This document shows positions 1-64,000 of a stretch of 64,000 bases of DNA, piece after piece. Made by a program: the position numbers and the translations under genes. The stretch covers positions 32,001 to 96,000 of IMG/VR virus record IMGVR_UViG_3300044922_000175; one strand, given 5' to 3'. Below the pieces are notes generated by a model, which was not told where the DNA came from, searched no databases, and worked only from the letters and a program-made list of their open reading frames with translations. The DNA comes from a virus. How positions within the stretch are numbered: the first letter of the stretch is position 1; every line of letters begins with the position of its first letter.

Positions 1-1
1 T

Positions 2-466
2 TTCTTGCCCTAATGCTTGTATATAAGAGTCAATGATTCTAGACACGGCTTCAGGTTTTTCATCAGCTTTAAATTTAACTTTAATTTTAGCCATTCCTGA
101 AGCAGTAGGATTAACTCCTGAGTCTACTTCAATTCCTTTTATATTGTGTTCATATCCCTTCTTCTTAAATAGTCCCAGTAAAGACTTCTTAAGACTAGAT
201 ACTTCTTTCTCCTCATCCCCAAAAATTAATCTAGCTTCAAACTCTATGTCTAACTCATCTAGTCCAATAGAAGAGTGATCTGCTAGAATATAAAGAGGCA
301 CTAATAACTCCTTGTCTCCAATCATAAAGTTTGTAACTTTAGGAGTACCATCCTCATTAAAGTAATTTCGTAGAGCATTAATGTGTTGTCTTTCACTAAT
401 ACTCTGAGAAACCATAGCGGCCTCTAATAGACCGCCAACTAGTTCCTCAATGTTTAATCTTGCCAT
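2..466 (-). CDS. DUF2589-like protein, partner paralogue (3'-truncated by window edge; missing from ORF track)
   Basis: Translated by hand from ATG at 464-466: MARLNIEELVGGLLEAAMVSQSISERQHINALRNYF...LDELDIEFEARL...AKIKVKFKADEKPEAVSRIIDSYIQALGQE. Open to the window edge. The N-terminal (L/I)E(E/D)L helix mirrors the upstream DUF2589 gene. Confidence 0.6.
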   Translation of the reverse strand, partial: MARLNIEELVGGLLEAAMVSQSISERQHINALRNYFNEDGTPKVTNFMIGDKELLVPLYILADHSSIGLDELDIEFEARLIFGDEEKEVSSLKKSLLGLFKKKGYEHNIKGIEVDSGVNPTASGMAKIKVKFKADEKPEAVSRIIDSYIQALGQE

Positions 467-492
467 ACTACAAAACTACTCAAATTTTCTGA

Positions 493-1083
493 TTAAGATT
501 CTTTACTCAATGGAACCAAAGAAGGCTCTAACATTGCTGTAAGGAAGTCAGACAATTTAAGCATACCTTCTGTTGGAGGCAACTGTTCTGCGTGTACTTT
601 TACTTCGTACTTAGCTGAGTTATCTGTTTGTCTAGTATTCTCACGGTGAGAACTTACGCTACCAGATACTTTAGCATTAAAACTCATACCCCACCATTTG
701 CCACCTGCAGATACTTCGTAAGCTGTTTGAGAATCATTAGATTCTTTAGACATGTCTGAGGTTTTTACTTCCATAGTAAAGTTAATATCAGCAGAAGTAA
801 TTGCTAAAGAAGGCAATGGAACTAAAGGAAGCATAGGAACTTTACTGTAAACAGTTTTAAGTTCTTGGATTCCTGTATCTCCATCTGTAAATACACGTTG
901 CATTTCTACGTCAAGTGAGCGTGCAACATTAGCATCACCTTTTTTCTCAAAAGCTACCTCAGAGATGTATCTCCAAGTTACTTCATTTAATTTAGCTTGT
1001 CCTTTTGCCATTCCGACAATAGGGCTTACAATAAGGTCTTCAATAGGAAGTCCTCTAAATTGATCTGCAATTGAATCTGCCAT
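493..1083 (-). CDS. DUF2589 family protein
   Basis: N-terminal FRGLPIEDLIVSPIVGMAKGQAKL, central VPMLPLVPLPSLAITSADINFTMEV and C-terminal TDNSAKYEVKVHAEQ match my recollection of the DUF2589 pattern. Confidence 0.75.
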   Translation of the reverse strand: MADSIADQFRGLPIEDLIVSPIVGMAKGQAKLNEVTWRYISEVAFEKKGDANVARSLDVEMQRVFTDGDTGIQELKTVYSKVPMLPLVPLPSLAITSADINFTMEVKTSDMSKESNDSQTAYEVSAGGKWWGMSFNAKVSGSVSSHRENTRQTDNSAKYEVKVHAEQLPPTEGMLKLSDFLTAMLEPSLVPLSKES

Positions 1084-1111
1084 AATTTATATATTAGTTT
1101 GTTTTATTTGG

Positions 1112-1315
1112 TTATTTAAATTTAACTGTACCACTGTACGATTTCTTGACACTTTCTATTTCTTTAATTGCAGAATAAAAGGAAGTTTTTATTTCTTCAT
1201 TTATTGTGAAGTTAAAAATAGTGCTGCAGTGTGGACATCCTGATTTAGGATTCTTTAAGATAAACTTTAGGTCTAAGCCTAAAGGTTCTTTACACATAGG
1301 ACAGGGTATAGCCAT
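1112..1315 (-). CDS. Small zinc-ribbon protein
   Basis: Two CxxC pairs (CPMC, CPHC) in 67 aa, followed by a helix. Confidence 0.7.
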   Translation of the reverse strand: MAIPCPMCKEPLGLDLKFILKNPKSGCPHCSTIFNFTINEEIKTSFYSAIKEIESVKKSYSGTVKFK

Positions 1316-1317
1316 AA

Positions 1318-1668
1318 TTAAGAGTTATTTGGGTTAGATAATGATTCTCCGTCTTCTTCATCTACCTTTTGAATTAACATTTTGTCACGGTCTTCTGAGT
1401 TAAACCAATAGTCAACTACCTTGTTTAAGTTACCTACAAAGGCACCAAAAAGAATAAGTAACATTTCTTTCCAGTTCTCTTGGATTTCTATTCCAAAAAA
1501 TACTGCAGAGTTAATACCAAGGATAATAAAGAAGAACAAACCTAATACAATTGCTGTAATCTTCCAACGGTTGGCTTGCATTTGTTGTAGCATGTAATAG
1601 AATCTGTTCTTAGGATCTACTACTACTGGTTCTGCTTGGTTAAGACCAAGTGCTTTTTTAATGTTCAT
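1318..1668 (-). CDS. Two-TM membrane protein (holin-like C-terminal motif)
   Basis: Hydrophobic segments ITAIVLGLFFFIILGINSAVFF and MLLILFGAFVGNLNKVVDYWF. 4-nt overlap with the upstream gene. Confidence 0.65.
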   Translation of the reverse strand: MNIKKALGLNQAEPVVVDPKNRFYYMLQQMQANRWKITAIVLGLFFFIILGINSAVFFGIEIQENWKEMLLILFGAFVGNLNKVVDYWFNSEDRDKMLIQKVDEEDGESLSNPNNS

Positions 1669-3557
1669 TTGTTTACGACAATTTTAGAATGTAATACTTC
1701 ATGCTCTGTTACTACAGTAAGTACATATACACCATCAGATAACTGACTTAGATTAGCACTATACTTATACTTACCTGCAGGCATCTTTTCATTTAGAATA
1801 GTCTGTATGCGTCTTCCTACCTCATCAGAGATAGCTACATCTACATCAGCATCTTGTTTGATCTGGAATTGGATCTGTACTGCTCCATCTGTAGGATTAG
1901 GGAATACGATAATAGAGTTAAGATCATTTAAAGAAACAACTCCTTTGTTAATCCTACGTACTTCTATGATACCCATAGCAGGAGTAATGTTCATATCTTT
2001 AGACTTAGCATCACCTACGTATTTAGCACCAGTCCATAAAGCTGCAGTAGCCCAAGAGTCTTGTGGTTTCTTAGCGATAAACTGAAGAGTAAATACTTGC
2101 TCTCCATCATTTAAGAGGTTTTCATTAGTTAAGTCAGCACCTCCCCAAGATACTATACCGTTAGAAGGGTTTAAGTAAGAAGTCCACTTCATCATCTTCT
2201 CGGTGTTCTCTACTTTCTTAAACTCTAAGTAAGCAGTATCATAACGTAAGTCTAATTGAAGTGCACCTAATTGCTTGCCATCTGTAAGAACTTTAACAGG
2301 AACGTTAACTAAGTTACCTTCATCTACAGTTACTTTAGGCATGTTAATCTCAATAGTTTCTGCAGGGAAATCATAAGACACAGTCTCATCAATGATGTAA
2401 CGCTTAGCATTAGCTGGGTTAGTAATCTTGATAGGAGTCAAACGAGCCATCTTAAATCCTGTAGAGTTTGCATCTCCTTTAACAGCTACGTAGTAAGTGA
2501 TAGAATCACGACCATCAATAGTGTAGTTAAAGTTGTTAATCGTAGAGTAAGTAGAAGTTAGGTTAGTAGCTGATCCGTTAATTGAATTGTATTCAGCAAC
2601 TGTGAAGAACATTACATCTTTCTTAGAGTTAGGCCAAGCTGAGAATCTACCTGCTAAACGTCCGTACACAGAGTATACGTCAGCAATAGTAATAGAACCA
2701 TCAGTGTTGTTTACATCCATTGTGTAGTAGTCAAATCCAGAAGGAGTGTATTGAGCTAAGATAGATTGGTTAATCTTTTGTGCATCTGCAGTAGAGAATA
2801 CGTTACCAGGAGTCATTGTATCTCCCTTAACTACCATACGTACATCCCAGTAAGTAGTATCTAAGAATTTACGGAATACTACAACACCACTAGAGTTAGT
2901 TGCTTTAGCTTCTACCTGAGTCCAAGATCCACTAGGAGCTTTCTTCTCTAAAGACACCCACAAGTTCTTAGCGTCAGAACCTGTTACGTTTTTAAACTTA
3001 GCAGCAAATCTTAATACTTTTTGGTTAAAACGACCACCATAAGAGTAAACTACCAAAGTAGTATCGTTACCCCAGTTAGTAGCAGCTTTGTTAGCAAATG
3101 ATTTAACACCTGCAACTTTCAAAGTTTTAATAGAATCTAAAGTATTCCATGTTGAGCTTCCTGCGTGCGTGAAGGTTAAATCAAAGGTAGCTCCGTTAGA
3201 ATAGTTGTAAGTAGAGCTAGATCCAGTGTAAGCCAAAGTTACTGTCAAGAATCCTTGTGAGTTACTATCTACGTACTGAAGATACTGATCTGTAGTAGAA
3301 ATCTTCAAAGAAGGAACTACACCAGTGAATGCAGTGTTATCGTAGAATACACGGAATTGCATACCAGTGATCTTCTCTGAAGTAGAAGTGTTATAGAAAT
3401 GTAAAGGTGCTACTGTCTGTCCTGCAGTAGTAGTAGCAACTTGGTAACCAGAATCAATCACAACCCAGTGACCTGTACCTGGAGATGTGCTAGAACTTTG
3501 CGCAAACATTACTGTTGCAAACAAAGTAGTGACAAGTGAAGAGATAAATTTTTTCAT
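1665..3557 (-). CDS. Secreted cohesin/dockerin-like protein with type IX secretion (Por) C-terminal sorting domain
   Basis: Sec signal MKKFISSLVTTLFATVMFA|Q. Cohesin-like ITGMQFRVFYD and LGALQLDLRYD domains. Dockerin-like STADAQKI...MDVNNTDGSITIADV. CTD IIVFPNPT...ISDEVGRRI...LSQLSDGVYVLTV...KIVVNK. Confidence 0.8.
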   Translation of the reverse strand: MKKFISSLVTTLFATVMFAQSSSTSPGTGHWVVIDSGYQVATTTAGQTVAPLHFYNTSTSEKITGMQFRVFYDNTAFTGVVPSLKISTTDQYLQYVDSNSQGFLTVTLAYTGSSSTYNYSNGATFDLTFTHAGSSTWNTLDSIKTLKVAGVKSFANKAATNWGNDTTLVVYSYGGRFNQKVLRFAAKFKNVTGSDAKNLWVSLEKKAPSGSWTQVEAKATNSSGVVVFRKFLDTTYWDVRMVVKGDTMTPGNVFSTADAQKINQSILAQYTPSGFDYYTMDVNNTDGSITIADVYSVYGRLAGRFSAWPNSKKDVMFFTVAEYNSINGSATNLTSTYSTINNFNYTIDGRDSITYYVAVKGDANSTGFKMARLTPIKITNPANAKRYIIDETVSYDFPAETIEINMPKVTVDEGNLVNVPVKVLTDGKQLGALQLDLRYDTAYLEFKKVENTEKMMKWTSYLNPSNGIVSWGGADLTNENLLNDGEQVFTLQFIAKKPQDSWATAALWTGAKYVGDAKSKDMNITPAMGIIEVRRINKGVVSLNDLNSIIVFPNPTDGAVQIQFQIKQDADVDVAISDEVGRRIQTILNEKMPAGKYKYSANLSQLSDGVYVLTVVTEHEVLHSKIVVNK

Positions 3558-4003
3558 TTTTTTATGTTATTTACAGCGTGTTCTATGAGCCAAGGCTCAG
3601 GATTTTCTAAGTTTTTTATAAAGCTAAGTTCATACATGTAGCAAAATGTCTCCTCTTTTTCCGGAATCATTTCTATACCTTTCTTTGCTATATAAAGATG
3701 TAAGCTTTCATGTACTAGAACTACAGCAATGTTATTTATAGAGTTTAGTTTAAGATCGGCTACAGCTATGTAGATGTGACCTTTACCATTCTCTAGTTCA
3801 CAAGAAGAGTAGGGACTTATCATAAAAGATACCTGAGAACAATTTGTATCAAGCATCTTGTACTTATCTATGTCTACCTTCTTTATCAGTTGAATTGCTG
3901 AATCAACTTTTAAATCCCAACCGTCCCCAGCTTTGTCAATTTTGATTTGAGCAAAACAAGGGACGGCTAAGAATAAAAAGAGGTTAATTACTAACCCCTT
4001 CAT
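3554..4003 (-). CDS. Putative exported zinc metallopeptidase (HExxH)
   Basis: Signal-like N-terminus MKGLVINLFLFLAVPCFA|Q, VLVHESLH motif and downstream EE as candidate third ligand. Confidence 0.6.
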   Translation of the reverse strand: MKGLVINLFLFLAVPCFAQIKIDKAGDGWDLKVDSAIQLIKKVDIDKYKMLDTNCSQVSFMISPYSSCELENGKGHIYIAVADLKLNSINNIAVVLVHESLHLYIAKKGIEMIPEKEETFCYMYELSFIKNLENPEPWLIEHAVNNIKK

Positions 4004-4006
4004 AAA

Positions 4007-4594
4007 TTATTTAATGTCTTTAGACTCAATAAGAGTGTAGGTAAAAGAGTTACCACCCAATGTAGCAGCTTTCTTACAGATTGCCATGAATGCATCAAAG
4101 TCAGCAGACTTCTTGAACACTTGGCATCCTTCAGACCAGTTCTCCACGTAAGTAGAATCTGCACCAGCTTTATGAATGTTAATACCGAAGATGCCTTCTT
4201 GTATCTTAGATTCATCATAAGTCATGTCTTTGTTAGCATCACGGTAAACCTTTACGTTTGCCTTTTGCTTTAACGCTTCATACTTACCTTGGTGTAATCC
4301 TACATGGTGTGAACCACTGTATTGACCAGGCACTAAGCGTGCAACACCAGCAGCATTGTGAAATTCTTTAACACCCTTAGTTCCGGGATCTGTAGTAGCA
4401 GGCCAGATTTTAAATTTCCATTCTCCATTTTCTTTGTAAGAAAGAGTTAAATGATCATCAAATACATTAGTTACTTTGTTACCAGTAGAAGAATTACGTA
4501 CACCAATGATATTTACATTGAAGTCACCATTCTCAAAATACTTGTAACCTTTGGCTTTCATTGCAGCCTCAATTTGTTCTCTAGTATAGCTCAT
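4007..4594 (-). CDS. Putative endolysin with L,D-transpeptidase (YkuD-like) His/Cys catalytic motif
   Basis: GINIHKAG (His at 4172-4174) ... NWSEGCQV (Cys at 4124-4126). Lies directly after the holin-like gene. No signal peptide. Confidence 0.65.
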   Translation of the reverse strand: MSYTREQIEAAMKAKGYKYFENGDFNVNIIGVRNSSTGNKVTNVFDDHLTLSYKENGEWKFKIWPATTDPGTKGVKEFHNAAGVARLVPGQYSGSHHVGLHQGKYEALKQKANVKVYRDANKDMTYDESKIQEGIFGINIHKAGADSTYVENWSEGCQVFKKSADFDAFMAICKKAATLGGNSFTYTLIESKDIK

Positions 4595-4631
4595 AATAGT
4601 TTATAGTTTATAGTTTATAGTAAACAGTGAA

Positions 4632-4880
4632 TTACTCCTCAGTGTTAGCTTCTGGCTTCTTCATGATTTTCTCAACAGAAGTCAAACCTAAACAACCAAA
4701 TGCAAGCAATGCTACAGCGTCCACTAAAGGAACAGAAGGAGCAAAGTGTGCTTCAGTAAAAGAGTTAGCATACAAAGTAGCGCAAAGAGTAATAGTGCAG
4801 ACTAAGCCACACAAGCGCTTCATGGAAACGGAGCCTTTTTCATCTTTGAAAAGACCACCAATAAAGTTTAATAGTTTCAT
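4632..4880 (-). CDS. Putative holin
   Basis: 82 aa, two TM segments (RLCGLVCTITLCATLYA; LVDAVALLAFGCLGLTSV), SMKR before TM1 and a charged C-tail. Precedes the lysin. Confidence 0.65.
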   Translation of the reverse strand: MKLLNFIGGLFKDEKGSVSMKRLCGLVCTITLCATLYANSFTEAHFAPSVPLVDAVALLAFGCLGLTSVEKIMKKPEANTEE

Positions 4881-4936
4881 ACGGTATTGTTTTTACCGCA
4901 GTTGATTCGGGATGCAGCCCTAGATGGTTTTTAGGG
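4881..4936 (-). promoter_or_regulatory. Structured 5' leader of the holin gene
   Basis: Minus strand: CCCTA-9nt-TAGGG (4918-4936), and CGGTA-AAAACAA-TACCG (4882-4898) directly before the ATG. Confidence 0.45.
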
Positions 4937-4946
4937 TACTACATAT

Positions 4947-4954
4947 ATAATATA
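4947..4954 (-). promoter_or_regulatory. Putative variant (late?) promoter TATATTAT upstream of the lysis cassette
   Basis: The same or a similar octamer occurs at 42867-42874, 44230-44237 and 46822-46829, each in an intergenic gap. Confidence 0.4.
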
Positions 4955-4966
4955 GTGAAAATTAAT

Positions 4967-4974
4967 TAGATTTG
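4967..4974 (+). promoter_or_regulatory. Bacteroidota -7 element (TAGATTTG) for the small plus-strand ORF
   Basis: Matches TAnnTTTG, 12 nt upstream of the ATG at 4987. No clear -33 TTTG. Confidence 0.4.
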
Positions 4975-4986
4975 AATAACATAGAT

Positions 4987-5142
4987 ATGATAGGTATAAG
5001 TTTCCTTCCAAAACAAGATGTACTCTTAGGAGTAAATGTAGATCTCCTCAACTATGAGGAAAACGGTAAAATGATTGAAGCAACAAGATTATCCTTTGGA
5101 ATAATCTTTATCACTTTATGTATTTTATTTAAACACAAGTAA
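4987..5142 (+). CDS. Small 51-aa protein with hydrophobic C-terminus (below ORF-track cutoff)
   Basis: MIGISFLPKQDVLLGVNVDLLNYEENGKMIEATRLSFGIIFITLCILFKHK*. Fills the intergenic gap, preceded by a -7 element and followed by a hairpin. Confidence 0.5.
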   Translation: MIGISFLPKQDVLLGVNVDLLNYEENGKMIEATRLSFGIIFITLCILFKHK

Positions 5143-5148
5143 AATGTA

Positions 5149-5164
5149 GGGGGAGAAATCCCCC
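5149..5164. terminator. Probable bidirectional intrinsic terminator
   Basis: GGGGGA-GAAA-TCCCCC hairpin between the convergent stops at 5142 and 5166, with AT-rich flanks. Confidence 0.7.
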
Positions 5165-5165
5165 A

Positions 5166-8100
5166 TTATTTTACATAGAAGTCTGTTACATTATCATAAG
5201 ACTGCCACCTGTTTATTGTATACAGTACTGGCAATGCATCTGACCATTGTTTGTTAAGTTTTAACTGACCCTTTCTAGAACCTTGTTTGTAATACAAACT
5301 CTCCTCATCAAACGCATAGTTATAAGGAAAAGCAAATGTATCACTAACAGCCTCTCCTAATTCACCTAGTAATTTAGAAGATGCTATAGGACTCTTCATT
5401 AACATGTAAGCATTAGCTGGACTAATGAAACTTGTTAATTCTGAAGTCTGTCTATCTGCTTGATAAGCTAAAGCATTTAATAGTCTCTTAAGCTCTTTGT
5501 CATCATCATCAAAATCCATACCTGCAATTAATGAAGATACAATATGAGCAATAGCAAAAGAAGATAAGATAAATGTAAGTTCTGTTGCTACCCGGTTTAA
5601 GTTTTTAATCTGATCTTCTCTTAAACTTTCTTTAGCATCCCTAATCTTAGTAAAGATATCTCCTCTTGCAGATTTAATATGAGATATAAAGCTAGCAAAT
5701 GTCCGGTATCTTCCCTCAATCCAACCAAGGTTTTCATCATAGTACTCTCTTTTAAATCTTGCTTTGAATGCTGGATATACCCACTTGTGAAACTGGAATA
5801 CTAATCTACCAATACTATAATCTTGTAAAGCAGCTCTATCTTCATTAGAGTAGTTACCGTGGATTTGTTTGTTTACTTCACGAATATTATTTCTAATATC
5901 ATAACGTTCTGTATCTGATAACTCAAAGCCCGGCTTTAAAGAAACATTACCGGTATTAGGATCAAAGTCATAAGCATCATATAAAGAGAGTGTCTCACCT
6001 TTATCATTTGTAATTTGCTTAGACATAAGAATAGCCATGCCTACTTTACTCTGCACGTTTGTTTCCGCAGCATCTTGTAAAACATAACCCCATTCCATTA
6101 ATCCACCTTTCTCCTGTACCTCTCTTTGAGCAACACTATCTACCATTCTGTATAGATAAAGTAAAGCTTCATATTTAGACTGAGGATCTTTTTGACCATA
6201 GTAACCTTTACTACTTGCTAATCCTTTAAATGTTCCAGGTAAATACTCACTGTTATAAATACCTACAGCTCTAAGCATAGCTTTTTTATCATAGAATAAT
6301 CCACCACCGGTTTCTATACCGTTGTTTATTCTACCCATAGCATAGTTATTTATATTACCAAAGATGTTAAATCCTACATATGATAAAGATGTTGCATTAA
6401 GTACTTTACTTATAACATTATCTACAGTAGTCTTATCAAACTCTTGCTCTTCATAGTAAACCATCTTTAACCATTTTTTCAAACGTGTAGCTGTTCTACT
6501 CTCTAAACCAGGTATAGTTTTAGCTTTAGTACCCGTAGCAGTACGTACCAATACATTCTGAGACTGACTATACTCTCTATTCTCAACAACTCTCTTTAAT
6601 GCAAAGATTGTATCTTCAGCATTACTCAAGTGTTGATAGTTAGAAGCCATTGCTCTAAACTTAATTAAGCTATCTACTAGATCAGTATTAAGCTCATCTT
6701 TACTAAGCATAGATTCATTTCTTTTGAGCTGCTGTTCTAACTCTTTTAACTGTTCTCTATACTTAGTTGTAGATACCTTACCATCTCTAAATTCAGTTTG
6801 TAATGCTTCTATCTCAGATTTAATCTTATCTATAGTAAACTGACTTTTAAGCTTACCTGTAAAGAAAATAGGAGGTGTTTCAATAATATTACCCTCTTCA
6901 TCTGTAAGAACCACCTTCTGGTAACCAGCATCTGTAAAGCTTTTAAACCAACTAGAAATAGATTTAGTCAAAAGTGTAGTAACACTAGCCGGATCCTCTT
7001 TTAATTTATTTAAGAAATTCTGCTTTTGCCTTGGTAACTTACCAGTCATATCCTTCTTAACTGAAGGAGGTAACATCTTAAGAGCTCCGTTTTCAAATTC
7101 TTGTAACCAGAAATCATAGAAATCTTTCTGTGCTCTCTCTAGTTCTGTAGTAGGATTCATGATCTTGATATACTTTTCATCAAGCATGTTCTCACCGGTA
7201 CTAGCAATGTCACGTACTTCTTTAAACTCTGGCTTTACAAACCATCCTTTTCTAACTGTAGTAGCTCCAAAATAACTACCATCTTTCTCTCTCTGTGCAG
7301 TTACATACTCAGAGTAGTTATAGTATTTATTCTTATACGCTGCATATTCTGCATCTGATACACCACGTTTTTTTCTCCAGCTATAGTTTCTATACTCTTC
7401 ATACTTATCCCGGATCTTTTTAAAATCATCAGTGTATTTGTGATAGTCACCATCTTCTGGTTTATTGTTAACTATTTTTTCAGATCTAGTAAACTCACTA
7501 TAAGCTTGTCTATTTAAGAAAAGTTCTTGGTTAAACTTAATATCTTCAACTTTAGCATCATCTAAATTTGGTATATTTATGTATTCTAACCAGTTATTAT
7601 TATTGTCTACAAGCTTATTTCTTAACTCGTAGAACTTCTTATAGTATTGATAACCAATCTTTTGTACATATCTACCAGTAAAATTTCCGTCCTTATCATA
7701 AACCAACATGAAATCATAATTGGGTTTACCACTTGATAAAGATGCTAATCTATTACCTAATGCAATTGCTTGATCACTAAATGCTTGTACATCATCCTCT
7801 ATCTTTTGCTTCTCTCTTTTATATACTTTATCAATAAGAGCTAAGATAGTATCCGTACTAGTTGCTAAGTCACCAAGTTGAGCATCAGCTACAGAGATAT
7901 CTGTAGTTTCTTTGATGATGGCTTTTATATCATCCTCTGTAAAATTTCTAGTAGAATTAGTTTTAATAAAATTAATAGTAAAGTTTTCTATAGCCTGATC
8001 AATTGTAGTATCAGCAATATTTAATAAATCTGTTACCGCAATTGCAATCTCTCTCTGACCAGGATTAACAACATTACTTAAACTAAGATTACGGATACCT

Positions 8101-10454
8101 CTATAGGTTTCCATAAACTTACTGAACATAAGTACTACAGAAATATAATCTTCTTTAGATACTGACTTAGGATTAGAGGCATACTTAATAAAGTTCTCTA
8201 ACTCTTCTTTAGAACTATTTAAGAATCTTCCTAATGCTATATCAGCTTTACCGGAGTTTATCTCAGTACTAAGTATAGCAATCAAACTATTAATTTTATC
8301 TATAGTCTGTTTCTTAGGTTTAACTTGTTTAGAGGAATCAATAATACTTTGTAATGCATCATTACGTTTTACTAACTGTGAAACTACATCCTTCATGAAC
8401 AAAGCAACGTTTGTATATTGCTCATCTGTTAAACCTGCTTCGGGTTTCTCATCTTCAGGACTTAAGAAATTAGGATCATTAGTTACATTGTAACCATTCT
8501 TTACTTTTAACTCATCAAGTGTATTCTTAAAAGGATCTGTAGGAATAATTGTATTTACATAAGCTAAGTTTTCTGTCTCATTATGCTGCACCACTCCTTC
8601 TACTCTAAACTTTTTTACCTTTTGATCTTTACCTTTACCTTCTATATCTAGATTATAATGATACGTAGATACACCAGATACTGGGAAACCATTAATGTTA
8701 GCTAACTTAGCATAACCCATTACCTGGATGCTTTGTTGTTGTTTAGTAGTTAATCTCTGACCTTGTAATAAAGTACCCTCATTTGTAGGATACGTAATCT
8801 CATAATATTCTGGATCTTTTATACTTGTTTTAGATACTTTTAAATCTACAATGTACAATGACCCATCTGGTTTAATGATAAGGATATCTAATGAGCCGGC
8901 AATTTTAGATTGATCATCAGCAAGAATAACTTGTGGTAAAATTATAGAACCATCTAATGTAAGTGTAGCTACATATGCACTAAGTGAATCATATGCATCC
9001 TCAGCTAAAGCCGGTTCTAATACAGTAACATTTTCTAGCGCCTCATCAAATGTTTTACCATTTATAATATCCTGAAGAATCTTATCAAAGTCTTTACCAA
9101 ACAATCTATTCATTTCATATAAACCATCTGGATCATTAAGACCACCTTTGATAGCAGAAGTCATAGACTTATATTCTTCTCCGGTTTCTAGATTAGTATA
9201 TGTATGTGTATCTTCATCTAGGAACATTGGAGTATCATATAGAGTATCTACTATATCTCTCTGTAAATTATTTACTGCTCTGTTCTTAGCAGCTTTTTTA
9301 GCCTCTTCTTTTCTGATATACTCAGGATCATTCTTATCAATACTAAGTTTAACTGTAGCCTGTACATCACTTGCAATGGGCCCAGTAGTAAATCTTAACT
9401 CTTTAGTATTTAATAACTTAGCAATATCAGTAAGAGTAACATTCTCTTTTAGATCTTGTACGTTAATGTTTAATTCATTTCCGGTAATTGCTTTGTAGAT
9501 ATCATTAACTAATTCTGCAAACCATTCTATAAACTCTCTAATAGCAGTTTTAAAAGAACCACCTGGTTGATTCTCATACTCTTTTTTAAAGTGTCTAGTT
9601 AATGCTTGAGTTACTAACTCTACATCTCTATACTTCTCAAAGAATCCTTTTTGTCCGGTGTAACTATCTTTAATCTGTTGAGTTAAAACAGGGAATGCTT
9701 GTCTAGCTTCAATAAGTAACTTACCAAAGATATCAGGTCTACCTACAAATAAAGCATCTACTACTGGATGCAGCATTTCTTCAATAGCTGTCTCTGTAGT
9801 AACCCTACTTTTAATTATGTATGCAGTGTTCTGATAATAAAAACTTTTAATCTTATCAAAGTTTAAATTAGGTTTAACCGGTAACTTATCATAGATCTTT
9901 TTAGCTTCTTCTACAGTTACAATCTCATAACTTACATCTGGTAAAACAGCAGATAAGTATTCTAGTACATCAATAGCATTATTAGTATTCTCTGATTCTC
10001 CAATTACATCAACTGGAGTGAACATGTTCTCTTTAAGAATAAACTCTATACTATTTTCTGTAGTTCTAAAATCATATGTCTCAGCCGGTATTCTATTGTA
10101 GTTCAGATAGTTAATAATCCGTTGTTTGTTATTATTAAGAACAGACTGATCTATTTCCCTCATACCTTCTGTAGTACCAGTAACAAAGTATCTAACTTGA
10201 CCATCTATTGTAACACCAGATATCATGCGTCTTTGTCTTAGGTTTCCTATGACAGCACTACCATATTGTTTTTTCTTAAGACTAAATCTTGCTTGATTAG
10301 CTTTTACAATGTCTTCTGCTTCTGCAATACTAGGAAATGTATCTGTATTTTCTTTGACTTGATAATTATCAATAATACTATCTACAACAAGATTATTATT
10401 GTATACACCCATTAGGGCTTTATATTCCGGTAAGTTTCTATTATGACAAGCCAT
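5166..10454 (-). CDS. Large virion cargo/ejection protein with PD-(D/E)xK nuclease domain and degenerate zincin
   Basis: 1762 aa. FLDEDTHTY...AGSLD(523)ILIIKPDGSLYIVD(537)LK(539). EEMLH at 9768-9782. Directly follows the vRNAP gene. Confidence 0.7.
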   Translation of the reverse strand: MACHNRNLPEYKALMGVYNNNLVVDSIIDNYQVKENTDTFPSIAEAEDIVKANQARFSLKKKQYGSAVIGNLRQRRMISGVTIDGQVRYFVTGTTEGMREIDQSVLNNNKQRIINYLNYNRIPAETYDFRTTENSIEFILKENMFTPVDVIGESENTNNAIDVLEYLSAVLPDVSYEIVTVEEAKKIYDKLPVKPNLNFDKIKSFYYQNTAYIIKSRVTTETAIEEMLHPVVDALFVGRPDIFGKLLIEARQAFPVLTQQIKDSYTGQKGFFEKYRDVELVTQALTRHFKKEYENQPGGSFKTAIREFIEWFAELVNDIYKAITGNELNINVQDLKENVTLTDIAKLLNTKELRFTTGPIASDVQATVKLSIDKNDPEYIRKEEAKKAAKNRAVNNLQRDIVDTLYDTPMFLDEDTHTYTNLETGEEYKSMTSAIKGGLNDPDGLYEMNRLFGKDFDKILQDIINGKTFDEALENVTVLEPALAEDAYDSLSAYVATLTLDGSIILPQVILADDQSKIAGSLDILIIKPDGSLYIVDLKVSKTSIKDPEYYEITYPTNEGTLLQGQRLTTKQQQSIQVMGYAKLANINGFPVSGVSTYHYNLDIEGKGKDQKVKKFRVEGVVQHNETENLAYVNTIIPTDPFKNTLDELKVKNGYNVTNDPNFLSPEDEKPEAGLTDEQYTNVALFMKDVVSQLVKRNDALQSIIDSSKQVKPKKQTIDKINSLIAILSTEINSGKADIALGRFLNSSKEELENFIKYASNPKSVSKEDYISVVLMFSKFMETYRGIRNLSLSNVVNPGQREIAIAVTDLLNIADTTIDQAIENFTINFIKTNSTRNFTEDDIKAIIKETTDISVADAQLGDLATSTDTILALIDKVYKREKQKIEDDVQAFSDQAIALGNRLASLSSGKPNYDFMLVYDKDGNFTGRYVQKIGYQYYKKFYELRNKLVDNNNNWLEYINIPNLDDAKVEDIKFNQELFLNRQAYSEFTRSEKIVNNKPEDGDYHKYTDDFKKIRDKYEEYRNYSWRKKRGVSDAEYAAYKNKYYNYSEYVTAQREKDGSYFGATTVRKGWFVKPEFKEVRDIASTGENMLDEKYIKIMNPTTELERAQKDFYDFWLQEFENGALKMLPPSVKKDMTGKLPRQKQNFLNKLKEDPASVTTLLTKSISSWFKSFTDAGYQKVVLTDEEGNIIETPPIFFTGKLKSQFTIDKIKSEIEALQTEFRDGKVSTTKYREQLKELEQQLKRNESMLSKDELNTDLVDSLIKFRAMASNYQHLSNAEDTIFALKRVVENREYSQSQNVLVRTATGTKAKTIPGLESRTATRLKKWLKMVYYEEQEFDKTTVDNVISKVLNATSLSYVGFNIFGNINNYAMGRINNGIETGGGLFYDKKAMLRAVGIYNSEYLPGTFKGLASSKGYYGQKDPQSKYEALLYLYRMVDSVAQREVQEKGGLMEWGYVLQDAAETNVQSKVGMAILMSKQITNDKGETLSLYDAYDFDPNTGNVSLKPGFELSDTERYDIRNNIREVNKQIHGNYSNEDRAALQDYSIGRLVFQFHKWVYPAFKARFKREYYDENLGWIEGRYRTFASFISHIKSARGDIFTKIRDAKESLREDQIKNLNRVATELTFILSSFAIAHIVSSLIAGMDFDDDDKELKRLLNALAYQADRQTSELTSFISPANAYMLMKSPIASSKLLGELGEAVSDTFAFPYNYAFDEESLYYKQGSRKGQLKLNKQWSDALPVLYTINRWQSYDNVTDFYVK

Positions 10455-10457
10455 CTC

Positions 10458-13400
10458 TTATAAATAACATCTTTTTATTTGTTCTACAAAACTATTCTGA
10501 TTACCACCACTAGTATTTACGTAATCTTTGTACTGTTCTACAAAATTAACAAATGAGGTAATATTTAAATCTTGTTTTATTTTTTCTTTTTGTTCATCTG
10601 TAAGTTCATTCATATAGAACTCATTAAGTACTGGGTATTCTGCTTTAGCTTTAAGAACAGCTCCCATAGATACATTAAATGCGGCAGCTGGTGCACTTGC
10701 TAACATAGCATCAATATCTCCAAATTCTTCAGTTTGTTCTTGAGCTTTAGGTGTTAAGGTCTTAGCTAATTCTTCAGGTGATTTTGCAGTTGTATCAAAA
10801 GGTTTACCATCTTTTTCATATGTAATTTTCTTACCTTCAGTTTTAACAGTAATACCATTAGAAGCTAGAGTACTTGATATATTAGCTGGAGCTTTACTAA
10901 AATCTATATTGGCTAATTGTTTATCTATACTTTGATCAAAATCTATATTATTTAAATCAGAAAATGCACCAGGATTATTAGCTACATTCTTATTTCTTCT
11001 ATTAGCAAAAATACCTGTAAATGTTGGTAAACTACCAGGAATTACAAAGCCTGCAGCAAATTGTTTTCTAGAACCAATAGGATCAAATTTCTCATACTCA
11101 GCAGATACACCAAACGCATACATGTCACCAGGTTGAATAAGATCAGCTAAGTTTTCCTCTTGTTTAACTCTATCTCTCTTTATAGTTTTTAATCTATAGA
11201 AAGTTTTTTTATTAAATGTATAGTCTATTGTTTTAAGTACTATAGGAAAACCTATTTGTGTTTTACCATCTTTACTCTCTTGTACTAAGCCTGCAATTCT
11301 TAAATAGTTTAAGTTATACCTATAGAACTTTTTACCTTCATCAGATAATCTGGATTCTCCAGGTAAAGCTACCATAGGTTGTACAATCTGATAATTACCA
11401 TTCTGATCAACTATCATCTCATCACCTTTATAGTTAGATACGTCACCCAAAGGAATTAACTCTCTTTCAAATGTGGTATTTTTAAATACATTAATCTGAA
11501 TACCAGTATCAGTTGTAGTAATTGGTGATTGTATTTTAGTATTTTCTGGAATATCTAATTTTTTCTTAAGTTCTTTAACCTCATTATTCTTAGCTAAATT
11601 TGTTTTTAGTGTTTTTGTAAAGAACGTTGTATTAGAACTTTGTAAGAATCCTCTAACAAACTCATTGTATAATTGATTAATACTTGCACCAAATGTCTTT
11701 TTAACAAAAGCATTATCAGCGCTTCCTTTTAATGCATTAACTGCAGCACCAGAGGAGTTAAGAATCATCTCAAACATAAAGTTTGGCATTACTCTAATAA
11801 AAGATCCAGACTTAAACTGACCGCCATCTTTAACAAGTAAGTAATGGAATAGATCAATTGCATAAGGTCTAGTTAACTCATTAGTATATAACTCCATAAA
11901 GCTATACTGAATCTTGTTAAGCTGTAATTTACTTAACTTGGTCCAGTTATTAAAGTCTACTTTATTAATACCATCTTTGTTAGATTTATTAGCACCAGTA
12001 ATTGCAAATAAGAATTTGTTTGCAAAATAGTTATTAGGACTTAACTCTCTTAACTTCTTAACTACATCAGTTACATTATCCATATTTTCAGGTAACGTGC
12101 TTGCTGCCTGGTCATAAATCATTCCATTATTCAAAGAAGCTAATGCTCTTTTATAACCACCTTTATTTAGAATGTTTAGATAAGCTTTGATTGCAAAAAA
12201 AGAAATTAAGTTTTGATCTAGTGACTTCTTAAAGTTTTTACGGTCCCTAAAGTTAACTTCTGTATTTGCTAATACTATATCGCGCATTCTATTAACTACA
12301 GGTGTACGGTTTAACATTACACTACCAGTTAAAGATCTAATTTCTCTATATACAGTAAAGTTAAATCCAAATGTAGTATTCTGATTACGTAGTAAAGAGC
12401 GAATATCAAATGGTATTGAACTAGTTTCAAACTCTTTGTCAGTCATCTCTAAACCTAAATCTACAGCTTTATCATAAATCTCATCAAACTCTGTAAGATC
12501 TTTAGGTAGTCCCTTATTTACTTTTAATACTGCAGATACATTCATAAAAGTATCTGATTGAAGATTTAAAGTTTTAAAGCTATTAAGTACATATACCTGA
12601 ATTTCAGGAGTATTTCTTTTAATACCTGCAATAAGATCTGCTGTTGTAATATTAGTAGGAATTTCTTTTACATCATACTTTTCTATTAGATTCTTAATAA
12701 TAGTATTCTTACTTACTTTTCTTTCAGCATCTGTAGCATATGAAGATTTATTTGTTCTTAAAGTTTTATAGAACTTACGTATTGCCGGTTGATTGATGAA
12801 TAGTAAGCTATCCTCTAATGATACACCCTGTGCTACCATATTAGCTACAACACCTAATGAATCAATATTAAGATTTAACTTAGCAGCAAGACGTTCTTTA
12901 GCATTATCCGTCATTGCTGATACTAAAGCAGACAAAATATCAGCTATCCTTTTACCATCATATTCTCCAGTTTTTGGATTATAAGCTTTAGTTTCACCAT
13001 ATGTATCAAACTCTTTACCATTAAGTTTAAATCTTAATGTTTTAAGTTCTATTGTCTCACCTGTTTCATCTGTATAAGAACTTGCTTTTCTAATATTAAT
13101 ATTATTAGTATTTAATAATGAATAAACAAGTAGAGAGTTAACTGCCGGTCCAATGTTTCTAGCACCTTCTTTGTTATTTCTAAATGCATAGTACTTACCA
13201 AGTAAAGTATCAATATTATATTTACCTTCTTCCAACTGATCTTTAAGTTCAGGAAACTGCTCGGTAAAGCTTTTAACAATATTAATAAGAGGATCTACAG
13301 TGGCTACCTGGAATGCTTTAGGAATCTCCCCTTCTTTTGCAGTAACCATATCTGTATTATTTAATAAAGCAATACGAGCATTTACAATGATATTGTTAAG

Positions 13401-16400
13401 TGCTCCTTGATAAGGTTCATACCCTAACTTTTCTATTTTAGTATTATACTCATCTGCAGTAGATGGTAAATTTAAATATTGTAAAGCTGCTTTAGTAACT
13501 TCTTCTTGATTTATATAATCATCAAAATAATCAGAGTCTGAAATATCTATATCTAATTCCTGTAAAGCTTCTAGCTCATCAGCTTTTTCTTTTTTAAGAG
13601 CACTATAAAACTCAAAATATGCTTTCTTAAATTCTTTATTCTTACTAAACTGATATTTTACAAACTGATTGAACTTTTCTGTTTTAGTAGTTCCACTACC
13701 ATAAGCTATAAATTTGCCATTCTCTACTAACCATTCTTGAATGGCTATGTAAAGTTTATCAATATCAAAGTCAGCTCCAGATATCTCAATAAGTTCTTGT
13801 GGAAATACTGCAGATGATCCATAGTATACCGGCATAAAGTCTACAAGTTTAAGAGCTACTGCAGAGTGTTTATCCTGTGAAGGAATACGTACTCCAAACA
13901 TTTTAGCTACAGCATCTGGTATTTTATCACCTGGTTTAATAAAGCTTAATAACTCTTTAAAGTGAGCTGGCATAATAAACTCAGTAAAGTATCCGGTAAT
14001 CTTACCGTTCTCATCATACTCAGGTACGTTATGTCTTAAATCATCTACATAATAATCACCTACTTGTAAATCATTAAAGGTTCTATTTTCTAGATCAGAC
14101 TGAGTTTTAGGTGTACCATATTTAGAAGGATTAAGTTTAAATTCTTCAACTCTTATAAGCTCCCATCTTTTTGGTTGACCATTCTCATCTAACTCTAATA
14201 CTTTTTTAAGTTGTTTTACACCATAGTCAGATACCAATGCTACAGCATGTCCTGGAACTTTTTCAGATAAAACACCTTTAGAGAAATATGATAAGAACAA
14301 CTCAACAAACTTGTCAATAGTAATGGGTGAGTTAAGATCATATTTAGGTTCTCCTTGCTCATCTAGTTCAAAGAACTCAATCATTTGAGCATCACCTGCT
14401 GAAGATTTTAATGTTTCAATAGCATATTTTTGGAATGCTGCAAGTTTAGGAGTTACTGTCCCAGCTGCAATAGATTTTTTAACCTCTTCTAATCCTGAAT
14501 CTAAAGTAAAGATTGCATTTCTTTTTTCAAGATAATTGACTTTAACTCTATTAAGAGATGAATTTTGATAAATCTTTTTAAGGTCTCCAACAGAAATGTC
14601 GGTACCCATAAAGTTAACTATTGTTTCATCATTTTGTTCAGCTGTAAGAATTGTTTTAATCTGAGTAGTATCTGTAATTTTAACTTTATTAGAAGGGTTC
14701 TCTAATTGTAATCTCCAATACTTAGTACTAGTCTCAATAAAGTTTCTATCAGTAATACTATTTACATCACTAGCTACATTTGTCTTTTTACCTTTAGATC
14801 CAGATACAGGAATTGCTAAACTTACAGTTTCTCTATCTTTTTCATATGCTTCAAGTGTATTACGCAAACTATGTAATTCTTCTTTACCAGGTAATGCATA
14901 TTGAAACTTATTACCATAAGAAGTAAATTCTTTAGTTAATACAAAACCAGAGGTCTTAATATATGTTTGACCGTCAAAGTATACTAACTTAATTGAGTTA
15001 GTAGCAGCATCAAATGATACAGCACCTTTTTGAGTACTATCACCAAAGAAGAAATCACCAGTTACTGTTTCACCATTTTCAATTTTGTTTAATAACTCAG
15101 CTTGAATAGGAGATAATTTACCTAAACCAAATAATGTATAACGTAAAGCTTTTACAGTCATCCACATCTGAGCATTTGCTTTTTCTCCTTTACCACCCGC
15201 ATATTTAGCTTGAAATAAAGGATCAGAAAGAGTAACTATATGTGCAGTTTTAAATGCATGTTTAATACCTAATCTTTCATCTGTTATAATAGCTTCAATG
15301 TTAGCACCAGTAGCATTAGATCCCTTAGCTCTTTTAACTTCATCTACGGCATCTTTAAATGATATAGCATGGTCACCATGCATTAATTGGTTAATAGCTG
15401 TAGTATTGATAAAATCATTTACATATATCTGTAAAAGATTATATCTGTAATCATTATTTTTTAAATTAAAAAAACTATTTTTAGTTATATCTTCTTTAGC
15501 TTTCTTCTTATCTTTTTCTTTTATAGTAAAACCTTTAGTTACAAAAGATGCTAATGCAGATTTAGTTACTTTTCCATCCTCTACTTGTAAAATGTTATCC
15601 TCATCTAATAAATCTATTAGATAGTTTACATCATTAAGCATAGATTGAGTCATCTCTTTTTTAATCTGTGCTTTTTGTTTTTCTGTTAAAGGTAAATTTT
15701 CTTGAGCTTGTGCTTCTAATTCATTCTTTAAATCTTCACTTATTAGTTTACCAGTCTTAAATAAAGTAAGACCACGCATTTTACCAGTATTAAAGTCATA
15801 GATCTCATCTATAAACTCACCATTAGCTACTCTTTGAATACGAGTATACTCCTGTTCTACAAAACCAAGCATTGCGTTTTCTGCTTGTTTTGTTAAAGTA
15901 TTTTTACCGGATGCTTTAGCAGCGGCTTTAATTATAGGTAAGTTAACTACATTACCAGTACTAGATGCTTCAAGGACACGAATAAGATGGGTGGATGTAC
16001 CAAACTTAACTTTATTTCTTTCTTGTACATCTCCGGTAGAATATAGATCAAGTAAACTAACAATAAATTCTTCAGGGGTAAAACTACCATATGTAGTTCC
16101 TTCACGTCTGTTAACCTCAAGTTGTTTATTTTCAATTACATCACCATCTTCTGTTTCATTAAGACTACTTACTTTTTGTCCATCAATTCTTTTAACTGTA
16201 ACTAAATCAAGAGATGCTAAGAAGTTTGGATCATTTAATAAATAGTTATTTGCTAAGAATGGATCCTTTAATAACTCTTCAATACCACCGGCTTTCTTAA
16301 TCTCATTTATCTTAACTAAGTGATATGATGGTAATTGGTGTACATATACTAATTGCCCTTCTGCATTTTTCCAGCTAGTAGCATATACAGACTCATCAAA

Positions 16401-19400
16401 TATGGCATTTGCTTTTGCAAGATTATATAAACGTGTAGTAGCACCACCTTCTAGTACTTCTGTTTCTGGAGTAACTTCTCCTGTTTCAGCATCTACAGTT
16501 ATTTCATACTGAACATTAATAAAAGGATTTTCTTCAGTATCTACTAAATCAGATAACGCATCTATATCTTCTATAGTAATTGGTGTTACGTTAGAATATA
16601 TCTTAAATAATTTAATTTGCTGATCTGTAAGAGTAGTTATATTATTTGCAATAGAATAAGACAAATACATACCACTTAAAGAAATACCTAAAGTCTCCAT
16701 TAATTCTACAGATAACTTATTAGTTACCTGGATTAACTCATCATCAGTATATTTCTTAGTTGGTGCCATTGCTGTTTTAATCTTAGTTAAAACAAGTTTA
16801 GCTTTAGCTTTTGATTCAGGAGTTAACTTACTTTCATAAATATTACTATATGCTTGTGACCACTGATCAAATTGCACTTTACCAGAATCTTTTCTATTTG
16901 CAGAAATAATATTTGCAATCTCTTTTTTAAGATCCTTATTGATAAACAAATAGTCAATGGCATACTGACCAAAACCTTTTGTAAAAGATTGGAACAAATA
17001 ACTATTTTTAACATTAGAGAGATCAGGATTACCTTCTTCATCAAATGTTACTCCGGTCTGAATAAAGAATTCATCAATGACTTTACCAGACTCAAAGTTT
17101 CTATCTTTATATAGATTAAGTTTTAAAAGAACTTCATCAATAGTTTCAGTTCCAGCAATTGCTTTAAGAATACCATTGTATACAGTAGAACCATCTACTG
17201 ATTGAATATAAGGCGTACCATCTAAAAATTGTACATTACCAAATTCATCAGCTGCTTGATATGTAATAGTAGATATCCAAGATCTTAAAAACTTAGATAA
17301 ACTACCAAAACCACCTACACTAGCAGCACCCTCGGTATAATTCTGCTTACCTCTTTCTCCTAACTCATCTATAATATCGTCTGAAGCATCTTGCTCATTA
17401 GTTTCTTTAATACTTAAAATAGCTAAATGCTCACGTACTGCCTCCTTAAGAATTTCTCTATTTTCAATTAAGCTAAATATACTTCTATACTCTTTTAATT
17501 TAGCAATTTCTTTACTTTTAAGATCTATATATTGTTCTAATTTTGGATTATAAAGTTCTTTATAGTCATTTAATATTCCATCTAATAAATCTTCTGTATT
17601 AGTTTGCTTATCTGCATCTTTAAGTTTGTTATTATATATAGCAGCTACACTTGCAGATAATCTAGTACCCTCTTGTTCTGGTAAATACTTATCTACTCTA
17701 ATAAGATTAACTTCACCTTCAGCAGCAAATGTAGAATCTTCAATGACATCTGTACCAATTTTAATAGCTTTAAGTACTGGTTCACTGATATCAAATGGAG
17801 AGTCTGTATATCTATTAGTAACTACCTTACTATTTCTATACTTACCGGCATCAATATTGTCAAATAAAGAGTTTAATTCATTCTTACCAAATCTGCTAAA
17901 TACTTTCTTAATAAGCTCAACAATTTTAGCAAACAAACTTTTGTTTACATGACTAGTCTCTGTTTTTTTATTAATCTTCCAAGCTTCAAACTTATCAGCA
18001 AGGTACTCTTCATACATTCTCTCTTCTAACTGAGACTCACTCATTGCTGCATAAAGAGGATTTAATAAGCGCATCTCTTCTTTAGCCAAAGAGAATGACT
18101 TACCTTCTTTACGCAACTGATCCCTTAACTCTTTTTTAGCAATTGTTAAGTATCTAGATATCTGAGCATCACTTAGTAATAAACGAAATACTGCGTGGAA
18201 AGCTTCATGATATTTAAAAGGAGAACTAGCAGATGTATATATAGTACCGTTAACTTCTACATTACCAGCTACATTAGACAATGAAGATACAAATGCACCT
18301 ACAGTCTTACTACCATTATATAAGTTATTCTTAAGAGTATTTAGATCTTCTACAGTTATAAAGTCTGGAAGATTGTTTTGTACCCAGGTTAAGAACTCAG
18401 TTAAGTTAGTTATATCAGATTCAGTATAACCAGCATCTACTACTTTTAATCCTATAGAATTAGATAATACTTCAATCTGACCTTTAATAGCTAATACCTC
18501 TGGAGAGTTTTCAGCTTGTGTTCTAATCTCTCTTTTTTCAGCTACAGTTAATTCTTCACCTTTTTCAGCAAATCTTTTATCTCTTAATTCATCATCAACC
18601 TCATCCATTTTATCATACAGTTCAGCTTGTAACTGTTTAATTTGTTGTGGAATAGATTGTTGAGCAGCTAATACTTTATTTAAAACATCTGCAGAACTTA
18701 CTTGAATAGGTTCTTTAGGTTTTTCAGTAGGTTCAGTAACGGGAACAACTGGAGGATTAACCGGTGCAACACCTCTTAATAAATCCGGATTAGATGTAGG
18801 ACTAGTAGGAGCTGAACTAAAGTCAATATTACCAAGGGCACTATCTAATACCGAATCATCTACTTTTGGTAATATAGGATTAGCTTGAACATCAGAAGCT
18901 GGCTCAAGCATATCTAGATACACAGATACATCTTTAACCACATTAGTTCCTACACTGGCTTCCATATCTAAAACCTGCAGCGTATCAATAGTCATTGGCA
19001 ATGCTGCTTTAAATGATCTACCAGTAAGGATAATATCCATTTTATTGGCTGGTAATTTTACATCAGCATCATGCTCTTTAATTGCAGTATTTAATAAAGA
19101 AAGTAATTCTGAAAAAGTATTAAACTCAGGATCATTAATAATCCTCTTACGAGTTATTTTATCAGTTCTAGAATTTTTATTTACAAAGTCTAAAACTATT
19201 GATCCATTAGGACTAACATAAACATCTAAGAACTTACCTTTATCTTTTAATGGTAAAGAAATAAATACCTTATTGCCAATATTATCTTCATTCCATACAT
19301 CATTGTATTCCTGAGCTAATGGTTTAGCTTCTTCATCTAGATTCTCTTTCTTAGTTAACTCAATTCTTTCTTTAATACTAGCAGCTAAAGTATTTAGCTC

Positions 19401-22400
19401 TTCAGAAGAAAGCTCTGGTGTAGTTAACTCAACAAATCTAACTTTACCATTAGGTAGTTTAACAACAGCTACATATCTACCATAGTTAAGTAAAGTATCA
19501 TAACCACTTTTGTATCTGGCATCATCAACTTCTTTAATGGTTGACTCTAATAAATCAGGATCAATATCTGTAATAGGAGAACCTTCTACAGTTATAATAG
19601 AACCATTCTTATATTTATTCTTTCTATCAATTACATAGATACCATTATTAATAGTGTTATATGCTAATTCAGAAAGTTTTGGTCTTTCCTCATCACGAGA
19701 TAGGAACTCATAAGATCCTAAACCAATATTAACATTTGCAACCTTCTTAAGATCTGAATAAGAAATCTCAACAGAATCGCTGCTACCTAATTTAGATTTT
19801 AAATAATTTAATAAAGCAACTTTGTTTTTGTAACTAGCTTTTATATTAGCAACAGCTTGATTATATCTACCATTCTTTAAATAGAAAGCTTGCTTAACTC
19901 TATCTGCATTTATTCTATCATAAGAGATAGGATTACCATTTACATCTAAGAATTGGAAAGATGTAGGGTTAGGTAAGTAACCAATCTCTTCACCATTAAA
20001 TACTAATGCAATTGCATATGAATCAGTAAATAAACCAAGTGATTGATTTTCTTTCTGATCTTCTAATTTAAGGTAGGCATATCTCTGAGGTGATTTATTT
20101 AGATTAGTAAATCTAATACTTAATCCCTTTTGTAATTGTTCTATGGGAGTATCTCTTAATAAATTACTTAGACGTGCTGTTGCATCTTTCTGAGATTCAC
20201 CCTCCATTCTTTTACCCCAAGCTTTATCTAATACACTAATAGAATCAAACCTTGATGCGTATTCTTTTTTGTCAATAGGAGCTCTCTCTAATTTAAATCC
20301 AGTAAAAGATTTAGTAGTAAGAACGGCACCAGTTTTAACATTCTTAAGTTTAAGATTAGAACCAGCAGCAATTTCTGCAGGATAAGAGAGCACTATATAC
20401 TCATTGTTTTTTGTATCTGATATAATCTGTCCATTAACTAATGGAACATTATCAAATACAAACTCCTTTTTATTTTTAGCTAAATAGTTACCAATTCCTT
20501 TTTGTGCTTTCTGAGCTTCTTCTAAACTTGTATAAGCATCTACCTCAAAAGGTATTAACTCATCTGGTTTATTTGTTGCATTAATAGCATTAGTACCATC
20601 ATTTAATTTTACAAAATAAATATCTCCAATTTCTGCACCTTCAATAGATCCGCTAAGCTTAGTTATAAATACACCATTATATCCAGGTGAAACAACGCTT
20701 TCACCCTCTTCTAATGCTGTAGTAACGTATTGATTCTCATCTCTTTGTTGAATAAAGATATCAGAGAATGTTACATTATTTTTATTTAATACATCAAAGA
20801 TTAAAGGTGTTCTAGCATTAGTTCTTAGCCACTCTGTAAACTCAGGTTTAGTTTCTGTAATGGCATCATACGTTCCTTCTAACTCTGTAATAGCATTAAT
20901 AATACTAATCGCTTTTTTACTTGTTACAAACTCTTCAAATGATACAGGAATATCAGCTTCTCTTAAAGTCTTTAAGTAATCATCATAAGCTCTACGTACA
21001 ATTGTCTGAGTAAACTCACTTACATCTTCAATATCTTCTGAACCAAATTCTTCCTCTTCTTCTGTAGTATCTGTAGAAAATTGAGATGGCTCTTTGGGTT
21101 TAGTATTAGATGGAGTTTGTTTTACTTCAACTTTTGTTTTTACTTCAAACTCTGATACAAAAGCTTTAATATTCTGAAATCTAGCATCTTCTACACCAAA
21201 TAATTTATTGCTATTTAAATCTCTAAACTTTATATCTGGATCAGTTAGAATGAGTTCTTTAAGCTCATCAAAACTATTTGTTTCTAAATTCTTTAAATAT
21301 TTAAGATCAATAACAAATCCACCAGCAGCTAATGATTTTAAGAATATACCAATCTTAGATGTTTCAGCATATTTCTTAAATGCTTTCTTAAAGAACTCCG
21401 CCCTTCTTTTATCTCTAGCAACAATTAAAGTGCGCTCTCTTTGAGCAAGCTTAATAAAATTATTAGGATCATATAAATCAGACAGAACTTTGTTAAAATT
21501 AGTCTTATCATAATTAAGCGCATAGTAATCAGTAAAGATTCTATAGGCTTCATTTAGATCTGCAGGATTAAGTGTAGTACCTTTCTCATCTAAAAGAACC
21601 TTCATGTAATCAGTAAAGGCTTTCTTTAAATAAGAGGTCTTTCTTACTTCTACAGGATCATTAATATTCTCAATACGGGCAAGATTAGTTTTTAAAGATT
21701 CTAAAGCTTTTAACTTCTTCTTCTTATTATTAGTAATCTCAATAAGAGCTGGATCAGTTATATCTTTACTTGAATCAATTTCTGCAGTTAATAAGTTTAT
21801 TTCTGTATCAATACTTGGAATACTCAAAGTAGCTGTAACATCAGAGTAACTTAAATTACCAACTCCTGCAATAGATGACATCTGTTTTGTCAAATCAGCC
21901 ATGCGAGTTTTAGCTTGCTCTAAACCATGCAAACTAAATACTGCAGTTTTACGGGCCTCTTCAAAAGCTTTATGGTTTTGTAACTCATTAATAAATCCAG
22001 TAATAGCTTCGGGAGTATCAGCAAATTTATATGTATTAGGATTATAAGGATTCTTAAATGCAGAAAACTGCTCATACTGATCTTTAATTTGACCAGCTCT
22101 ATCAATAGTAATATCTAATACTTGCTTTGCTTCTTCATCAGTAACATCATCCTTTAAATCAAATGCCTCTTTTAATTCTTCACCAGTCATTTGTTTCATA
22201 TCCTCTAGTTTCTGAATTAAGAAATCAAACTTATTAGTTTGTAGTGCTGTATAAACACTATTAAATCGAGCTATATCCTTAAGATCGTGGAATGCTTTTT
22301 CATCAAATGATTTTCTAGCATTAACCATATCAGTACCTGCTTTAATTTGTACTAATAAGTTATCTATATCAAGAGCTAAAACTTTATTACCATTATTAAT

Positions 22401-24158
22401 AGCATCATTTAATTCAACAGCTATCTTATCAAATCTGGCACTTTCTTCTGCATAAGCTTTTCTATACTCTTCTGGGTTTTTAGCTTGTGCTATCTTACCA
22501 ATAATATTTTTAGTGCTACCATAAGCTCTGTTAGCTACAGCAGTAGAAATACCAGTAAGACCACCCATTAAGAAACCTGAAGCAAATACTTCAATACCTT
22601 GTGCTGATGCTTGATCTTTAAGATTGTCATAGGCATCTGCTAAATAAGCTACTACACCTCCAGCTTCTGGAGTATCATATAATCTTTCATAGTAATCTGT
22701 AGATGCCCCAGAAATAATCTCTTGAGAAATTTCTTGAAGACCTTCAGATAAGTTTTTGGAGAAATAACTACTAGCAAAATTTAAATATGTCTTTGGAGTC
22801 TTAAGACCTCTTACGCTTTCAGCAAAAGATTGTCTTATACCCATAGTCTCAAACTGACCAGTCTTCTCTGAAAATCTTAATGTACGTCCACTTAATTTAC
22901 TTTCTTCTACAATACCTGAAGCTGTCTTACCTAAAGTTCTCTTACGACCTTTGTATAAGTTATCAAAAGTAATATTGTTTGTAAGAAGAATGAGGGGAGC
23001 ATTTATTAGACCCGTTGTAAAACCAGCATCTGATGCTTTCTCATAAATTCTATTTAATCTATCTTGATCTGGATATACTCCATTCTCAGTAATGTATTCA
23101 TTAATATGCTTATCAATAAAATCATTCTTAACTCCTCCGCCTTCCATAGAAGCTTCAGCAGTAGCATAACTAATCTGCTTCATATCTCTTACAAAGTCGG
23201 CAACCCCTCTTACTGAATTAGCTAATCCTAATACAGGACTTTCTGCAGTAATAAAACTCTTAACATTCTTAAATGTATTAGGAACGATGTTCTTAGCAGT
23301 TGCTTCAGCTACATTTAATGCGCCTCTACCAATAGCTGCTACATCCATAGCCTTAATTGTATTGTAAGCTTGTCTAGCAGCGTTAGCATCAAACAACGCA
23401 GAGATAGATTTGATTGTACCGGCTGTCTTTGCAGCACTAGCAGCAAGAGCAGCAGGAAGAGCCATACCATCAGATAAAGCCACCGCACCAGTAAGTAATG
23501 CTTCAGTAGCTAAATAGTCTGCAGCAATACCTGCAACAAATCCTGATTGTAAAGCTAAGTTAGAAACAAAACCAGCAGCACCACCTCTTGTACTACCACG
23601 TTCTGCCATAATCTGGGAGAACTCTCTAGCACCGGTTTCATCAGTCATAGAGAAATCACCAGTTGCCATATCAGCAAGACTTCTATATCCTGATTGAACA
23701 ACAGATAATCCTAATGCAGGAATACCACCAGCTGCTCTAAATAGATCTTGATACCAACTTCTATTCTGATTATATAAAGCTTCATTATTACTTACAGGAT
23801 TAAAACCTAACTTATAAAAGTTATCACTATCGTTATAGTATCTATCAAAGTTTGTTTGTTGGTATCCAGGCTGAAAGTATTTTTCTTTTGAGTTCTGAAA
23901 TGCAATATCAGATTCAGTAATAGGTTTTGCCATTGCTTGTTTAGCAACATCAAAAGGATTACTAGGATCATAATCTACAGCAACACTACCAAATGCTGAA
24001 GGCACTGGAACCCCAGGAACAGCATAAGTATCAGTTACGGATATTAGCGGCTCATTAGTTGGCGCAATACTTGCTTGAAAAGCATCTGATCCTTCAAAGT
24101 TAGAAGGCAAACCGGGTTCAACACCTAGTGGTGGAATTGCATTGTCAAATTCTTCCAT
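10458..24158 (-). CDS. Giant virion RNA polymerase fusion protein (crAss-like two-barrel RNAP) with N-terminal ejection-type region and zincin domain
   Basis: 4566 aa. Catalytic GADFDIDKL (DFDID at 13758-13772, aa 3463-3467), RIPSQDKHS (13863-13889), DEVKRAKG and TDNAKE motifs. HEAFH at 18195-18209 (aa 1984-1988) with later EEYLAD. Confidence 0.88.
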   Translation of the reverse strand: MEEFDNAIPPLGVEPGLPSNFEGSDAFQASIAPTNEPLISVTDTYAVPGVPVPSAFGSVAVDYDPSNPFDVAKQAMAKPITESDIAFQNSKEKYFQPGYQQTNFDRYYNDSDNFYKLGFNPVSNNEALYNQNRSWYQDLFRAAGGIPALGLSVVQSGYRSLADMATGDFSMTDETGAREFSQIMAERGSTRGGAAGFVSNLALQSGFVAGIAADYLATEALLTGAVALSDGMALPAALAASAAKTAGTIKSISALFDANAARQAYNTIKAMDVAAIGRGALNVAEATAKNIVPNTFKNVKSFITAESPVLGLANSVRGVADFVRDMKQISYATAEASMEGGGVKNDFIDKHINEYITENGVYPDQDRLNRIYEKASDAGFTTGLINAPLILLTNNITFDNLYKGRKRTLGKTASGIVEESKLSGRTLRFSEKTGQFETMGIRQSFAESVRGLKTPKTYLNFASSYFSKNLSEGLQEISQEIISGASTDYYERLYDTPEAGGVVAYLADAYDNLKDQASAQGIEVFASGFLMGGLTGISTAVANRAYGSTKNIIGKIAQAKNPEEYRKAYAEESARFDKIAVELNDAINNGNKVLALDIDNLLVQIKAGTDMVNARKSFDEKAFHDLKDIARFNSVYTALQTNKFDFLIQKLEDMKQMTGEELKEAFDLKDDVTDEEAKQVLDITIDRAGQIKDQYEQFSAFKNPYNPNTYKFADTPEAITGFINELQNHKAFEEARKTAVFSLHGLEQAKTRMADLTKQMSSIAGVGNLSYSDVTATLSIPSIDTEINLLTAEIDSSKDITDPALIEITNNKKKKLKALESLKTNLARIENINDPVEVRKTSYLKKAFTDYMKVLLDEKGTTLNPADLNEAYRIFTDYYALNYDKTNFNKVLSDLYDPNNFIKLAQRERTLIVARDKRRAEFFKKAFKKYAETSKIGIFLKSLAAGGFVIDLKYLKNLETNSFDELKELILTDPDIKFRDLNSNKLFGVEDARFQNIKAFVSEFEVKTKVEVKQTPSNTKPKEPSQFSTDTTEEEEEFGSEDIEDVSEFTQTIVRRAYDDYLKTLREADIPVSFEEFVTSKKAISIINAITELEGTYDAITETKPEFTEWLRTNARTPLIFDVLNKNNVTFSDIFIQQRDENQYVTTALEEGESVVSPGYNGVFITKLSGSIEGAEIGDIYFVKLNDGTNAINATNKPDELIPFEVDAYTSLEEAQKAQKGIGNYLAKNKKEFVFDNVPLVNGQIISDTKNNEYIVLSYPAEIAAGSNLKLKNVKTGAVLTTKSFTGFKLERAPIDKKEYASRFDSISVLDKAWGKRMEGESQKDATARLSNLLRDTPIEQLQKGLSIRFTNLNKSPQRYAYLKLEDQKENQSLGLFTDSYAIALVFNGEEIGYLPNPTSFQFLDVNGNPISYDRINADRVKQAFYLKNGRYNQAVANIKASYKNKVALLNYLKSKLGSSDSVEISYSDLKKVANVNIGLGSYEFLSRDEERPKLSELAYNTINNGIYVIDRKNKYKNGSIITVEGSPITDIDPDLLESTIKEVDDARYKSGYDTLLNYGRYVAVVKLPNGKVRFVELTTPELSSEELNTLAASIKERIELTKKENLDEEAKPLAQEYNDVWNEDNIGNKVFISLPLKDKGKFLDVYVSPNGSIVLDFVNKNSRTDKITRKRIINDPEFNTFSELLSLLNTAIKEHDADVKLPANKMDIILTGRSFKAALPMTIDTLQVLDMEASVGTNVVKDVSVYLDMLEPASDVQANPILPKVDDSVLDSALGNIDFSSAPTSPTSNPDLLRGVAPVNPPVVPVTEPTEKPKEPIQVSSADVLNKVLAAQQSIPQQIKQLQAELYDKMDEVDDELRDKRFAEKGEELTVAEKREIRTQAENSPEVLAIKGQIEVLSNSIGLKVVDAGYTESDITNLTEFLTWVQNNLPDFITVEDLNTLKNNLYNGSKTVGAFVSSLSNVAGNVEVNGTIYTSASSPFKYHEAFHAVFRLLLSDAQISRYLTIAKKELRDQLRKEGKSFSLAKEEMRLLNPLYAAMSESQLEERMYEEYLADKFEAWKINKKTETSHVNKSLFAKIVELIKKVFSRFGKNELNSLFDNIDAGKYRNSKVVTNRYTDSPFDISEPVLKAIKIGTDVIEDSTFAAEGEVNLIRVDKYLPEQEGTRLSASVAAIYNNKLKDADKQTNTEDLLDGILNDYKELYNPKLEQYIDLKSKEIAKLKEYRSIFSLIENREILKEAVREHLAILSIKETNEQDASDDIIDELGERGKQNYTEGAASVGGFGSLSKFLRSWISTITYQAADEFGNVQFLDGTPYIQSVDGSTVYNGILKAIAGTETIDEVLLKLNLYKDRNFESGKVIDEFFIQTGVTFDEEGNPDLSNVKNSYLFQSFTKGFGQYAIDYLFINKDLKKEIANIISANRKDSGKVQFDQWSQAYSNIYESKLTPESKAKAKLVLTKIKTAMAPTKKYTDDELIQVTNKLSVELMETLGISLSGMYLSYSIANNITTLTDQQIKLFKIYSNVTPITIEDIDALSDLVDTEENPFINVQYEITVDAETGEVTPETEVLEGGATTRLYNLAKANAIFDESVYATSWKNAEGQLVYVHQLPSYHLVKINEIKKAGGIEELLKDPFLANNYLLNDPNFLASLDLVTVKRIDGQKVSSLNETEDGDVIENKQLEVNRREGTTYGSFTPEEFIVSLLDLYSTGDVQERNKVKFGTSTHLIRVLEASSTGNVVNLPIIKAAAKASGKNTLTKQAENAMLGFVEQEYTRIQRVANGEFIDEIYDFNTGKMRGLTLFKTGKLISEDLKNELEAQAQENLPLTEKQKAQIKKEMTQSMLNDVNYLIDLLDEDNILQVEDGKVTKSALASFVTKGFTIKEKDKKKAKEDITKNSFFNLKNNDYRYNLLQIYVNDFINTTAINQLMHGDHAISFKDAVDEVKRAKGSNATGANIEAIITDERLGIKHAFKTAHIVTLSDPLFQAKYAGGKGEKANAQMWMTVKALRYTLFGLGKLSPIQAELLNKIENGETVTGDFFFGDSTQKGAVSFDAATNSIKLVYFDGQTYIKTSGFVLTKEFTSYGNKFQYALPGKEELHSLRNTLEAYEKDRETVSLAIPVSGSKGKKTNVASDVNSITDRNFIETSTKYWRLQLENPSNKVKITDTTQIKTILTAEQNDETIVNFMGTDISVGDLKKIYQNSSLNRVKVNYLEKRNAIFTLDSGLEEVKKSIAAGTVTPKLAAFQKYAIETLKSSAGDAQMIEFFELDEQGEPKYDLNSPITIDKFVELFLSYFSKGVLSEKVPGHAVALVSDYGVKQLKKVLELDENGQPKRWELIRVEEFKLNPSKYGTPKTQSDLENRTFNDLQVGDYYVDDLRHNVPEYDENGKITGYFTEFIMPAHFKELLSFIKPGDKIPDAVAKMFGVRIPSQDKHSAVALKLVDFMPVYYGSSAVFPQELIEISGADFDIDKLYIAIQEWLVENGKFIAYGSGTTKTEKFNQFVKYQFSKNKEFKKAYFEFYSALKKEKADELEALQELDIDISDSDYFDDYINQEEVTKAALQYLNLPSTADEYNTKIEKLGYEPYQGALNNIIVNARIALLNNTDMVTAKEGEIPKAFQVATVDPLINIVKSFTEQFPELKDQLEEGKYNIDTLLGKYYAFRNNKEGARNIGPAVNSLLVYSLLNTNNINIRKASSYTDETGETIELKTLRFKLNGKEFDTYGETKAYNPKTGEYDGKRIADILSALVSAMTDNAKERLAAKLNLNIDSLGVVANMVAQGVSLEDSLLFINQPAIRKFYKTLRTNKSSYATDAERKVSKNTIIKNLIEKYDVKEIPTNITTADLIAGIKRNTPEIQVYVLNSFKTLNLQSDTFMNVSAVLKVNKGLPKDLTEFDEIYDKAVDLGLEMTDKEFETSSIPFDIRSLLRNQNTTFGFNFTVYREIRSLTGSVMLNRTPVVNRMRDIVLANTEVNFRDRKNFKKSLDQNLISFFAIKAYLNILNKGGYKRALASLNNGMIYDQAASTLPENMDNVTDVVKKLRELSPNNYFANKFLFAITGANKSNKDGINKVDFNNWTKLSKLQLNKIQYSFMELYTNELTRPYAIDLFHYLLVKDGGQFKSGSFIRVMPNFMFEMILNSSGAAVNALKGSADNAFVKKTFGASINQLYNEFVRGFLQSSNTTFFTKTLKTNLAKNNEVKELKKKLDIPENTKIQSPITTTDTGIQINVFKNTTFERELIPLGDVSNYKGDEMIVDQNGNYQIVQPMVALPGESRLSDEGKKFYRYNLNYLRIAGLVQESKDGKTQIGFPIVLKTIDYTFNKKTFYRLKTIKRDRVKQEENLADLIQPGDMYAFGVSAEYEKFDPIGSRKQFAAGFVIPGSLPTFTGIFANRRNKNVANNPGAFSDLNNIDFDQSIDKQLANIDFSKAPANISSTLASNGITVKTEGKKITYEKDGKPFDTTAKSPEELAKTLTPKAQEQTEEFGDIDAMLASAPAAAFNVSMGAVLKAKAEYPVLNEFYMNELTDEQKEKIKQDLNITSFVNFVEQYKDYVNTSGGNQNSFVEQIKRCYL

Positions 24159-24177
24159 TTAGAACAAATTTAATTTA

Positions 24178-26739
24178 TTATCTAATTGCGTCAAAACTAT
24201 TGAGGAGATTACTGAAACTAATATTATTCAGATTGTTCTGAGTAAATATATCAGTCATTCCTTTTCTACTATCATACATAGTACCTGTAGCAGTAATACT
24301 GCCATTTGGATTTTTTGTAAAGGTCATATCAATATTTCCATTAGGATTGATATACCTATATGTACCGGCATTATCTAAAATTACTTGTCTCTCATCCTTC
24401 TGTAATCTAGAAGAAATAAGATTGGTTGTTTGAGCTGCGGGAATAACTGCAGTTATACCAGTACTAATAATTTTAGCATACTCAGCATCTGTAATACTAC
24501 CAGCTTCTTTAAGAGCTTTTAATGTAGGATCTGATGCGTTAGGTCTAACTGTTAAAGATTGATAATCTGAATTACCTAATGCACGTGATTGATAAGAATA
24601 GCTAACACTTTGTTTGTTAGCTCTGGCATCAGATACCAGTATATTTAAATAACTTCTAAGTACTTGATTATCTTCAATATCTGCAAATACACGATCACTG
24701 GCAGCAGCTACATCAGCTGGTGTACCAATTGCAATTCTAGAATCTGAATTTAAAACATCACCTAGTGCAGATCTTAATCCTAAAGTTAATTTAGAAGAAG
24801 GCTTTGTAAAATCAGCAACACCCTGAATGTTATTACTAATATAACTACCAGGACCAGCTGTACCTACAACTTTATAACCAGCTTGGTTTTTAGAGAGGTT
24901 AATATATTTTTCTTGATAATCCTCTACAAAATCTTCATAATCATCAGCAAAGTCATCAGCATCAATATTAGGATTCTTTTTTAATGCTTCTTCATATGCA
25001 TCCTTTACACTTCTTAAAAAGCCATCTTTAGCAAATACATAATCAACAAATGTTGGAACATAATCACCAGATGCTTTCATATTAGCAGCAATTTTTTGGT
25101 TATTACTATTTAATGCACTAATATTACTATAAGCTAATTGACGTTTATCATTGGCCGTAGTTAAAGCAGAAGCTAAATTCTTAGCTAAAGAAGGATCGGC
25201 TTTAACCATATCTTGAATACCGTTAAAGATCTTATTAAGAGAGGTTAATGATACATTACCCTCTCTTAAACTATTCATGTTAGTTCCGGAAGCTTTTAAA
25301 ACATTACCAACAGCACTATTTAACTTAGCATCATTAATACTGGAAATAGAATTAGTTAATTCATATACACTATTACCAAAGCTTTTCCAACTATTATCAA
25401 ACTCAGTCCTATCTGAAACAAATGCATCTTCTACAGCAGCTTCAGTTTTAACAGCACCAGTAGTAAAATCATCAAATCCACCAGTTTCTAACATCTTCAT
25501 CTCACGCTGAAAGTCTTGCTGAATCTTTTCTTTCTTAGTCCAATAAGAAAAATCTAAAGCTTTTTCATAATCAATCTTTGCAAACTCATTAGCTTTTTTC
25601 TCTACCTGATAATTTCTATAGGCTTCTACTTCAGTTGCTTTACCAATGTCATTAGAGATATAAGAACTAGCTTCAGAAGATCTAATAGCTCTAGATAATA
25701 AATCTATATCCTCATCATTAATAGCAGTAACAATCTGAGATATTCTATCACTTAAATTAGTTTTAGCTTTCTCATAACCATCTCTTTTTGCAACAACCAT
25801 TTGATATTCCTGTTGTTCTTTTGGAGTTAATTTACCACCGCGATTTAATCTAGACTCATATACATCTGTCTTAGCTTGATACTGTGAATAACCTTCTTCA
25901 ATATCCTCTAATCTATTTCTATCATTCTTAAGAAATGCATCAGCATTTGTAACATAATATTCCGTAGTAGCTTGATCTATATCACCATTAAATTTTGATT
26001 CAGCCAATTGTGTAATCGCACTCATAGAATTTACATATGCTAATTCATTATAATATGCTTTTACAGAAGGATCATCTCCTAACGCCATACTAAGATATTG
26101 AGCAATAACTGGTTTAGCAGCTTCACCACCAGTAGTTGTTACATCATAACCACCTATAGTTTTTTCTATCTTTATGTCTTTAAAATCATCACCAATAAGC
26201 TCTCTAGCTTTATCCATGATATTTACATAAGGAACATATTTAGGCATTGCCATTCTATAGGCTTTGTCTTGTGATGCATTTTTAAATTCTATCTGTCTAT
26301 ATTGTAGACCTCTTACTCCAACATCTGAATATTTGGAACTAGTTTCTGGATCAAGAGAATTTTTAAATATTTCAGCTTGTTGTTGACCTTGTTTAACACC
26401 TTTAGTAAACATGATGTCATACTGCATCTTTTTATCATCTACAAAAGGTTGAAATACCTGCTGTGCTAATTGCACATTAGCAGGATCAGAAAGATCTAAA
26501 GATGTAATTTGCTGAATAGCTTTCTCAGAGTTCTTCAAAAAGTTATCTCTTGCTTCTCTATTATCATCTCTTGTAAGATCAGCATATACAATACTACCGT
26601 ATGCACCACTTAATTGATTAAGTGAGCTATCATACCTAGCCTGTCTTGTTGCTAAAACCGTATTAAGAAAATCAAAATTAGGTTTATAAGGTTCAGCCTT
26701 TGGTATGTAATCGGTAAGACCTTGAATGTAAGTAGCCAT
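24178..26739 (-). CDS. Virion cargo/ejection protein (helical, Cys-free)
   Basis: 853 aa, begins MATYIQGLTDYIPKAEPYKPNFDFL. Its position just before the vRNAP gene matches crAss-like cargo genes. Confidence 0.55.
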   Translation of the reverse strand: MATYIQGLTDYIPKAEPYKPNFDFLNTVLATRQARYDSSLNQLSGAYGSIVYADLTRDDNREARDNFLKNSEKAIQQITSLDLSDPANVQLAQQVFQPFVDDKKMQYDIMFTKGVKQGQQQAEIFKNSLDPETSSKYSDVGVRGLQYRQIEFKNASQDKAYRMAMPKYVPYVNIMDKARELIGDDFKDIKIEKTIGGYDVTTTGGEAAKPVIAQYLSMALGDDPSVKAYYNELAYVNSMSAITQLAESKFNGDIDQATTEYYVTNADAFLKNDRNRLEDIEEGYSQYQAKTDVYESRLNRGGKLTPKEQQEYQMVVAKRDGYEKAKTNLSDRISQIVTAINDEDIDLLSRAIRSSEASSYISNDIGKATEVEAYRNYQVEKKANEFAKIDYEKALDFSYWTKKEKIQQDFQREMKMLETGGFDDFTTGAVKTEAAVEDAFVSDRTEFDNSWKSFGNSVYELTNSISSINDAKLNSAVGNVLKASGTNMNSLREGNVSLTSLNKIFNGIQDMVKADPSLAKNLASALTTANDKRQLAYSNISALNSNNQKIAANMKASGDYVPTFVDYVFAKDGFLRSVKDAYEEALKKNPNIDADDFADDYEDFVEDYQEKYINLSKNQAGYKVVGTAGPGSYISNNIQGVADFTKPSSKLTLGLRSALGDVLNSDSRIAIGTPADVAAASDRVFADIEDNQVLRSYLNILVSDARANKQSVSYSYQSRALGNSDYQSLTVRPNASDPTLKALKEAGSITDAEYAKIISTGITAVIPAAQTTNLISSRLQKDERQVILDNAGTYRYINPNGNIDMTFTKNPNGSITATGTMYDSRKGMTDIFTQNNLNNISFSNLLNSFDAIR

Positions 26740-26750
26740 TATCTATATTA

Positions 26751-26767
26751 TAAATATAACAAATATA
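26751..26767 (-). promoter_or_regulatory. Tandem Bacteroidota -7-like elements (TATATTTG, TATATTTA)
   Basis: TAnnTTTG at 26760-26767 in the 54-nt gap upstream of the 853-aa gene. No clear -33 element. Confidence 0.5.
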
Positions 26768-26793
26768 AAGTTAAACTATTAAACCTCTAATAT

Positions 26794-29700
26794 TTAAGAG
26801 CCCTTAGTTTTCCTTCTGTTAGACATTGCAGATTGTGCTCCTAAAATATTACCACGCTCATCTATATCAATATCACCCATAATACCTCTAACCATAGCAG
26901 CCTGAACTGTAGGATTAGTAGTATCAATACCCATCTCAAGAAAATATTGTTTTAGATCTTTAGCTTGTTGTCCAGGTGTAATTTTTCTACCTGGATTATA
27001 ATAAGTTTTAAGAGCAGCAGGATCAACAAAGAAATTAGGATATAAACTGTTCATTTGATCTGTCATGAATCTATTTTCTAATGCAGCATTTACATAATCT
27101 ACAGCCTCTCTTCTAGCAGCTCTCTTAGAATTATCAAATTGCTGATTAGCAATAACAGTTTTATCATAGAAGTCATTAGCCATTAAAGCATTTCTAAAGT
27201 TTGCTTCATTGTTTATTTGCTTATTAGCTTGTTCAAACTGATTAGCTACACCAACATTTAAGTTATTATATCTACCTAACACATTAGCAGCATTAGCTAA
27301 ACTCTTACCTTGTACATCAGAGAATCTTGTATTGAAAGCTTGTGGTCCTGTAAACTGCGCCAAATTTGCAGAAGCAATATTAGCTAGTTCAGCATTATTA
27401 GCTAACTCCCTATTAGGATCATAGAATGTAGGCTCCATAGGTTCTGGTACAAATTGTGCCATTCTAGGATTATATTTATTAATACTAGCTAAGTCACCAA
27501 CAGCAGCTGCAGTATTTAATACATCTTGAGGATAGAAACCAATAGGTCTTCTTGGAGTTCTAGAAACTTCTAACTCATTTGTTTCAAGTTGTTCTCTATT
27601 AGTTTCTGTATTTGGCTTTTTTGGTTTTTTAGGAATAGCATCATAATATTCAAATCCAAATTTATTATTATCATTACCTAAATCTTTTCTAAATTGTGAT
27701 TCAGGTAAATATCTTTGAAATGCTCTAGAAAATTCTCCAAAGAATTTAGGATCATTATAGATATCTGCATTTGAAATATCAACATTAGGTTTAAAGCCTA
27801 TAATATCATAAGCAGCTTTACGTAATGCTACTTCATTTAATTTATCTGCTTCTTCTTTGCCTAAATTTCTTTCTACAATTTTATATTCATAATCTTGTGG
27901 ATTAAGACCAGCATAAAAATTATTATACTTATTTCCAGTTTTTGCAGAACCACTCTGAACTATATTCTTATAACCATATTCATTTAATATCGGAGTTAAA
28001 CTTTCTAATATATTAAATCTATCATTATAATTTTGTTTATTATCAAGAGCAACTCTATATGTTCCTCTTCCAGCATCCCAAGTAATAATACCTTTATCAA
28101 TATATGGTTTTAATGCTTCGTTTTGAGATTTTAAAACTTTACCTGAAGCATCTACAATACTTATTGTATTACCTTTAGTAATTCTCTTACCTTTACTACC
28201 ATTAGGTAATATAATTTCTTCTACATACTCTTTTTCACCTGTCACTTGACCAGCAGTTTGATATTCTTCTAACTCTCCACCATATTCTTTCTTATTAAGT
28301 ATATCTTGACGTCTATCGTTAATCATACTATCAAGATAGGCATCTGTAATTTGTGAAGATTGTGGTTCTGATTTAGCTTTAGGTTTAGCTTTAATAGTTA
28401 CGGGTTCTATTCTAGCAACATCAATATTAGGATTTTCTCTAGCTGCCTCTAATAATAAAGCAGTATCTTGAGAACCTGCAGGATCAGACATTGTATCTTC
28501 AACTATCTGATTAGCTTGTTCAGGACTAGCATTTTTAAGATATTCTACTTTTTGTTCTGGAGACAAAACTCTATATGCTGCAGCACTGAGAATTCCAACT
28601 GCAGGAGCAGCCTCTAGTCCTGCTGTAACAGCACTAGATATATCTAAATTCTTATAAAAATTTTTGACTGGGTTTACTACTCTTGAAATACCCTGTGAAA
28701 TACCTTCTTGAATAGGTTGTAATCTTTTTGCTAATGGTTTTAAAAGATATTCAGGTTGCATAGGTTTAATAAGTCGACCAAAAGCTAAATAATTAAGAGG
28801 ATCCGTTGCAAAATTATATGAAGGATCCCCAGTAAACATGTAATTTAAATTACCAGACCAGTTAAAAGGATTGAAAGGATTAGATTGTTTAGCATATGCA
28901 GCTCTTTGTTCTGGAGTAGTATTAGCAAAACTTCCGGTTTTCCAAAATCCTTTTCCATCAGGAAGTGTTTGATTTGAACTATTAGAATTAACACTCTGTC
29001 CAATCTGAGCTTTAGGAATACCACCATATCTAGCCATCATCATACCTTCTTCAGGTGATGGTGGTAAGAACTGGGCTGGATCTAATCCTACTTTATTCAT
29101 GTAAGGCATAGCAATCTGTGGAACACCTTGTGGAAATCCTTTCTGTGATTCTTGTACAAGAGCTAACTTACCTAAATTAGAGATGTAGTTATCAGCCATC
29201 ATAACAGCTGTCTTTTTACGTAAGGGGTCACTATCAGAATATAAACCTTCGCGCAACTCTTTACTATTAAGATCAAACTTCTTAGAAATTTTAGCTGGAG
29301 TGTAACCACCTTTCTTAGCAGCAAAACCAAAAGATTCTAATATAGCGGGATCTTTAATCTTCATAGCTTTTGTATCCGAGTAAATAAAACTATCTGGTGT
29401 AGCTTTTTCTCCAGACAATGGTGTACCACCTTCTGAGTGACGCTTGCCACCAATTTTAAAGAACTCAGGAATTGCACTATTAGTACCTTTACGTATTAAA
29501 GTCTCTCCTTTCTCTGCTTCTAATACAGACATAGATCTAGGATCCGGTTGTAATGTCTGGTTATATGCAGGTTCTTGTTCTTCTTGTTCTGCACCAGAAA
29601 ACTTATTAACCATATAAGCTGAGTTACCATATAACTGGTTAACAGCATTTTGATTCTGACTACCACCATATCCAGCTTGGGGTAAACTTGTAATTTTTAC

Positions 29701-30378
29701 TTTTCTTTTCATTTCTCCACCCATTTGGGCCTCTTTATTGTAATCACCTTTTATATAATCATCTGGTCTGAAACCAGGACCAAAAGCAAATTCATTAAAA
29801 TTATAGTCACCTCTGTTACCAGACTGACCCTCTTCTCTGGCATATGCTAAATTATCTGATAAAAACTGATCTCTAAGATCACGCTTTGCAAATCTATTAT
29901 CTATTTGATTTGCTAAACCACGGAATATATCTGTGCCAGCTAAGATTGCTTGACCAACATAAGGATTACCTTTTTGATTTTGACTATTTGCATCTGTAAA
30001 ATTCTTAAGATAATTACTTTTATCCTGTGCAGCTAATATACTTGGAGGAGTAGTAGATGCCACTTCTCCCTCTCTTAAAGTTTGCTCTTGATTACGTATG
30101 TCTTGAGACATTCTAGAACCAGGAATACTAGGATCGTATGTAGGAATACCAAAATCTTTTTTTCTTTTAAAAAAATCACCGGTCATACTTAATTTTCCAT
30201 TCTGTTTCTCCCATTGCTGTTGCGTAGGAACATTTAATCCCATCATATCAGGAGTAATAGCTTTAGGCATACTTCCTAATGGAGGATAAATATCATAAGG
30301 TTTAATGCCTTGTGATGGAATATTATTAAAACCCATTTGAGCTTTTGGTAAGCTCTTAACTCTTACTTTCTTTTTCAT
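26794..30378 (-). CDS. Head cargo protein with GG-motif repeats
   Basis: 1194 aa. EAEKGETL...HSEGGTPL segment typical of crAss-like structural proteins. Duplicated MKxKV(R/K)xxSLPxA(Q/G)xG leader. Asn/Gln-rich coiled C-terminus. Confidence 0.55.
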   Translation of the reverse strand: MKKKVRVKSLPKAQMGFNNIPSQGIKPYDIYPPLGSMPKAITPDMMGLNVPTQQQWEKQNGKLSMTGDFFKRKKDFGIPTYDPSIPGSRMSQDIRNQEQTLREGEVASTTPPSILAAQDKSNYLKNFTDANSQNQKGNPYVGQAILAGTDIFRGLANQIDNRFAKRDLRDQFLSDNLAYAREEGQSGNRGDYNFNEFAFGPGFRPDDYIKGDYNKEAQMGGEMKRKVKITSLPQAGYGGSQNQNAVNQLYGNSAYMVNKFSGAEQEEQEPAYNQTLQPDPRSMSVLEAEKGETLIRKGTNSAIPEFFKIGGKRHSEGGTPLSGEKATPDSFIYSDTKAMKIKDPAILESFGFAAKKGGYTPAKISKKFDLNSKELREGLYSDSDPLRKKTAVMMADNYISNLGKLALVQESQKGFPQGVPQIAMPYMNKVGLDPAQFLPPSPEEGMMMARYGGIPKAQIGQSVNSNSSNQTLPDGKGFWKTGSFANTTPEQRAAYAKQSNPFNPFNWSGNLNYMFTGDPSYNFATDPLNYLAFGRLIKPMQPEYLLKPLAKRLQPIQEGISQGISRVVNPVKNFYKNLDISSAVTAGLEAAPAVGILSAAAYRVLSPEQKVEYLKNASPEQANQIVEDTMSDPAGSQDTALLLEAARENPNIDVARIEPVTIKAKPKAKSEPQSSQITDAYLDSMINDRRQDILNKKEYGGELEEYQTAGQVTGEKEYVEEIILPNGSKGKRITKGNTISIVDASGKVLKSQNEALKPYIDKGIITWDAGRGTYRVALDNKQNYNDRFNILESLTPILNEYGYKNIVQSGSAKTGNKYNNFYAGLNPQDYEYKIVERNLGKEEADKLNEVALRKAAYDIIGFKPNVDISNADIYNDPKFFGEFSRAFQRYLPESQFRKDLGNDNNKFGFEYYDAIPKKPKKPNTETNREQLETNELEVSRTPRRPIGFYPQDVLNTAAAVGDLASINKYNPRMAQFVPEPMEPTFYDPNRELANNAELANIASANLAQFTGPQAFNTRFSDVQGKSLANAANVLGRYNNLNVGVANQFEQANKQINNEANFRNALMANDFYDKTVIANQQFDNSKRAARREAVDYVNAALENRFMTDQMNSLYPNFFVDPAALKTYYNPGRKITPGQQAKDLKQYFLEMGIDTTNPTVQAAMVRGIMGDIDIDERGNILGAQSAMSNRRKTKGS

Positions 30379-30382
30379 TGTA

Positions 30383-32710
30383 TTAGTCTAAATACTCAAT
30401 ACCATAACCCTGATCAATCAATGCTTGAATCTCATCAGGATGTAATTCTAATTCAGAACCTTGAGTCATACCACCAAATTGTTTCTTCCAACCTGCGGCA
30501 TTTCTAGCAAAGTTAGCTCTTTTAACTTGTGTTGCACTATAGTCCTCTTTATTTGCAAGTACCTTTCTAGCAAATTCTTGCACACCCATACCGGCTCTAT
30601 TAGCTGACTCAGTAAATTTACCTTTGTTAGCAGGATTAATATAGATACCACCATTCTTCATCTGACCAGTTTGTCCTTGTTGAATAGCTTGCATAATTTT
30701 TTGAATAGCTTCTTGTTGCTCTAAAGGAGGTAACTGTTGTAACATCATCATAAGTTGTTCAGGATCTGTTTGAGTCATCTGTGCATACATTTGAATAGCT
30801 TGCATCATTTCATCTTGTTGACCACCTTGTTGATATACATTACCACCACACTCGTAACAAGGTTGTCCACCTTTACCATACCATGCATTTCCACTAAATG
30901 TAGAACCACCCTTCATCATATTATACATAGCATCCATATCCATTTGACCACCATACATATCAATATCACCACCATACATTCTTCTACCCATTTTACGGAG
31001 TTCTTTATTTGATGGAGTTTGATCAGTGCCTAGTCTTGGATCATTAGAATTCATAAACTCCTGATAACCTCTTTGCTTACGAGCAGCTCTAATTTCAGAG
31101 GCAATAACACCAGCAGCAGTTCCAATACCTAAACCAATACCAGTTATTGTATCATTACGTTTCTTTTTCTTAGCAGCAGCTTCTGCAGCGGCAGCTTTTT
31201 GTTCTTCTGTTAAAGCAGGACCACCTTCTTGAAATCTACGGGCTTGTTGATCAAACGCAGACTTCTGTAAATTAGTACCTTGATTATATACTTTACCGGT
31301 ATTAGGATCCACACCTTGACTAAATGTAGTTGAACTAGAAATACTTCCTGGTGCAGAACTAAATATCCTATCTCCTTTCTGATCTACAAGTGATTGAGGA
31401 TTAGAGGACTGATAATAAGAATAAATATCATTACGTGATGGTACTTCTTTTACACCAGCTTTATTAAATTGCTGAAGCTGTTGATTATAATACTGTTCAA
31501 ATCTAGGATCAGCACCAACACCAGGAGACATAAATGTATTAATAGGAGCAGAACCATAGGTTCCTCCTTCTGCCATATTAGATAATATCTTAGCTTGTAC
31601 GTAAGAAGGTAATGCTTGGAATCCTGCATTACTCGGCTCACCACCATTAGCCCAAGTACCAAAACGTTTATGCCAGTATAAAGGAGAGAAAGGATCTGTA
31701 GCTTTAGATGAGTTTTTACCACCCATTCTATTCCAGAAATTATCTTTACGTTTCTTAGAACCATGTTGGCTAAAGTCTTTCATACCAACATAACCACCAT
31801 GTACAATTTTATACTTATCACCTTTCTTAGCTAGTACCATCCATTTCTTACCAGCTCTATCAGATTTTCTTTTAGCACCTACTTTAGTAAACCCTCTATT
31901 TTTATAACGCTGAGGAATACCACCCATCTTCATCTCTTCCATCTCACCCATGTTCATATCAATATCTTCTTCCTCTTCCGGTCCTTCTTCAGAACCTTCA
32001 TTGAATTGCATATAGTCAGCAACAGATGTAAGATAATCATCAGCTAAAGTTAACTTACTAGCTACCCAAGGCTCAACCTCTGATTCACCATTAATGAAGT
32101 TTTGCAATCTAGCAATCTTATCATTCATAGCCATTATTTGACCCATTGCCATTTCACCACCCTCATCATAATAATTATCACGCATCATCATACCTACACC
32201 ACCCATTCCCATAGCTGGCATACCCATAAATTTCATAGCAAGATTAGCCATTTTCATTTTATCTTCACCATTTCCTTCACCATTATCCATTCCTTGACCT
32301 ATAGCCATTGCAGTATTTTTTAAGAAATCACCAACAGGCTTTTGAATATTATTGCTATTATACTCATTTACTTTATCATAGTAACTACCAAGAGATTCAT
32401 AGTTATTAGGATATTGAAACATGTCTTGTCCCATACTACCACCAGTTTGAGCTTTTCTATATCCACCACCACGGCTCTTGTAAGTCTTAACAAGCCATGC
32501 AGAACCATAAGCTGAAGGCCAGGTATCAAATTTAGATTTAGCTTCTGATTTAACTCTAGAATATAACTCAGGATTAGTAGGAACATTACCACCCTTTTTC
32601 ATTTCTACAGCTTGTGGATAGGCTTTAAAAAATGCTTCTTCTGTAGGGAACATCTTATAGAACTCCTTCTCAGATTTAACACCAGCCATTTTTAAAAATT
32701 TATCTTTCAT
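30383..32710 (-). CDS. Modular head cargo protein made of short basic domains separated by GG motifs
   Basis: 775 aa, Met/Gly-rich, more than 15 xxGG motifs (MKKGG, AQTGG, DEGG, MKMGG, ANGG, AEGG, FQEGG, MYGG, QQGG, MKNGG, QFGG). Confidence 0.6.
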   Translation of the reverse strand: MKDKFLKMAGVKSEKEFYKMFPTEEAFFKAYPQAVEMKKGGNVPTNPELYSRVKSEAKSKFDTWPSAYGSAWLVKTYKSRGGGYRKAQTGGSMGQDMFQYPNNYESLGSYYDKVNEYNSNNIQKPVGDFLKNTAMAIGQGMDNGEGNGEDKMKMANLAMKFMGMPAMGMGGVGMMMRDNYYDEGGEMAMGQIMAMNDKIARLQNFINGESEVEPWVASKLTLADDYLTSVADYMQFNEGSEEGPEEEEDIDMNMGEMEEMKMGGIPQRYKNRGFTKVGAKRKSDRAGKKWMVLAKKGDKYKIVHGGYVGMKDFSQHGSKKRKDNFWNRMGGKNSSKATDPFSPLYWHKRFGTWANGGEPSNAGFQALPSYVQAKILSNMAEGGTYGSAPINTFMSPGVGADPRFEQYYNQQLQQFNKAGVKEVPSRNDIYSYYQSSNPQSLVDQKGDRIFSSAPGSISSSTTFSQGVDPNTGKVYNQGTNLQKSAFDQQARRFQEGGPALTEEQKAAAAEAAAKKKKRNDTITGIGLGIGTAAGVIASEIRAARKQRGYQEFMNSNDPRLGTDQTPSNKELRKMGRRMYGGDIDMYGGQMDMDAMYNMMKGGSTFSGNAWYGKGGQPCYECGGNVYQQGGQQDEMMQAIQMYAQMTQTDPEQLMMMLQQLPPLEQQEAIQKIMQAIQQGQTGQMKNGGIYINPANKGKFTESANRAGMGVQEFARKVLANKEDYSATQVKRANFARNAAGWKKQFGGMTQGSELELHPDEIQALIDQGYGIEYLD

Positions 32711-32711
32711 T

Positions 32712-35700
32712 TTAGTTATTGTATTTGTTTAGCCAACTAGTTTGGCCGCCTTGTTTTTGTTCTTGTAACTGTGATGCTGCAACTGCTGCAGGTGGAACCG
32801 CCCATAGTCTATTAAATAGATAAGCTAATTTTTTAGGATCTCTATCTATAATATTAAGAAATTTAGGATCTACAAATGTTTGATCAGCTGCTTCATCTAT
32901 AATATTTATTATATTTTTAGCTTGACCTGGAGTAACATTTTTAGATTGTTCAGGTGTCATGTTTAAAGCTTTTCTCAATTGCATAATTCTTGCATGCACT
33001 TCAGTAGGATTAGCCAAATAACCAGATATAGCATTTTCTCTTCCCATAAGTTTATTAGCGTCTAAACCTTGATCATATAATTGTTTCCATTTATTTGAAT
33101 TTAATCTTACTTCATCAGATAATGTTTTTCTTATATCTCCCATTTGTCCAGATTCTTTTAATAAAAAATCTGAAGTCCAATCATGTGTTCCTTCATGTGC
33201 AGTTATTGAAGATCTTTGATTTTGAGGAATATTAATATCTCTACTAACCCAACTACCATATCTTGGATTAGTATTTGCTTTTTCTAAAATTCTTCTTGTA
33301 TCTGGAGAATAATTATATAAATAACTTATACCTTTATTACCAGAATGAATATGTGAATTAGGATTCTTTAAAAATAAACTTTCACCAAGATCTTGTATTT
33401 GATTTGATATAGGGTATTGTTTTGTATTAGGTACAAAAGATTTAGCTTGCTCATAACCTAAATCAAATTTATCTTTTAAGATATTACCTCTTTGTGGAAT
33501 CCAGCCTAAGTCTGTATCTATTTTGGCCTGAGTTACTGGATCATTAATCCAATTTTTTAACCAAGTATTTCCTTCAGCAATAGCAGCTTTATTGCCTCTG
33601 TTTCTTACTGCACCTAATAGTTCATTCGCAATATTTTTAATATGACCTCCTACTGGTGGTGTAGCTGACATCTGACCTACATTAGAAACTTCTACAGGTT
33701 TGTATCCAAGCAACCAATCTTTTTGTAATAATCTTATATTAGGGTCGTCTATAGGTAAATGTCCTAATTGTGAAGTTTTAACGCCAGGTGTAATATTTCC
33801 TAAGTAAACTTCATCAACCCACTCTGGATTTAAAGGAACAGCTCCTGCATCTTTATTATTAAAAATAATCTGGTTAGGTTCTATATTTTTAACCTGTAAA
33901 ACATCAATTCCTTTGGCTTCTATTAACGCATCTGGATTATAATAAAGAGCAGTTTTAAACTCATTTGGTCTTGCAAAATAAGGAGAAGGAAATAAATCTT
34001 GATCTCTTGATTTAATCACACGTGACTCTAATGCGTCCTTTATTCCTTCTTTACCTACCCCTCTATAATATGCTTCAGGATTAGGTTTAAATGCCCAAGG
34101 ATTATATTTGTATGTATTTTTTAAAGGAGTTTGAGTTGTAAGATATTTTCCTGCTGACTTCAGGAGTCCACGTAATTCTGCAGTAGCTGGTATAACATTA
34201 ATAGCATTAAAACCAGCATCAAGAGCATTACCAGCAGCTTCACTAAAATTACCTTTAGCTAAGTTGTTTACACCCATTGCAGTATTACCTACTAAATCAA
34301 TTCCAGAAAATGGAAGAAATGCCGGATTAACAATGTCTAATACATAGTCTAATGGATCAGCAGAACCTTTACGTTGTTCTGCTTGAGATACAAATGAACT
34401 AGCTTCTCTTGCTTTCTCATAAGCAGATTTAGTTTCTCCTTGACTAATACTACCTACACGTTTAGCATACTCTGCAGCTTCAGCTGCTTTTCTATTAGCT
34501 GCACTAACGTTTGTATTTTGATTAACTACTCTTGTATTATCTGAGTATCCGGCATTACCTGCAGGACTAGTTCTCATATAGGGCTTACCTACATTAGGTG
34601 TCCAACCAGCCCAACCACCTGTCTGGAATTGATCTAACCATCCTCCATACTTCTTATTTTCTGGATAGTCATAACTATAACCTCTACCTTCAGTTACTTT
34701 AGCTTTACTAATATCTAAGTTATTTGCAGCTTTCCAATCCTGGAACTCTTTCTCAGTTCTAAATGATTTCCGGTTACCATCTTGTAATGTAACACCAATG
34801 TTATATTCTCTAGCCATTCCACCATTAGGGGTATACATATCTCTATCTATATTAGATACAAATAAAGAAGGCTTAGGTGGTTCTACTACTGGAGTATTAA
34901 CTACATCAGGAACAACTTCTGGTTTTTTATATACGTATGGTTGAACAGGTTTTTTAAATCTAAAAACAGAATTTAAATCTGGAGTAACACCAGTTAATCC
35001 TAAATCTAGAAAATCTTCTTTAGTTACACTAACAGGCCACATTCTATTTTTTCTAGCAGCATTATTTTTAATCTGAGCAGCAGTTAGTCCAACATTATAA
35101 GGTAACCATTGACCATCAGGTCTCGTTGCTCTATGATGATACGTTTGTTTTGGATTAGGTGTAAGATAATCAGATATTTTAGTTTCTAAATAATTATTTC
35201 CTGGTTTTTCATAAAGATGAGTAAATCCACCCACAACACCCGAACGAGGTCTTAGATAATGATGCATCATTTCTTCTACAGGTTTTATTATTATATTCTC
35301 ATTATAAGGAGAAGGACCTTTAGGTTTATTAGGACCCCAATACTGATTAAATAAATCATTACCTTGTAAAGAAGCAGTTTGTATATTATTTAGTCTAGTC
35401 CAGTTTTTATATTTATCAAAGGATGGTTGATATTTATTATATAAATTTAAACTATCCTGATAAAGTTGTACTTTTCTTGGATTAGATGTATAGATAGGAG
35501 GTAATGTTCCACCAGTTTGATATTCATCTAACCAACCTGTCTCACCACCCTCTTCTCTACGCTTATGATTATAGTCTATACGCTTACCAGATGTTTTCTC
35601 TCTTTTAAATCTAGCTTTCTCTGCTGATGATAATTCTGATGATGTCTTAGGGGTTGTTTCATTTACCCGTTTGCTTGGTCTGCATGCAGGATAAGGTCTA

Positions 35701-35996
35701 GAGTTTTTATCTTTACCTGATCTACCACATGTCTTACCTGTCTTAACATCCACCCATTTTTCATCAAACCACTGTCTTAAACCACCTTTACCCATCTGAG
35801 GTATCTCAGTTACATAGTCACCGGGGAATGTATAATCCTGACCGGGCATCATCATTTGCTGATTACCTAAATCATCTATACCTAATACAGGATAGTTAAC
35901 CCCCTTCATTGTTATATTAGAAGAGGGTATAATTGTAACTTCACCGGGATATGCCCACTGACCTAAAGGAGATATGATAGGTTTTTTTCTAGCCAT
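32712..35996 (-). CDS. Modular cargo protein with GG motifs, possible ADP-ribosyltransferase-like segment and C-terminal zincin
   Basis: 1094 aa. HEGTH at 33183-33197 with later PTEVHAR. YYRGVG...PSPYF segment. Repeated GG...WL(D/N)x(Y/F). Confidence 0.55.
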   Translation of the reverse strand: MARKKPIISPLGQWAYPGEVTIIPSSNITMKGVNYPVLGIDDLGNQQMMMPGQDYTFPGDYVTEIPQMGKGGLRQWFDEKWVDVKTGKTCGRSGKDKNSRPYPACRPSKRVNETTPKTSSELSSAEKARFKREKTSGKRIDYNHKRREEGGETGWLDEYQTGGTLPPIYTSNPRKVQLYQDSLNLYNKYQPSFDKYKNWTRLNNIQTASLQGNDLFNQYWGPNKPKGPSPYNENIIIKPVEEMMHHYLRPRSGVVGGFTHLYEKPGNNYLETKISDYLTPNPKQTYHHRATRPDGQWLPYNVGLTAAQIKNNAARKNRMWPVSVTKEDFLDLGLTGVTPDLNSVFRFKKPVQPYVYKKPEVVPDVVNTPVVEPPKPSLFVSNIDRDMYTPNGGMAREYNIGVTLQDGNRKSFRTEKEFQDWKAANNLDISKAKVTEGRGYSYDYPENKKYGGWLDQFQTGGWAGWTPNVGKPYMRTSPAGNAGYSDNTRVVNQNTNVSAANRKAAEAAEYAKRVGSISQGETKSAYEKAREASSFVSQAEQRKGSADPLDYVLDIVNPAFLPFSGIDLVGNTAMGVNNLAKGNFSEAAGNALDAGFNAINVIPATAELRGLLKSAGKYLTTQTPLKNTYKYNPWAFKPNPEAYYRGVGKEGIKDALESRVIKSRDQDLFPSPYFARPNEFKTALYYNPDALIEAKGIDVLQVKNIEPNQIIFNNKDAGAVPLNPEWVDEVYLGNITPGVKTSQLGHLPIDDPNIRLLQKDWLLGYKPVEVSNVGQMSATPPVGGHIKNIANELLGAVRNRGNKAAIAEGNTWLKNWINDPVTQAKIDTDLGWIPQRGNILKDKFDLGYEQAKSFVPNTKQYPISNQIQDLGESLFLKNPNSHIHSGNKGISYLYNYSPDTRRILEKANTNPRYGSWVSRDINIPQNQRSSITAHEGTHDWTSDFLLKESGQMGDIRKTLSDEVRLNSNKWKQLYDQGLDANKLMGRENAISGYLANPTEVHARIMQLRKALNMTPEQSKNVTPGQAKNIINIIDEAADQTFVDPKFLNIIDRDPKKLAYLFNRLWAVPPAAVAASQLQEQKQGGQTSWLNKYNN

Positions 35997-36000
35997 TTTA

Positions 36001-39000
36001 TTACCTAAATGAAGCTAACAATTTGTTATTACTGAGCTTCAATAAGAACTTAGATGAGCCAGAAACAAGTTTCTTTAATATAACCTTGTTAATGTAATGT
36101 CTAAACTTCTTTCTTTGTGTAGCTCCCTTATTATAATTTACATAACTTGTATTAATATTCCTAATATAACCGTTGGCTTCAGTGGTCCACATGGGTACAA
36201 AAGTCCCAGTAAATTCACCACGATCATTAGTAATATCCCAGAACTGATTGAATCTATACTTCTGTTCTTCTTTAGAGAATAGAATATCAATATCACTAGT
36301 ATTTACTAAAGGATAGTTATTAATTAAGTAAGGATTATTCTTAGGAGATAGGTTTAATATTAGGTCCCCAGAAATTTGTTCTGTGTTATATACAATAGCC
36401 CGATCAAAGTTCTCATCTAATAGATGATGATAATCTAAACAGTTAGGAGAATACTTATAACACTCTAAAATATATTCTACTGAACGGGTTGTTGTAACGG
36501 TTTGACCTTGGTTCTGTACATACTCAATCTCAAATGGATAGTCAACACCATAGTAATTACAATAAGAATTACATACTAAGTTATGTTTCCAAATGGTATT
36601 ACCTTTAACAGTCATGTAGTATGTCTTACTAGCCATTACTAAATCCGGATGCCAGTCATGAAAAGATATAAAAGCTTTAGCTTTAGGATCATAACTAACA
36701 GTCCATGATACATTATCAAAATATGTAGGATCACCTAAATTAATTATTAATCCTGCATACTCTGTAGATATGAGTTTGTTCTGTGCTCCGGCTTTAAATT
36801 TATTTTTAAACTCAGGTTTTAATTTATAGTCTTTCTTACAGAAATAAAGAATCTCATTTATGTTATCATAGGTAGTTTGTAGTCCAACTCCAATAATTGT
36901 ATTATCTAAAACTATAGGATCTAGATCAGGAAAATCTTCAAGAACAGCATAAGGACTGTATTGTGAAAACCACCACTTCATACCAGACTTAGAAATGTCT
37001 TGTATTCCTTGACCAAAAGAAAATACCTTTCCTTGGTTTTGGCTTGCATAAAACAATCCAGCTGGAGTATTGATTACAGATAATCTATTCTGACAACTAC
37101 CATATTCAAACTCAGGATCTACGTTTATTACGTTTTGTAAAGGTTGGCCGTTAAATAACTGACCATCACCAATAGTTAATTTAGTTCCACCATTAAGATC
37201 TAAAGTTTCTGCACCTTGGAATATAATAGGAGAGCTATCATTAAACATAATAACTGCACCAGTTTTACCAAAGTTTCTCATAGTTACAACCTTAGAATTA
37301 AAGTCGTAATAGTTATTTGCTAAGAACTGTCTCCAGTTATCTTTTCTTAATTCATACTGTTGCTGTAAAGAATAAAGAACTCTTGTATCATAAGAGGTAA
37401 AGCAACTTATATTATTAGGATCATATATTCTTGGTTGAAGATTACCCCATGAAACAAAGTTTGATACATGCTTACTAATACTTAAAGAGTAATCATACTT
37501 ATAGTAGTTTGTATCTTTAATATAAGCAGCATTAAACAACTGTTCATAATCACTATATGTTTTAAAATCGTAATGTCTTTTACCAGGATTATCATCATGA
37601 TCTCTGTATGCTAAGTTAATTTCTGACTCTACATAGAAATCTCTAATACCAGAATTAAACAAATACATATAAGCAAATCTAACCATCAAGAATCCTGAAG
37701 TCATTCTTCTATCAAAGTGATGATAATCATTAGGTAAAATGCTATCACTGGTTGGCTCAAAAATAATATCTAATAAATCGCCAACGTTATACTTTCCAGT
37801 GTTCATCCAATATCTTGGATAAGGAAGCATGTTGTATAATCTATAATCCCACTCTGTGCTATCTGGTAAATTCTGCATCCACTGAGTAAAATAGAAGAAT
37901 GTAGATTTTTCAGTGTAACGGTTTACATACATGTCTCCACCAAATACTAAACCAGAGGTAGCTTTAAGAGCTTTATTAATAGTCCAAAGATTTATACAGC
38001 CCACAGGTATTTGTCTAATACCATCTAATTGACCATATAAATTATCATTCTTAATTTTTAAAGCAGCGTAGTGAGCAGAAGTAACAGATGTTTGAGTATA
38101 TGCTTCTGGTTCTTTCCAGATATCTTTAGCATTAAAAGGTTTACCTTTATCATCTACACCATAAACACTTAAATCAGGCCTACCATTTTGTGAGCGTGCA
38201 ATATGACCAATAGTAAATAAAGTATTGTCTTTAGTTATTGGATCATTAATTGTTCTTTCAGTAGTTAAGACAACAGTATTTGCTCTATATAAATTATTAA
38301 TCTTATAGATAGTATCATAGTCTTGAACAACAGGATCAAGATATAAAGAGTTCTTAATACCTCTTCTTCTACTACCAACTGCAGCTTTTATAAGATTATT
38401 ATAAAAACCATGTGATACATATTGATAAGCAAACTGTCTTTTTTTACCAATGGATTCTATGATATCAACTATATTTCTTGTTGATTCTAACCAATAATAA
38501 GATACTAAAAATGCTTGACCTATTGCATAAGCAGCTGCGCCAGCAAATGCTCCAACTACTGCGCCTGATGCACCTGCTACTGGTGTTCCTATAATGCCAC
38601 CTAAAGCAATTGTCATAAGAGCAGCCTTAGTTTGATCTGCAAAATTTCCATTAGCCGCATTGGCTGCAGTTACACCAACAGCAACACCAGCTAGTGAGGA
38701 AAGTATTACAGCAGTGTCTGTTATAAATTTATCTTTAGGATGATTCTCAACCGGAATAAATCTACCAATTACATTACCGTATACCTCACCATAAACTTTT
38801 AATTCTGTGGCAGATAAAAAAGGATTTCTAAATGTTGTCTCAGGTGAGTGAAAAGAAAAGATATCCCGCTTAACACCATCAAATAATGTAACATCAACAT
38901 TACTTAATCCAGTGCTATCATATTTATCTTTATCTCTAAACGCTCCACCCTTAGTTTGTACACTTCTATTACCAGGTCTATCTAAAGTAGCTTTATCTCT

Positions 39001-40740
39001 ACCTAAGAATGGATCATGATCTAAGAAGTTATAAGGATAGTTTACATATAAACCAGTTGTAATCTTATTGCCTGCAACCTTGTCGGGTATATCATACTCC
39101 CGCATGTTATTAATAAGACCCTTGGCAATAATAGTACGGTTACCTTCTCTAGTACCCCTTAAAATCTCATAACCTATAATAGTATTTATATATTGATTAT
39201 TTTGATCTACCGGGAATTCTATATTAGAGAACTCAACACCTAAAATAATAATACTATTAGTAGTAGGATTATAGTTAGGTATTACAATGTCATCAGGCAT
39301 CTTATGATGTCTAATGTTTTCAGCACAAAGATCTCCCCAAATATCCGGTTTGTTATCAGGATACTTCTCAGTAGATTCCCAATAAGCTAGCTCACCAGAA
39401 TACTTAATGAGGCCACCATCATCTGTTGTTCCAGAAGCCGGTATTACTGTAGCTGTATTATTTACTTGCCATTCTTGCTCTTGACCAAAATCTATAATGT
39501 GATCAGGGCTAGCATTATTATTAAGTTCTCCGGGCTTTGGAGCACGTCCTGGAATATGATAACTAGATGATTTATCACCGGTGTTATAAATCCATCGTAT
39601 AAAGAAACTATATACTTCATCTCTTAAAAATGTTGGTTTGTTTCCGCCTTTATAATAATAGTCAGCGGGATATTCTACACCCACCCACTTTGCTGTAATA
39701 TTATTAGCTAGGGGTTGGTAATTAAAGTCTTCATAAGTAGTAGGACCGACTCTAATTAAATAATCATTTACATTGTACATACCAGCTGATTTCTCATATG
39801 CCGGTGTACGTAAAGGTATTTGTTCTAAAGGAATTGTTACTAATGTTGGATCAACAGCATCTAAAGATATAGTGGTTGTTTGAGTAGAATAATAACCAAT
39901 CTTTCTAGCTACAGCTTGTTGATTAACAAAGCCTATTAAAACTAATTCAAACTCATCATAGTCTGCATCTATATCACTAATGATAATATCTAATGACCCA
40001 TTAACGTTATCATGACTCCATAATGCTTGAACATTAGAGATAGCTAAGTAATCAGTAACTTTAATACCATTTACAGAATATGCAATAGTTGCTTGATAAG
40101 AACCATTTAATAATGTTCCTAAGCCATGACCCTTTTGAATTTTTATACAAGGGGTTTTAGCATAAGCTGCTAATCTTAGTTTATCACAATCTAATACCCC
40201 TGTAGATACTTCATCCTTACATGGTCCTGGATCCAGGTCATTCATAAGATATGGAACACCCTCCCAGTTTAAAGGACTATAAGGCCAAGCTTCTTCCTTA
40301 CCAATATTCATTGTTCTTGATGGGTTATTACCATCATCCCAATAAAGATTCCAAGTACAGTCAGAGGTATATTTAGATACTCCAATGATTGGATAAACCT
40401 TATTAAACTTAAAACATTGGTTTAAAGCATCATTGTGAATTGTATTATATGTGCAACCATTCTCATCAAACAAACCAATCTCTGAAGAAAAGTCATTTGT
40501 TGAGTAAATAGCCCACTTACCATTACTTATATAAATAGTACCTATAATAGTGTAGGGTACTTCTACACAAGCTATATTACTAGGTTCATTACCCAATACT
40601 CCAACATCTCCAGAAGGAGAATTGTTTACAGCATTTCTAGCATGTGTCCAATATCCCTCACCAATATAAGCATCACTTACATCTTTTAGTAAGCCTTTAT
40701 TATACAGCTCGGTGTGAATTAAACCGGTCTTACCATCCAT
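36001..40740 (-). CDS. Tail stabilisation/muzzle protein (P22 gp10-like, crAss-type)
   Basis: 1579 aa, beta-rich. C-terminal WTVSYDPKAKAFISFHDWHP motif. Follows the two ring-protein genes. Confidence 0.7.
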   Translation of the reverse strand: MDGKTGLIHTELYNKGLLKDVSDAYIGEGYWTHARNAVNNSPSGDVGVLGNEPSNIACVEVPYTIIGTIYISNGKWAIYSTNDFSSEIGLFDENGCTYNTIHNDALNQCFKFNKVYPIIGVSKYTSDCTWNLYWDDGNNPSRTMNIGKEEAWPYSPLNWEGVPYLMNDLDPGPCKDEVSTGVLDCDKLRLAAYAKTPCIKIQKGHGLGTLLNGSYQATIAYSVNGIKVTDYLAISNVQALWSHDNVNGSLDIIISDIDADYDEFELVLIGFVNQQAVARKIGYYSTQTTTISLDAVDPTLVTIPLEQIPLRTPAYEKSAGMYNVNDYLIRVGPTTYEDFNYQPLANNITAKWVGVEYPADYYYKGGNKPTFLRDEVYSFFIRWIYNTGDKSSSYHIPGRAPKPGELNNNASPDHIIDFGQEQEWQVNNTATVIPASGTTDDGGLIKYSGELAYWESTEKYPDNKPDIWGDLCAENIRHHKMPDDIVIPNYNPTTNSIIILGVEFSNIEFPVDQNNQYINTIIGYEILRGTREGNRTIIAKGLINNMREYDIPDKVAGNKITTGLYVNYPYNFLDHDPFLGRDKATLDRPGNRSVQTKGGAFRDKDKYDSTGLSNVDVTLFDGVKRDIFSFHSPETTFRNPFLSATELKVYGEVYGNVIGRFIPVENHPKDKFITDTAVILSSLAGVAVGVTAANAANGNFADQTKAALMTIALGGIIGTPVAGASGAVVGAFAGAAAYAIGQAFLVSYYWLESTRNIVDIIESIGKKRQFAYQYVSHGFYNNLIKAAVGSRRRGIKNSLYLDPVVQDYDTIYKINNLYRANTVVLTTERTINDPITKDNTLFTIGHIARSQNGRPDLSVYGVDDKGKPFNAKDIWKEPEAYTQTSVTSAHYAALKIKNDNLYGQLDGIRQIPVGCINLWTINKALKATSGLVFGGDMYVNRYTEKSTFFYFTQWMQNLPDSTEWDYRLYNMLPYPRYWMNTGKYNVGDLLDIIFEPTSDSILPNDYHHFDRRMTSGFLMVRFAYMYLFNSGIRDFYVESEINLAYRDHDDNPGKRHYDFKTYSDYEQLFNAAYIKDTNYYKYDYSLSISKHVSNFVSWGNLQPRIYDPNNISCFTSYDTRVLYSLQQQYELRKDNWRQFLANNYYDFNSKVVTMRNFGKTGAVIMFNDSSPIIFQGAETLDLNGGTKLTIGDGQLFNGQPLQNVINVDPEFEYGSCQNRLSVINTPAGLFYASQNQGKVFSFGQGIQDISKSGMKWWFSQYSPYAVLEDFPDLDPIVLDNTIIGVGLQTTYDNINEILYFCKKDYKLKPEFKNKFKAGAQNKLISTEYAGLIINLGDPTYFDNVSWTVSYDPKAKAFISFHDWHPDLVMASKTYYMTVKGNTIWKHNLVCNSYCNYYGVDYPFEIEYVQNQGQTVTTTRSVEYILECYKYSPNCLDYHHLLDENFDRAIVYNTEQISGDLILNLSPKNNPYLINNYPLVNTSDIDILFSKEEQKYRFNQFWDITNDRGEFTGTFVPMWTTEANGYIRNINTSYVNYNKGATQRKKFRHYINKVILKKLVSGSSKFLLKLSNNKLLASFR

Positions 40741-41594
40741 TATCTAGAACTATTATAGTTGTAACTTTTAAATTGATCATAGTACTTGCCGTACATGGCA
40801 CGTCTATTCATATCATGCAATTTAGATAACTCTTTAAAGTTAGGAGTATTTACAATAGACAATGCATTGTTACGAGCTCCTCTGAATCTTTGTTCAATAA
40901 GGTTTAACTTCTGCATTACATCCTCTCCATTCATGTAAAGGTTCTCAAGTATTCTTTGCTTTAAACCATATTCATAGTACTCATTAATCATTGGATGATC
41001 CAAGATTAACAAGTTACCATCTTCATCTTCTAAAGCTCCTTGATAGTTAACGTATAGTTTTCCGGTCTCTAAGTTCATGTATATGAAACCATCTTTAAGT
41101 TTACCAACGTATGGTGACTTATAAGAGGTATTAGGACAATCACAAGAAATACTTTTAGAGTTACCAGTTAATGTAATTGGTGTATTTATATCGTATATTC
41201 GTGTCTCATACTGTAATTTTTGTACAAGACGCATATGATCACCACAATCAGTAATACAAGTATCCCCACATGGAGTAGTAACAGTTGCCGGATCAATTAT
41301 AACTTCCTCAACGTGAGTACCACTCATGGCCGGTTGTTCAACTTTGTATTGACCACAAAGTAAAGCATAGTTCATTACATAGAAATCATCTGGTAGTTTT
41401 ACCAGATTATTCTCAATGTCTAGAACCTCTTCTTTAGTTTTAAATATTCTTAAACCTAAATCATAATTTATTCTCTGAACAACTTTAATAAGTTGTTGAG
41501 GCTCAATCATACCCTCTAAAGAATACATTGAGAAATCAACGCTTACATCTTCAAGTAATTCATCAAAGGTTTTATATTTTAATTCTGTAAGCAT
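40740..41594 (-). CDS. Tail ring/tubular protein
   Basis: 284 aa. VKLPDDFY, GKLYVNYQG and LILDHPMINEYYEYGLK resemble P22 gp4-like/crAss ring proteins. Position fits. Confidence 0.55.
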   Translation of the reverse strand: MLTELKYKTFDELLEDVSVDFSMYSLEGMIEPQQLIKVVQRINYDLGLRIFKTKEEVLDIENNLVKLPDDFYVMNYALLCGQYKVEQPAMSGTHVEEVIIDPATVTTPCGDTCITDCGDHMRLVQKLQYETRIYDINTPITLTGNSKSISCDCPNTSYKSPYVGKLKDGFIYMNLETGKLYVNYQGALEDEDGNLLILDHPMINEYYEYGLKQRILENLYMNGEDVMQKLNLIEQRFRGARNNALSIVNTPNFKELSKLHDMNRRAMYGKYYDQFKSYNYNSSR

Positions 41595-41598
41595 TGCC

Positions 41599-42264
41599 TT
41601 ATCTGTTTAAGTTAATATTGTCATCTGATAAATCTGAAGGGATCTGTAATCTTCCAATAAAATCTTGGATAGCCATTTTCTCTGCTTCAGCTAATAAAAA
41701 TTCAGGAACATTAATCTTGTGATCCATTCTTTTAATACAAGTATCTTCATCTGTATACTGAGATACATCTTGAATAAAAATACCTTCTATCTTTAAAGCT
41801 TCCCAGCTAATATTCGGCATATATAAATAACCGTTTAAAAACCAGTAGTACTTAGTGTTGTTATATTTAAAACCTGTAGTCTTAGTCATAGAGGTATAAA
41901 TACCAGGTGTAGTAGGATTTAATTCCTGACTACCATCTATAGACGTTACAGATCTAATTAAAGGACCCCAGTAACCTTCCATGAATGTGGGAAGTTTATC
42001 TTTTGTACGCATTATAGTACGCCCAGATTTTATACCAGCGCAGCATGCTTCAACCTTATCTATTTCAATTAACTCTAAACATGGTAAAGTTTGCCAAATA
42101 GAATTAAATTTAGATAGTTTATTCTGAGAGTCTTGTCTCCTCATCAGAACTTGGGCATATTTAATTACAACATTATAAACATACCTATTAGTAAGAAATG
42201 CATCTTGTCTTACACTCTTAACTTGATTTTTTACCCTTGAGACTACGGTTCCAATAGTTACCAT
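41599..42264 (-). CDS. Tail ring protein
   Basis: 221 aa. LPCLELIEID, RTKDKLP and YYWFLNGYLY resemble crAss-like ring proteins. Position fits. Confidence 0.55.
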   Translation of the reverse strand: MVTIGTVVSRVKNQVKSVRQDAFLTNRYVYNVVIKYAQVLMRRQDSQNKLSKFNSIWQTLPCLELIEIDKVEACCAGIKSGRTIMRTKDKLPTFMEGYWGPLIRSVTSIDGSQELNPTTPGIYTSMTKTTGFKYNNTKYYWFLNGYLYMPNISWEALKIEGIFIQDVSQYTDEDTCIKRMDHKINVPEFLLAEAEKMAIQDFIGRLQIPSDLSDDNINLNR

Positions 42265-42269
42265 TTTTA

Positions 42270-42851
42270 TTAAAATTCAAATTCATCATATGAGCTAAGT
42301 ATATCCTTATCTTCCTTCTTAACTCTTTGCTTTCTAAGAGCTTTTGAAAACATCTCTGACACTTTCTTATATGAATCTACAACAATATATTTTTGCCAAG
42401 ACACAGGATACTCTTTAGCTACAGATCTCTTGAATTGTCTAACTGCTTGAAAACCCCATAACTCACGGTTTGCAAACTTATATTTGGTCTGATAGTTTGT
42501 ATAGAAAATCTTAGCTAACTTAGAATCTGACTCTAGATTCCTGTTCTTTATTTCTTTACCGTATTTAACAGATAGACCATAATTTACATTAGTGTCCCGG
42601 TTAAATGTACAGGTACCTATGAACAGGTATCCCAGACTTTCTGGTAACTCAACTCCATCTCTATACGCAATTACCTCTTTCCAAATATTTTCATTAAACT
42701 TCATCACTATCTTCTTGATAGTTTTGTCATCTAATGTAGAAAACTCAGGATGCCTCTCCTTGAACTCTGCTAAAAAATCTTTTGTTAAGATTCTCTTAGG
42801 TTTTATTCTCAGCCTTGAGGCATGTAAATCAGGTGCTTTATATCCTCTCAT
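42270..42851 (-). CDS. IHF/HU-like DNA-binding protein
   Basis: 193 aa, basic. IKKIVMKFNENIWKEVI...VELPESLGYLFIG helix-beta pattern. Crassvirales carry IHF-like genes at this position. Confidence 0.5.
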   Translation of the reverse strand: MRGYKAPDLHASRLRIKPKRILTKDFLAEFKERHPEFSTLDDKTIKKIVMKFNENIWKEVIAYRDGVELPESLGYLFIGTCTFNRDTNVNYGLSVKYGKEIKNRNLESDSKLAKIFYTNYQTKYKFANRELWGFQAVRQFKRSVAKEYPVSWQKYIVVDSYKKVSEMFSKALRKQRVKKEDKDILSSYDEFEF

Positions 42852-42866
42852 ACCTTGACTACATTA

Positions 42867-42874
42867 ATAAGATA
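42867..42874 (-). promoter_or_regulatory. Putative variant promoter TATCTTAT
   Basis: In the 39-nt gap upstream of the IHF-like/tail/cargo genes. Similar to the 4947 and 46822 octamers. Confidence 0.35.
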
Positions 42875-42890
42875 CAAAATTTAATCCAGA

Positions 42891-44099
42891 TTAAATACAG
42901 TTATAAACAAACTCTCCAATCTTACCATTGTCATAGTCATGAACCTCAATAAGGGCAGCTCTCTTACTACCAATAAACTTATTATGGTAGTGCCAGTAGT
43001 CTGTTTTAGATAGACTAGGAATAATCTTAATAGAGAAACCAGTTATTTCATCCTCTGTAATATACTCTACAGTTTTCTTCTTATGATAATGTCCAGTATA
43101 TAGAGTTCTAAATTTAGTATTACCCCAGGGCTCTGAAAATTCAGTAGCATAAACTAGTAATGAGTTCTTAGTATTTACATCTCCGTGCTCAAATGCAAAG
43201 AAGTTATTGTTAAACGTAAGTACTTTTCTCTCTGCATAATCAGCATGCCATACTATACCATCCTCTTGTACAGCTTTAGAGAGAGCATGTACTAGATGAT
43301 AAGATGATAGTCTATCATGATTACCGGGTATAAACATTATATGTAATGTCTCACACCTCTCCTTTAAAAAACGAATGCCCCGGTATAGGGCATCAAAAGC
43401 TTCAGCATATACTTTGTAGGCTTTATCAGAGTTCTCTACCGGAGTACCTGATGTAGTAGTACCATTAAACGTATCCATGTTTAATATATCACCACCTACA
43501 ACATACACTAGATCATCTATAAAGTAATTATTAGATACACTCTCTGTAAGTTGTTCTAGTGAAGCAAAGTACTGTTCTATGATATCATCATTACCATCCT
43601 TACCAATATGCATATCTTGCATAGATAGTACACAGCTTACATATCGGTGTCTCTTTTGCTTCTTTACTACTACTGGTTTATAATCCGGTTTAAAGTTTTC
43701 TATGATGTCTTTTAGATAATCTTCTTTAGTCTTTACTACTTTAGTTACTAAAGCTGATACTAACCATTTATCACTTCTCTCCTTATTCCAATATTGAGAT
43801 AACTTCCACTCTGTAGTATCTATACCCAAGATCTCTATAATCTCTTCAGGGGTTTTAGGATTAACTGATACTAATTTCTCTATCTTACCTGTGCCTTTTT
43901 CTAAATCATAAGACTCCGAATTAATTCTTTCTACATTATGTTCTGAATTGTATTTTAATTTTTTAGATTTAAATCCTAGAGACTTTTTAATCTTTAAATA
44001 TTCATCTAAAGTAATACCAATTCTTCTTGCACACTCAATATTAGATAGCTTCCATTCTTTACTTTTAGCTACCTTATCTTTTAATTCTTGTGAATACAT
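42891..44099 (-). CDS. Calcineurin-like metallophosphoesterase with N-terminal HTH-like region
   Basis: Complete motif set DMHIG, GGDILN, PGNHD, FEHGD and TGHYH. Confidence 0.85.
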   Translation of the reverse strand: MYSQELKDKVAKSKEWKLSNIECARRIGITLDEYLKIKKSLGFKSKKLKYNSEHNVERINSESYDLEKGTGKIEKLVSVNPKTPEEIIEILGIDTTEWKLSQYWNKERSDKWLVSALVTKVVKTKEDYLKDIIENFKPDYKPVVVKKQKRHRYVSCVLSMQDMHIGKDGNDDIIEQYFASLEQLTESVSNNYFIDDLVYVVGGDILNMDTFNGTTTSGTPVENSDKAYKVYAEAFDALYRGIRFLKERCETLHIMFIPGNHDRLSSYHLVHALSKAVQEDGIVWHADYAERKVLTFNNNFFAFEHGDVNTKNSLLVYATEFSEPWGNTKFRTLYTGHYHKKKTVEYITEDEITGFSIKIIPSLSKTDYWHYHNKFIGSKRAALIEVHDYDNGKIGEFVYNCI

Positions 44100-44115
44100 G
44101 CGGTAATTGTTTTAT

Positions 44116-44145
44116 CAAATGTAGTAAAAATAGTTTATAATCAAG
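44116..44145 (-). promoter_or_regulatory. Bacteroidota housekeeping-type promoter
   Basis: CTTG-N18-TACATTTG upstream of the ATG at 44099. Confidence 0.55.
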
Positions 44146-44151
44146 TTATTA

Positions 44152-44182
44152 TAAAATAAACCCCGGCTTTTTACACCGGGGT
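44152..44182 (-). terminator. Intrinsic terminator
   Basis: ACCCCGG-9nt-CCGGGGT 7-bp stem followed by TTTATTTT on the minus strand. Confidence 0.75.
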
Positions 44183-44261
44183 CTAATCAGAGGGGTAAAC
44201 CAACAAACCCTCTTAGTACTTATACAATATTAATATAGTAAATGATTTTTAATTATCCAAA

Positions 44262-44705
44262 TTAAAGTGGTGGTACGCAAGCACTACCTGCAGTAACAAC
44301 TAATCCTGAAGCAGCTGTATACTGTCCAGTAACAATACATAATGAAATAGTAGTTCCAGCATTAATATTTAAATTAACTTCTTCACCACTTGTACCACAA
44401 GCTTCATAGTTTAAAAGCTTAGCACTTCCTGTAGGATTATTAACTGTATAACTAGTACAACTTTGTACAATAGTTGTATCAGATGATACTAAGCTAAGCG
44501 TTACGTCTTCGCCAGAACCACAACGTGCATATACTTCAACATCATAAACAGTTGATGTTAATCCTGCTAACTGAATTGGTCCACTAGATTGTGGAAAAAC
44601 CATACTTTGCCATGCTCCTTGAGGAGAATTAACTCTGTATTTTACCAAATAACCAAGAGCTGGTATAGGATTAGGAGGAGTAAAAGTTAAATATAAAGAT
44701 GCCAT
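44262..44705 (-). CDS. FN3-like, Cys-containing virion protein
   Basis: LTFTPP...GYLVKYR...W...LAGLTSTVYDVEVYARC fibronectin-III pattern. Confidence 0.55.
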   Translation of the reverse strand: MASLYLTFTPPNPIPALGYLVKYRVNSPQGAWQSMVFPQSSGPIQLAGLTSTVYDVEVYARCGSGEDVTLSLVSSDTTIVQSCTSYTVNNPTGSAKLLNYEACGTSGEEVNLNINAGTTISLCIVTGQYTAASGLVVTAGSACVPPL

Positions 44706-45241
44706 TAGGTTGTTAATGTTTTAAATGATAAGGTGATAGATGTACAGCAATCAGCACTACCAGAAGTACTAGTAAGTAATCTTACATAATAAGTTGTGTT
44801 TGCTGACAAGTTAATAATAGTCCACTTAGGCGTAGCACTAACAAGAATTGACTGAGAACCTGTAACCGTTACAAACGCAGGGTCTGTAGACCATTGTAAT
44901 TTAGTTGAAGTAATAGTAGCAGGAGCACCAGGAACAGTATAACTGACAGTTGCTTCGGTTTGTTTAACATTACTAATATTAAAATTCTTGATTGATTGAC
45001 AAGTAGCTAGTGGATTAAAGCAGTTTGGATTAGTTAAATATAATACTAATTTTTTTACTACTAAATCAAGACGCTCATTCTTCTTGATATCAATAGTATA
45101 AATATCATTACCGGTATACTTAACGCATTCAAAACTTACTACCTCATCACATAGTTCAGAGATAGCACATTCAGTAGTAACTGGGGATACCAATTTGGTA
45201 TCCTCACAGCCACAGGGTTTTGGTTGACAATTACAGCTCAT
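44705..45241 (-). CDS. Cys-rich protein with C-terminal FN3 domain
   Basis: 11 Cys in 178 aa. NLSANTTYYVRL FN3 signature. Confidence 0.6.
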   Translation of the reverse strand: MSCNCQPKPCGCEDTKLVSPVTTECAISELCDEVVSFECVKYTGNDIYTIDIKKNERLDLVVKKLVLYLTNPNCFNPLATCQSIKNFNISNVKQTEATVSYTVPGAPATITSTKLQWSTDPAFVTVTGSQSILVSATPKWTIINLSANTTYYVRLLTSTSGSADCCTSITLSFKTLTT

Positions 45242-45243
45242 GA

Positions 45244-46782
45244 TTAGTTAATTATAAAGGAATTAAGGTTGCTTATTGGAGGACAACTGCCTGAACCAAC
45301 AACGGTAGTTTGTTTAGGACAAACTTTGCTAACTACATTTACTCCAGATGCTACATCAATAATTGAAATTTCTACCTTGTAGGTTCCAACTGTAAGACCT
45401 TGAAGTGTACCACTAATAGTTCCACCATATGTATTTGCAATGTTAGTAGTAGTTTCTGAAAGCAATGCATCAGCATTAGTATACAATTTGATTCTGTATT
45501 TCTTAGTAGAGCTAGACGAGTAAACGTTATTAAAGCTATAACTAAGAGTATAGGTTGTTCCAGATAAAGCAGAAGATAATGATAATGTAGGACAACTAAT
45601 ATTAGAGGTAACGTTGTAGGTTAAAGTATTCTGACAAACCAAACCTTGGTTATCAGTGAAACAATAAGCAATAGCTACTTGATAAGAACCAGACAAATCT
45701 AACTGAGTGCTAGACAAGTTCAAATCATAATAGTTAGTACCACCAATTAAGTTAGCAATATTAGGGAAGTTGTAGGTCTCAGTAAAAGGAATATTACTTA
45801 CTGGAGATGCTACAGATAATGTAATAGTTGATCCTGGTGTAGGACATTGTACAAAACCTGAAGGAATTACACTAGTGCCGGTTAACCGTACACGTAAGTT
45901 TGTACTAGATGTCATATCTAATAAGAAACCTAAATCAATATCAGCACAAGTTTTAGTGCAACATGCTTTTAATGACTCAATTTCATTACGTAAATCACAG
46001 ATTGTAATCCAAAGATTATTTACGCTATCTGCTACAGTAGATACAGTAGTCTTCCATCTATCTGAATAAGCACTTGCCATAGTACCAGTAGTACTTAAAG
46101 CAGGCTCATTAGAGATATCACAGTAAGGAACAATGCTGGCTGATAATAAAGCCGGAGTTCCAACAACTGATTGTAGATCACAAAGCTTCTGTTCAATAGT
46201 AGAAACAATTGTAGTCAATGGTGCAGAACCACTACTTAAACAAACGTAAGTAGAATTCTTAGGTGCATAGTTTGTACTTAAAGAAGAAAGGGTGTTATTA
46301 ATAGTTGTAATAGAATTACTATTACTAACTACACTAGATTGTAAAGTAGTAACTGTTGTTTCTAATGTACAAAGCCTAGTTCCTAATAACTGGGCATATG
46401 ATACAACACCTAATGTTGCACCACCAGCGGCTGCTTGCAAACAAGCTGCTACTGAACAAGTTAAATTAGCTGCAGCAGGAATACTAATAGCACTAATCTG
46501 TGATTGTAAACTACAAATTTTAGTTACTAAAGCTTGTATTAAAGCTGTAGAACTAGCTGGTGTAGAACCTAAACTAAGACATGATAAGTTTAAAGTTGCA
46601 ATATCAATACAGCAATCAGTTAAAATATCACATAACTGTTCACCCAGTTTTGCAACTACTTCACTTACTGTATCTCCTTTACAAAGACTTAAACAAGGAA
46701 TGTTAGGACCTTGCCAGATAACGCAGTTAGATGATACCTCTGAACATCCTGTGCTTTTATAATTTGAACCTACGGGAAGCAT
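45244..46782 (-). CDS. Cys-rich coiled-coil/Ig-like virion protein
   Basis: About 25 Cys in 512 aa. Heptad segments (LETTVTTLQSSV) and a beta-rich C-terminus. Confidence 0.55.
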   Translation of the reverse strand: MLPVGSNYKSTGCSEVSSNCVIWQGPNIPCLSLCKGDTVSEVVAKLGEQLCDILTDCCIDIATLNLSCLSLGSTPASSTALIQALVTKICSLQSQISAISIPAAANLTCSVAACLQAAAGGATLGVVSYAQLLGTRLCTLETTVTTLQSSVVSNSNSITTINNTLSSLSTNYAPKNSTYVCLSSGSAPLTTIVSTIEQKLCDLQSVVGTPALLSASIVPYCDISNEPALSTTGTMASAYSDRWKTTVSTVADSVNNLWITICDLRNEIESLKACCTKTCADIDLGFLLDMTSSTNLRVRLTGTSVIPSGFVQCPTPGSTITLSVASPVSNIPFTETYNFPNIANLIGGTNYYDLNLSSTQLDLSGSYQVAIAYCFTDNQGLVCQNTLTYNVTSNISCPTLSLSSALSGTTYTLSYSFNNVYSSSSTKKYRIKLYTNADALLSETTTNIANTYGGTISGTLQGLTVGTYKVEISIIDVASGVNVVSKVCPKQTTVVGSGSCPPISNLNSFIIN

Positions 46783-46808
46783 TTTTTATAAATATAAGAG
46801 TACACGAC

Positions 46809-46829
46809 TATAGTGTACACTATAATATA
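46809..46829. promoter_or_regulatory. 16-bp perfect palindrome overlapping a TATATTAT promoter-like octamer
   Basis: TATAGTGTACACTATA at 46809-46824. Octamer at 46822-46829. Confidence 0.5.
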
Positions 46830-46845
46830 AACAATTAATCACTAA

Positions 46846-46875
46846 TAAAAAAGACCCCCGAAGGAGTCTTTTTAT
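46846..46875 (-). terminator. Intrinsic terminator with UUCG tetraloop
   Basis: Minus strand AGACTCC-TTCG-GGGGTCT followed by a T-run. A/T runs on both sides. Confidence 0.8.
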
Positions 46876-46897
46876 TAAAATTAAAAATAATTAGAGA

Positions 46898-47179
46898 TTA
46901 CTCTACTACAGACATAGTAGGTTCTGCAGGAGCTTCAGCAGCAATGTGCTCAAAGGTATCCAAATTGATCTGACCTTTACCGTAGTTAGCTTCAATAGAT
47001 TGGAAGAACTCATTCTGTTCTTTTACTACTTCAGCCATTGCTTCCTTTACTTTTTCTTTTACAGAAAGCAAGTCATTCATTTGAAGTTCGATCTTACCCA
47101 AATCCATAATTACGTTTTGAGTCTTTTGTTGGAAGCCTTTGATTGCTTCGATCTCTTGTTCGTTTAATTTAGTTGCCAT
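46898..47179 (-). CDS. Small acidic coiled-coil protein (possible tail-fibre assembly factor)
   Basis: 93 aa with a heptad pattern. Has its own promoter and terminator. Confidence 0.5.
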   Translation of the reverse strand: MATKLNEQEIEAIKGFQQKTQNVIMDLGKIELQMNDLLSVKEKVKEAMAEVVKEQNEFFQSIEANYGKGQINLDTFEHIAAEAPAEPTMSVVE

Positions 47180-47204
47180 GATTTATATGTTTAGTTGGTT
47201 TATG

Positions 47205-47237
47205 CAAATATAATGCTTTTTTGTAGAATCTGCCAAA
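47205..47237 (-). promoter_or_regulatory. Consensus Bacteroidota promoter
   Basis: TTTG-N21-TATATTTG, an exact match to the -33/-7 consensus. Confidence 0.8.
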
Positions 47238-47744
47238 TTAGCAGTCTTCTACTTTAGCAGCAGTAAATAAGCTGACAAGTTTTGCTTTCAAGTGGGTATA
47301 ACCGAATGCAAAAATGTCAACACCTTCTGCAGAAGATAAATCAGGAACAGTCAAAGTAACAGTGTACTCTTCAGTAACTTCTTCAGTTACGTACTCTTGT
47401 ACAGTGTACTCTTCTGATACTTCTTCACCTGCTTCATTAGTGATAGTACGAGTCTTAACTACGTCTTTCTGTACAGGCTGCATCATAGTGCGAGTCTTAG
47501 TCTCTTCAACTTGCTTAGTCAAAGGAATAGACAAGTACTCACCGATTTGTTGGTTACGTGCTTGACCTCCGTCAATAGGAGCCATAGCGTTAGGAGAAGC
47601 TACTGCATCTGCAGCGCTCATGAACAATTGAATACGGAAGTTAGCGTTACCACTCTTAGAGATTTGGTAGTCAGCAATACGTACGTAAGCTTCATTGGTA
47701 ATACCTTTATCGGTACCAATGCTTTTTGTGATTTTAAGTGCCAT
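47238..47744 (-). CDS. Hypothetical tail-fibre-associated protein
   Basis: 168-aa ORF with biased codon usage and an internal Glu/Thr/Val-rich hairpin. Confidence 0.5.
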   Translation of the reverse strand: MALKITKSIGTDKGITNEAYVRIADYQISKSGNANFRIQLFMSAADAVASPNAMAPIDGGQARNQQIGEYLSIPLTKQVEETKTRTMMQPVQKDVVKTRTITNEAGEEVSEEYTVQEYVTEEVTEEYTVTLTVPDLSSAEGVDIFAFGYTHLKAKLVSLFTAAKVEDC

Positions 47745-47780
47745 TGTTGTAAAATTATAATTTTAGATTTGTATACATAA

Positions 47781-47812
47781 CAAATATACTAAATAAAGTT
47801 TAGTTTGTCAAG
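47781..47812 (-). promoter_or_regulatory. Bacteroidota promoter
   Basis: CTTG-N20-TATATTTG upstream of the ATG at 47744. Confidence 0.65.
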
Positions 47813-48147
47813 TTACTTAAGGGGTTGTCTTTCCTGTTCCACTCATCTGTAGCTAGCAGTTCTAAAATTTCTTCATGAGTGTACTCTTGCATACCCTCCT
47901 GATAAACATTAGGTCTACCGTATACACCTGCAGGAATAGTTACAATTAAAGTTTCTCCTGTCTCAGAGTTAACAGTCTCTACTTGACTCTCTTGAGTTTC
48001 TACAAGATTATACTTAATAAAGGTTTTTGTACCATCTACAGAATACCTTAAAGTCTCTAAAGAGTTCTCTAGTATCTCGTCAAAGTTAATGTTTTCTACT
48101 TCTGTAGCTGGAATGACTAGCCATCTACGATTTATAAAATGTGTCAT
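47800..48147 (-). CDS. Hypothetical protein
   Basis: 115-aa acidic ORF, 2 nt downstream of the LamG gene. Confidence 0.55.
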   Translation of the reverse strand: MTHFINRRWLVIPATEVENINFDEILENSLETLRYSVDGTKTFIKYNLVETQESQVETVNSETGETLIVTIPAGVYGRPNVYQEGMQEYTHEEILELLATDEWNRKDNPLSNLTN

Positions 48148-48149
48148 AG

Positions 48150-49436
48150 TTAAATAATGTTATATCTTGTTTTATAGTGTCTAAAGTTTTGTAATACTTC
48201 TGAATCTAAAAGTATCTTATTGTATTGTTTAAATACTCCTATCTCTCCGTTAAACTGGGAAGGTGCACCACCATACCATTGCTGAGATATTGGATCATGG
48301 CCTAAGTACCATTTCTGTGTTGAAGATGCAGCAATATTAGATCCTTCAGTATCATTTGTAATATTAGCTTCTAATACTCCATCAGTATAAATTTTCATTT
48401 GTTTGGTAACGTTGTTGTAGGTAAAAACAACATGATGCCAGTTACCATCAGTTATTATCTTAGATCCTTGTGGATCTGATGATCCCCAACCATGCCACTG
48501 TGCTCTATTATTTTCAATACCTAACCAAAATCTTTCATAGTAAGTAATAGAAGAAGCATTTGTCATAACAGCTATAGGCATCATAGATCCTCCGTAAGTT
48601 TTAAAAACCATCTCAAAACTTCTAGTATTGGATGCATACACTAGTGGATTCTCTATAACTACATGCGAGTTAGTACCATCAAACTCTAATTGCATATTAC
48701 TACCAAATGGTGTATTAACTACCGTTACAGATGTACTATTACCTGTAAGATCCAGTATCGACTGAGTTGCAGTTCTACTAGCCAAAGGTAAAAACATTTG
48801 TCTAGGGTCCTGTATTTCTGTTCCCTTTACAAGATTTACAGCAGCTAAAGAAACTTTATCAGAAACTCCATATTGATAGTACCACATTCCAGGATAAAAT
48901 GTACTAGTGTTTGCTGCTGTTGTTAAGTAGTTCCACGCAAAATACCAACCATCTCCTAGATGTGTTCTTTGTGCTTCAGTATGTACACCGTATTCAGTAA
49001 CGTATCCAGAAGGACCATACTGATAATGGTACATAAAGTTTGGATGAGTGTAACCAGACTGAGTCTTATATATAATAGAATAAGTATAAGTAGTTGAAGC
49101 TTCAATAGGTACACCCCAGTCACCGTATCTCCATAGTGAAGGACAACAATAACAGTAATCTGCACAACCACAACAGTTATAATCATTTCTAATTAAAACA
49201 AACTGAACAGTTTTTTCCCCAAGTTGAGGAATATAAGCTTGTTCTTGTCCTACTTGAGTAAAAAAACTTTGACCATTTGCATAGTTTACTAAGTTAGCAT
49301 TGCCTCCCCATTGAACAGGTGTACCAAGAATATTTGTTCCTGGTTTACCTTTATAGCAATTAAGCATATCTTTAGTATCAATAGATAATACTAAAGAATC
49401 TCTTACTATCTGACCGTATCCTTGTGTTACTCCCAT
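48150..49436 (-). CDS. LamG/ConA-like lectin domain protein
   Basis: LEFDGTNSHV, WHHVVFTY...KIYTDG, FNGEIGVFKQYNKILLDSEVLQNF. Inserted beta-sandwich/CBM-like domain. Confidence 0.8.
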   Translation of the reverse strand: MGVTQGYGQIVRDSLVLSIDTKDMLNCYKGKPGTNILGTPVQWGGNANLVNYANGQSFFTQVGQEQAYIPQLGEKTVQFVLIRNDYNCCGCADYCYCCPSLWRYGDWGVPIEASTTYTYSIIYKTQSGYTHPNFMYHYQYGPSGYVTEYGVHTEAQRTHLGDGWYFAWNYLTTAANTSTFYPGMWYYQYGVSDKVSLAAVNLVKGTEIQDPRQMFLPLASRTATQSILDLTGNSTSVTVVNTPFGSNMQLEFDGTNSHVVIENPLVYASNTRSFEMVFKTYGGSMMPIAVMTNASSITYYERFWLGIENNRAQWHGWGSSDPQGSKIITDGNWHHVVFTYNNVTKQMKIYTDGVLEANITNDTEGSNIAASSTQKWYLGHDPISQQWYGGAPSQFNGEIGVFKQYNKILLDSEVLQNFRHYKTRYNII

Positions 49437-49438
49437 CT

Positions 49439-50569
49439 TTAAATGCTATGTTGTGTTTTAAGTGCGTTAAAATTTTCTTGTACTTCTGAAGCTAAAAGAA
49501 CTCTATTATATACTTTAAGTACAGGAAGAGTCATTGGAAAGTTTTCTCCAGGAGTTCCTCCAATGTAATGATTGACTTGGGTAGTATTTAAGCCTCCTGA
49601 ATCTTTTCTGTTTCCATCTACTGTCCTAACAAGCACTCCATTTTTATAACACTTAAACTCTCCTGTCCCTGCCTCATGGGTAAATACAAAGTGAATTGTT
49701 TCATTAGCAGGAGCAGAATAGTATATACCAGTTGTATATCCCCAAGCAGAGTCCCCATAGTTTCCACTATTATTAACTCTTCGTAGAAAATATAAAAGAT
49801 CTCCAGCCCAATCTCCCCTCATAAATATTGTAAATCCTATTCCTCCTACACCATACAATAGATACCTAGACCCAATCAAATTATGAGTATGTCTAAAAAC
49901 AAACTCTACAGTACAACTATCTGTAGGATAAAATCCTGAAGAAAGTGTTAAGTAGTCATCTGTTCCATCAAACACTATCTGACCTGAAGAGTCATAAGAA
50001 AGATTTGTAAGAGTGATTGTAGTATTACCTGTCAAGTCTTTTAAAGATTCTGTTGTAGATCTAGTTCCTGCTGTAAATGGACTAACATATGGGCCTGCCT
50101 CTATCTGAACATTTCTAACTGTTGGATTTCTTCCTGTGCCATAAATAGTGTAAGTAGCAAGCATTGCTCTGTTATCTCCAGGAGTATTTGCTTGCCAAGT
50201 AGCGTCTGGACCAGAAGGCGTAATATTAGGAAATACAAAACGTTGCCACTCTGTTGTTAAAGTTACCCATTGACCTACAAATCCATACTTAGTATATGAA
50301 CCATTCTGCATATAAACAAGACAGTCTCCAAAAATATTACCCTTCATTTCCATAGAAAGAGTATAAGGTATTAAACCATATGTTTCAAAAATTGGGACAA
50401 GATTATAATATTGACCAAACTCACCTCTAGACATAACCTCTGCAGGATTTCCTATTGTAGATATATAATTTACAATAGGCTTGCCTAAATAAGAATTCTT
50501 AATGTCCTTTGTGTTAAAAGAGAATGTTAAACCTTGTTTAACTGTTTTAGGTCCTACTTTAGTTGGCAT
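49439..50569 (-). CDS. LamG/ConA-like lectin domain protein with CBM-like insert
   Basis: IVFDGTDDY, IHFVFT...YKNGVL, LKVYNRVLLASEVQENF. EWQRF...RNVQIEAG CBM-like insert. Confidence 0.8.
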   Translation of the reverse strand: MPTKVGPKTVKQGLTFSFNTKDIKNSYLGKPIVNYISTIGNPAEVMSRGEFGQYYNLVPIFETYGLIPYTLSMEMKGNIFGDCLVYMQNGSYTKYGFVGQWVTLTTEWQRFVFPNITPSGPDATWQANTPGDNRAMLATYTIYGTGRNPTVRNVQIEAGPYVSPFTAGTRSTTESLKDLTGNTTITLTNLSYDSSGQIVFDGTDDYLTLSSGFYPTDSCTVEFVFRHTHNLIGSRYLLYGVGGIGFTIFMRGDWAGDLLYFLRRVNNSGNYGDSAWGYTTGIYYSAPANETIHFVFTHEAGTGEFKCYKNGVLVRTVDGNRKDSGGLNTTQVNHYIGGTPGENFPMTLPVLKVYNRVLLASEVQENFNALKTQHSI

Positions 50570-50583
50570 TGCTTTAGTTGTAT

Positions 50584-51300
50584 TTATACACCATACCGAC
50601 TACGGTACATGTTAAAAGTCTGTTGTACTTTAGCTAAATCATGTGCTTCAAAATAAATCATAAACACACCAATATAACCATTAAAAAATCTCCATCCCCA
50701 CAAAGAACCTAAAACTCCTTGGTTACCTCCTCCAAAATACTGTCCTGTACCAGTATCAGCAGTTAAAGTTCCATTCAAACTATCATTTAAATATAGATTC
50801 ATAGTAGTAGAACTGTTTCTAACCCATGCAATCTGAGACCAAGTATTCAAAGGAACAGAAGAACCTGTACTAACATACTCCCTCCATTCGGTGTAGTATT
50901 GGTAAACCCCAATCTTTCCACCCGCTATCTCATATCCTAAATTCACAGGTCCACCACTATAGTGTGAAAATATTCCTCCCGTAGAAGATATGGGGTATAC
51001 CCAAGCATAGACGGTACAAATTTCAGGTAAACCTAAAGGATTATATGTATTAGCTCCTAAATCATATCTAATCTGATCATTACTACCATCAAAGAAAAAT
51101 GATCCTGCACCAAGAGAAGAAAACTCAGCACCATTTGTTAAGTTAGCAGTAGCGTTAATAGAATTATAAGCTGAGTTTACAACAAGATTACTAGCAGAGG
51201 TACTACCGTTATAGGATTTTCCTAACACGGGATCTAAGTAGTATTCACGATTTAAAACAATTCCTGGAATTTTAGGACCATGATGTAGTGCCATATACAA
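50584..51300 (-). CDS. LamG/ConA-like lectin domain protein (true start probably ATG at 51294)
   Basis: FFFDGSNDQI, WSQIAW...LYLND, FFNGYIG...VQQTFN. The track start at 51300 is a TTG. Confidence 0.78.
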   Translation of the reverse strand: MYMALHHGPKIPGIVLNREYYLDPVLGKSYNGSTSASNLVVNSAYNSINATANLTNGAEFSSLGAGSFFFDGSNDQIRYDLGANTYNPLGLPEICTVYAWVYPISSTGGIFSHYSGGPVNLGYEIAGGKIGVYQYYTEWREYVSTGSSVPLNTWSQIAWVRNSSTTMNLYLNDSLNGTLTADTGTGQYFGGGNQGVLGSLWGWRFFNGYIGVFMIYFEAHDLAKVQQTFNMYRSRYGV

Positions 51301-51306
51301 ATATAA

Positions 51307-54300
51307 TTATTTATTTTCTAAGGCTTCTAAACGAGCAAGTAAACTATCTATAGTAGCCTGTTGTTCCTTCATTGCTTCTACCAACAGAGGGATAACTTTG
51401 TTGTAAGCCAAGTTTTTGTATCCATCTTCTTGAGTAGTAACTGCTTCTGGAAGTACTGCCTCAACATCTTGAGCAATAAGACCTACGTCATGTGTGCCTA
51501 CTTGCTCACCTGAGTTCCAATCAAATTCTACACCACGTAGAGACTTAATCTTGTCTACAGGAGTGCTAATAGGAGTGATGTTGTCCTTAAGTCTAGAATC
51601 TGAAGGTTGAACAATTGGGTAGTCAAAGTTAACAGTGTTTGCACCTCTAGGTACATACCACATTCTAGAGTCTGTACCATTCTCTGCTATACGTCTGAAC
51701 TCAATGTCTTGTCCACCTGCATCTCCAGTTAAGCGTATTTTAAGTGCTTTCCAACTGGTATCTGCTTGACCTCTTATCAAGAAGTAAGTCAAAGGATCTT
51801 GGTTGTAACCTACGTTACCATGAACCTCTAGACCTGTTCCGTTACCACCTACAATAGTACACAAGTTACCTTCCTGTTCTACTAATGTTTTCCAAGTACT
51901 CCAGTTACCATTCCATCCAGTTCTATAAGTACCTTTTCTAAAAATAGTACCAATGTTACCTGAGTTTTCTGGGAAGTACATTTGCAATAATGGACCACCA
52001 GTTTCTCCGTAAGATAAAGCTACACCATAGTCATAGGTAAGGTTAGGTCTGTTAGCTCCACTGTGTCCTAATGCGTTAGATACAATTAACTTACCACTTA
52101 CATAGTAACTGTTCCAGTCTTGTCCATAGATGTCACCAAACTTAGTAAGTTGTTGTGCTGTAGTAGCACTTCCTGCAGTACTAGCACTACCTGCGGTTGA
52201 AGCATAACTAACTGATTGGCTACCTATGTTTCCATTATGTACAAGTGTTCTCCAAGGTCCTACATCTCCAGGACTAATACTTCTAACAAAGAAGTCTGAT
52301 TTATTCCAGAAAGCAGTTGCTAATTGAAACTCATACTGGTTACTTGTTGCACTGTTGTAGTGAGAATTTACAATCAAATGATACCAATCACTTGTTGGCA
52401 TATTTGACATACCACTTCCGTCATAGAATCCAGAAGATAGTCCTCCAGCAGAGTTACCCCCAGTATGGTTAGTTGTTCTATAACCAAGTGCGTTTACTCC
52501 ATTACCTTTAACAAAGTATATTGAATCAGTTCCGTCAAATAGTTCTGAGTCCGCAGCTTTTCCTCCTGTAGTTAACCAGCCACCATAGTTACCCAAATCA
52601 TTACTAAATTGAGATAAAGCTGTTGGTCTTCCAGTTACCCCTGTCCATGCTACGTTAGTAGCTGTAGCAGCGTTACCTGATATAGATCCAGAAGAAGTAA
52701 TCCAACCACCATAGTTTCCTAGATCATTAGTGAACTGTGATAAGTTTGTAGGTCTGCTAGATACGTTAGTCCAAGCAACACTTCCTGCACTGCCTGTAAC
52801 ATTTATACCCCATGTACCACTTGCTCCACTGCCTGTCAATCCAGGAGCATAACTAGTGTAGTTACTACTATCTAGTACTGTTCTCCAAGCTTGCCAAGAT
52901 CCTGCATTTTTACCACGAATAGCAATCTGACCTGTTCTAAAGTCACCATAAATTTGGTGAATCCAAGCAGAACTATACGCAGAAGAATAAAGACCTCCAT
53001 CAGTTTGACCAAACAAACTTACACTTGTATTATAACCTATTTGGTTTTGTGTAACACTGTCAGGATTAATTCCATTGCTAGAAGAAGTTAAGGTTAAGCC
53101 TCCAACAGTGTTTGCACTACCTGAAGTTGCCGCATATGATACTGATTGTGAACCAATGTTTCCTGTATTAATTGCAGATGCAATCGGTTGAGCCCAAGAA
53201 GAATAGTTAGAAGAGTCAAGAATAGTTGCATCAGTGCCTCCATTTGCACCCTTGCCAATATACAACGTACCATTATCCCATCTGATTTGCCAACCATAAG
53301 AATTATTATGAAATCCAACAACTCTAGAATCTGTTGCAATCATCATAGTCACGTTTCCATTAGTACCAGAATTAAACTCAATACCTTGCCAGCCATTACG
53401 AGAACCTGTCATCTGCCAAGAACCATAACTTGCATCGTTAGGTCTTAAGTGGGCACCATTTGTTGGAGAGTACAATCCATAGATACCATTAAGTTGAATC
53501 CAACTTTCAGGAATAAAATAACCACTTGCATTTCTAGTAGGAATAGTATTAGCACTAGCTCCTACAGATACACTATAACCACCTACAGTTGAAGAGTTAC
53601 CCCCATTAGCTGGAGCAGATCCTGCTGTAGTGGCATAGCTTACCGATTGGCTTCCTATATTAGCAGTAGTAATTGCATCTGTAATTCCATAACCACTAAT
53701 TGTAGTTGGCTTAGATGAAACATTTGCAAATGAAATACCAGTTATGTATCCACTATTATTAGTAAACTGGGAAATGTTCATACTACTTAAAGAACCAGAA
53801 GTACTTGCGTAAGATACACTTTGAGACCCAATAGTAGCTGCTGTGATTACAATACTATTATTTACTAAAAGATCTTTATTAAAATAGAAATTAGGTCTAT
53901 CTGTATAAATATGAGCATGATTACTATTTGCAGGACCAAAGCTAATATTTCCTGAATCCGTTGTAAGACGCATTCCCCAATCTCCTGCCCCACTTAATGT
54001 TCCGTTATTGGTAGAAGTTCCAAAACGGATAGCATTCATTACAGAAGTAGAAGCAAAATCTCCATAGTACCCAGTATCATTAGAGTCATAAAAAATAGGT
54101 GCTCTTAATGAACTTCCAGCCTGTAAGCTATTGTTAACATATACATTACCTGCCCCAAGTGGGTCACTTCCATTATTAACAGACATGACTTGTGTAACCA
54201 TGTCATAGTCAGTATAAAATTTTATACCTTGATAGCCAGAATTTGCTCCTAATTTAATTCCTGTATGAAATGCAATCCTTAAATCAGGATAAGGATGATC

Positions 54301-57300
54301 CCATGATCCACTTTCTCTATATATTCCATATGCACTAGATAGATTATTATCAAAGTACATTCCATAAGAATGATCAGTACTTACACTATAATGATTTCTT
54401 AAATGATAAGAACTAAGTTTATCAGCGCTGAAATCTTGACCAGCTGCACCAGCTTTGTATGCATATCTACCATCTGATTCACTTTCTGTGTAGTATCTGT
54501 CATCGTGATTATGTGAAGGTAAAGAAGTAAGGTATCCAGCGGATGCATGGTTACCCCACCCAAATGCGGTATTCCACTGACTAGAGTTACCGTATCCAGT
54601 AGAATATATAAGTCCACTAAAGGTTGCATTACCGTCTGGAGTCAATGCTAAGGAGTCTATTCTAGTAGCAAAATTCTTTACAAAGAAATTTAAAGAACCT
54701 GAAGACCATCCTCCGCAGTTTCCAACGCTTTCTTTTTTAGCTACAATACCTGCTAAATTTACTGAGTTACTTCCTACAACACATTCATTGGAAGCAAATA
54801 CCATACTTGCAGTAGTTTGATCTCCTCCGTTATTGTTGAATATTACTAAAGATGGAATAGAACCATTTACTCCTGTAGAAGCGTTATCTCTTCTAAGAAT
54901 AAGACGGGCAGTCCATTGATTAGGATTCTGATAAGTTGCTCCATCCCACTGAAAGTTACTTTGTCCATTAGATGTGGTACCTCCAATAGATTGGTATCCT
55001 ACAATACTTAAATTAGTAAGGTTAGAGTTACTATTAGGGTCAAGATAGTAGTTGGTATCATTTGAATCATAAAAGATAGGAGCACGGAATGAACCAGCAA
55101 CAGTATTGTTACCACTCATATCCAATACCCAACGATCTGCAGAAGCAGACCATCCACCAATACGCATTATGTTATCAGAATCTAAACCAAAGTTTACAGC
55201 ATAGTTTCCTGCTCTATGGAATGACATAAACGCAGCATTACCACCTGTAGCATATGCTTGAAGACTAGGACTGTCTAGTCCTCCCAAGTAAGATCCTCTA
55301 TTACTTCTAAAGTAGAAATAGTTTCCTTCCGTTAATGTAGTTCCAGACAGAGGTACATAAGAACTTAAGGCAGAAGAAGTAATATAGCCTGGACCATTAG
55401 AAAGTTGATTTAAATTAGTTAAATTACCCGAATCCCAAACTTGTCTCCAAGCCTGAGAATTATTTATAGCAGTTGCACTAAAACTCCTATAATACATACT
55501 TCCATTAGAACTGAATCCTAATTGACTATTATATTCTCCAGGATGTCTGTTAATATTTAAAAACGCATTGGAGTTATCAGTAGCAGGCATTCCCAGTACT
55601 TCAGATCCTGCACTTAATTGCCCTGTGAATATTAACCTACTTGTTCCTGGATGTGTATCTGCAGCACCCCCATCACCTAAAAAAGTATTGGTTTCTGTAT
55701 AACCTGTAATATATCCATTAGGATTACTAGAGTTGTAAGGAGTATACCCTAAAGCACCTGTTACTTGTCCTGATGTTATTCCTGTTAAGTATCCCGCACT
55801 AGCATGATTACCCCAGTTGTAAGCGGCTAGCCAGTTTGCAGATGTTCCATAATCAGTAGTAGTAATAAGTCCTACAGTCCAAATACCATAACCAATAGCT
55901 GTTTGGGTACTACCATTAGCCATAAATAAAGCCTGATGCCCTAGTCCAGATTTAGATTGTCCACCTACGTTTGTGTGTGTCCATGCTATACCATAAAGAG
56001 ATCCAGAAGATGTACCATCAGCAGATAACTTGTATGCATCACCCATTGCAAACACACCTTGATATCTATCAGAAGCATAAAGACCTACAAGACCGTGCCC
56101 ATAGTTTTGATTTGTATAAACATTACCGTCAACTGCTATACCTGCAGAAATAGTACTTAACCTCCAGTTTCCTGCATAAAATAAGTCAGTTCCAATATTT
56201 CCTGGATTTAATCTAATACCCCAGTTTCCTGTAGAATTAAGAAGACCAAATCCACTACCATCAAAGTATGCACTATATCCTCTTGTGCTAGAATTTCCAT
56301 CCCTAACAAGAATTCCTCCTACAGAAGTAGAGTCTGGTTGAAAATATAAGTAGTTACTGTTATAAGTAACAAAACGAGTACCTCCATTAAAATGAAGTTG
56401 ACTAACATAGTTAACCTCACGATTCTGCATGTTAAAATTCCTAGACCAGTTTACATAACTAGTATCATTAGTTAGATAACTAAACAAAGCAGTATCTGTA
56501 CCTGCATTTCTAGTATACCAAGTAAATGTGTAACTTGAGTCCCAATACCAATGAGAACCATAATCAGAACCTGCTGATCCACCCTCACCAAAGTAAAAGT
56601 GTGCATCACCTGAATCAGTTGCTCCTACTCTAAGGATGTCATTAATATGTACTTCATCTCCGTTACCATCCCCTAAGTAAGTATTTCCGTAAACACTTAA
56701 CTGATTGATATTCAATGTACCTAGTCTAGAGGTACCATCCATATTTAGGTAGTAGTTATTATTATCACGGTCGACCAGAGTGTATGTATACAATGTATTA
56801 TTGAAGTACATATCACCACTTACAATAAAGTAATTACTACTATTCCACATAATTCTTCCCCCACTATCTTGACCAGTAGAAGTTACAAAATCAATGTAAG
56901 ATCCGTTTCCTCCAAATAATTGTAATTGAGCATAGTTATCAGCTAGGTTAAAGCCCATACCCTTATTAGTCAAAGAGTATCTAGAACCTGCTACACTTCT
57001 GTCTCCTACATAGAATGGGAAGTTTGCATCTACTGTATCACTATTGATAGCAATTTTACTATCTGAAATTGTAATAGAGTTAGATCCGTATTTACCAATA
57101 TTAACTCTATTGTCAGCAAAAGCCTCAATTACAGGAAGACCTGCAATTGTATTTACTGAAAAAAGAGAATCACTTAAGTCATCTGTTACTGTAAATAAAC
57201 GTCCATTTACTCCGTCTACTGCTAATACATCTAAACCACTAGTTGTACCAGTAACATATAATGGTACAGAACTTGGAGAAACTACAGCCTCTCCTTCACC

Positions 57301-58278
57301 AATTGAAAGAGATTTTGCAATAACCATTCTACCATCTGTCGTAAGAGATGCAGCACCTTGATTATCATTATGAGCTTCATCCCCCCACCAGAATCCTCTA
57401 CCACTATTGTTATTCATTTGAAATGACATAGCATACTCATCAGTACCCAAATGACCATAGTCATAGCCACTTTTCATACCAATAGTATAAGTACCGCTAT
57501 CCCAAACTCTTAACTTATCTCTTGTTTGGTTACTATTATAACCAACAAACCCTACTGCTTCAATGTTTAGTACACGTGATGTACTGTTAGGATCTAGATA
57601 ATATCCAGTATCAGCAGAGTCATAAAAAATTGGAGCACGCATAGATTGATCGCTATGCCAACTACCGTCACTTGCAGCCCATGATCCCCATGTGTTAGAT
57701 GTACTCAAGAAACCAACTCTACCAGAATTACAGTGAATTCTTCTATTACCCTCATCTGTATCTACCATATAGATATCAGATGATGTGGTATTTCCGATAG
57801 TTAAAGACATTCCATATACTCTTACATTCTTTGAAGAATCAACTTGTAGACCCCAGTTACCGTCATTAGTTAAGAAACCAATTTCATTTGAGGTGTTTGC
57901 GTATATATAACCTCGCAATGCACTTACGTGACCACCTGTGTAGAATCTAATACCGGAATGTGATGTAGTACTTGACATATCCCAGTATCCATTTGAATTT
58001 GAGGACAAGTGCTGTGTGGTACTCTCATTATAGAGACCTGTATTAGAGTTATCATTTCTAAACCATGCAGTAGTATAAGTATTTGAAAACCTTACAGTAC
58101 TTGAGGTAGATACTCTTTGATTCTCTAAAGGTTGAAATCTTCCATCAGACTCAGTCTCAGTAAAATACCTGTCATCATGATTATGAGACGGAAGACTAGT
58201 TAAAGCATAACTCCCGATGTTACCTGTGTGTATAGACTGGTAACCGCCTATTGTGGTATTGGATAATAAATTAGCCAT
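51307..58278 (-). CDS. Long tail fibre with C-terminal peptidase S74 intramolecular chaperone
   Basis: 2323 aa, Gly/Ser/Asn-rich. SDSRLKDNI...LRGVEFDW...GLIAQDVE and a terminal coiled coil. Confidence 0.88.
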   Translation of the reverse strand: MANLLSNTTIGGYQSIHTGNIGSYALTSLPSHNHDDRYFTETESDGRFQPLENQRVSTSSTVRFSNTYTTAWFRNDNSNTGLYNESTTQHLSSNSNGYWDMSSTTSHSGIRFYTGGHVSALRGYIYANTSNEIGFLTNDGNWGLQVDSSKNVRVYGMSLTIGNTTSSDIYMVDTDEGNRRIHCNSGRVGFLSTSNTWGSWAASDGSWHSDQSMRAPIFYDSADTGYYLDPNSTSRVLNIEAVGFVGYNSNQTRDKLRVWDSGTYTIGMKSGYDYGHLGTDEYAMSFQMNNNSGRGFWWGDEAHNDNQGAASLTTDGRMVIAKSLSIGEGEAVVSPSSVPLYVTGTTSGLDVLAVDGVNGRLFTVTDDLSDSLFSVNTIAGLPVIEAFADNRVNIGKYGSNSITISDSKIAINSDTVDANFPFYVGDRSVAGSRYSLTNKGMGFNLADNYAQLQLFGGNGSYIDFVTSTGQDSGGRIMWNSSNYFIVSGDMYFNNTLYTYTLVDRDNNNYYLNMDGTSRLGTLNINQLSVYGNTYLGDGNGDEVHINDILRVGATDSGDAHFYFGEGGSAGSDYGSHWYWDSSYTFTWYTRNAGTDTALFSYLTNDTSYVNWSRNFNMQNREVNYVSQLHFNGGTRFVTYNSNYLYFQPDSTSVGGILVRDGNSSTRGYSAYFDGSGFGLLNSTGNWGIRLNPGNIGTDLFYAGNWRLSTISAGIAVDGNVYTNQNYGHGLVGLYASDRYQGVFAMGDAYKLSADGTSSGSLYGIAWTHTNVGGQSKSGLGHQALFMANGSTQTAIGYGIWTVGLITTTDYGTSANWLAAYNWGNHASAGYLTGITSGQVTGALGYTPYNSSNPNGYITGYTETNTFLGDGGAADTHPGTSRLIFTGQLSAGSEVLGMPATDNSNAFLNINRHPGEYNSQLGFSSNGSMYYRSFSATAINNSQAWRQVWDSGNLTNLNQLSNGPGYITSSALSSYVPLSGTTLTEGNYFYFRSNRGSYLGGLDSPSLQAYATGGNAAFMSFHRAGNYAVNFGLDSDNIMRIGGWSASADRWVLDMSGNNTVAGSFRAPIFYDSNDTNYYLDPNSNSNLTNLSIVGYQSIGGTTSNGQSNFQWDGATYQNPNQWTARLILRRDNASTGVNGSIPSLVIFNNNGGDQTTASMVFASNECVVGSNSVNLAGIVAKKESVGNCGGWSSGSLNFFVKNFATRIDSLALTPDGNATFSGLIYSTGYGNSSQWNTAFGWGNHASAGYLTSLPSHNHDDRYYTESESDGRYAYKAGAAGQDFSADKLSSYHLRNHYSVSTDHSYGMYFDNNLSSAYGIYRESGSWDHPYPDLRIAFHTGIKLGANSGYQGIKFYTDYDMVTQVMSVNNGSDPLGAGNVYVNNSLQAGSSLRAPIFYDSNDTGYYGDFASTSVMNAIRFGTSTNNGTLSGAGDWGMRLTTDSGNISFGPANSNHAHIYTDRPNFYFNKDLLVNNSIVITAATIGSQSVSYASTSGSLSSMNISQFTNNSGYITGISFANVSSKPTTISGYGITDAITTANIGSQSVSYATTAGSAPANGGNSSTVGGYSVSVGASANTIPTRNASGYFIPESWIQLNGIYGLYSPTNGAHLRPNDASYGSWQMTGSRNGWQGIEFNSGTNGNVTMMIATDSRVVGFHNNSYGWQIRWDNGTLYIGKGANGGTDATILDSSNYSSWAQPIASAINTGNIGSQSVSYAATSGSANTVGGLTLTSSSNGINPDSVTQNQIGYNTSVSLFGQTDGGLYSSAYSSAWIHQIYGDFRTGQIAIRGKNAGSWQAWRTVLDSSNYTSYAPGLTGSGASGTWGINVTGSAGSVAWTNVSSRPTNLSQFTNDLGNYGGWITSSGSISGNAATATNVAWTGVTGRPTALSQFSNDLGNYGGWLTTGGKAADSELFDGTDSIYFVKGNGVNALGYRTTNHTGGNSAGGLSSGFYDGSGMSNMPTSDWYHLIVNSHYNSATSNQYEFQLATAFWNKSDFFVRSISPGDVGPWRTLVHNGNIGSQSVSYASTAGSASTAGSATTAQQLTKFGDIYGQDWNSYYVSGKLIVSNALGHSGANRPNLTYDYGVALSYGETGGPLLQMYFPENSGNIGTIFRKGTYRTGWNGNWSTWKTLVEQEGNLCTIVGGNGTGLEVHGNVGYNQDPLTYFLIRGQADTSWKALKIRLTGDAGGQDIEFRRIAENGTDSRMWYVPRGANTVNFDYPIVQPSDSRLKDNITPISTPVDKIKSLRGVEFDWNSGEQVGTHDVGLIAQDVEAVLPEAVTTQEDGYKNLAYNKVIPLLVEAMKEQQATIDSLLARLEALENK

Positions 58279-61200
58279 TTATCTTTTTGTTTAATTCTTG
58301 AACTTGATTTGTTAATTCTTTTACTGCACCGATAAGAGCAGCAGTTAAGCGTGAGTAGTGAACCCCTATAGGTTCTCCGTTCTCATCGTATTGTACAAAC
58401 TCTGGGTATACTTCTGCCACTTCTTCTGCAATAAGTCCTAACTCCATAGTCTGAGACCCAATCTTATTATAAGTGACTGGTCTCAAATTTACTACCTTTT
58501 CCAAATTTCCCTCGCTAGTTTCTACATTTTCTTTTAGTTTAATAGAAGAGTTTTCTGTGATAGTTCCGTTAACTATTAAACTATTGTATATAGTGTGTAC
58601 TCCAGCACCGTCTATTCTCCAAGCAAATCCAGATCCTCCTCCGTCACTCTTGTAAACATAAAACTCTCCATCTCTACCTACTACTTCCCATTTATTATTT
58701 GCAGCAGCGTCTTGGAATTGAATAATATTTCCAGAGCCCCTAATATACATTACTCTACTAGAACCATCATTTGTAAGAATTGCGTGAGTAGCGTTTACCT
58801 GTCCAATATTAATGACATTGTTGCCATTCATATTGATACTACCACTCATTGTACCTCCAGCAAGAGGAAGCTTAGCAGCAATACTATTAGTTACTGTGGT
58901 AGCAAAGTTTGAATCATCTCCTAATGCAGCAGCCAATTCGTCTAGTGTATCTAATACTCCTGGTGCTCCTGCAATTAAGTTGTTGATTTGAGTAGTTACA
59001 TAAGATGTAGTAGCATACCCAGAAGAAGCGTGATTACCCCATCCAAAGGCTGTGTTCCAATTAGTGCTATTGCCACCAGTTGCTGTAATTACTCCAGTAG
59101 ATTCAAGTGCCGCATCAAATCTAAACTGACTTCCGTTATAGCGAAGATTATTACTAGTATACCCACCTCTATGAAAGTTGATTACAATATTTCCAGCATC
59201 ACTATTCTCAAGACTAAATGTGTGATCGCTATTAGGCCAAGAACCATCAATAGTTCCAATATTTCTAAATACTTTTAATCCCGCAAGTGCTGAATTATAT
59301 ATATCATTTCTTACAAATACTGACGCTTGTAGACCATCGAGCAGATCAGCATCTAATCCACTTCCACTTCCATCATTACCTGCGTGCCATACTGTACTTC
59401 CGCTTACTTGAAAACCTCCATCTGCTCTCATTAATCCTGGAGTGTATACACCAGAACCATAATCTCCACTTTGGTTAAGTCTTAGCCAAGAATCGGTTGA
59501 ATCAATTGTATTTTTTCCTCTTAGATTTACTCCATTAGCAGTCAATGCCATATGCTCGTATGAGCCATAACCTTCATTATTAAATATAAAAGTCTGAGCA
59601 TTAAACTTATGGGTAGACCCACTTGCGTATGTTCTAGTAGTCCAGGCTCCTATATTTCCTGTGGTGTGTCCAAAATATATAAAGTTACTTCCTACAATAC
59701 CTAAAGCACCATTAACATCTAATTTAACTTGAGGAGTGCTAGTTCCAATACCCACATTCCCTGATATAATAGCTCCACCACTAGGAGGAGTTGCTCCTCC
59801 ATATCCTACAGTAAGTCCTCCATCAGTTCCTAATAGTCCTGTTTGAGTCCAGATAGATTTATAGTTTACAGTTCTAATCCAAGAAGAATCTTGCATGTAG
59901 AATCCACCACCATAACTAGGGAAATAAAGTGCTGAAGTTCCACTAATATGTAAGTTCTGACTTGTACTTAGACCACTTGCACCAATAGAAACCTGAACAT
60001 TATTAGAACTATCTCTAAAGTACATATTTCTCCAAAGAGAGTTATCTTGTGCTTTATTGATAATTCCTAATTCATATTGGCCAGGTCTACCCATTACATA
60101 TTCCCACTGAGAAAACCAAGTAGCAACTGAAGAGCCTGAGTTAATAGTAATCTCTATTTCAACCATATAGTTGCCACCAGGAACGTTACCTCTCCAAACG
60201 GCATAAGAAGCATTATTAGCTACGTTAGTCCATCCTGATATATTTTCCCAGGTTCCATTTTGCCGTCTTACTCTTCCTGAAACAGATGCAGGAATTTGTA
60301 CGTAATAGAAAGAAAGATATACGTAACCTTCTGTATAGGTAATTCCAGAAGAACCATTTCCCTTTGTATTTAATACAATAGAATAAGTACGAGAAGTATT
60401 TACTGGAATAATATCTACCCACTGGTCATAGTTAAGATTAAAAGGACTGTTAGTATTCCAAGCTACTCCATCCTTAAATACCTCAAATCTATCTGCTGCA
60501 CTGTAAAGAACGTTATCAACTAAGTTAGACTTAATACCATACTGACCAAATACAGGACTAGTCCAAGAATAAGAACCTGGACCAAAATATCCACTATTGT
60601 TAGTGAATTGTGATATGTTCATGGAAGTCAATGCACCAGCAGTAGCTGCATAACCAGCACTGTTTGCGTAATTTACTGATCCCGAACTTGTTACGTAGCC
60701 AGCTGAAGCATGGTTGCCCCAAGAGTAAGCGGTGTTCCAATTTGAAGAATTGTACCCAGATGCACTAAATGTTCCTGTAACAGATAAATTACCAGAAGCA
60801 TCTAATTGCATTACTTGGTCAGAACTAGTCTGAGAAGTGGTCTTGTACCATCTATGATGACCACCTGTATAGTAAGAAACAGTATCTGAATGTATACCAA
60901 AACCACCAATCCAACTACCACCATTATCATGCATAACAATTTTGTTAGGTCCACGATTGGTATCACTGTGTAAGTTATCAAACTTCAACTGAGAAAAATC
61001 TCCAAAAGGTTGACTAGAAGAAGTACTAGCAGCACTTCCAATTGTTATATCTCCAGATGGAACTAAAACATTTGTAGAGGCAGCAAGACTTACAAGATTA
61101 GTTGCATAACCAGCAATTGTGTCTACAAATAAAACCCCAGATTGTATGTATGTATTTCCTACTACGTGTAATTTAGCTCCAGGACTAGTAGTGCCAATAC

Positions 61201-63507
61201 CTATGTTTGTTCCATTATCATATATAATAGAATCATCTAAGATGCTTCCATTAAATTTAACAACGTAATTAGTTACAATATTAGTAACGCCTATACTACC
61301 TTCTACTTTTACATTACCAACTACATGTAACTTTTCACTAGGACTAACCGTACCAATACCAACATTTCCTGTAGAATCTATTTTTAATCTTTCTGAACCA
61401 TTTGTAAAGAAACGAGTTATACCGTGAGTATAGTTAGCGTTGTTCTTATTTGTCTGACCAATACTAAGTACTCCTGCAGCTGCACCTACAGTATTTGGTA
61501 CATAATCAAATTCAACTTGATTATCCCAATCCCAACTAGAGGCAAGAACAATAGAGGGATTATTATTTCCAATCATCCAAAGATGACCATCACTATATCC
61601 TAATAAATCAAAGTTATTATATCTTACTTTCTCATAACTTTGAGTGAGTTTAGCAGATACATAACCACTTCCAACTGCACCTACTTCAAACTTAAATGCT
61701 GGATTTGTAGTTCCAATACCCACATTCCCCGTAGTGTGTTGAAATACTAAAAAATTTGTAGCTAAAGCGTGTGAATACCAAGTCATTGACGTAGTATTTA
61801 CAGCCATCTCCATTCTGGTTGTACCTCCGTTGTCTAAAAAGTGCATGTTAGCACCATTTAAATCAGAAGCACGACTTCTTATAAATCCAACTTTAGATAT
61901 ACTAACATAGGTCTTACTATTATAACCCGTAAAAGAAAAAGAATTACCACTTGACTCAGAGGATCCTGTTAGGATATCAAGTGTAGCAGAAGGTGATGTA
62001 TTACCTATCCCTACATTTCCTAATTCATCAATACGTACTCGCTCAGTAGAACCTAAAGCTGATGCTCCTGTACTAAAAGTAATACCATTACCTGCTGCTC
62101 CATTTAAACTAATTTTAGCGTTATCAGTAGAGTAGCCCCAATCATAACTAGTACGGATATCAATTTGTCCTCCCCAGTTACCTTTCTTAGTATAATAAAT
62201 ACCATTAGGTACACCTGCGTGAGTTCCATTTACAGTAGGAAATAAAATACTATTAGTGTCTCCTATACTTCCTCCAGTAGTACCTAAAGTTATATTTTGT
62301 GCAACATTTAGACCACTACTGCCTAATGTCATCCAGTATACAGCTCCAGCTGATCTCCAATAATGAATAGGTGAATCTACATAAACACCATTTCCCCCAT
62401 TATATAGATGAATGTTACTATAAGTGTCAAGAAGATTTAAAAAACTACCACTCTTTTCTAATCTTACATTATTAGCAACTGCTGTAAATAAAAGACTACC
62501 AGTCATTGTATCACCACTCTTAGAAACTTTGTTTCCTATAGATGTAGTAATAGTTGTGGAGAAGTTGGCATCGTCTCCAAGTGCTGCTGCTAACTCATTA
62601 AGAGTATCTAACGCTGCAGGTGCTGAGTCTACTAAAGCAGCTATTGCACTAGTCACATAAGACTGTGTAGCATATCCGCTTAAACTAGCAGAAGTTAAGT
62701 ACCCTTGAGAAGTAACCCAAGATTGTGTAGCTGCAAGAGCTCCATTAATAGTAATAGTTCCCGATGTGGTTAGGTCTCCTATTACTATAAGACCATTTTT
62801 GACTTTAAATTCGTTTGCCATTTTTTATTGTTTTCACTATCCAACAATGTTCATTAAAAATATTTATAACTCATTACTATGGTATAAGGAGCAGAGCTAG
62901 AGTTAACTGCATTAATTCGTGCATCTGAGCCCACTAGAGAGCTTGTAAAGTTAATAGCGGTAGTTGACCCTATATCAGGTGTAGTTGTTTCTGTGTGAGC
63001 GATTGTAGGCGTTCCTGACTGATTCCAAGTAACCATAATTGTACCTGCTCTTTGATCTGTAGTTGTGTTGTTGTTCAAAATGTAATATTCAATAAACGCA
63101 CACATACCTACGCTTACGTTCTGAGACCAAACAATAGTAGTAGCACTAGGATTAATAGTAGCCGTAGAAGACATGTGTACTACTCCGTTACCAGAGTTAA
63201 CATTACCTACTCTTAGTTTATCTTGTACTCTTACTTGACCATTTACGTCTAAGTCATATCCTGGGGATGCTTGGTTAATACCTACTCTGTTAGTTCCTGA
63301 ATCATAGGTAAGCGCAGAAGCTCCTGCCAATGTTCCAGAACTATTGTATTGGAATTGGGTATTAGATCCTCCTGGAGTTGTTGTTGCTATGGTCCAACTT
63401 CTGTTTGCGCTTAGGTCATAAGTAGTTCCATTAATAGTAAGCGTTCTTGCTTGGGGAACATACCCTGCAGAACTATGATTACCCCAGCTATAAGCAGTAT
63501 TCCAGTT
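54531..63507 (-). repeat. Dispersed peptide repeat (N/Q)W(N/L)xA(Y/F)xWGNH(A/S)S(A/S)GY shared by the three fibre genes
   Basis: Five copies at about 54531-54580, 55791-55830, 59016-59062, 60695-60742 and 63460-63507, with synonymous divergence at DNA level. Confidence 0.8.
58271..62821 (-). CDS. Long tail fibre with C-terminal peptidase S74 chaperone
   Basis: 1516 aa. GNVGIGTTxP repeats, APxxLDTLxELAAALGDD twice, SSIKLKENV...LRPVTY...GLIAEEV. Confidence 0.88.
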   Translation of the reverse strand: MANEFKVKNGLIVIGDLTTSGTITINGALAATQSWVTSQGYLTSASLSGYATQSYVTSAIAALVDSAPAALDTLNELAAALGDDANFSTTITTSIGNKVSKSGDTMTGSLLFTAVANNVRLEKSGSFLNLLDTYSNIHLYNGGNGVYVDSPIHYWRSAGAVYWMTLGSSGLNVAQNITLGTTGGSIGDTNSILFPTVNGTHAGVPNGIYYTKKGNWGGQIDIRTSYDWGYSTDNAKISLNGAAGNGITFSTGASALGSTERVRIDELGNVGIGNTSPSATLDILTGSSESSGNSFSFTGYNSKTYVSISKVGFIRSRASDLNGANMHFLDNGGTTRMEMAVNTTSMTWYSHALATNFLVFQHTTGNVGIGTTNPAFKFEVGAVGSGYVSAKLTQSYEKVRYNNFDLLGYSDGHLWMIGNNNPSIVLASSWDWDNQVEFDYVPNTVGAAAGVLSIGQTNKNNANYTHGITRFFTNGSERLKIDSTGNVGIGTVSPSEKLHVVGNVKVEGSIGVTNIVTNYVVKFNGSILDDSIIYDNGTNIGIGTTSPGAKLHVVGNTYIQSGVLFVDTIAGYATNLVSLAASTNVLVPSGDITIGSAASTSSSQPFGDFSQLKFDNLHSDTNRGPNKIVMHDNGGSWIGGFGIHSDTVSYYTGGHHRWYKTTSQTSSDQVMQLDASGNLSVTGTFSASGYNSSNWNTAYSWGNHASAGYVTSSGSVNYANSAGYAATAGALTSMNISQFTNNSGYFGPGSYSWTSPVFGQYGIKSNLVDNVLYSAADRFEVFKDGVAWNTNSPFNLNYDQWVDIIPVNTSRTYSIVLNTKGNGSSGITYTEGYVYLSFYYVQIPASVSGRVRRQNGTWENISGWTNVANNASYAVWRGNVPGGNYMVEIEITINSGSSVATWFSQWEYVMGRPGQYELGIINKAQDNSLWRNMYFRDSSNNVQVSIGASGLSTSQNLHISGTSALYFPSYGGGFYMQDSSWIRTVNYKSIWTQTGLLGTDGGLTVGYGGATPPSGGAIISGNVGIGTSTPQVKLDVNGALGIVGSNFIYFGHTTGNIGAWTTRTYASGSTHKFNAQTFIFNNEGYGSYEHMALTANGVNLRGKNTIDSTDSWLRLNQSGDYGSGVYTPGLMRADGGFQVSGSTVWHAGNDGSGSGLDADLLDGLQASVFVRNDIYNSALAGLKVFRNIGTIDGSWPNSDHTFSLENSDAGNIVINFHRGGYTSNNLRYNGSQFRFDAALESTGVITATGGNSTNWNTAFGWGNHASSGYATTSYVTTQINNLIAGAPGVLDTLDELAAALGDDSNFATTVTNSIAAKLPLAGGTMSGSINMNGNNVINIGQVNATHAILTNDGSSRVMYIRGSGNIIQFQDAAANNKWEVVGRDGEFYVYKSDGGGSGFAWRIDGAGVHTIYNSLIVNGTITENSSIKLKENVETSEGNLEKVVNLRPVTYNKIGSQTMELGLIAEEVAEVYPEFVQYDENGEPIGVHYSRLTAALIGAVKELTNQVQELNKKING

Positions 63508-63999
63508 AGTACTGTTTCCTCCTGTTGCTGTAATAACTCCGTTTACGTCCAATAAAGTAGCAGGGCTAGAAGTACCAATACCAACAGCTCCCCCACCTAA
63601 ATTAAATATTACACTATTACCTAACTCATTAATACGAAGTGGTTTAGAAGAGTGACTTTGAATCCAACTATAGGCACTGTTTCCTCCTAACTTTAAATTA
63701 GTTCCTCCACCTGTGGCTAATTCTAAAACTCCAGTACCTGATGCATCATCCCCACCTAGAATTGTTAATTTAGTATTAGGACTATTAGTCCCTATACCTA
63801 CATTCCCTCCATTAAAATGAGTTACCCCATTAGATCTAATAGCAATACTTGTTGATCCAGCCGATGTACTTGCAAACAGACCAGAATCAATACCTCCTGC
63901 CGCATATGCGTGAACATTACCTGCTACATGAAGTTTTTCGTTTGGACTAGTCGTACCTATTCCAAGATTACCAAAAAGATCAAATCTTCCAACTTCAGC
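62854..63999 (-). CDS. Tail fibre protein (5'-truncated by window edge)
   Basis: The frame is open from 63999 (AEVGRFDLFGNLGIGTTSPNEKLHV...) to the stop at 62854. The 232-aa track ORF is only its C-terminal part. Confidence 0.8.
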   Translation of the reverse strand, partial: AEVGRFDLFGNLGIGTTSPNEKLHVAGNVHAYAAGGIDSGLFASTSAGSTSIAIRSNGVTHFNGGNVGIGTNSPNTKLTILGGDDASGTGVLELATGGGTNLKLGGNSAYSWIQSHSSKPLRINELGNSVIFNLGGGAVGIGTSSPATLLDVNGVITATGGNSTNWNTAYSWGNHSSAGYVPQARTLTINGTTYDLSANRSWTIATTTPGGSNTQFQYNSSGTLAGASALTYDSGTNRVGINQASPGYDLDVNGQVRVQDKLRVGNVNSGNGVVHMSSTATINPSATTIVWSQNVSVGMCAFIEYYILNNNTTTDQRAGTIMVTWNQSGTPTIAHTETTTPDIGSTTAINFTSSLVGSDARINAVNSSSAPYTIVMSYKYF

Positions 64000-64000
64000 A

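Follow-up and report, generated by a model that had tools for sequence, protein, structure and literature searches.

Do the six genes packed behind the lysis genes of this phage form one system, or a composite of parts that also occur separately? The window, that is, the whole analysed stretch of 64,000 nucleotides, derives from a complete, uncultured phage genome of 126 kb. The ORF listing of the window places on the minus strand, in this order, genes for a holin-like protein, a lysin, an HExxH protein, a 630-aa protein, a 116-aa membrane protein, a 67-aa Zn ribbon, DUF2589-A and DUF2589-B; from the lysin onward, the junctions are a 3-nt gap, two 4-nt overlaps and gaps of 2, 28 and 26 nt. The gene order, spacing and domain calls of the original prediction are borne out by the ORF coordinates and by the Pfam and NCBIfam profile searches used for the domain calls, and the tight co-directional packing behind a plausible holin and endolysin is evident in the ORF map. 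That the six genes are envelope-related is likewise supported. The stretch is nevertheless a composite of three parts, namely the lysis genes, an envelope/surface gene set (Module 1) and a mobile cassette of four genes encoding the Zn ribbon, DUF2589-A, DUF2589-B and d86 (Module 2), and not the single six-gene system that had been proposed. Because the DUF2589 cassette recurrently adjoins cell-wall-cutting enzymes in phages and bacteria, it may represent a new membrane-breaching component of cell lysis.

5141..5164, minus strand: terminator-like hairpin GGGGGA-TTTC-TCCCCC with a T-rich tail (read from sequence)
4632..4880, minus strand: holin-like protein of 82 aa, family f4 (ORF and family alignment)
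4007..4594, minus strand: signal-less endolysin candidate of 195 aa, YkuD (L,D-transpeptidase/carboxypeptidase) fold (PHROG, alignment, model)
3554..4003, minus strand: secreted HExxH protein of 149 aa, putative minimal zincin (ORF and alignment)
1665..3557, minus strand: T9SS cargo of 630 aa with signal peptide, d383-paralogous region, cohesin and type A C-terminal sorting domain (Pfam/NCBIfam)
1318..1668, minus strand: inner-membrane protein of 116 aa (TM116) with two TM segments (hydropathy and family alignment)
1112..1315, minus strand: Zn-ribbon protein of 67 aa, CPxC...CPxC, with a helix-like C-terminal tail (alignment)
493..1083, minus strand: DUF2589-A, 196 aa (PF11655)
1..466, minus strand: DUF2589-B, 156 aa, in-window ORF 2-466, extending 4 nt beyond the first window position; full gene L003:14996-15466 (PF11655)
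L003:14734-14994, outside the window: d86, 86 aa, TM and coiled coil, next gene downstream of DUF2589-B
Beyond the window edge, Module 1: d109, TM/Pro-rich protein
Beyond the window edge, Module 1: d232, lipoprotein
Beyond the window edge, Module 1: d492, beta-rich secreted protein
Beyond the window edge, Module 1: d383, PA14/dockerin-like protein

The terminator-like hairpin sits directly past the stop of an upstream 1762-aa gene, and a non-coding gap of 285 nt separates it from the holin-like gene. Because the hairpin and its T-run close the upstream gene, the lysis/envelope block probably is a transcription unit of its own that starts after the hairpin. Within the post-lysin block, all terminator-like matches on the minus strand lie inside ORFs, in agreement with the earlier statement that the block contains no obvious terminator. 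The 82-aa protein matches nothing in Pfam or PHROG; the alignment of its family shows two hydrophobic/TM segments, a conserved DLFKDE+G motif and a charged, K/E-rich C-terminal tail, and its function as a holin is plausible. Its neighbour had been called a lysin, a call that finds no match in Pfam and stands instead on the similarity to phrog_33083 ('endolysin', E 1.4e-12), on the residues H141 and C157, invariant in 29 homologues, and on the fold of an AF2 model (pLDDT 70). A YkuD-type catalytic domain accounts for 12/12 best Foldseek matches of this model, and the VIA scores are Z 5.0-7.6 for 38 YkuD-type entries and then fall to 3.0. The rest of the phage genome yielded no gene of the GH24, Amidase_2 or SLT type. 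These observations support the 195-aa protein as a candidate YkuD-fold peptidoglycan peptidase.

Module 1 opens with the HExxH protein, which has a signal-peptide-like N-terminus and retains the HES[LQ]HL motif in 4/4 distinct homologues among the loci compared; a Pfam domain was found in none of its 458 homologues, and the PDB holds no sequence relative. The 630-aa protein matches Cohesin (49 bits against a cut-off of 24; E 8e-13) and Por_Secre_tail (41 bits against 27; E 1.9e-10) in Pfam as well as TIGR04183 in NCBIfam (36 bits against 23), and the phage's host probably possesses a T9SS. Residues 184-340 of this protein align with residues 189-354 of d383 (33% identity, E 2e-16), and this paralogous region carries a dockerin-like loop. 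The description of a cohesin/dockerin protein with a T9SS sorting domain holds for the cohesin and the sorting domain, both above cut-off, and is weaker for the dockerin, the call of which derives from a sub-threshold Pfam match in the paralogous region of a neighbouring gene. TM116 has hydrophobic segments at residues ~35-62 and ~66-82 and, in the family alignment, a conserved acidic tail (DYWF..D+DKML.QK.DEEDG).

The separation of the two modules is most apparent from two large phage contigs, L135 and L136, in which the series HExxH-T9SS-TM116-d109-d232-d492 is conserved at 54-96% identity (71-79% for the 630-aa protein and 86-89% for TM116) and continues with a d383-like or lectin-type gene, the last gene being similar to d383 only locally. 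In both contigs, the HExxH gene is always directly upstream of the cohesin/T9SS gene, d109 lies directly 3' of TM116, and the Zn ribbon, DUF2589-A, DUF2589-B and d86 are all absent. Because TM116 and d109, which flank Module 2 in the window phage, are adjacent in L135 and L136, Module 2 can be read from this arrangement as a putative insertion into Module 1. Conversely, the locus L015, whose DUF2589-A is 94% identical to that of the window, has the order holin-lysin-Zn-A-B-d86 and lacks Module 1, and about 10 other neighbourhood types also carry Zn-A-B-d86 without the HExxH, T9SS cargo and TM116 genes. These patterns bear on the proposal that all six genes constitute one co-regulated envelope system, in which a surface component and a membrane transducer would work with a pair of cytoplasmic effectors to exclude superinfecting phages, remodel the host surface or disrupt the outer membrane. 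Tight packing on a single strand, uninterrupted by any intergenic terminator, is consistent with such a system, as is the finding that in four types of neighbourhood (1, 3, 5 and 6) the Zn-A-B trio adjoins TM116-family genes, which makes some functional contact with the membrane proteins of Module 1 possible. However, Module 1 is complete in L135 and L136 with no DUF2589 gene, the trio occurs in L015 and most other types without HExxH, T9SS cargo and TM116, and PADLOC detected no defence system, superinfection exclusion thereby finding no support; we consider a single six-gene system quite improbable. The independent occurrence in unrelated neighbourhoods seen for the six genes does not extend to the Zn ribbon and the DUF2589 pair, which were found together in 82/82 untruncated loci carrying DUF2589-A, in three gene orders (Zn-A-B, A-B-Zn and B-Zn-A), and hence form a real functional unit. 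In 5 neighbourhood types, the small protein d86 is encoded along with the trio.

None of the trio proteins has a signal peptide or TM segment. The four cysteines of the Zn ribbon are all invariant in the alignment, and its PHROG matches are weak and limited to families with no assigned function. DUF2589-A and DUF2589-B score 106 and 51 bits, respectively, against PF11655 (cut-off 23 bits), a family with no assigned function for which the literature offers two passing mentions and nothing functional; B is paralogous to A, at 22% identity in the alignment, but lacks the hairpin insert. Relatives of A comprise 1012 representative clusters at E<=1e-3. In its AF2 model (pLDDT 74), a helix spans residues 14-44 and strands span 93-112 and 149-167, forming a long beta-hairpin with an amphipathic tip of ~40 residues, 53% of them Ser/Thr/Gly/Ala, of which 114-149 is modelled with low confidence. 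Hydrophobic residues alternate along the hairpin, and the aromatic-Gly turn is conserved; the beta-amphipathicity signal is modest (median z 1.8 in n=56 homologues, 61% above 1.64). The fold of A matches no solved structure (Foldseek best E 0.57, VIA best Z 4.7), nor does its sequence match any in the PDB, so that the notion of pore formation, which the hairpin suggests, derives from a sequence pattern.

DUF2589-A is 70-79% identical across ~17 neighbourhood types, which include T4-like phages (Gp23 match, E 3e-76) and contigs of up to 334 kb. In 5 of the ~17 types, the trio lies at most three genes from a holin-like f4 gene and/or an endolysin: an f4 homologue precedes the trio by at most two genes in types 2, 4 and 5, adjoining it directly in type 5, and by three genes in type 7 (L084/85), whereas a lysin is the immediate neighbour in L015, L021 and L086. 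The lysins near the trio belong to three unrelated folds (YkuD-type, GH19 and GH24). These phage lineages are not fully independent, because the holin-trio linkage could pass on as one mobile block. In ~10 of the 17 types, nothing within 8 kb of the trio is recognisable as a lysis gene; its neighbours are instead the gene for the major capsid protein, a DNA ligase gene or genes with no assigned function. That the trio directly follows the Gp23 major capsid gene in T4-like contigs and adjoins acidic scaffold-like genes in another type, together with a very high conservation that could stem from assembly constraints, might indicate that A and B are virion or assembly-associated structural proteins. 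Yet bacterial chromosomes carry the same genes at a distance from phage structural genes, neither PHROG nor any structural protein provides a match, and a comparison with 50,697 GenBank phage records gave none either. The site after gene 23 is, moreover, a common place for accessory inserts in T4-type genomes, and a structural role appears very improbable.

Among 401 sampled Pseudomonadota genomes, 11 (2.7%) encode DUF2589, ten of them in clusters of two or three copies and one (G028) as a single copy. In these 11 genomes, 6 of the 18 GH19, GH24 or GH25 matches lie within 4 kb of a DUF2589 cluster, in 5 genomes, compared to a chance expectation of ~0.04. The adjacent hydrolases with a clear start (L128 and L129) both lack a signal peptide, one chromosomal cassette has three DUF2589 genes beside a weak GH19 match, and one metagenomic protein is an Amidase_2-DUF2589 fusion. 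The link of the DUF2589 genes to lysis is backed by both phage and bacterial neighbourhoods.

Could the cassette instead be a moron-borne conflict module, that is, a toxin for abortive infection or exclusion, or else a device against defence systems, with a Pepco- or gasdermin-like pore effector, unrelated to normal lysis? Its patchy, mobile distribution, in 2.7% of the sampled Pseudomonadota genomes and at 70-79% identity across unrelated phage types, would fit, as would a small protein with a beta-hairpin, given the precedent of Pepco, a small pre-assembled beta-barrel pore (bioRxiv 10.1101/2025.11.14.688446), and the T6SS Tle1-like phospholipase gene near one bacterial DUF2589 cluster. However, the phage yields no Trypco1/Trypco2 HMM match even at E<=10 and no PADLOC match, and neither next to the trio in phage loci nor near the bacterial clusters is there a recurrent protease or sensor gene, the neighbour that does recur at the latter being a wall hydrolase; we regard a conflict module as unlikely. 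A role of the cassette in lysis timing, antiholin-like or as a lysin chaperone, with no pore of its own, would accommodate the co-occurrence with an apparently complete holin and endolysin, the regulatory appearance of the small Zn-ribbon partner and the hairpin-less paralogue, and the cytoplasmic nature of all three proteins. Against it, the bacterial cassettes L090, L128 and L129 pair DUF2589 with a lysozyme-type hydrolase (signal-less in L128 and L129) beside which no holin was recognised, in the absence of a dedicated holin search, and a purely regulatory role leaves the conserved amphipathic hairpin unexplained; such a role seems distinctly unlikely.

Our preferred, albeit tentative, candidate function for Module 2, which could well be wrong, is that of a lysis-associated pore or membrane-breaching complex. 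Under this model, the 2-TM holin-like protein and the signal-less YkuD-fold peptidase would open a late transcription unit, and the Zn ribbon, A and B, as none carries an export signal, would be made in the cytoplasm, where A and B may form a hetero-oligomer. On a late trigger, the amphipathic hairpins of A would enter a membrane as a beta-barrel-type pore or lesion, with the hairpin-less B and the Zn ribbon potentially serving as scaffold or brake and d86 anchoring the complex to the membrane. Such a lesion could let signal-less wall hydrolases cross the inner membrane; alternatively, the complex could be released through holin holes and then breach the outer membrane, doing the work of spanins. 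Phages with the trio usually also carry a holin-like gene and so do not need the cassette to replace a holin, nor is a spanin-replacing role required, because the window phage also encodes the i-spanin-like d86 and the lipoprotein d232.

Among known systems, the cassette resembles the holin-endolysin-spanin cassettes of phages of Gram-negative hosts in that the window genes directly follow those for a holin-like protein with two TM segments and a wall hydrolase that lacks a signal peptide, and in that the trio recurs beside three unrelated endolysin folds; it differs in that ~10 of 17 phage neighbourhoods have no adjacent lysis gene. A spanin-less variant of lysis is exemplified by the phiKT gp28 'disruptin' (bioRxiv 10.1101/515445). 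As with disruptin, the soluble cytoplasmic trio products would gain access to the outer membrane only once a holin had acted. Unlike holins, spanins and disruptin, the trio is an invariant set of three proteins with a paralogous pair, has no TM segment, lipobox or cationic-peptide character, and shows no homology to any of these families. In bacteria, holin/endolysin-dependent ('type 10') secretion is a domesticated lysis cassette, and the chromosomal DUF2589 clusters similarly pair with GH19, GH24 or GH25 hydrolases (without a signal peptide in L128 and L129) at sites that lie outside any recognisable prophage. The differences are that the few clusters inspected, in a survey not aimed at holins, showed no recognisable canonical holin, and that the membrane-active part would be a putative soluble DUF2589 complex. 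With Pepco (Trypco1/2) and the stems of aerolysin/alpha-haemolysin-type beta-PFTs, DUF2589-A, a small protein, shares an alternating, Ser/Thr/Gly-rich hairpin of membrane-spanning length with an aromatic turn and, with Pepco, synthesis in the cytoplasm; it has, however, no Trypco1/Trypco2 HMM match and no fold match to a solved PFT, and the system has no associated protease and depends on a paralogue that lacks the hairpin and on a Zn-ribbon partner. Module 1 is akin to Bacteroidota T9SS cargo and cohesin-dockerin scaffolds in its type A sorting domain, signal peptide and cohesin, and in the dockerin-like loop, below the Pfam threshold for dockerin, common to the 630-aa protein and the nearby PA14 protein, but it is phage-encoded directly after an endolysin and co-inherited with small inner-membrane proteins, a lipoprotein and the HExxH protein. 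Finally, A and B both exceed the gathering threshold of Pfam DUF2589 (PF11655) and are paired as in the bacterial clusters, whereas the phage copies are distinguished by their unusual conservation (70-79%) and by the 67-aa Zn ribbon that always accompanies them.

The phage record (125,939 bp; complete according to CheckV) carries nearly all of its large ORFs on the minus strand, and an ORF check of the block of six genes behind the holin and the lysin reproduced exactly the order, sizes and spacing given in the original prediction. The scanned ORFs upstream of the block include virion and tail-like proteins. We also examined the 15 kb past the start of the window (locus L003, in which coordinates are 15,000 higher than those of the window), where the same-strand run of genes continues. 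The relevant features are as follows.

Window 5141-5164: strong, GC-rich hairpin with a T-run, directly after the gene for a 1762-aa protein; a 285-nt AT-rich gap and then the holin-like gene follow
Window 1318-4003 plus L003:11098-14729: seven-gene Module 1 (secreted HExxH protein, T9SS cargo, TM116, d109, d232, d492 and a carbohydrate-binding protein, here d383) in the window phage
L135:6001-12315 and L136:2395-8850: seven-gene Module 1 in two other contigs
L003, past the window edge, minus strand: same-strand run of d86, d109, d232, d492, d383, d153, dCTP deaminase and PhoH
L003, past the window edge, minus strand: d86, transmembrane (TM) segment and coiled coil
L003, past the window edge, minus strand: d109, TM segment and Pro-rich tail
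L003, past the window edge, minus strand: d232, LAGC lipobox
L003, past the window edge, minus strand: d492, signal peptide, low-complexity region and beta-rich C-terminus
L003:11098-12249, minus strand: d383, PA14 domain and sub-threshold dockerin

All terminator-like hits on the minus strand inside the block lie within ORFs. Because the hairpin with its T-run follows the 1762-aa gene and is itself followed by the long gap, the block probably begins a transcription unit, and the hairpin is likely to separate the structural transcription unit from the lysis/envelope one. Both promoter motifs were uninformative because their counts in the phage did not rise above expectation, with 37 sigma-70 sites against 42 expected and 85 occurrences of the Bacteroidota -7 motif TAnnTTTG against 85 expected. 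The phage encodes several giant ORFs (10458-24158, 4566 aa; 51307-58278, 2323 aa; 36001-40740, 1579 aa; 58271-62821, 1516 aa), which are reminiscent of the giant virion proteins that crAss-like phages encode; the 1762-aa ORF adjoining the block, the sole giant ORF that was scanned, gave only a weak PHROG match.

The six genes had been proposed to form a single system, a reading that is only partly supported. The linkage of the Zn ribbon with the two DUF2589 proteins, and their tie to wall hydrolases, stood up to the comparison of loci; however, the six genes straddle two modules that occur separately. On two other large contigs that encode homologues of the HExxH protein (L135 and L136), the genes for the HExxH protein, the T9SS cargo, the 116-aa two-TM protein TM116, d109, d232, d492 and a lectin/d383-like protein appear in the window order, at 54-96% identity, with the last gene matching only locally. 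On these contigs, d109 directly follows TM116, and genes for the Zn ribbon, DUF2589-A (A), DUF2589-B (B) and d86 are missing. Locus L015, in which A is 94% identical to that of the window, has the Zn ribbon, A, B and d86 behind a holin and a lysin. Given these loci with Module 1 only and with Module 2 only, the block of the window is a composite of Module 1 and the approximately 1.9-kb Module 2 (Zn ribbon, A, B, d86), which is located between TM116 and d109. From the gene order, we read this position as a probable insertion; flanking repeats were not seen at the junctions. In L136, Module 1 is preceded by an endolysin with PG_binding_1 and GH19 domains, such that this module stands directly behind non-homologous endolysins in two phage types, that of the window and that of L136. 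A terminator-like hairpin lies between the TM116 and d109 homologues of the latter (L136:5117-5215), the site that corresponds to the Module 2 junction in the window phage.

Among the Module 1 products, the 630-aa protein was confirmed, with Pfam and NCBIfam models, to possess the predicted cohesin domain (49 bits against a cut-off of 24) and T9SS sorting domain, the latter of type A. The sorting domain scores 36 bits with TIGR04183 (cut-off 23) and 41 bits with PF18962 (cut-off 27) and, combined with a signal-peptide-like N-terminus, qualifies the protein as a predicted T9SS type A cargo. Residues 184-340 of this protein are paralogous to residues 189-354 of d383 (~170 residues; 33% identity, E 2e-16), and the common region holds a dockerin-like DxNxDG loop. 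The Dockerin_1 model matched only d383, below the threshold (17 bits against 22.9), with the homologous loop present in the 630-aa protein. This loop and the cohesin domain are a hint that the phage may encode a cohesin-dockerin pair of its own. The HExxH motif of the 149-aa protein, a putative zincin metallopeptidase, is conserved among its homologues, and no relative of this protein was found in Pfam, NCBIfam or PDB. TM116 has two hydrophobic segments; its homologues in other phage lineages (L013:6828-7433, L043:6605-7297 and relatives) have a C-terminal extension of ~100 residues with DxDGDG calcium-loop-like repeats and a CEHxWGD...ECxKCG motif. All Module 1 products carry export or membrane signals, and the module may build a structure that either crosses the envelope or is exposed on the infected-cell surface. 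A CsgG-like identity of d232 and a PorP identity of d492 were unsupported, as the CsgG and PorP/SprF models had no match in the phage.

With its two hydrophobic segments and K/E-rich tail, the 82-aa protein, whose gene ends 37 nt before that of the lysin, fits by sequence the small-TM, charged-tail pattern of holins in lysis cassettes. The 195-aa lysin matched phrog_33083, annotated as 'endolysin' (E 1.4e-12), whereas searches against Pfam, and PDB sequence and profile searches, returned nothing and the ESM Atlas yielded weak leads only. In an AF2 model (pLDDT 70), the twelve best Foldseek matches were all YkuD-type enzymes, and upon re-alignment, 38 YkuD-type entries had Z of 5.0-7.6, with a drop to Z 3.0 for the next. 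Residues His141 and Cys157 are invariant in the homologues, and GH24, Amidase_2 and SLT genes were not found in the rest of the phage (a GH19 search there lacked a positive control). On the combined grounds of the PHROG match, the YkuD fold, the invariant His and Cys, and the lack of GH24, Amidase_2 or SLT genes elsewhere, we accept this protein, at the fold level, as a candidate signal-less YkuD-fold endolysin. The lysin family is very large, with all 8000 of the 8000 scored candidates matching. Homologues with ~50% identity are encoded by the crAss-like phages crAss002, cr8_1 and cr107_1 and by the Bacteroides phages DAC15-like and SJC03. The annotation of almost all of these is 'hypothetical', and the YkuD-fold assignment suggests that many such proteins are candidate YkuD-fold endolysins. 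With respect to spanins, d86 combines a TM segment with a coiled-coil-like tail and the 232-aa d232, in this lineage only, has the lipobox; the two genes are neither adjacent nor embedded.

The two last genes of the block were correctly assigned to DUF2589: both proteins match Pfam PF11655 (gathering threshold 23) over nearly the full 154 positions of the model, A with 106 bits (positions 1-151) and B with 51 bits (positions 2-153). To define the neighbourhoods of these genes, we compared 85 loci, namely L003, four encoding contigs and 80 loci from IMG/VR, by means of tblastn, all-against-all clustering and iterated HMMs. Of the 85, 82 have the Zn ribbon, and the other three are cut at the relevant end; the linkage of the Zn ribbon, A and B is thus invariant. 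This trio appears in three gene orders (Zn-A-B, A-B-Zn and B-Zn-A) and in ~17 types of gene neighbourhood, across which identity is 70-79% for A, 52-88% for B and 48-64% for the Zn ribbon. The types include T4-like genomes (the product of a neighbouring gene matches Gp23, E 3e-76) and contigs of up to 334 kb, and A had no match in 50,697 GenBank phage records (tblastn, E<=1e-3). The co-occurrence around DUF2589 anticipated in IMG/VR holds for the Zn ribbon, but of the 85 loci only those from close kin of the window phage have the HExxH gene and a highly similar T9SS gene; a T9SS-family gene with 22-28% identity is also found in L013, L016-19 and L047. Five types have an endolysin gene or a holin-like gene of the family of the 82-aa protein (f4) no more than three genes away from the trio, with the GH19 and GH24 neighbours confirmed by Pfam.

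L015 type: holin, lysin, Zn ribbon, A, B, d86
L021-23 type: f4, TM protein, trio, GH19
L043 group: TM116, f4, trio, d232
L084/85 type: f4, GH24, d86, trio, AdoMetDC, YkuD-type lysin
L086 type: GH19, trio

In two further types, that of the window included, f4 or endolysin genes are within 6 kb of the trio; in the remaining ~10 types, no f4 holin-like or endolysin gene was found within 8 kb. Another companion of the trio is d86, present in five types and, in one instance, encoded on the opposite strand.

Of 401 evenly sampled Pseudomonadota genomes, 11 encode DUF2589, ten with two or three clustered copies and one with a single copy; a culturable carrier of a bacterial cassette is Ferrimonas kyonanensis DSM 18153 (L092/L125). 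Neighbourhoods were assessed by a Pfam tally of same-strand ORFs, because simple ORF picking performs poorly at high GC. The 145 such ORFs located up to 3.5 kb from the clusters include two GH19, one GH24 and one GH25, and the only other recurrent functional class among them consisted of regulator domains. Genome-wide, the 11 genomes (~51 Mb in total) contain 18 GH19, GH24 or GH25 matches, six of which, in five genomes, are located within 4 kb of a DUF2589 cluster. As this zone covers only ~0.2% of each genome, ~0.04 matches would be expected by chance; wall hydrolases are therefore enriched beside DUF2589 clusters. The hydrolase gene is directly downstream of the DUF2589 pair in L121, L128 and L129; the latter two have clear starts, and both products are signal-less. 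One chromosomal cassette has three DUF2589 genes adjoining a weak GH19 match. Phages and bacteria combined, five unrelated wall-hydrolase folds are found beside the DUF2589 cassette. The contexts of P0129, P0165 and P0184 are short contigs and were uninformative. Separately, a 484-aa metagenomic protein (P0229, L088:2514-3968) consists of an Amidase_2 (N-acetylmuramoyl-L-alanine amidase) domain fused to a DUF2589-A domain. No second fusion of this kind was seen, and since its contig is just 4.5 kb long, the fusion may be an artefact of assembly or gene calling. Among the 270 fetched proteins, there were no A-B fusions.

The Zn ribbon (67 aa, with four Cys conserved in its homologues), A and B lack signal peptides and TM segments and are predicted to be cytoplasmic. 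At E<=1e-3, A matches 1012 representative clusters. The AF2 model of A (pLDDT 74) has a long helix at its N-terminus in addition to a sheet and an exceptionally long hairpin, whose strands span residues 93-112 and 149-167 and whose tip is of low confidence. In 56 homologues, this tip comprises ~40 residues, of which 53% are Ser, Thr, Gly or Ala and 19% are charged. Its aromatic-Gly turn is conserved, and hydrophobic residues alternate along it (period-2 moment, median z 1.8 versus shuffles). B is 22% identical to A and is missing the hairpin insert. Searches for the fold of A returned no known fold (best Foldseek E 0.57 in PDB; best Z 4.7 in the wide VIA search), and no solved beta-barrel pore-forming toxin appeared among the matches. 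PDB sequence and profile searches with A and with the HExxH protein found nothing, BFVD returned only another DUF2589 homologue for A, the ESM Atlas was uninformative for A, and the literature holds only two passing mentions of DUF2589.

From these features, we infer that A and B could form a membrane-inserting oligomer that would serve lysis or the release of hydrolases, the Zn ribbon and d86 having accessory roles. No recognised holin is present in the three bacterial cassettes examined, in which holins were not specifically searched for, and this argues for the inner membrane as the target. Where a phage cassette does include a holin-like gene, a later step is favoured, for instance disruption of the outer membrane, by analogy with the phiKT disruptin (bioRxiv 10.1101/515445). 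A protease or sensor gene recurring beside the trio was not found in the 85 phage loci or among the same-strand genes near the 11 bacterial clusters; the HExxH gene is part of Module 1. The PADLOC-DB 2.0 defence HMMs had no match at E<=0.05 to ten block proteins. In its full form, the proposal is that the Zn ribbon, A and B, with or without d86, constitute a previously unrecognised lysis or release machinery, a soluble hetero-oligomer, produced in the cytoplasm and novel in fold, which would perforate membranes through a beta-hairpin barrel and provide an exit for signal-less hydrolases and progeny, common to tailed phages of several morphotypes and to bacteria. We regard this full proposal as possible but doubtful.

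Textbook lysis by phages of Gram-negative bacteria involves a holin, an endolysin and a spanin. To our knowledge, there is no experimentally shown spanin for any phage of Bacteroidota. Approximately 15% of phages are without spanins (bioRxiv 10.1101/515445). A conserved, mobile cassette of unknown fold would be a candidate for the missing lysis step or for a holin-independent route of release. Taken together, the present results show a complete T9SS-dependent surface module carried by a phage beside its lysin, and delineate an uncharacterised Zn-ribbon/DUF2589 cassette with no matched fold that is statistically tied to wall hydrolases and for which the mechanism is a candidate one, not yet demonstrated. 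A kinship with Trypco1 (PF19493) or Trypco2 (PF19631) was considered but does not hold at the HMM level, given that neither model had a match anywhere in the phage genome, even at E<=10. As Pepco illustrates, pre-assembled beta-barrel pores can be made from small cytoplasmic proteins (bioRxiv 10.1101/2025.11.14.688446). Since no HMM match links the DUF2589 cassette to the Pepco/Trypco group, the likeness between the two is a functional analogy only.

Follow-up and report, generated by a model that had tools for sequence, protein, structure and literature searches.

The core proteins of adenovirus and ASFV are processed at Gly-Gly/X by adenain and pS273R, and SUMO/ubiquitin and C39 sites likewise end in Gly-Gly. 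Polymorphic toxins carry junction motifs such as VENN (CdiA) and PxxxxDPxGL (Rhs), and portable short peptides are also known as encapsulin cargo-loading peptides, as the repeated motifs of CsoS2 (carboxysome) and as the T4 capsid-targeting sequence. The polyvalent proteins of phages and conjugative elements, large proteins with many unrelated, shuffled domains, are believed to accompany the DNA (Iyer, Burroughs, Anand, de Souza and Aravind 2017, PMC5512222). In crAss001, cargo protein C1 (gp45; PF25725), encoded in the slot after the muzzle gene, was resolved in virions at residues 425-552, bound to the portal, and 214-245, bound to the tail barrel (Bayfield et al. 2023, PMC10172136; PDB 7QOG).

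The locus described here lies in a window of 64,000 nucleotides (positions 32,001 to 96,000 of IMG/VR record IMGVR_UViG_3300044922_000175) from a crAss-like phage with a 126-kb proteome, whose genome CheckV rates complete. Three ORFs of 1094, 775 and 1194 aa were found where an earlier note on this DNA had placed them, all on the minus strand. They are assigned to the cargo position because they follow immediately on the downstream side of the crassvirus muzzle gene (PF25731), with cargo gene 1 the first past it, and their products are most likely packed in the virion and injected:

36001..40740, minus strand: muzzle protein gene (PF25731 crAss_MUZ, E=1.6e-30), which fixes the cargo position
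32712..35996, minus strand: cargo gene 1, ORF of 1094 aa with constant N-terminal head, variable cassettes and constant C-terminal cap
30383..32710, minus strand: cargo gene 2, ORF of 775 aa, Met/Gln/Gly-rich with 19 GG sites, mostly of low confidence in AF2
26794..30378, minus strand: cargo gene 3, ORF of 1194 aa with a leader basic at the N-terminus and few seams

Each cargo protein begins with a constant N-terminal element and finishes with a constant C-terminal cap; small exchangeable cassettes are strung between them, with recurrent Gly-Gly peptides, here termed seams, of which no published description was found in the literature. As in polymorphic toxins, a short conserved peptide stands at a recombination border between modules; theirs, however, is a single border, with a variable C-terminal toxin and an immunity gene, whereas each chain here has many, and it is the middle that varies between two constant ends. 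Like the encapsulin, CsoS2 and T4 peptides, the seam is short and portable, on a flexible tether, and would putatively serve unrelated cargo of an HK97-type-fold shell; it can also be terminal, and it is repeated as in CsoS2, but it has no sequence likeness to any of them, and the T4 sequence is N-terminal and removed by the prohead protease. With adenovirus and ASFV this dsDNA virus shares internal virion proteins bearing recurrent x-x-Gly-Gly. Payloads in the present relatives include cell-wall enzymes and one PF18760, which we take to be the polyvalent-protein ADP-ribosyltransferase. These payloads, the large size, the many unrelated shuffled domains and the inclusion of zincin-like peptidase domains recall polyvalent proteins, but the conserved joint peptide, the constant caps and the cassettes as small as 7-60 residues are not in PMC5512222, from whose text the words 'glycine', 'linker' and 'crAss' are absent.

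The likeness to gp45 extends beyond the shared slot to one cassette in common with cargo gene 2, to bulky-Gly-Gly sites at the edges of both resolved parts of gp45, and to floppy chains thought to thread through the portal (PMC10172136). The portal-bound part of gp45 (842-residue numbering) begins A-F-G-G-W, with the Gly-Gly included and uncut, and the folded domain so opened contains two further Gly-Gly pairs; the tail-barrel-bound part begins four residues past A-Y-G-G. The systems differ in that the PF25725 portal-binding domain is not detectable in the present cargo proteins, and in that three genes bear seams here but one in crAss001. PMC10172136 makes no mention of the motif, its cleavage or caps.

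The seam peptide has M, Y or F at P5 and A, Q or K at P4, then x-Gly-Gly, one subclass being W-L-x-x-Y/F-Q-x-Gly-Gly. It was counted as a broad ([MFYW]xxGG or [MFYW]GG) and a strict motif ([MFYWA][QKEM]xGG), both set post hoc after inspection of the data. The recurrence reported in the earlier note was borne out and proved specific: the broad motif occurs 25 times in the three cargo ORFs, where residue shuffles predict 6.5 (and none of 300 exceeds 14), while the proposed comparison with the remaining proteome gave chance level in the other 107 ORFs (44 against 45.6 expected). For the strict motif the counts are 13 against 1.3 in the cargo ORFs and 2 against 5 in the rest. The 775-aa ORF contributes 16 of the 25 broad matches (3.3 expected, P<0.0005), the 1194-aa ORF five (1.5 expected, P=0.018) and the 1094-aa ORF four (1.4 expected, P=0.047); per-ORF counts revealed no excess in the muzzle protein or, as had been claimed, in the 853-, 4566- and 1762-aa proteins. 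Composition alone, which the note had held would refute it, does account for raw GG in the 1094- and 1194-aa ORFs, where there is no excess, but not for the motif; raw GG exceeds composition only in the 775-aa ORF (20 against 11), and there is no GG excess in the Gly-rich 2323- and 1516-aa ORFs. The charge of inter-GG segments differs strongly (-16, +12 and +11, for example), which supports the note's placement of the motif at borders of compositionally distinct segments. Motif information is low (KL 0.7 bit at P5, about 0.4 at P4 and P3), the bulky residue may be at P5 or P3, and Pro is not depleted at P1' (5.5% against a background of 5.1%). Conservation is 0.92 in seam columns and 0.83 elsewhere, the GG pairs are invariant at seven seams of alignment A1, and seams and caps coincide with low-pLDDT stretches in AF2 models. 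The same pattern is present in 17 related loci, and a weaker form of it is seen in what crAss001, cr108_1 and cr127_1 encode in the C1 slot.

Cargo gene 1 is laid out as follows:

35802..35996, minus strand: N-terminal head (aa 1-65), common to 107 proteins of 605-1846 aa whatever their payload
35781..35801, minus strand: first seam, P-Q-M-G-K-G-G (aa 66-72), found in 59 of the 107 head-bearing proteins
35583..35780, minus strand: basic cassette, C-terminal half of DUF5872 (PF19197, E=2e-12, profile positions 52-113)
35508..35549, minus strand: double seam GG-x-x-G-W-L-D-E-Y-Q-T-GG (aa 150-163), from sequence
34614..34655, minus strand: second W-L-D-x-F-Q-x-GG seam (aa 448-461), from sequence
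32799..33656, minus strand: zincin-like metallopeptidase cassette (aa 781-1066; 212 cluster representatives at E<=0.001)
33183-33197, minus strand: HExxH of this cassette
32988-33008, minus strand: its P-T-E-x-H element
32715..32759, minus strand: C-terminal cap (GG, three residues, W-L-N-K-Y-N-N, stop), disordered in the AF2 model

This slot holds proteins of 509-1986 aa in the 17 related loci, and homology ends immediately past the head. In the related locus L005 a 109-aa cassette is inserted precisely at the first seam, and in L008 288 aa have been lost by recombination between the seam at aa 150-163 and its next copy. At the other end, 87 of the 107 head-bearing proteins terminate in GG-x(0-3)-W-L-x-x-Y-x(0-3), a cap that stands behind at least 15 unrelated domains; among occurrences of W-[LIM]-x-x-[YF] in zincin-family proteins (n=171), 49 are followed by x(1-2)GG and 48 form the protein end. 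The seam core W-L-x-x-Y doubles as an extreme C-terminal cap, tethered by Gly-Gly, which is new here. In the zincin-like cassette (AF2 pLDDT 86) the H, E and H are invariant across homologues and the downstream E and H nearly so, and the top structural matches are zincins (PepO, Z 6.3; PPEP-2, 5.6; thermolysin, 4.5). The cassette is optional, complete in only three of 17 related records; it is missing from a 100% complete relative with seam-rich cargo.

Cargo gene 2, with at least 1405 homologues, has a mean AF2 pLDDT of 43.6, with small confident islands between seams:

32588..32710, minus strand: conserved 41-aa N-terminal segment ending in the seam E-M-K-K-G-G (pLDDT dip at residues 38-41)
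32462..32587, minus strand: cassette, N-terminal half of DUF5872 (PF19197, E=4e-8, profile positions 1-44)
31652..31918, minus strand: very basic DUF5754 cassette (aa 265-353; PF19058; phrog_220)
31562..31639, minus strand: mobile 26-aa cassette with core F-Q-A-L-P (aa 358-383), at two different positions in homologues
30821..30985, minus strand: six tandem seams within 55 aa, payload-free, from sequence
30470..30646, minus strand: cassette common to crAss001 gp45 (aa 373-428) and other crassviruses (BLASTP E=1e-4)
30386..30469, minus strand: acidic C-terminal cap ending Q-G-Y-G-I-E-Y-L-D, kept at the family C-terminus

The DUF5872 half is lost seam-to-seam in some homologues (alignment A1, columns 47-96). 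DUF5754 also closes small stand-alone proteins, with no seam after it, and the two GGs within its match (aa 281-329) are probably internal to the domain rather than joints. Alignment A2 (56 sequences) has only four invariant columns, three of which fall in the tandem seams. By tblastn the gp45-shared cassette was found in nine named crassviruses (cr series, Rudgehvirus) among 18 phage records, and cr50_1 has it as a separate gene of 72 aa, flanked on both sides by a seam. The acidic cap type closes 15 of 133 zincin-family proteins. By eye only, the F-Q-A-L-P cassette looks like the stretch right after the tail-barrel-bound segment of gp45.

In cargo gene 3 the seams are at aa 216-239, 353-358, 448-453 and 696-701, the first of them being a fusion point:

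29662..29733, minus strand: seam, with the N-terminal leader repeated internally after it (aa 216-239), where the L016/L017 homologues begin

Both L016 and L017 have two genes in its place, split at this seam. The leader often has a single Gly only, and no homology of cargo gene 3 to gp45 was detectable.

Among homologues, 78 of 96 distinct indel segments (81%) have both ends in a seam zone, against a null mean of 5.7, and a given cassette can sit at differing positions. DNA breakpoints between close relatives fall within seam codons, whose repeats match at 11 of 12 nt in one instance and make the alignments overlap by 30 nt in a second. GGT-GGT encodes 24 of 35 GG sites, against about 17 expected from codon usage, and upstream codons vary from one seam to the next without altering the residue classes at P5-P3. 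Gain, loss and relocation of cassettes all run from seam to seam, and the seams mark module borders.

A tethered tag for loading or docking appears to fit the seam peptide better than a site for a protease does. The reading that we tentatively prefer, at somewhat short of an even chance, is that seams are uncut, Gly-Gly-tethered multivalent tags or joints with a putative binding role, to which the capsid-targeting signal offered as an alternative in the earlier note comes nearer than its protease idea. It is preferred because the motif is enriched in and specific to cargo-slot genes, with indels and breakpoints at seams and cassettes relocated; because seam columns are better conserved, with invariant pairs at seven A1 seams and invariant A2 columns in the payload-free tandem seams; because the cap is kept behind so many unrelated domains; and because seams and caps are of low pLDDT, Pro is tolerated at P1' and the gp45 Gly-Gly is uncut in the virion. 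Against it, 19 GG sites in 775 aa are many for a docking code, motif information is low, and the cargo gene 3 leader often has one Gly; the W-L-x-x-Y cap is confined to this lineage, the end of crAss001 gp45 being different, and the uncut gp45 Gly-Gly opens a folded domain and so may be an atypical joint. A protease site, too, could show so strictly conserved a Gly-Gly and a logo biased upstream.

Polyprotein processing, in which a peptidase would cut after Gly-Gly in the head or post-injection and free the cassettes as small effectors, appears rather unlikely. The motif is short and upstream-biased with an invariant Gly-Gly end, like the adenain, pS273R, SUMO/ubiquitin and C39 sites, and both the free order of cassettes and the natural split forms at seams fit independent products. 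Candidate cutters would be a host enzyme or one of two zincin-like domains, that of the giant (4566-aa) RNA-polymerase protein and the optional one of cargo gene 1; these two co-packaged domains keep HExxH...E intact, although the second, as noted, is incomplete or absent in most related records. Such processing was predicted for polyvalent proteins by Iyer et al. 2017 (PMC5512222), and it would account for the presence of gp45 parts at two sites some 420 Angstrom from each other, one in the tail and one in the capsid (PMC10172136). The genome-wide search proposed in the earlier note, however, run for CE-clan (C48, C5), C39, M23, S77 and S78 (prohead) peptidases, detected none in this complete genome, and between the portal and capsid protein genes lies an acidic, scaffold-like gene that lacks HExxH. 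There is no depletion of Pro at P1', and the bulky residue is at P5 or P3, whereas adenain sites have it at P4. The motif core is found at extreme C-termini too, with nothing behind it that could be released, tandem seams would yield scraps of 7-14 residues, and only two of 86 distinct natural C-termini end <=3 residues after Gly-Gly. In the mature virion the gp45 Gly-Gly lies within a continuous modelled stretch (PMC10172136), and crAss001 virion proteins were reported near their predicted sizes, with gel bands from 15 to >300 kDa, including 85 and 100 kDa, in a text that assigns no band to gp45 (PMC6235969). The head-maturation protease that the note had envisaged, chopping the cargo into many peptides, is thus not supported by the peptidase search, P1', the C-terminal cores or gp45.

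Slightly less probable still is a passive linker, in which a permissive, flexible Gly-Gly, read by nothing, joins cassettes in frame through illegitimate or homologous recombination at the repeated seam coding sequence. The breakpoints with their shared repeats, the GGT-GGT bias and the low seam pLDDT agree with this, but the P5-P3 residue classes are kept despite differing upstream codons and recur in distant crassvirus families; Gly-Gly is invariant at seven A1 seams, although replacement by Ser or Asn would be expected in ordinary linkers; and the core is kept at C-termini, with nothing to link, and in tandem seams that are among the most conserved stretches. Chance strings from Gly-, Met- and Tyr-rich sequence, for which the post hoc patterns and the raw GG at expectation in two ORFs might speak, are highly improbable and are refuted by the composition-keeping shuffles, the lack of excess in other Gly-rich ORFs, the conserved motif columns and their coincidence with indel ends.

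On the tag or joint reading, each seam would be an uncut, flexible Gly-Gly tether bearing a short sticky tag, and with many such tags a chain could attach inside the particle (to capsid interior, portal or tail barrel) or to other cargo chains. Such multivalent binding would load and retain cargo in the cargo zone, while the chain would remain floppy enough to be threaded past both portal and tail. That each tagged cassette can be swapped would then be a side effect of the repeated seams.

The window belongs to a viral contig of 125.9 kb, estimated by CheckV to be 100% complete, and every large gene of the window lies on the minus strand. Past the upper end of the window are tail-fibre-like genes, and genes for a crassvirus major capsid protein, a portal and a terminase; the terminase shares no more than about 26% identity with its counterparts in classified Crassvirales, which places the phage in a distant crAss-like lineage. 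The three ORFs of interest come immediately after the muzzle gene and before the genes for the virion RNA polymerase, which is the placement of the cargo slot in Bacteroides phage crAss001, where cargo proteins C1 and C2 have been detected in virions by mass spectrometry (PMC10172136). The principal features are as follows.

36001-40740, minus strand: muzzle protein gene, 1579-aa ORF (PF25731, E=1.6e-30)
32712-35996, minus strand: cargo gene 1, 1094-aa ORF
30383-32710, minus strand: cargo gene 2, 775-aa ORF
26794-30378, minus strand: cargo gene 3, 1194-aa ORF
10458-24158, minus strand: 4566-aa ORF, with an HExxH motif that matches crAss001 gp47 (E=4e-6; GenBank label, putative RNA-polymerase subunit)

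The cargo ORFs are followed by ORFs of 853, 4566 and 1762 aa. The same order is constant in 17 related IMG/VR loci: muzzle, cargo 1 (509-1986 aa), cargo 2 (536-799 aa), cargo 3, and then a protein of 853-1077 aa. The cargo genes nearly abut, with 1 and 4 nt from stop to next ATG (32708-32714 and 30376-30385) and a change of frame at each junction, which suggests translational coupling. Within the structural block, amid genes for tail and ring proteins, is a DNA-repair-exonuclease-like gene of 402 aa (42891-44099, minus strand; phrog_704, E=1.6e-46). Cargo status is predicted here from synteny with the crAss001 cargo genes and from one cassette common to the 775-aa ORF (aa 687-747) and crAss001 gp45, which is cargo protein C1 (373-428, E=1e-4), and not from overall homology: gp45/gp46 homology of the 1194-aa and 853-aa ORFs was undetectable, and comparison of the 1194-aa family with gp45 by hhalign gave a probability of 0.5%. 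Unlike C1, the proteins here have no detectable portal-binding domain (PF25725, crAss_CARG1), for which there was no six-frame match in the whole genome at E<=1. Pfam and PHROGs searches of the three ORFs returned DUF5872, DUF5754, phrog_220, phrog_20603 and phrog_23735 and no others, with nothing for the 1194-aa ORF or the zincin-like region of cargo gene 1 even at E<=1, and the ESM Atlas yielded no usable match to the N-terminal head of cargo 1.

The three ORFs contain 35 Gly-Gly sites, and the recurring motif that the earlier note had picked out around them is real. The broad form ([MFYW]xxGG or [MFYW]GG) occurs 25 times against 6.5 expected from residue shuffles, and the strict form ([MFYWA][QKEM]xGG) 13 times against 1.3, while the other genes of the proteome are at expectation; the excess is overwhelming in the 775-aa ORF and modest in the other two. 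The 853-1077-aa protein that follows cargo 3 in the related loci lacks the motif. Two very large Gly-rich ORFs of 2323 and 1516 aa (12.6% Gly; 51307-62821, minus strand) provided an internal control for the motif statistics: their GG counts do not exceed the expectation from composition. In 1517 distinct GG contexts taken from relatives it is the residues upstream of GG that carry the information, with M/Y/F at P5 in 51%, A/Q/K at P4 and Y/K/D/E at P3; downstream there is a weaker bias towards E/Q/I at P1' and I/L/V at P2'. It had also been claimed that the motifs mark borders between compositionally distinct segments, and the inter-GG segments do indeed differ sharply in charge. The 775-aa ORF has three times the Met content of the proteome, and its AlphaFold2 (AF2) model (56 sequences, mean pLDDT 43.6, usable solely as an order/disorder map) is mostly of low confidence, with small confident islands between the motifs. 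These short joint peptides are termed seams in what follows, and the modules between them cassettes.

The seams are the points at which cassettes are exchanged. In an alignment of 18 homologues of the 775-aa ORF, 78 of the 96 distinct indel segments have both ends in a seam zone (null mean 5.7, null maximum 12), and the same test on a noisier alignment of 56 sequences gave 491 against 93. Two cassettes occupy differing positions among the homologues, and shorter relatives carry the same cassettes in other orders. At the DNA level, breakpoints between close relatives fall inside seam codons; one inserted cassette lies between two 12-nt strings that agree at 11 positions; and a stretch of 288 aa is absent between two copies of a W-L-D-x-Y/F-Q-x-GG seam, with a 30-nt overlap of the two alignments at that point. 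Cargo gene 3 is itself fused at a seam from two genes, which stand apart in two of the related loci (L016 and L017). The family DUF5872 was found split over two genes, its C-terminal half in cargo gene 1 (35583-35780) and its N-terminal half in cargo gene 2 (32462-32587); in L016 and L017, likewise, cargo 1 terminates with the C-half and the next gene opens with the N-half. Because of this split, the halves are regarded as independent cassettes, which Gly-Gly links in the ordinary family. Recombination inside seams accounts for the entry of new effector modules into the cargo.

Constant sequences mark the ends of these proteins. Cargo 1 proteins share an N-terminal head of about 65 aa together with the first seam, and 87 of 107 head-bearing proteins (605-1846 aa) terminate in GG, 0-3 residues, W-L-x-x-Y and a further 0-3 residues, although the 120 aa preceding this cap fall into at least 15 unrelated groups. 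The cap is disordered in the AF2 model. In zincin-carrying proteins, 97 of 171 W-[LIM]-x-x-[YF] strings either precede x(1-2)GG or close the protein. Cargo 2 proteins have a second type of cap, acidic and terminating in Q-G-Y-x-I-E-x-x, which also closes 15 of 133 zincin-family proteins. That the seam core doubles as an end cap is a new observation here, and no description of the seam motif was found in the literature. At C-termini the seam core acts like a portable tag tethered by Gly-Gly. Modular cargo with a conserved seam, exchange by recombination within it and constant ends is, as a description, solid.

This arrangement recalls the polyvalent proteins of Iyer et al. (2017), in which unrelated, shuffled domains share one polypeptide: here DUF5872 halves, DUF5754, zincin-like and other cassettes are combined, their order varies among homologues, and a zincin-like metallopeptidase domain with conserved HExxH and downstream Glu, which may belong to the same MPTase family, is likewise present. 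Packaging in the head and delivery along with the DNA, the further trait of polyvalent proteins, are predicted here from the synteny with the crAss001 cargo genes. The junction motifs of polymorphic toxins (VENN, Rhs) are similarly conserved peptides at the recombination border of exchangeable modules, but those toxins have a constant N-terminal body and a variable C-terminal tip, whereas in the cargo the ends are constant and the middle is variable.

The zincin-like cassette (aa 781-1066 of cargo gene 1) deserves separate mention. A search with the C-terminal 314 aa of the 1094-aa ORF retrieved 212 cluster representatives at E<=0.001; among 150 matches listed, the proteins span 118-2507 aa and the domain may lie anywhere in them. 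A seam or a cap nearly always comes next. Across 32 diverse members the H, E and H do not vary, and a Glu and a His downstream of them are almost invariant too. The AF2 model (pLDDT 86) gave no PDB match by Foldseek at E<=0.001; a VIA-align wide search alone listed zincins, which dominated its list at modest Z-scores (6.3 to 3, including ArdC at 3.2). Because the domain is complete in only 3 of 17 related records, and is missing from a complete relative with seam-rich cargo, it is payload rather than a general seam enzyme, and this optional cassette was rejected as a general seam protease. The giant 4566-aa protein also contains a predicted zincin-like domain, with H-E-A-F-H at aa 1984 and an acidic E-E-Y-L-A about 70 residues downstream, in a region that matches both gp47 and its counterpart in cr108_1 (H-E-S-F-H). 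Domains of this type were proposed by Iyer et al. (2017) to be processing peptidases (PMC5512222); the phage N4 counterpart is without known cleavage role (PMC13434306). In the Suoliviridae crassvirus cr50_1 (L003, 1661-3180 of the locus) an annotated peptidase of 431 aa adjoins the portal gene, its HExxH followed some 60 residues on by N-P-T-E, resembling the cassette of cargo gene 1; next comes the K-G-K-F-T cassette as a stand-alone copy of 72 aa, flanked on both sides by seams. Elsewhere in the present genome, a 149-aa ORF (window 3554-4003, minus strand) contains H-E-S-L-H and has no family match, and a 379-aa protein of the early or replication region (genome 17101-18240, plus strand) combines a DUF2201_N metallopeptidase, with HExxH, and a VWA-like domain.

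The earlier note had proposed, as one of two readings, that the seams are cleavage sites of viral polyproteins. Such cleavage, which would most likely take place after injection if at all, now appears unlikely. In its favour, the GG pair is invariant at seven seams, the motif logo is biased upstream, and zincin-like domains are co-packaged. The protease that had been envisaged did not come to light: no C48, C5, C39, M23, S77 or S78 peptidase was detectable in the genome. In contrast to the adenain and ASFV pS273R polyproteins, there was no CE-clan match (PF02902 and PF00770, E<=1, in the 100% complete genome, though very divergent members could escape), and the adenain and pS273R site, (M/L/I)-x-G-G|x, has its bulky residue at P4, where the seams have A/Q/K, their own bulky residue being at P5 or P3. 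Unlike double-glycine leader systems, the phage has no match to C39 (PF03412, E<=1), and unlike T4 gp21 and phiKZ gp175 head-protein processing, none to the S77/S78 prohead proteases (PF03420 and PF04586); the gene that lies between those for the portal and the capsid protein encodes an acidic, scaffold-like product without HExxH.

The seams themselves also argue against cutting. Pro at P1' is at background (5.5% versus 5.1%); cleavage ahead of Pro is not known for ubiquitin-like proteases or signal peptidases. Six tandem seams lie within 55 aa, so that cutting would yield scraps of 7-14 residues; nevertheless, three of the four columns that are invariant in the 56-sequence alignment belong to this stretch. 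Of 86 distinct natural C-termini, only 2 fall within three residues after GG. A motif conserved at the last residues of a protein is no site for removal of a following sequence. GG occurs within 13 residues in 39 of 120 distinct Met-starting N-termini, and in 35% of internal Met positions as well; gene calling at seam Met codons can explain this, and the N-termini count neither for nor against cutting. In crAss001 the portal-bound part of gp45 resolved in virions (425-552) opens with A-F-G-G-W, and the tail-barrel part (214-245) starts four residues after A-Y-G-G (the PDB chain of 842 aa agrees with the numbering used). The authors join the two parts by one extended chain, and none of their listed peptides spans a seam (PMC10172136). 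A gel of crAss001 published in 2018 shows bands from 15 to >300 kDa, including 85 and 100 kDa, near predicted sizes, in a text that assigns no band to gp45 (PMC6235969). As regards cleavage products in virions, such indirect evidence leans against cutting. If seams were cut after injection, a host enzyme would be a remote candidate; several seams read Q-T-G-G or Q-Q-G-G, resembling SUMO-processing sites, and in the control genome of Bacteroides thetaiotaomicron a match to Peptidase_C48 (Ulp/SENP-like) scores above the Pfam cut-off. A passive linker, serving solely as the recombination seam, would account for the breakpoints and is quite improbable in our judgement, the seam core also being the closing element of so many cargo 1 proteins. 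Chance can be dismissed as scarcely credible in view of the counts against residue shuffles.

The reading to which we incline, still tentatively, is that seams are uncut multivalent tags or joints. By functional analogy, and not homology, the cap resembles the encapsulin cargo-loading peptide in being short, conserved, placed at the extreme C-terminus and attached through a flexible tether to unrelated cargo. The encapsulin peptide binds the inner face of the shell and suffices for loading, as the cap might. It is conceivable, if rather doubtful, that seam and cap peptides constitute a cargo-loading code of tailed phage. Like the CsoS2 repeats or the loading peptides of encapsulins, they would then act as short sticky tags, tethered through Gly-Gly, and would bind the capsid interior, the portal or the tail barrel, or one another as a condensate, so that any tag-bearing cassette would be packed and injected.

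Among human-gut phages crassviruses are the most abundant, and their cargo protein amounts to about 5.5 MDa (PMC10172136). The seam/cap peptide occurs in many relatives, the 775-aa ORF alone having at least 1405 homologues, and gives an easy criterion by which cargo genes of uncultured phages can be recognised. The seams also bear on the crAss001 structure, in which parts of one protein are located in tail and capsid alike. The joint and cap peptide is a concrete candidate for a loading signal or, failing that, a processing signal. A loading code, if true, would explain by what means megadaltons of effector modules, swapped rapidly, are loaded in crassviruses, and would provide a handle for putting foreign proteins into crassvirus particles.
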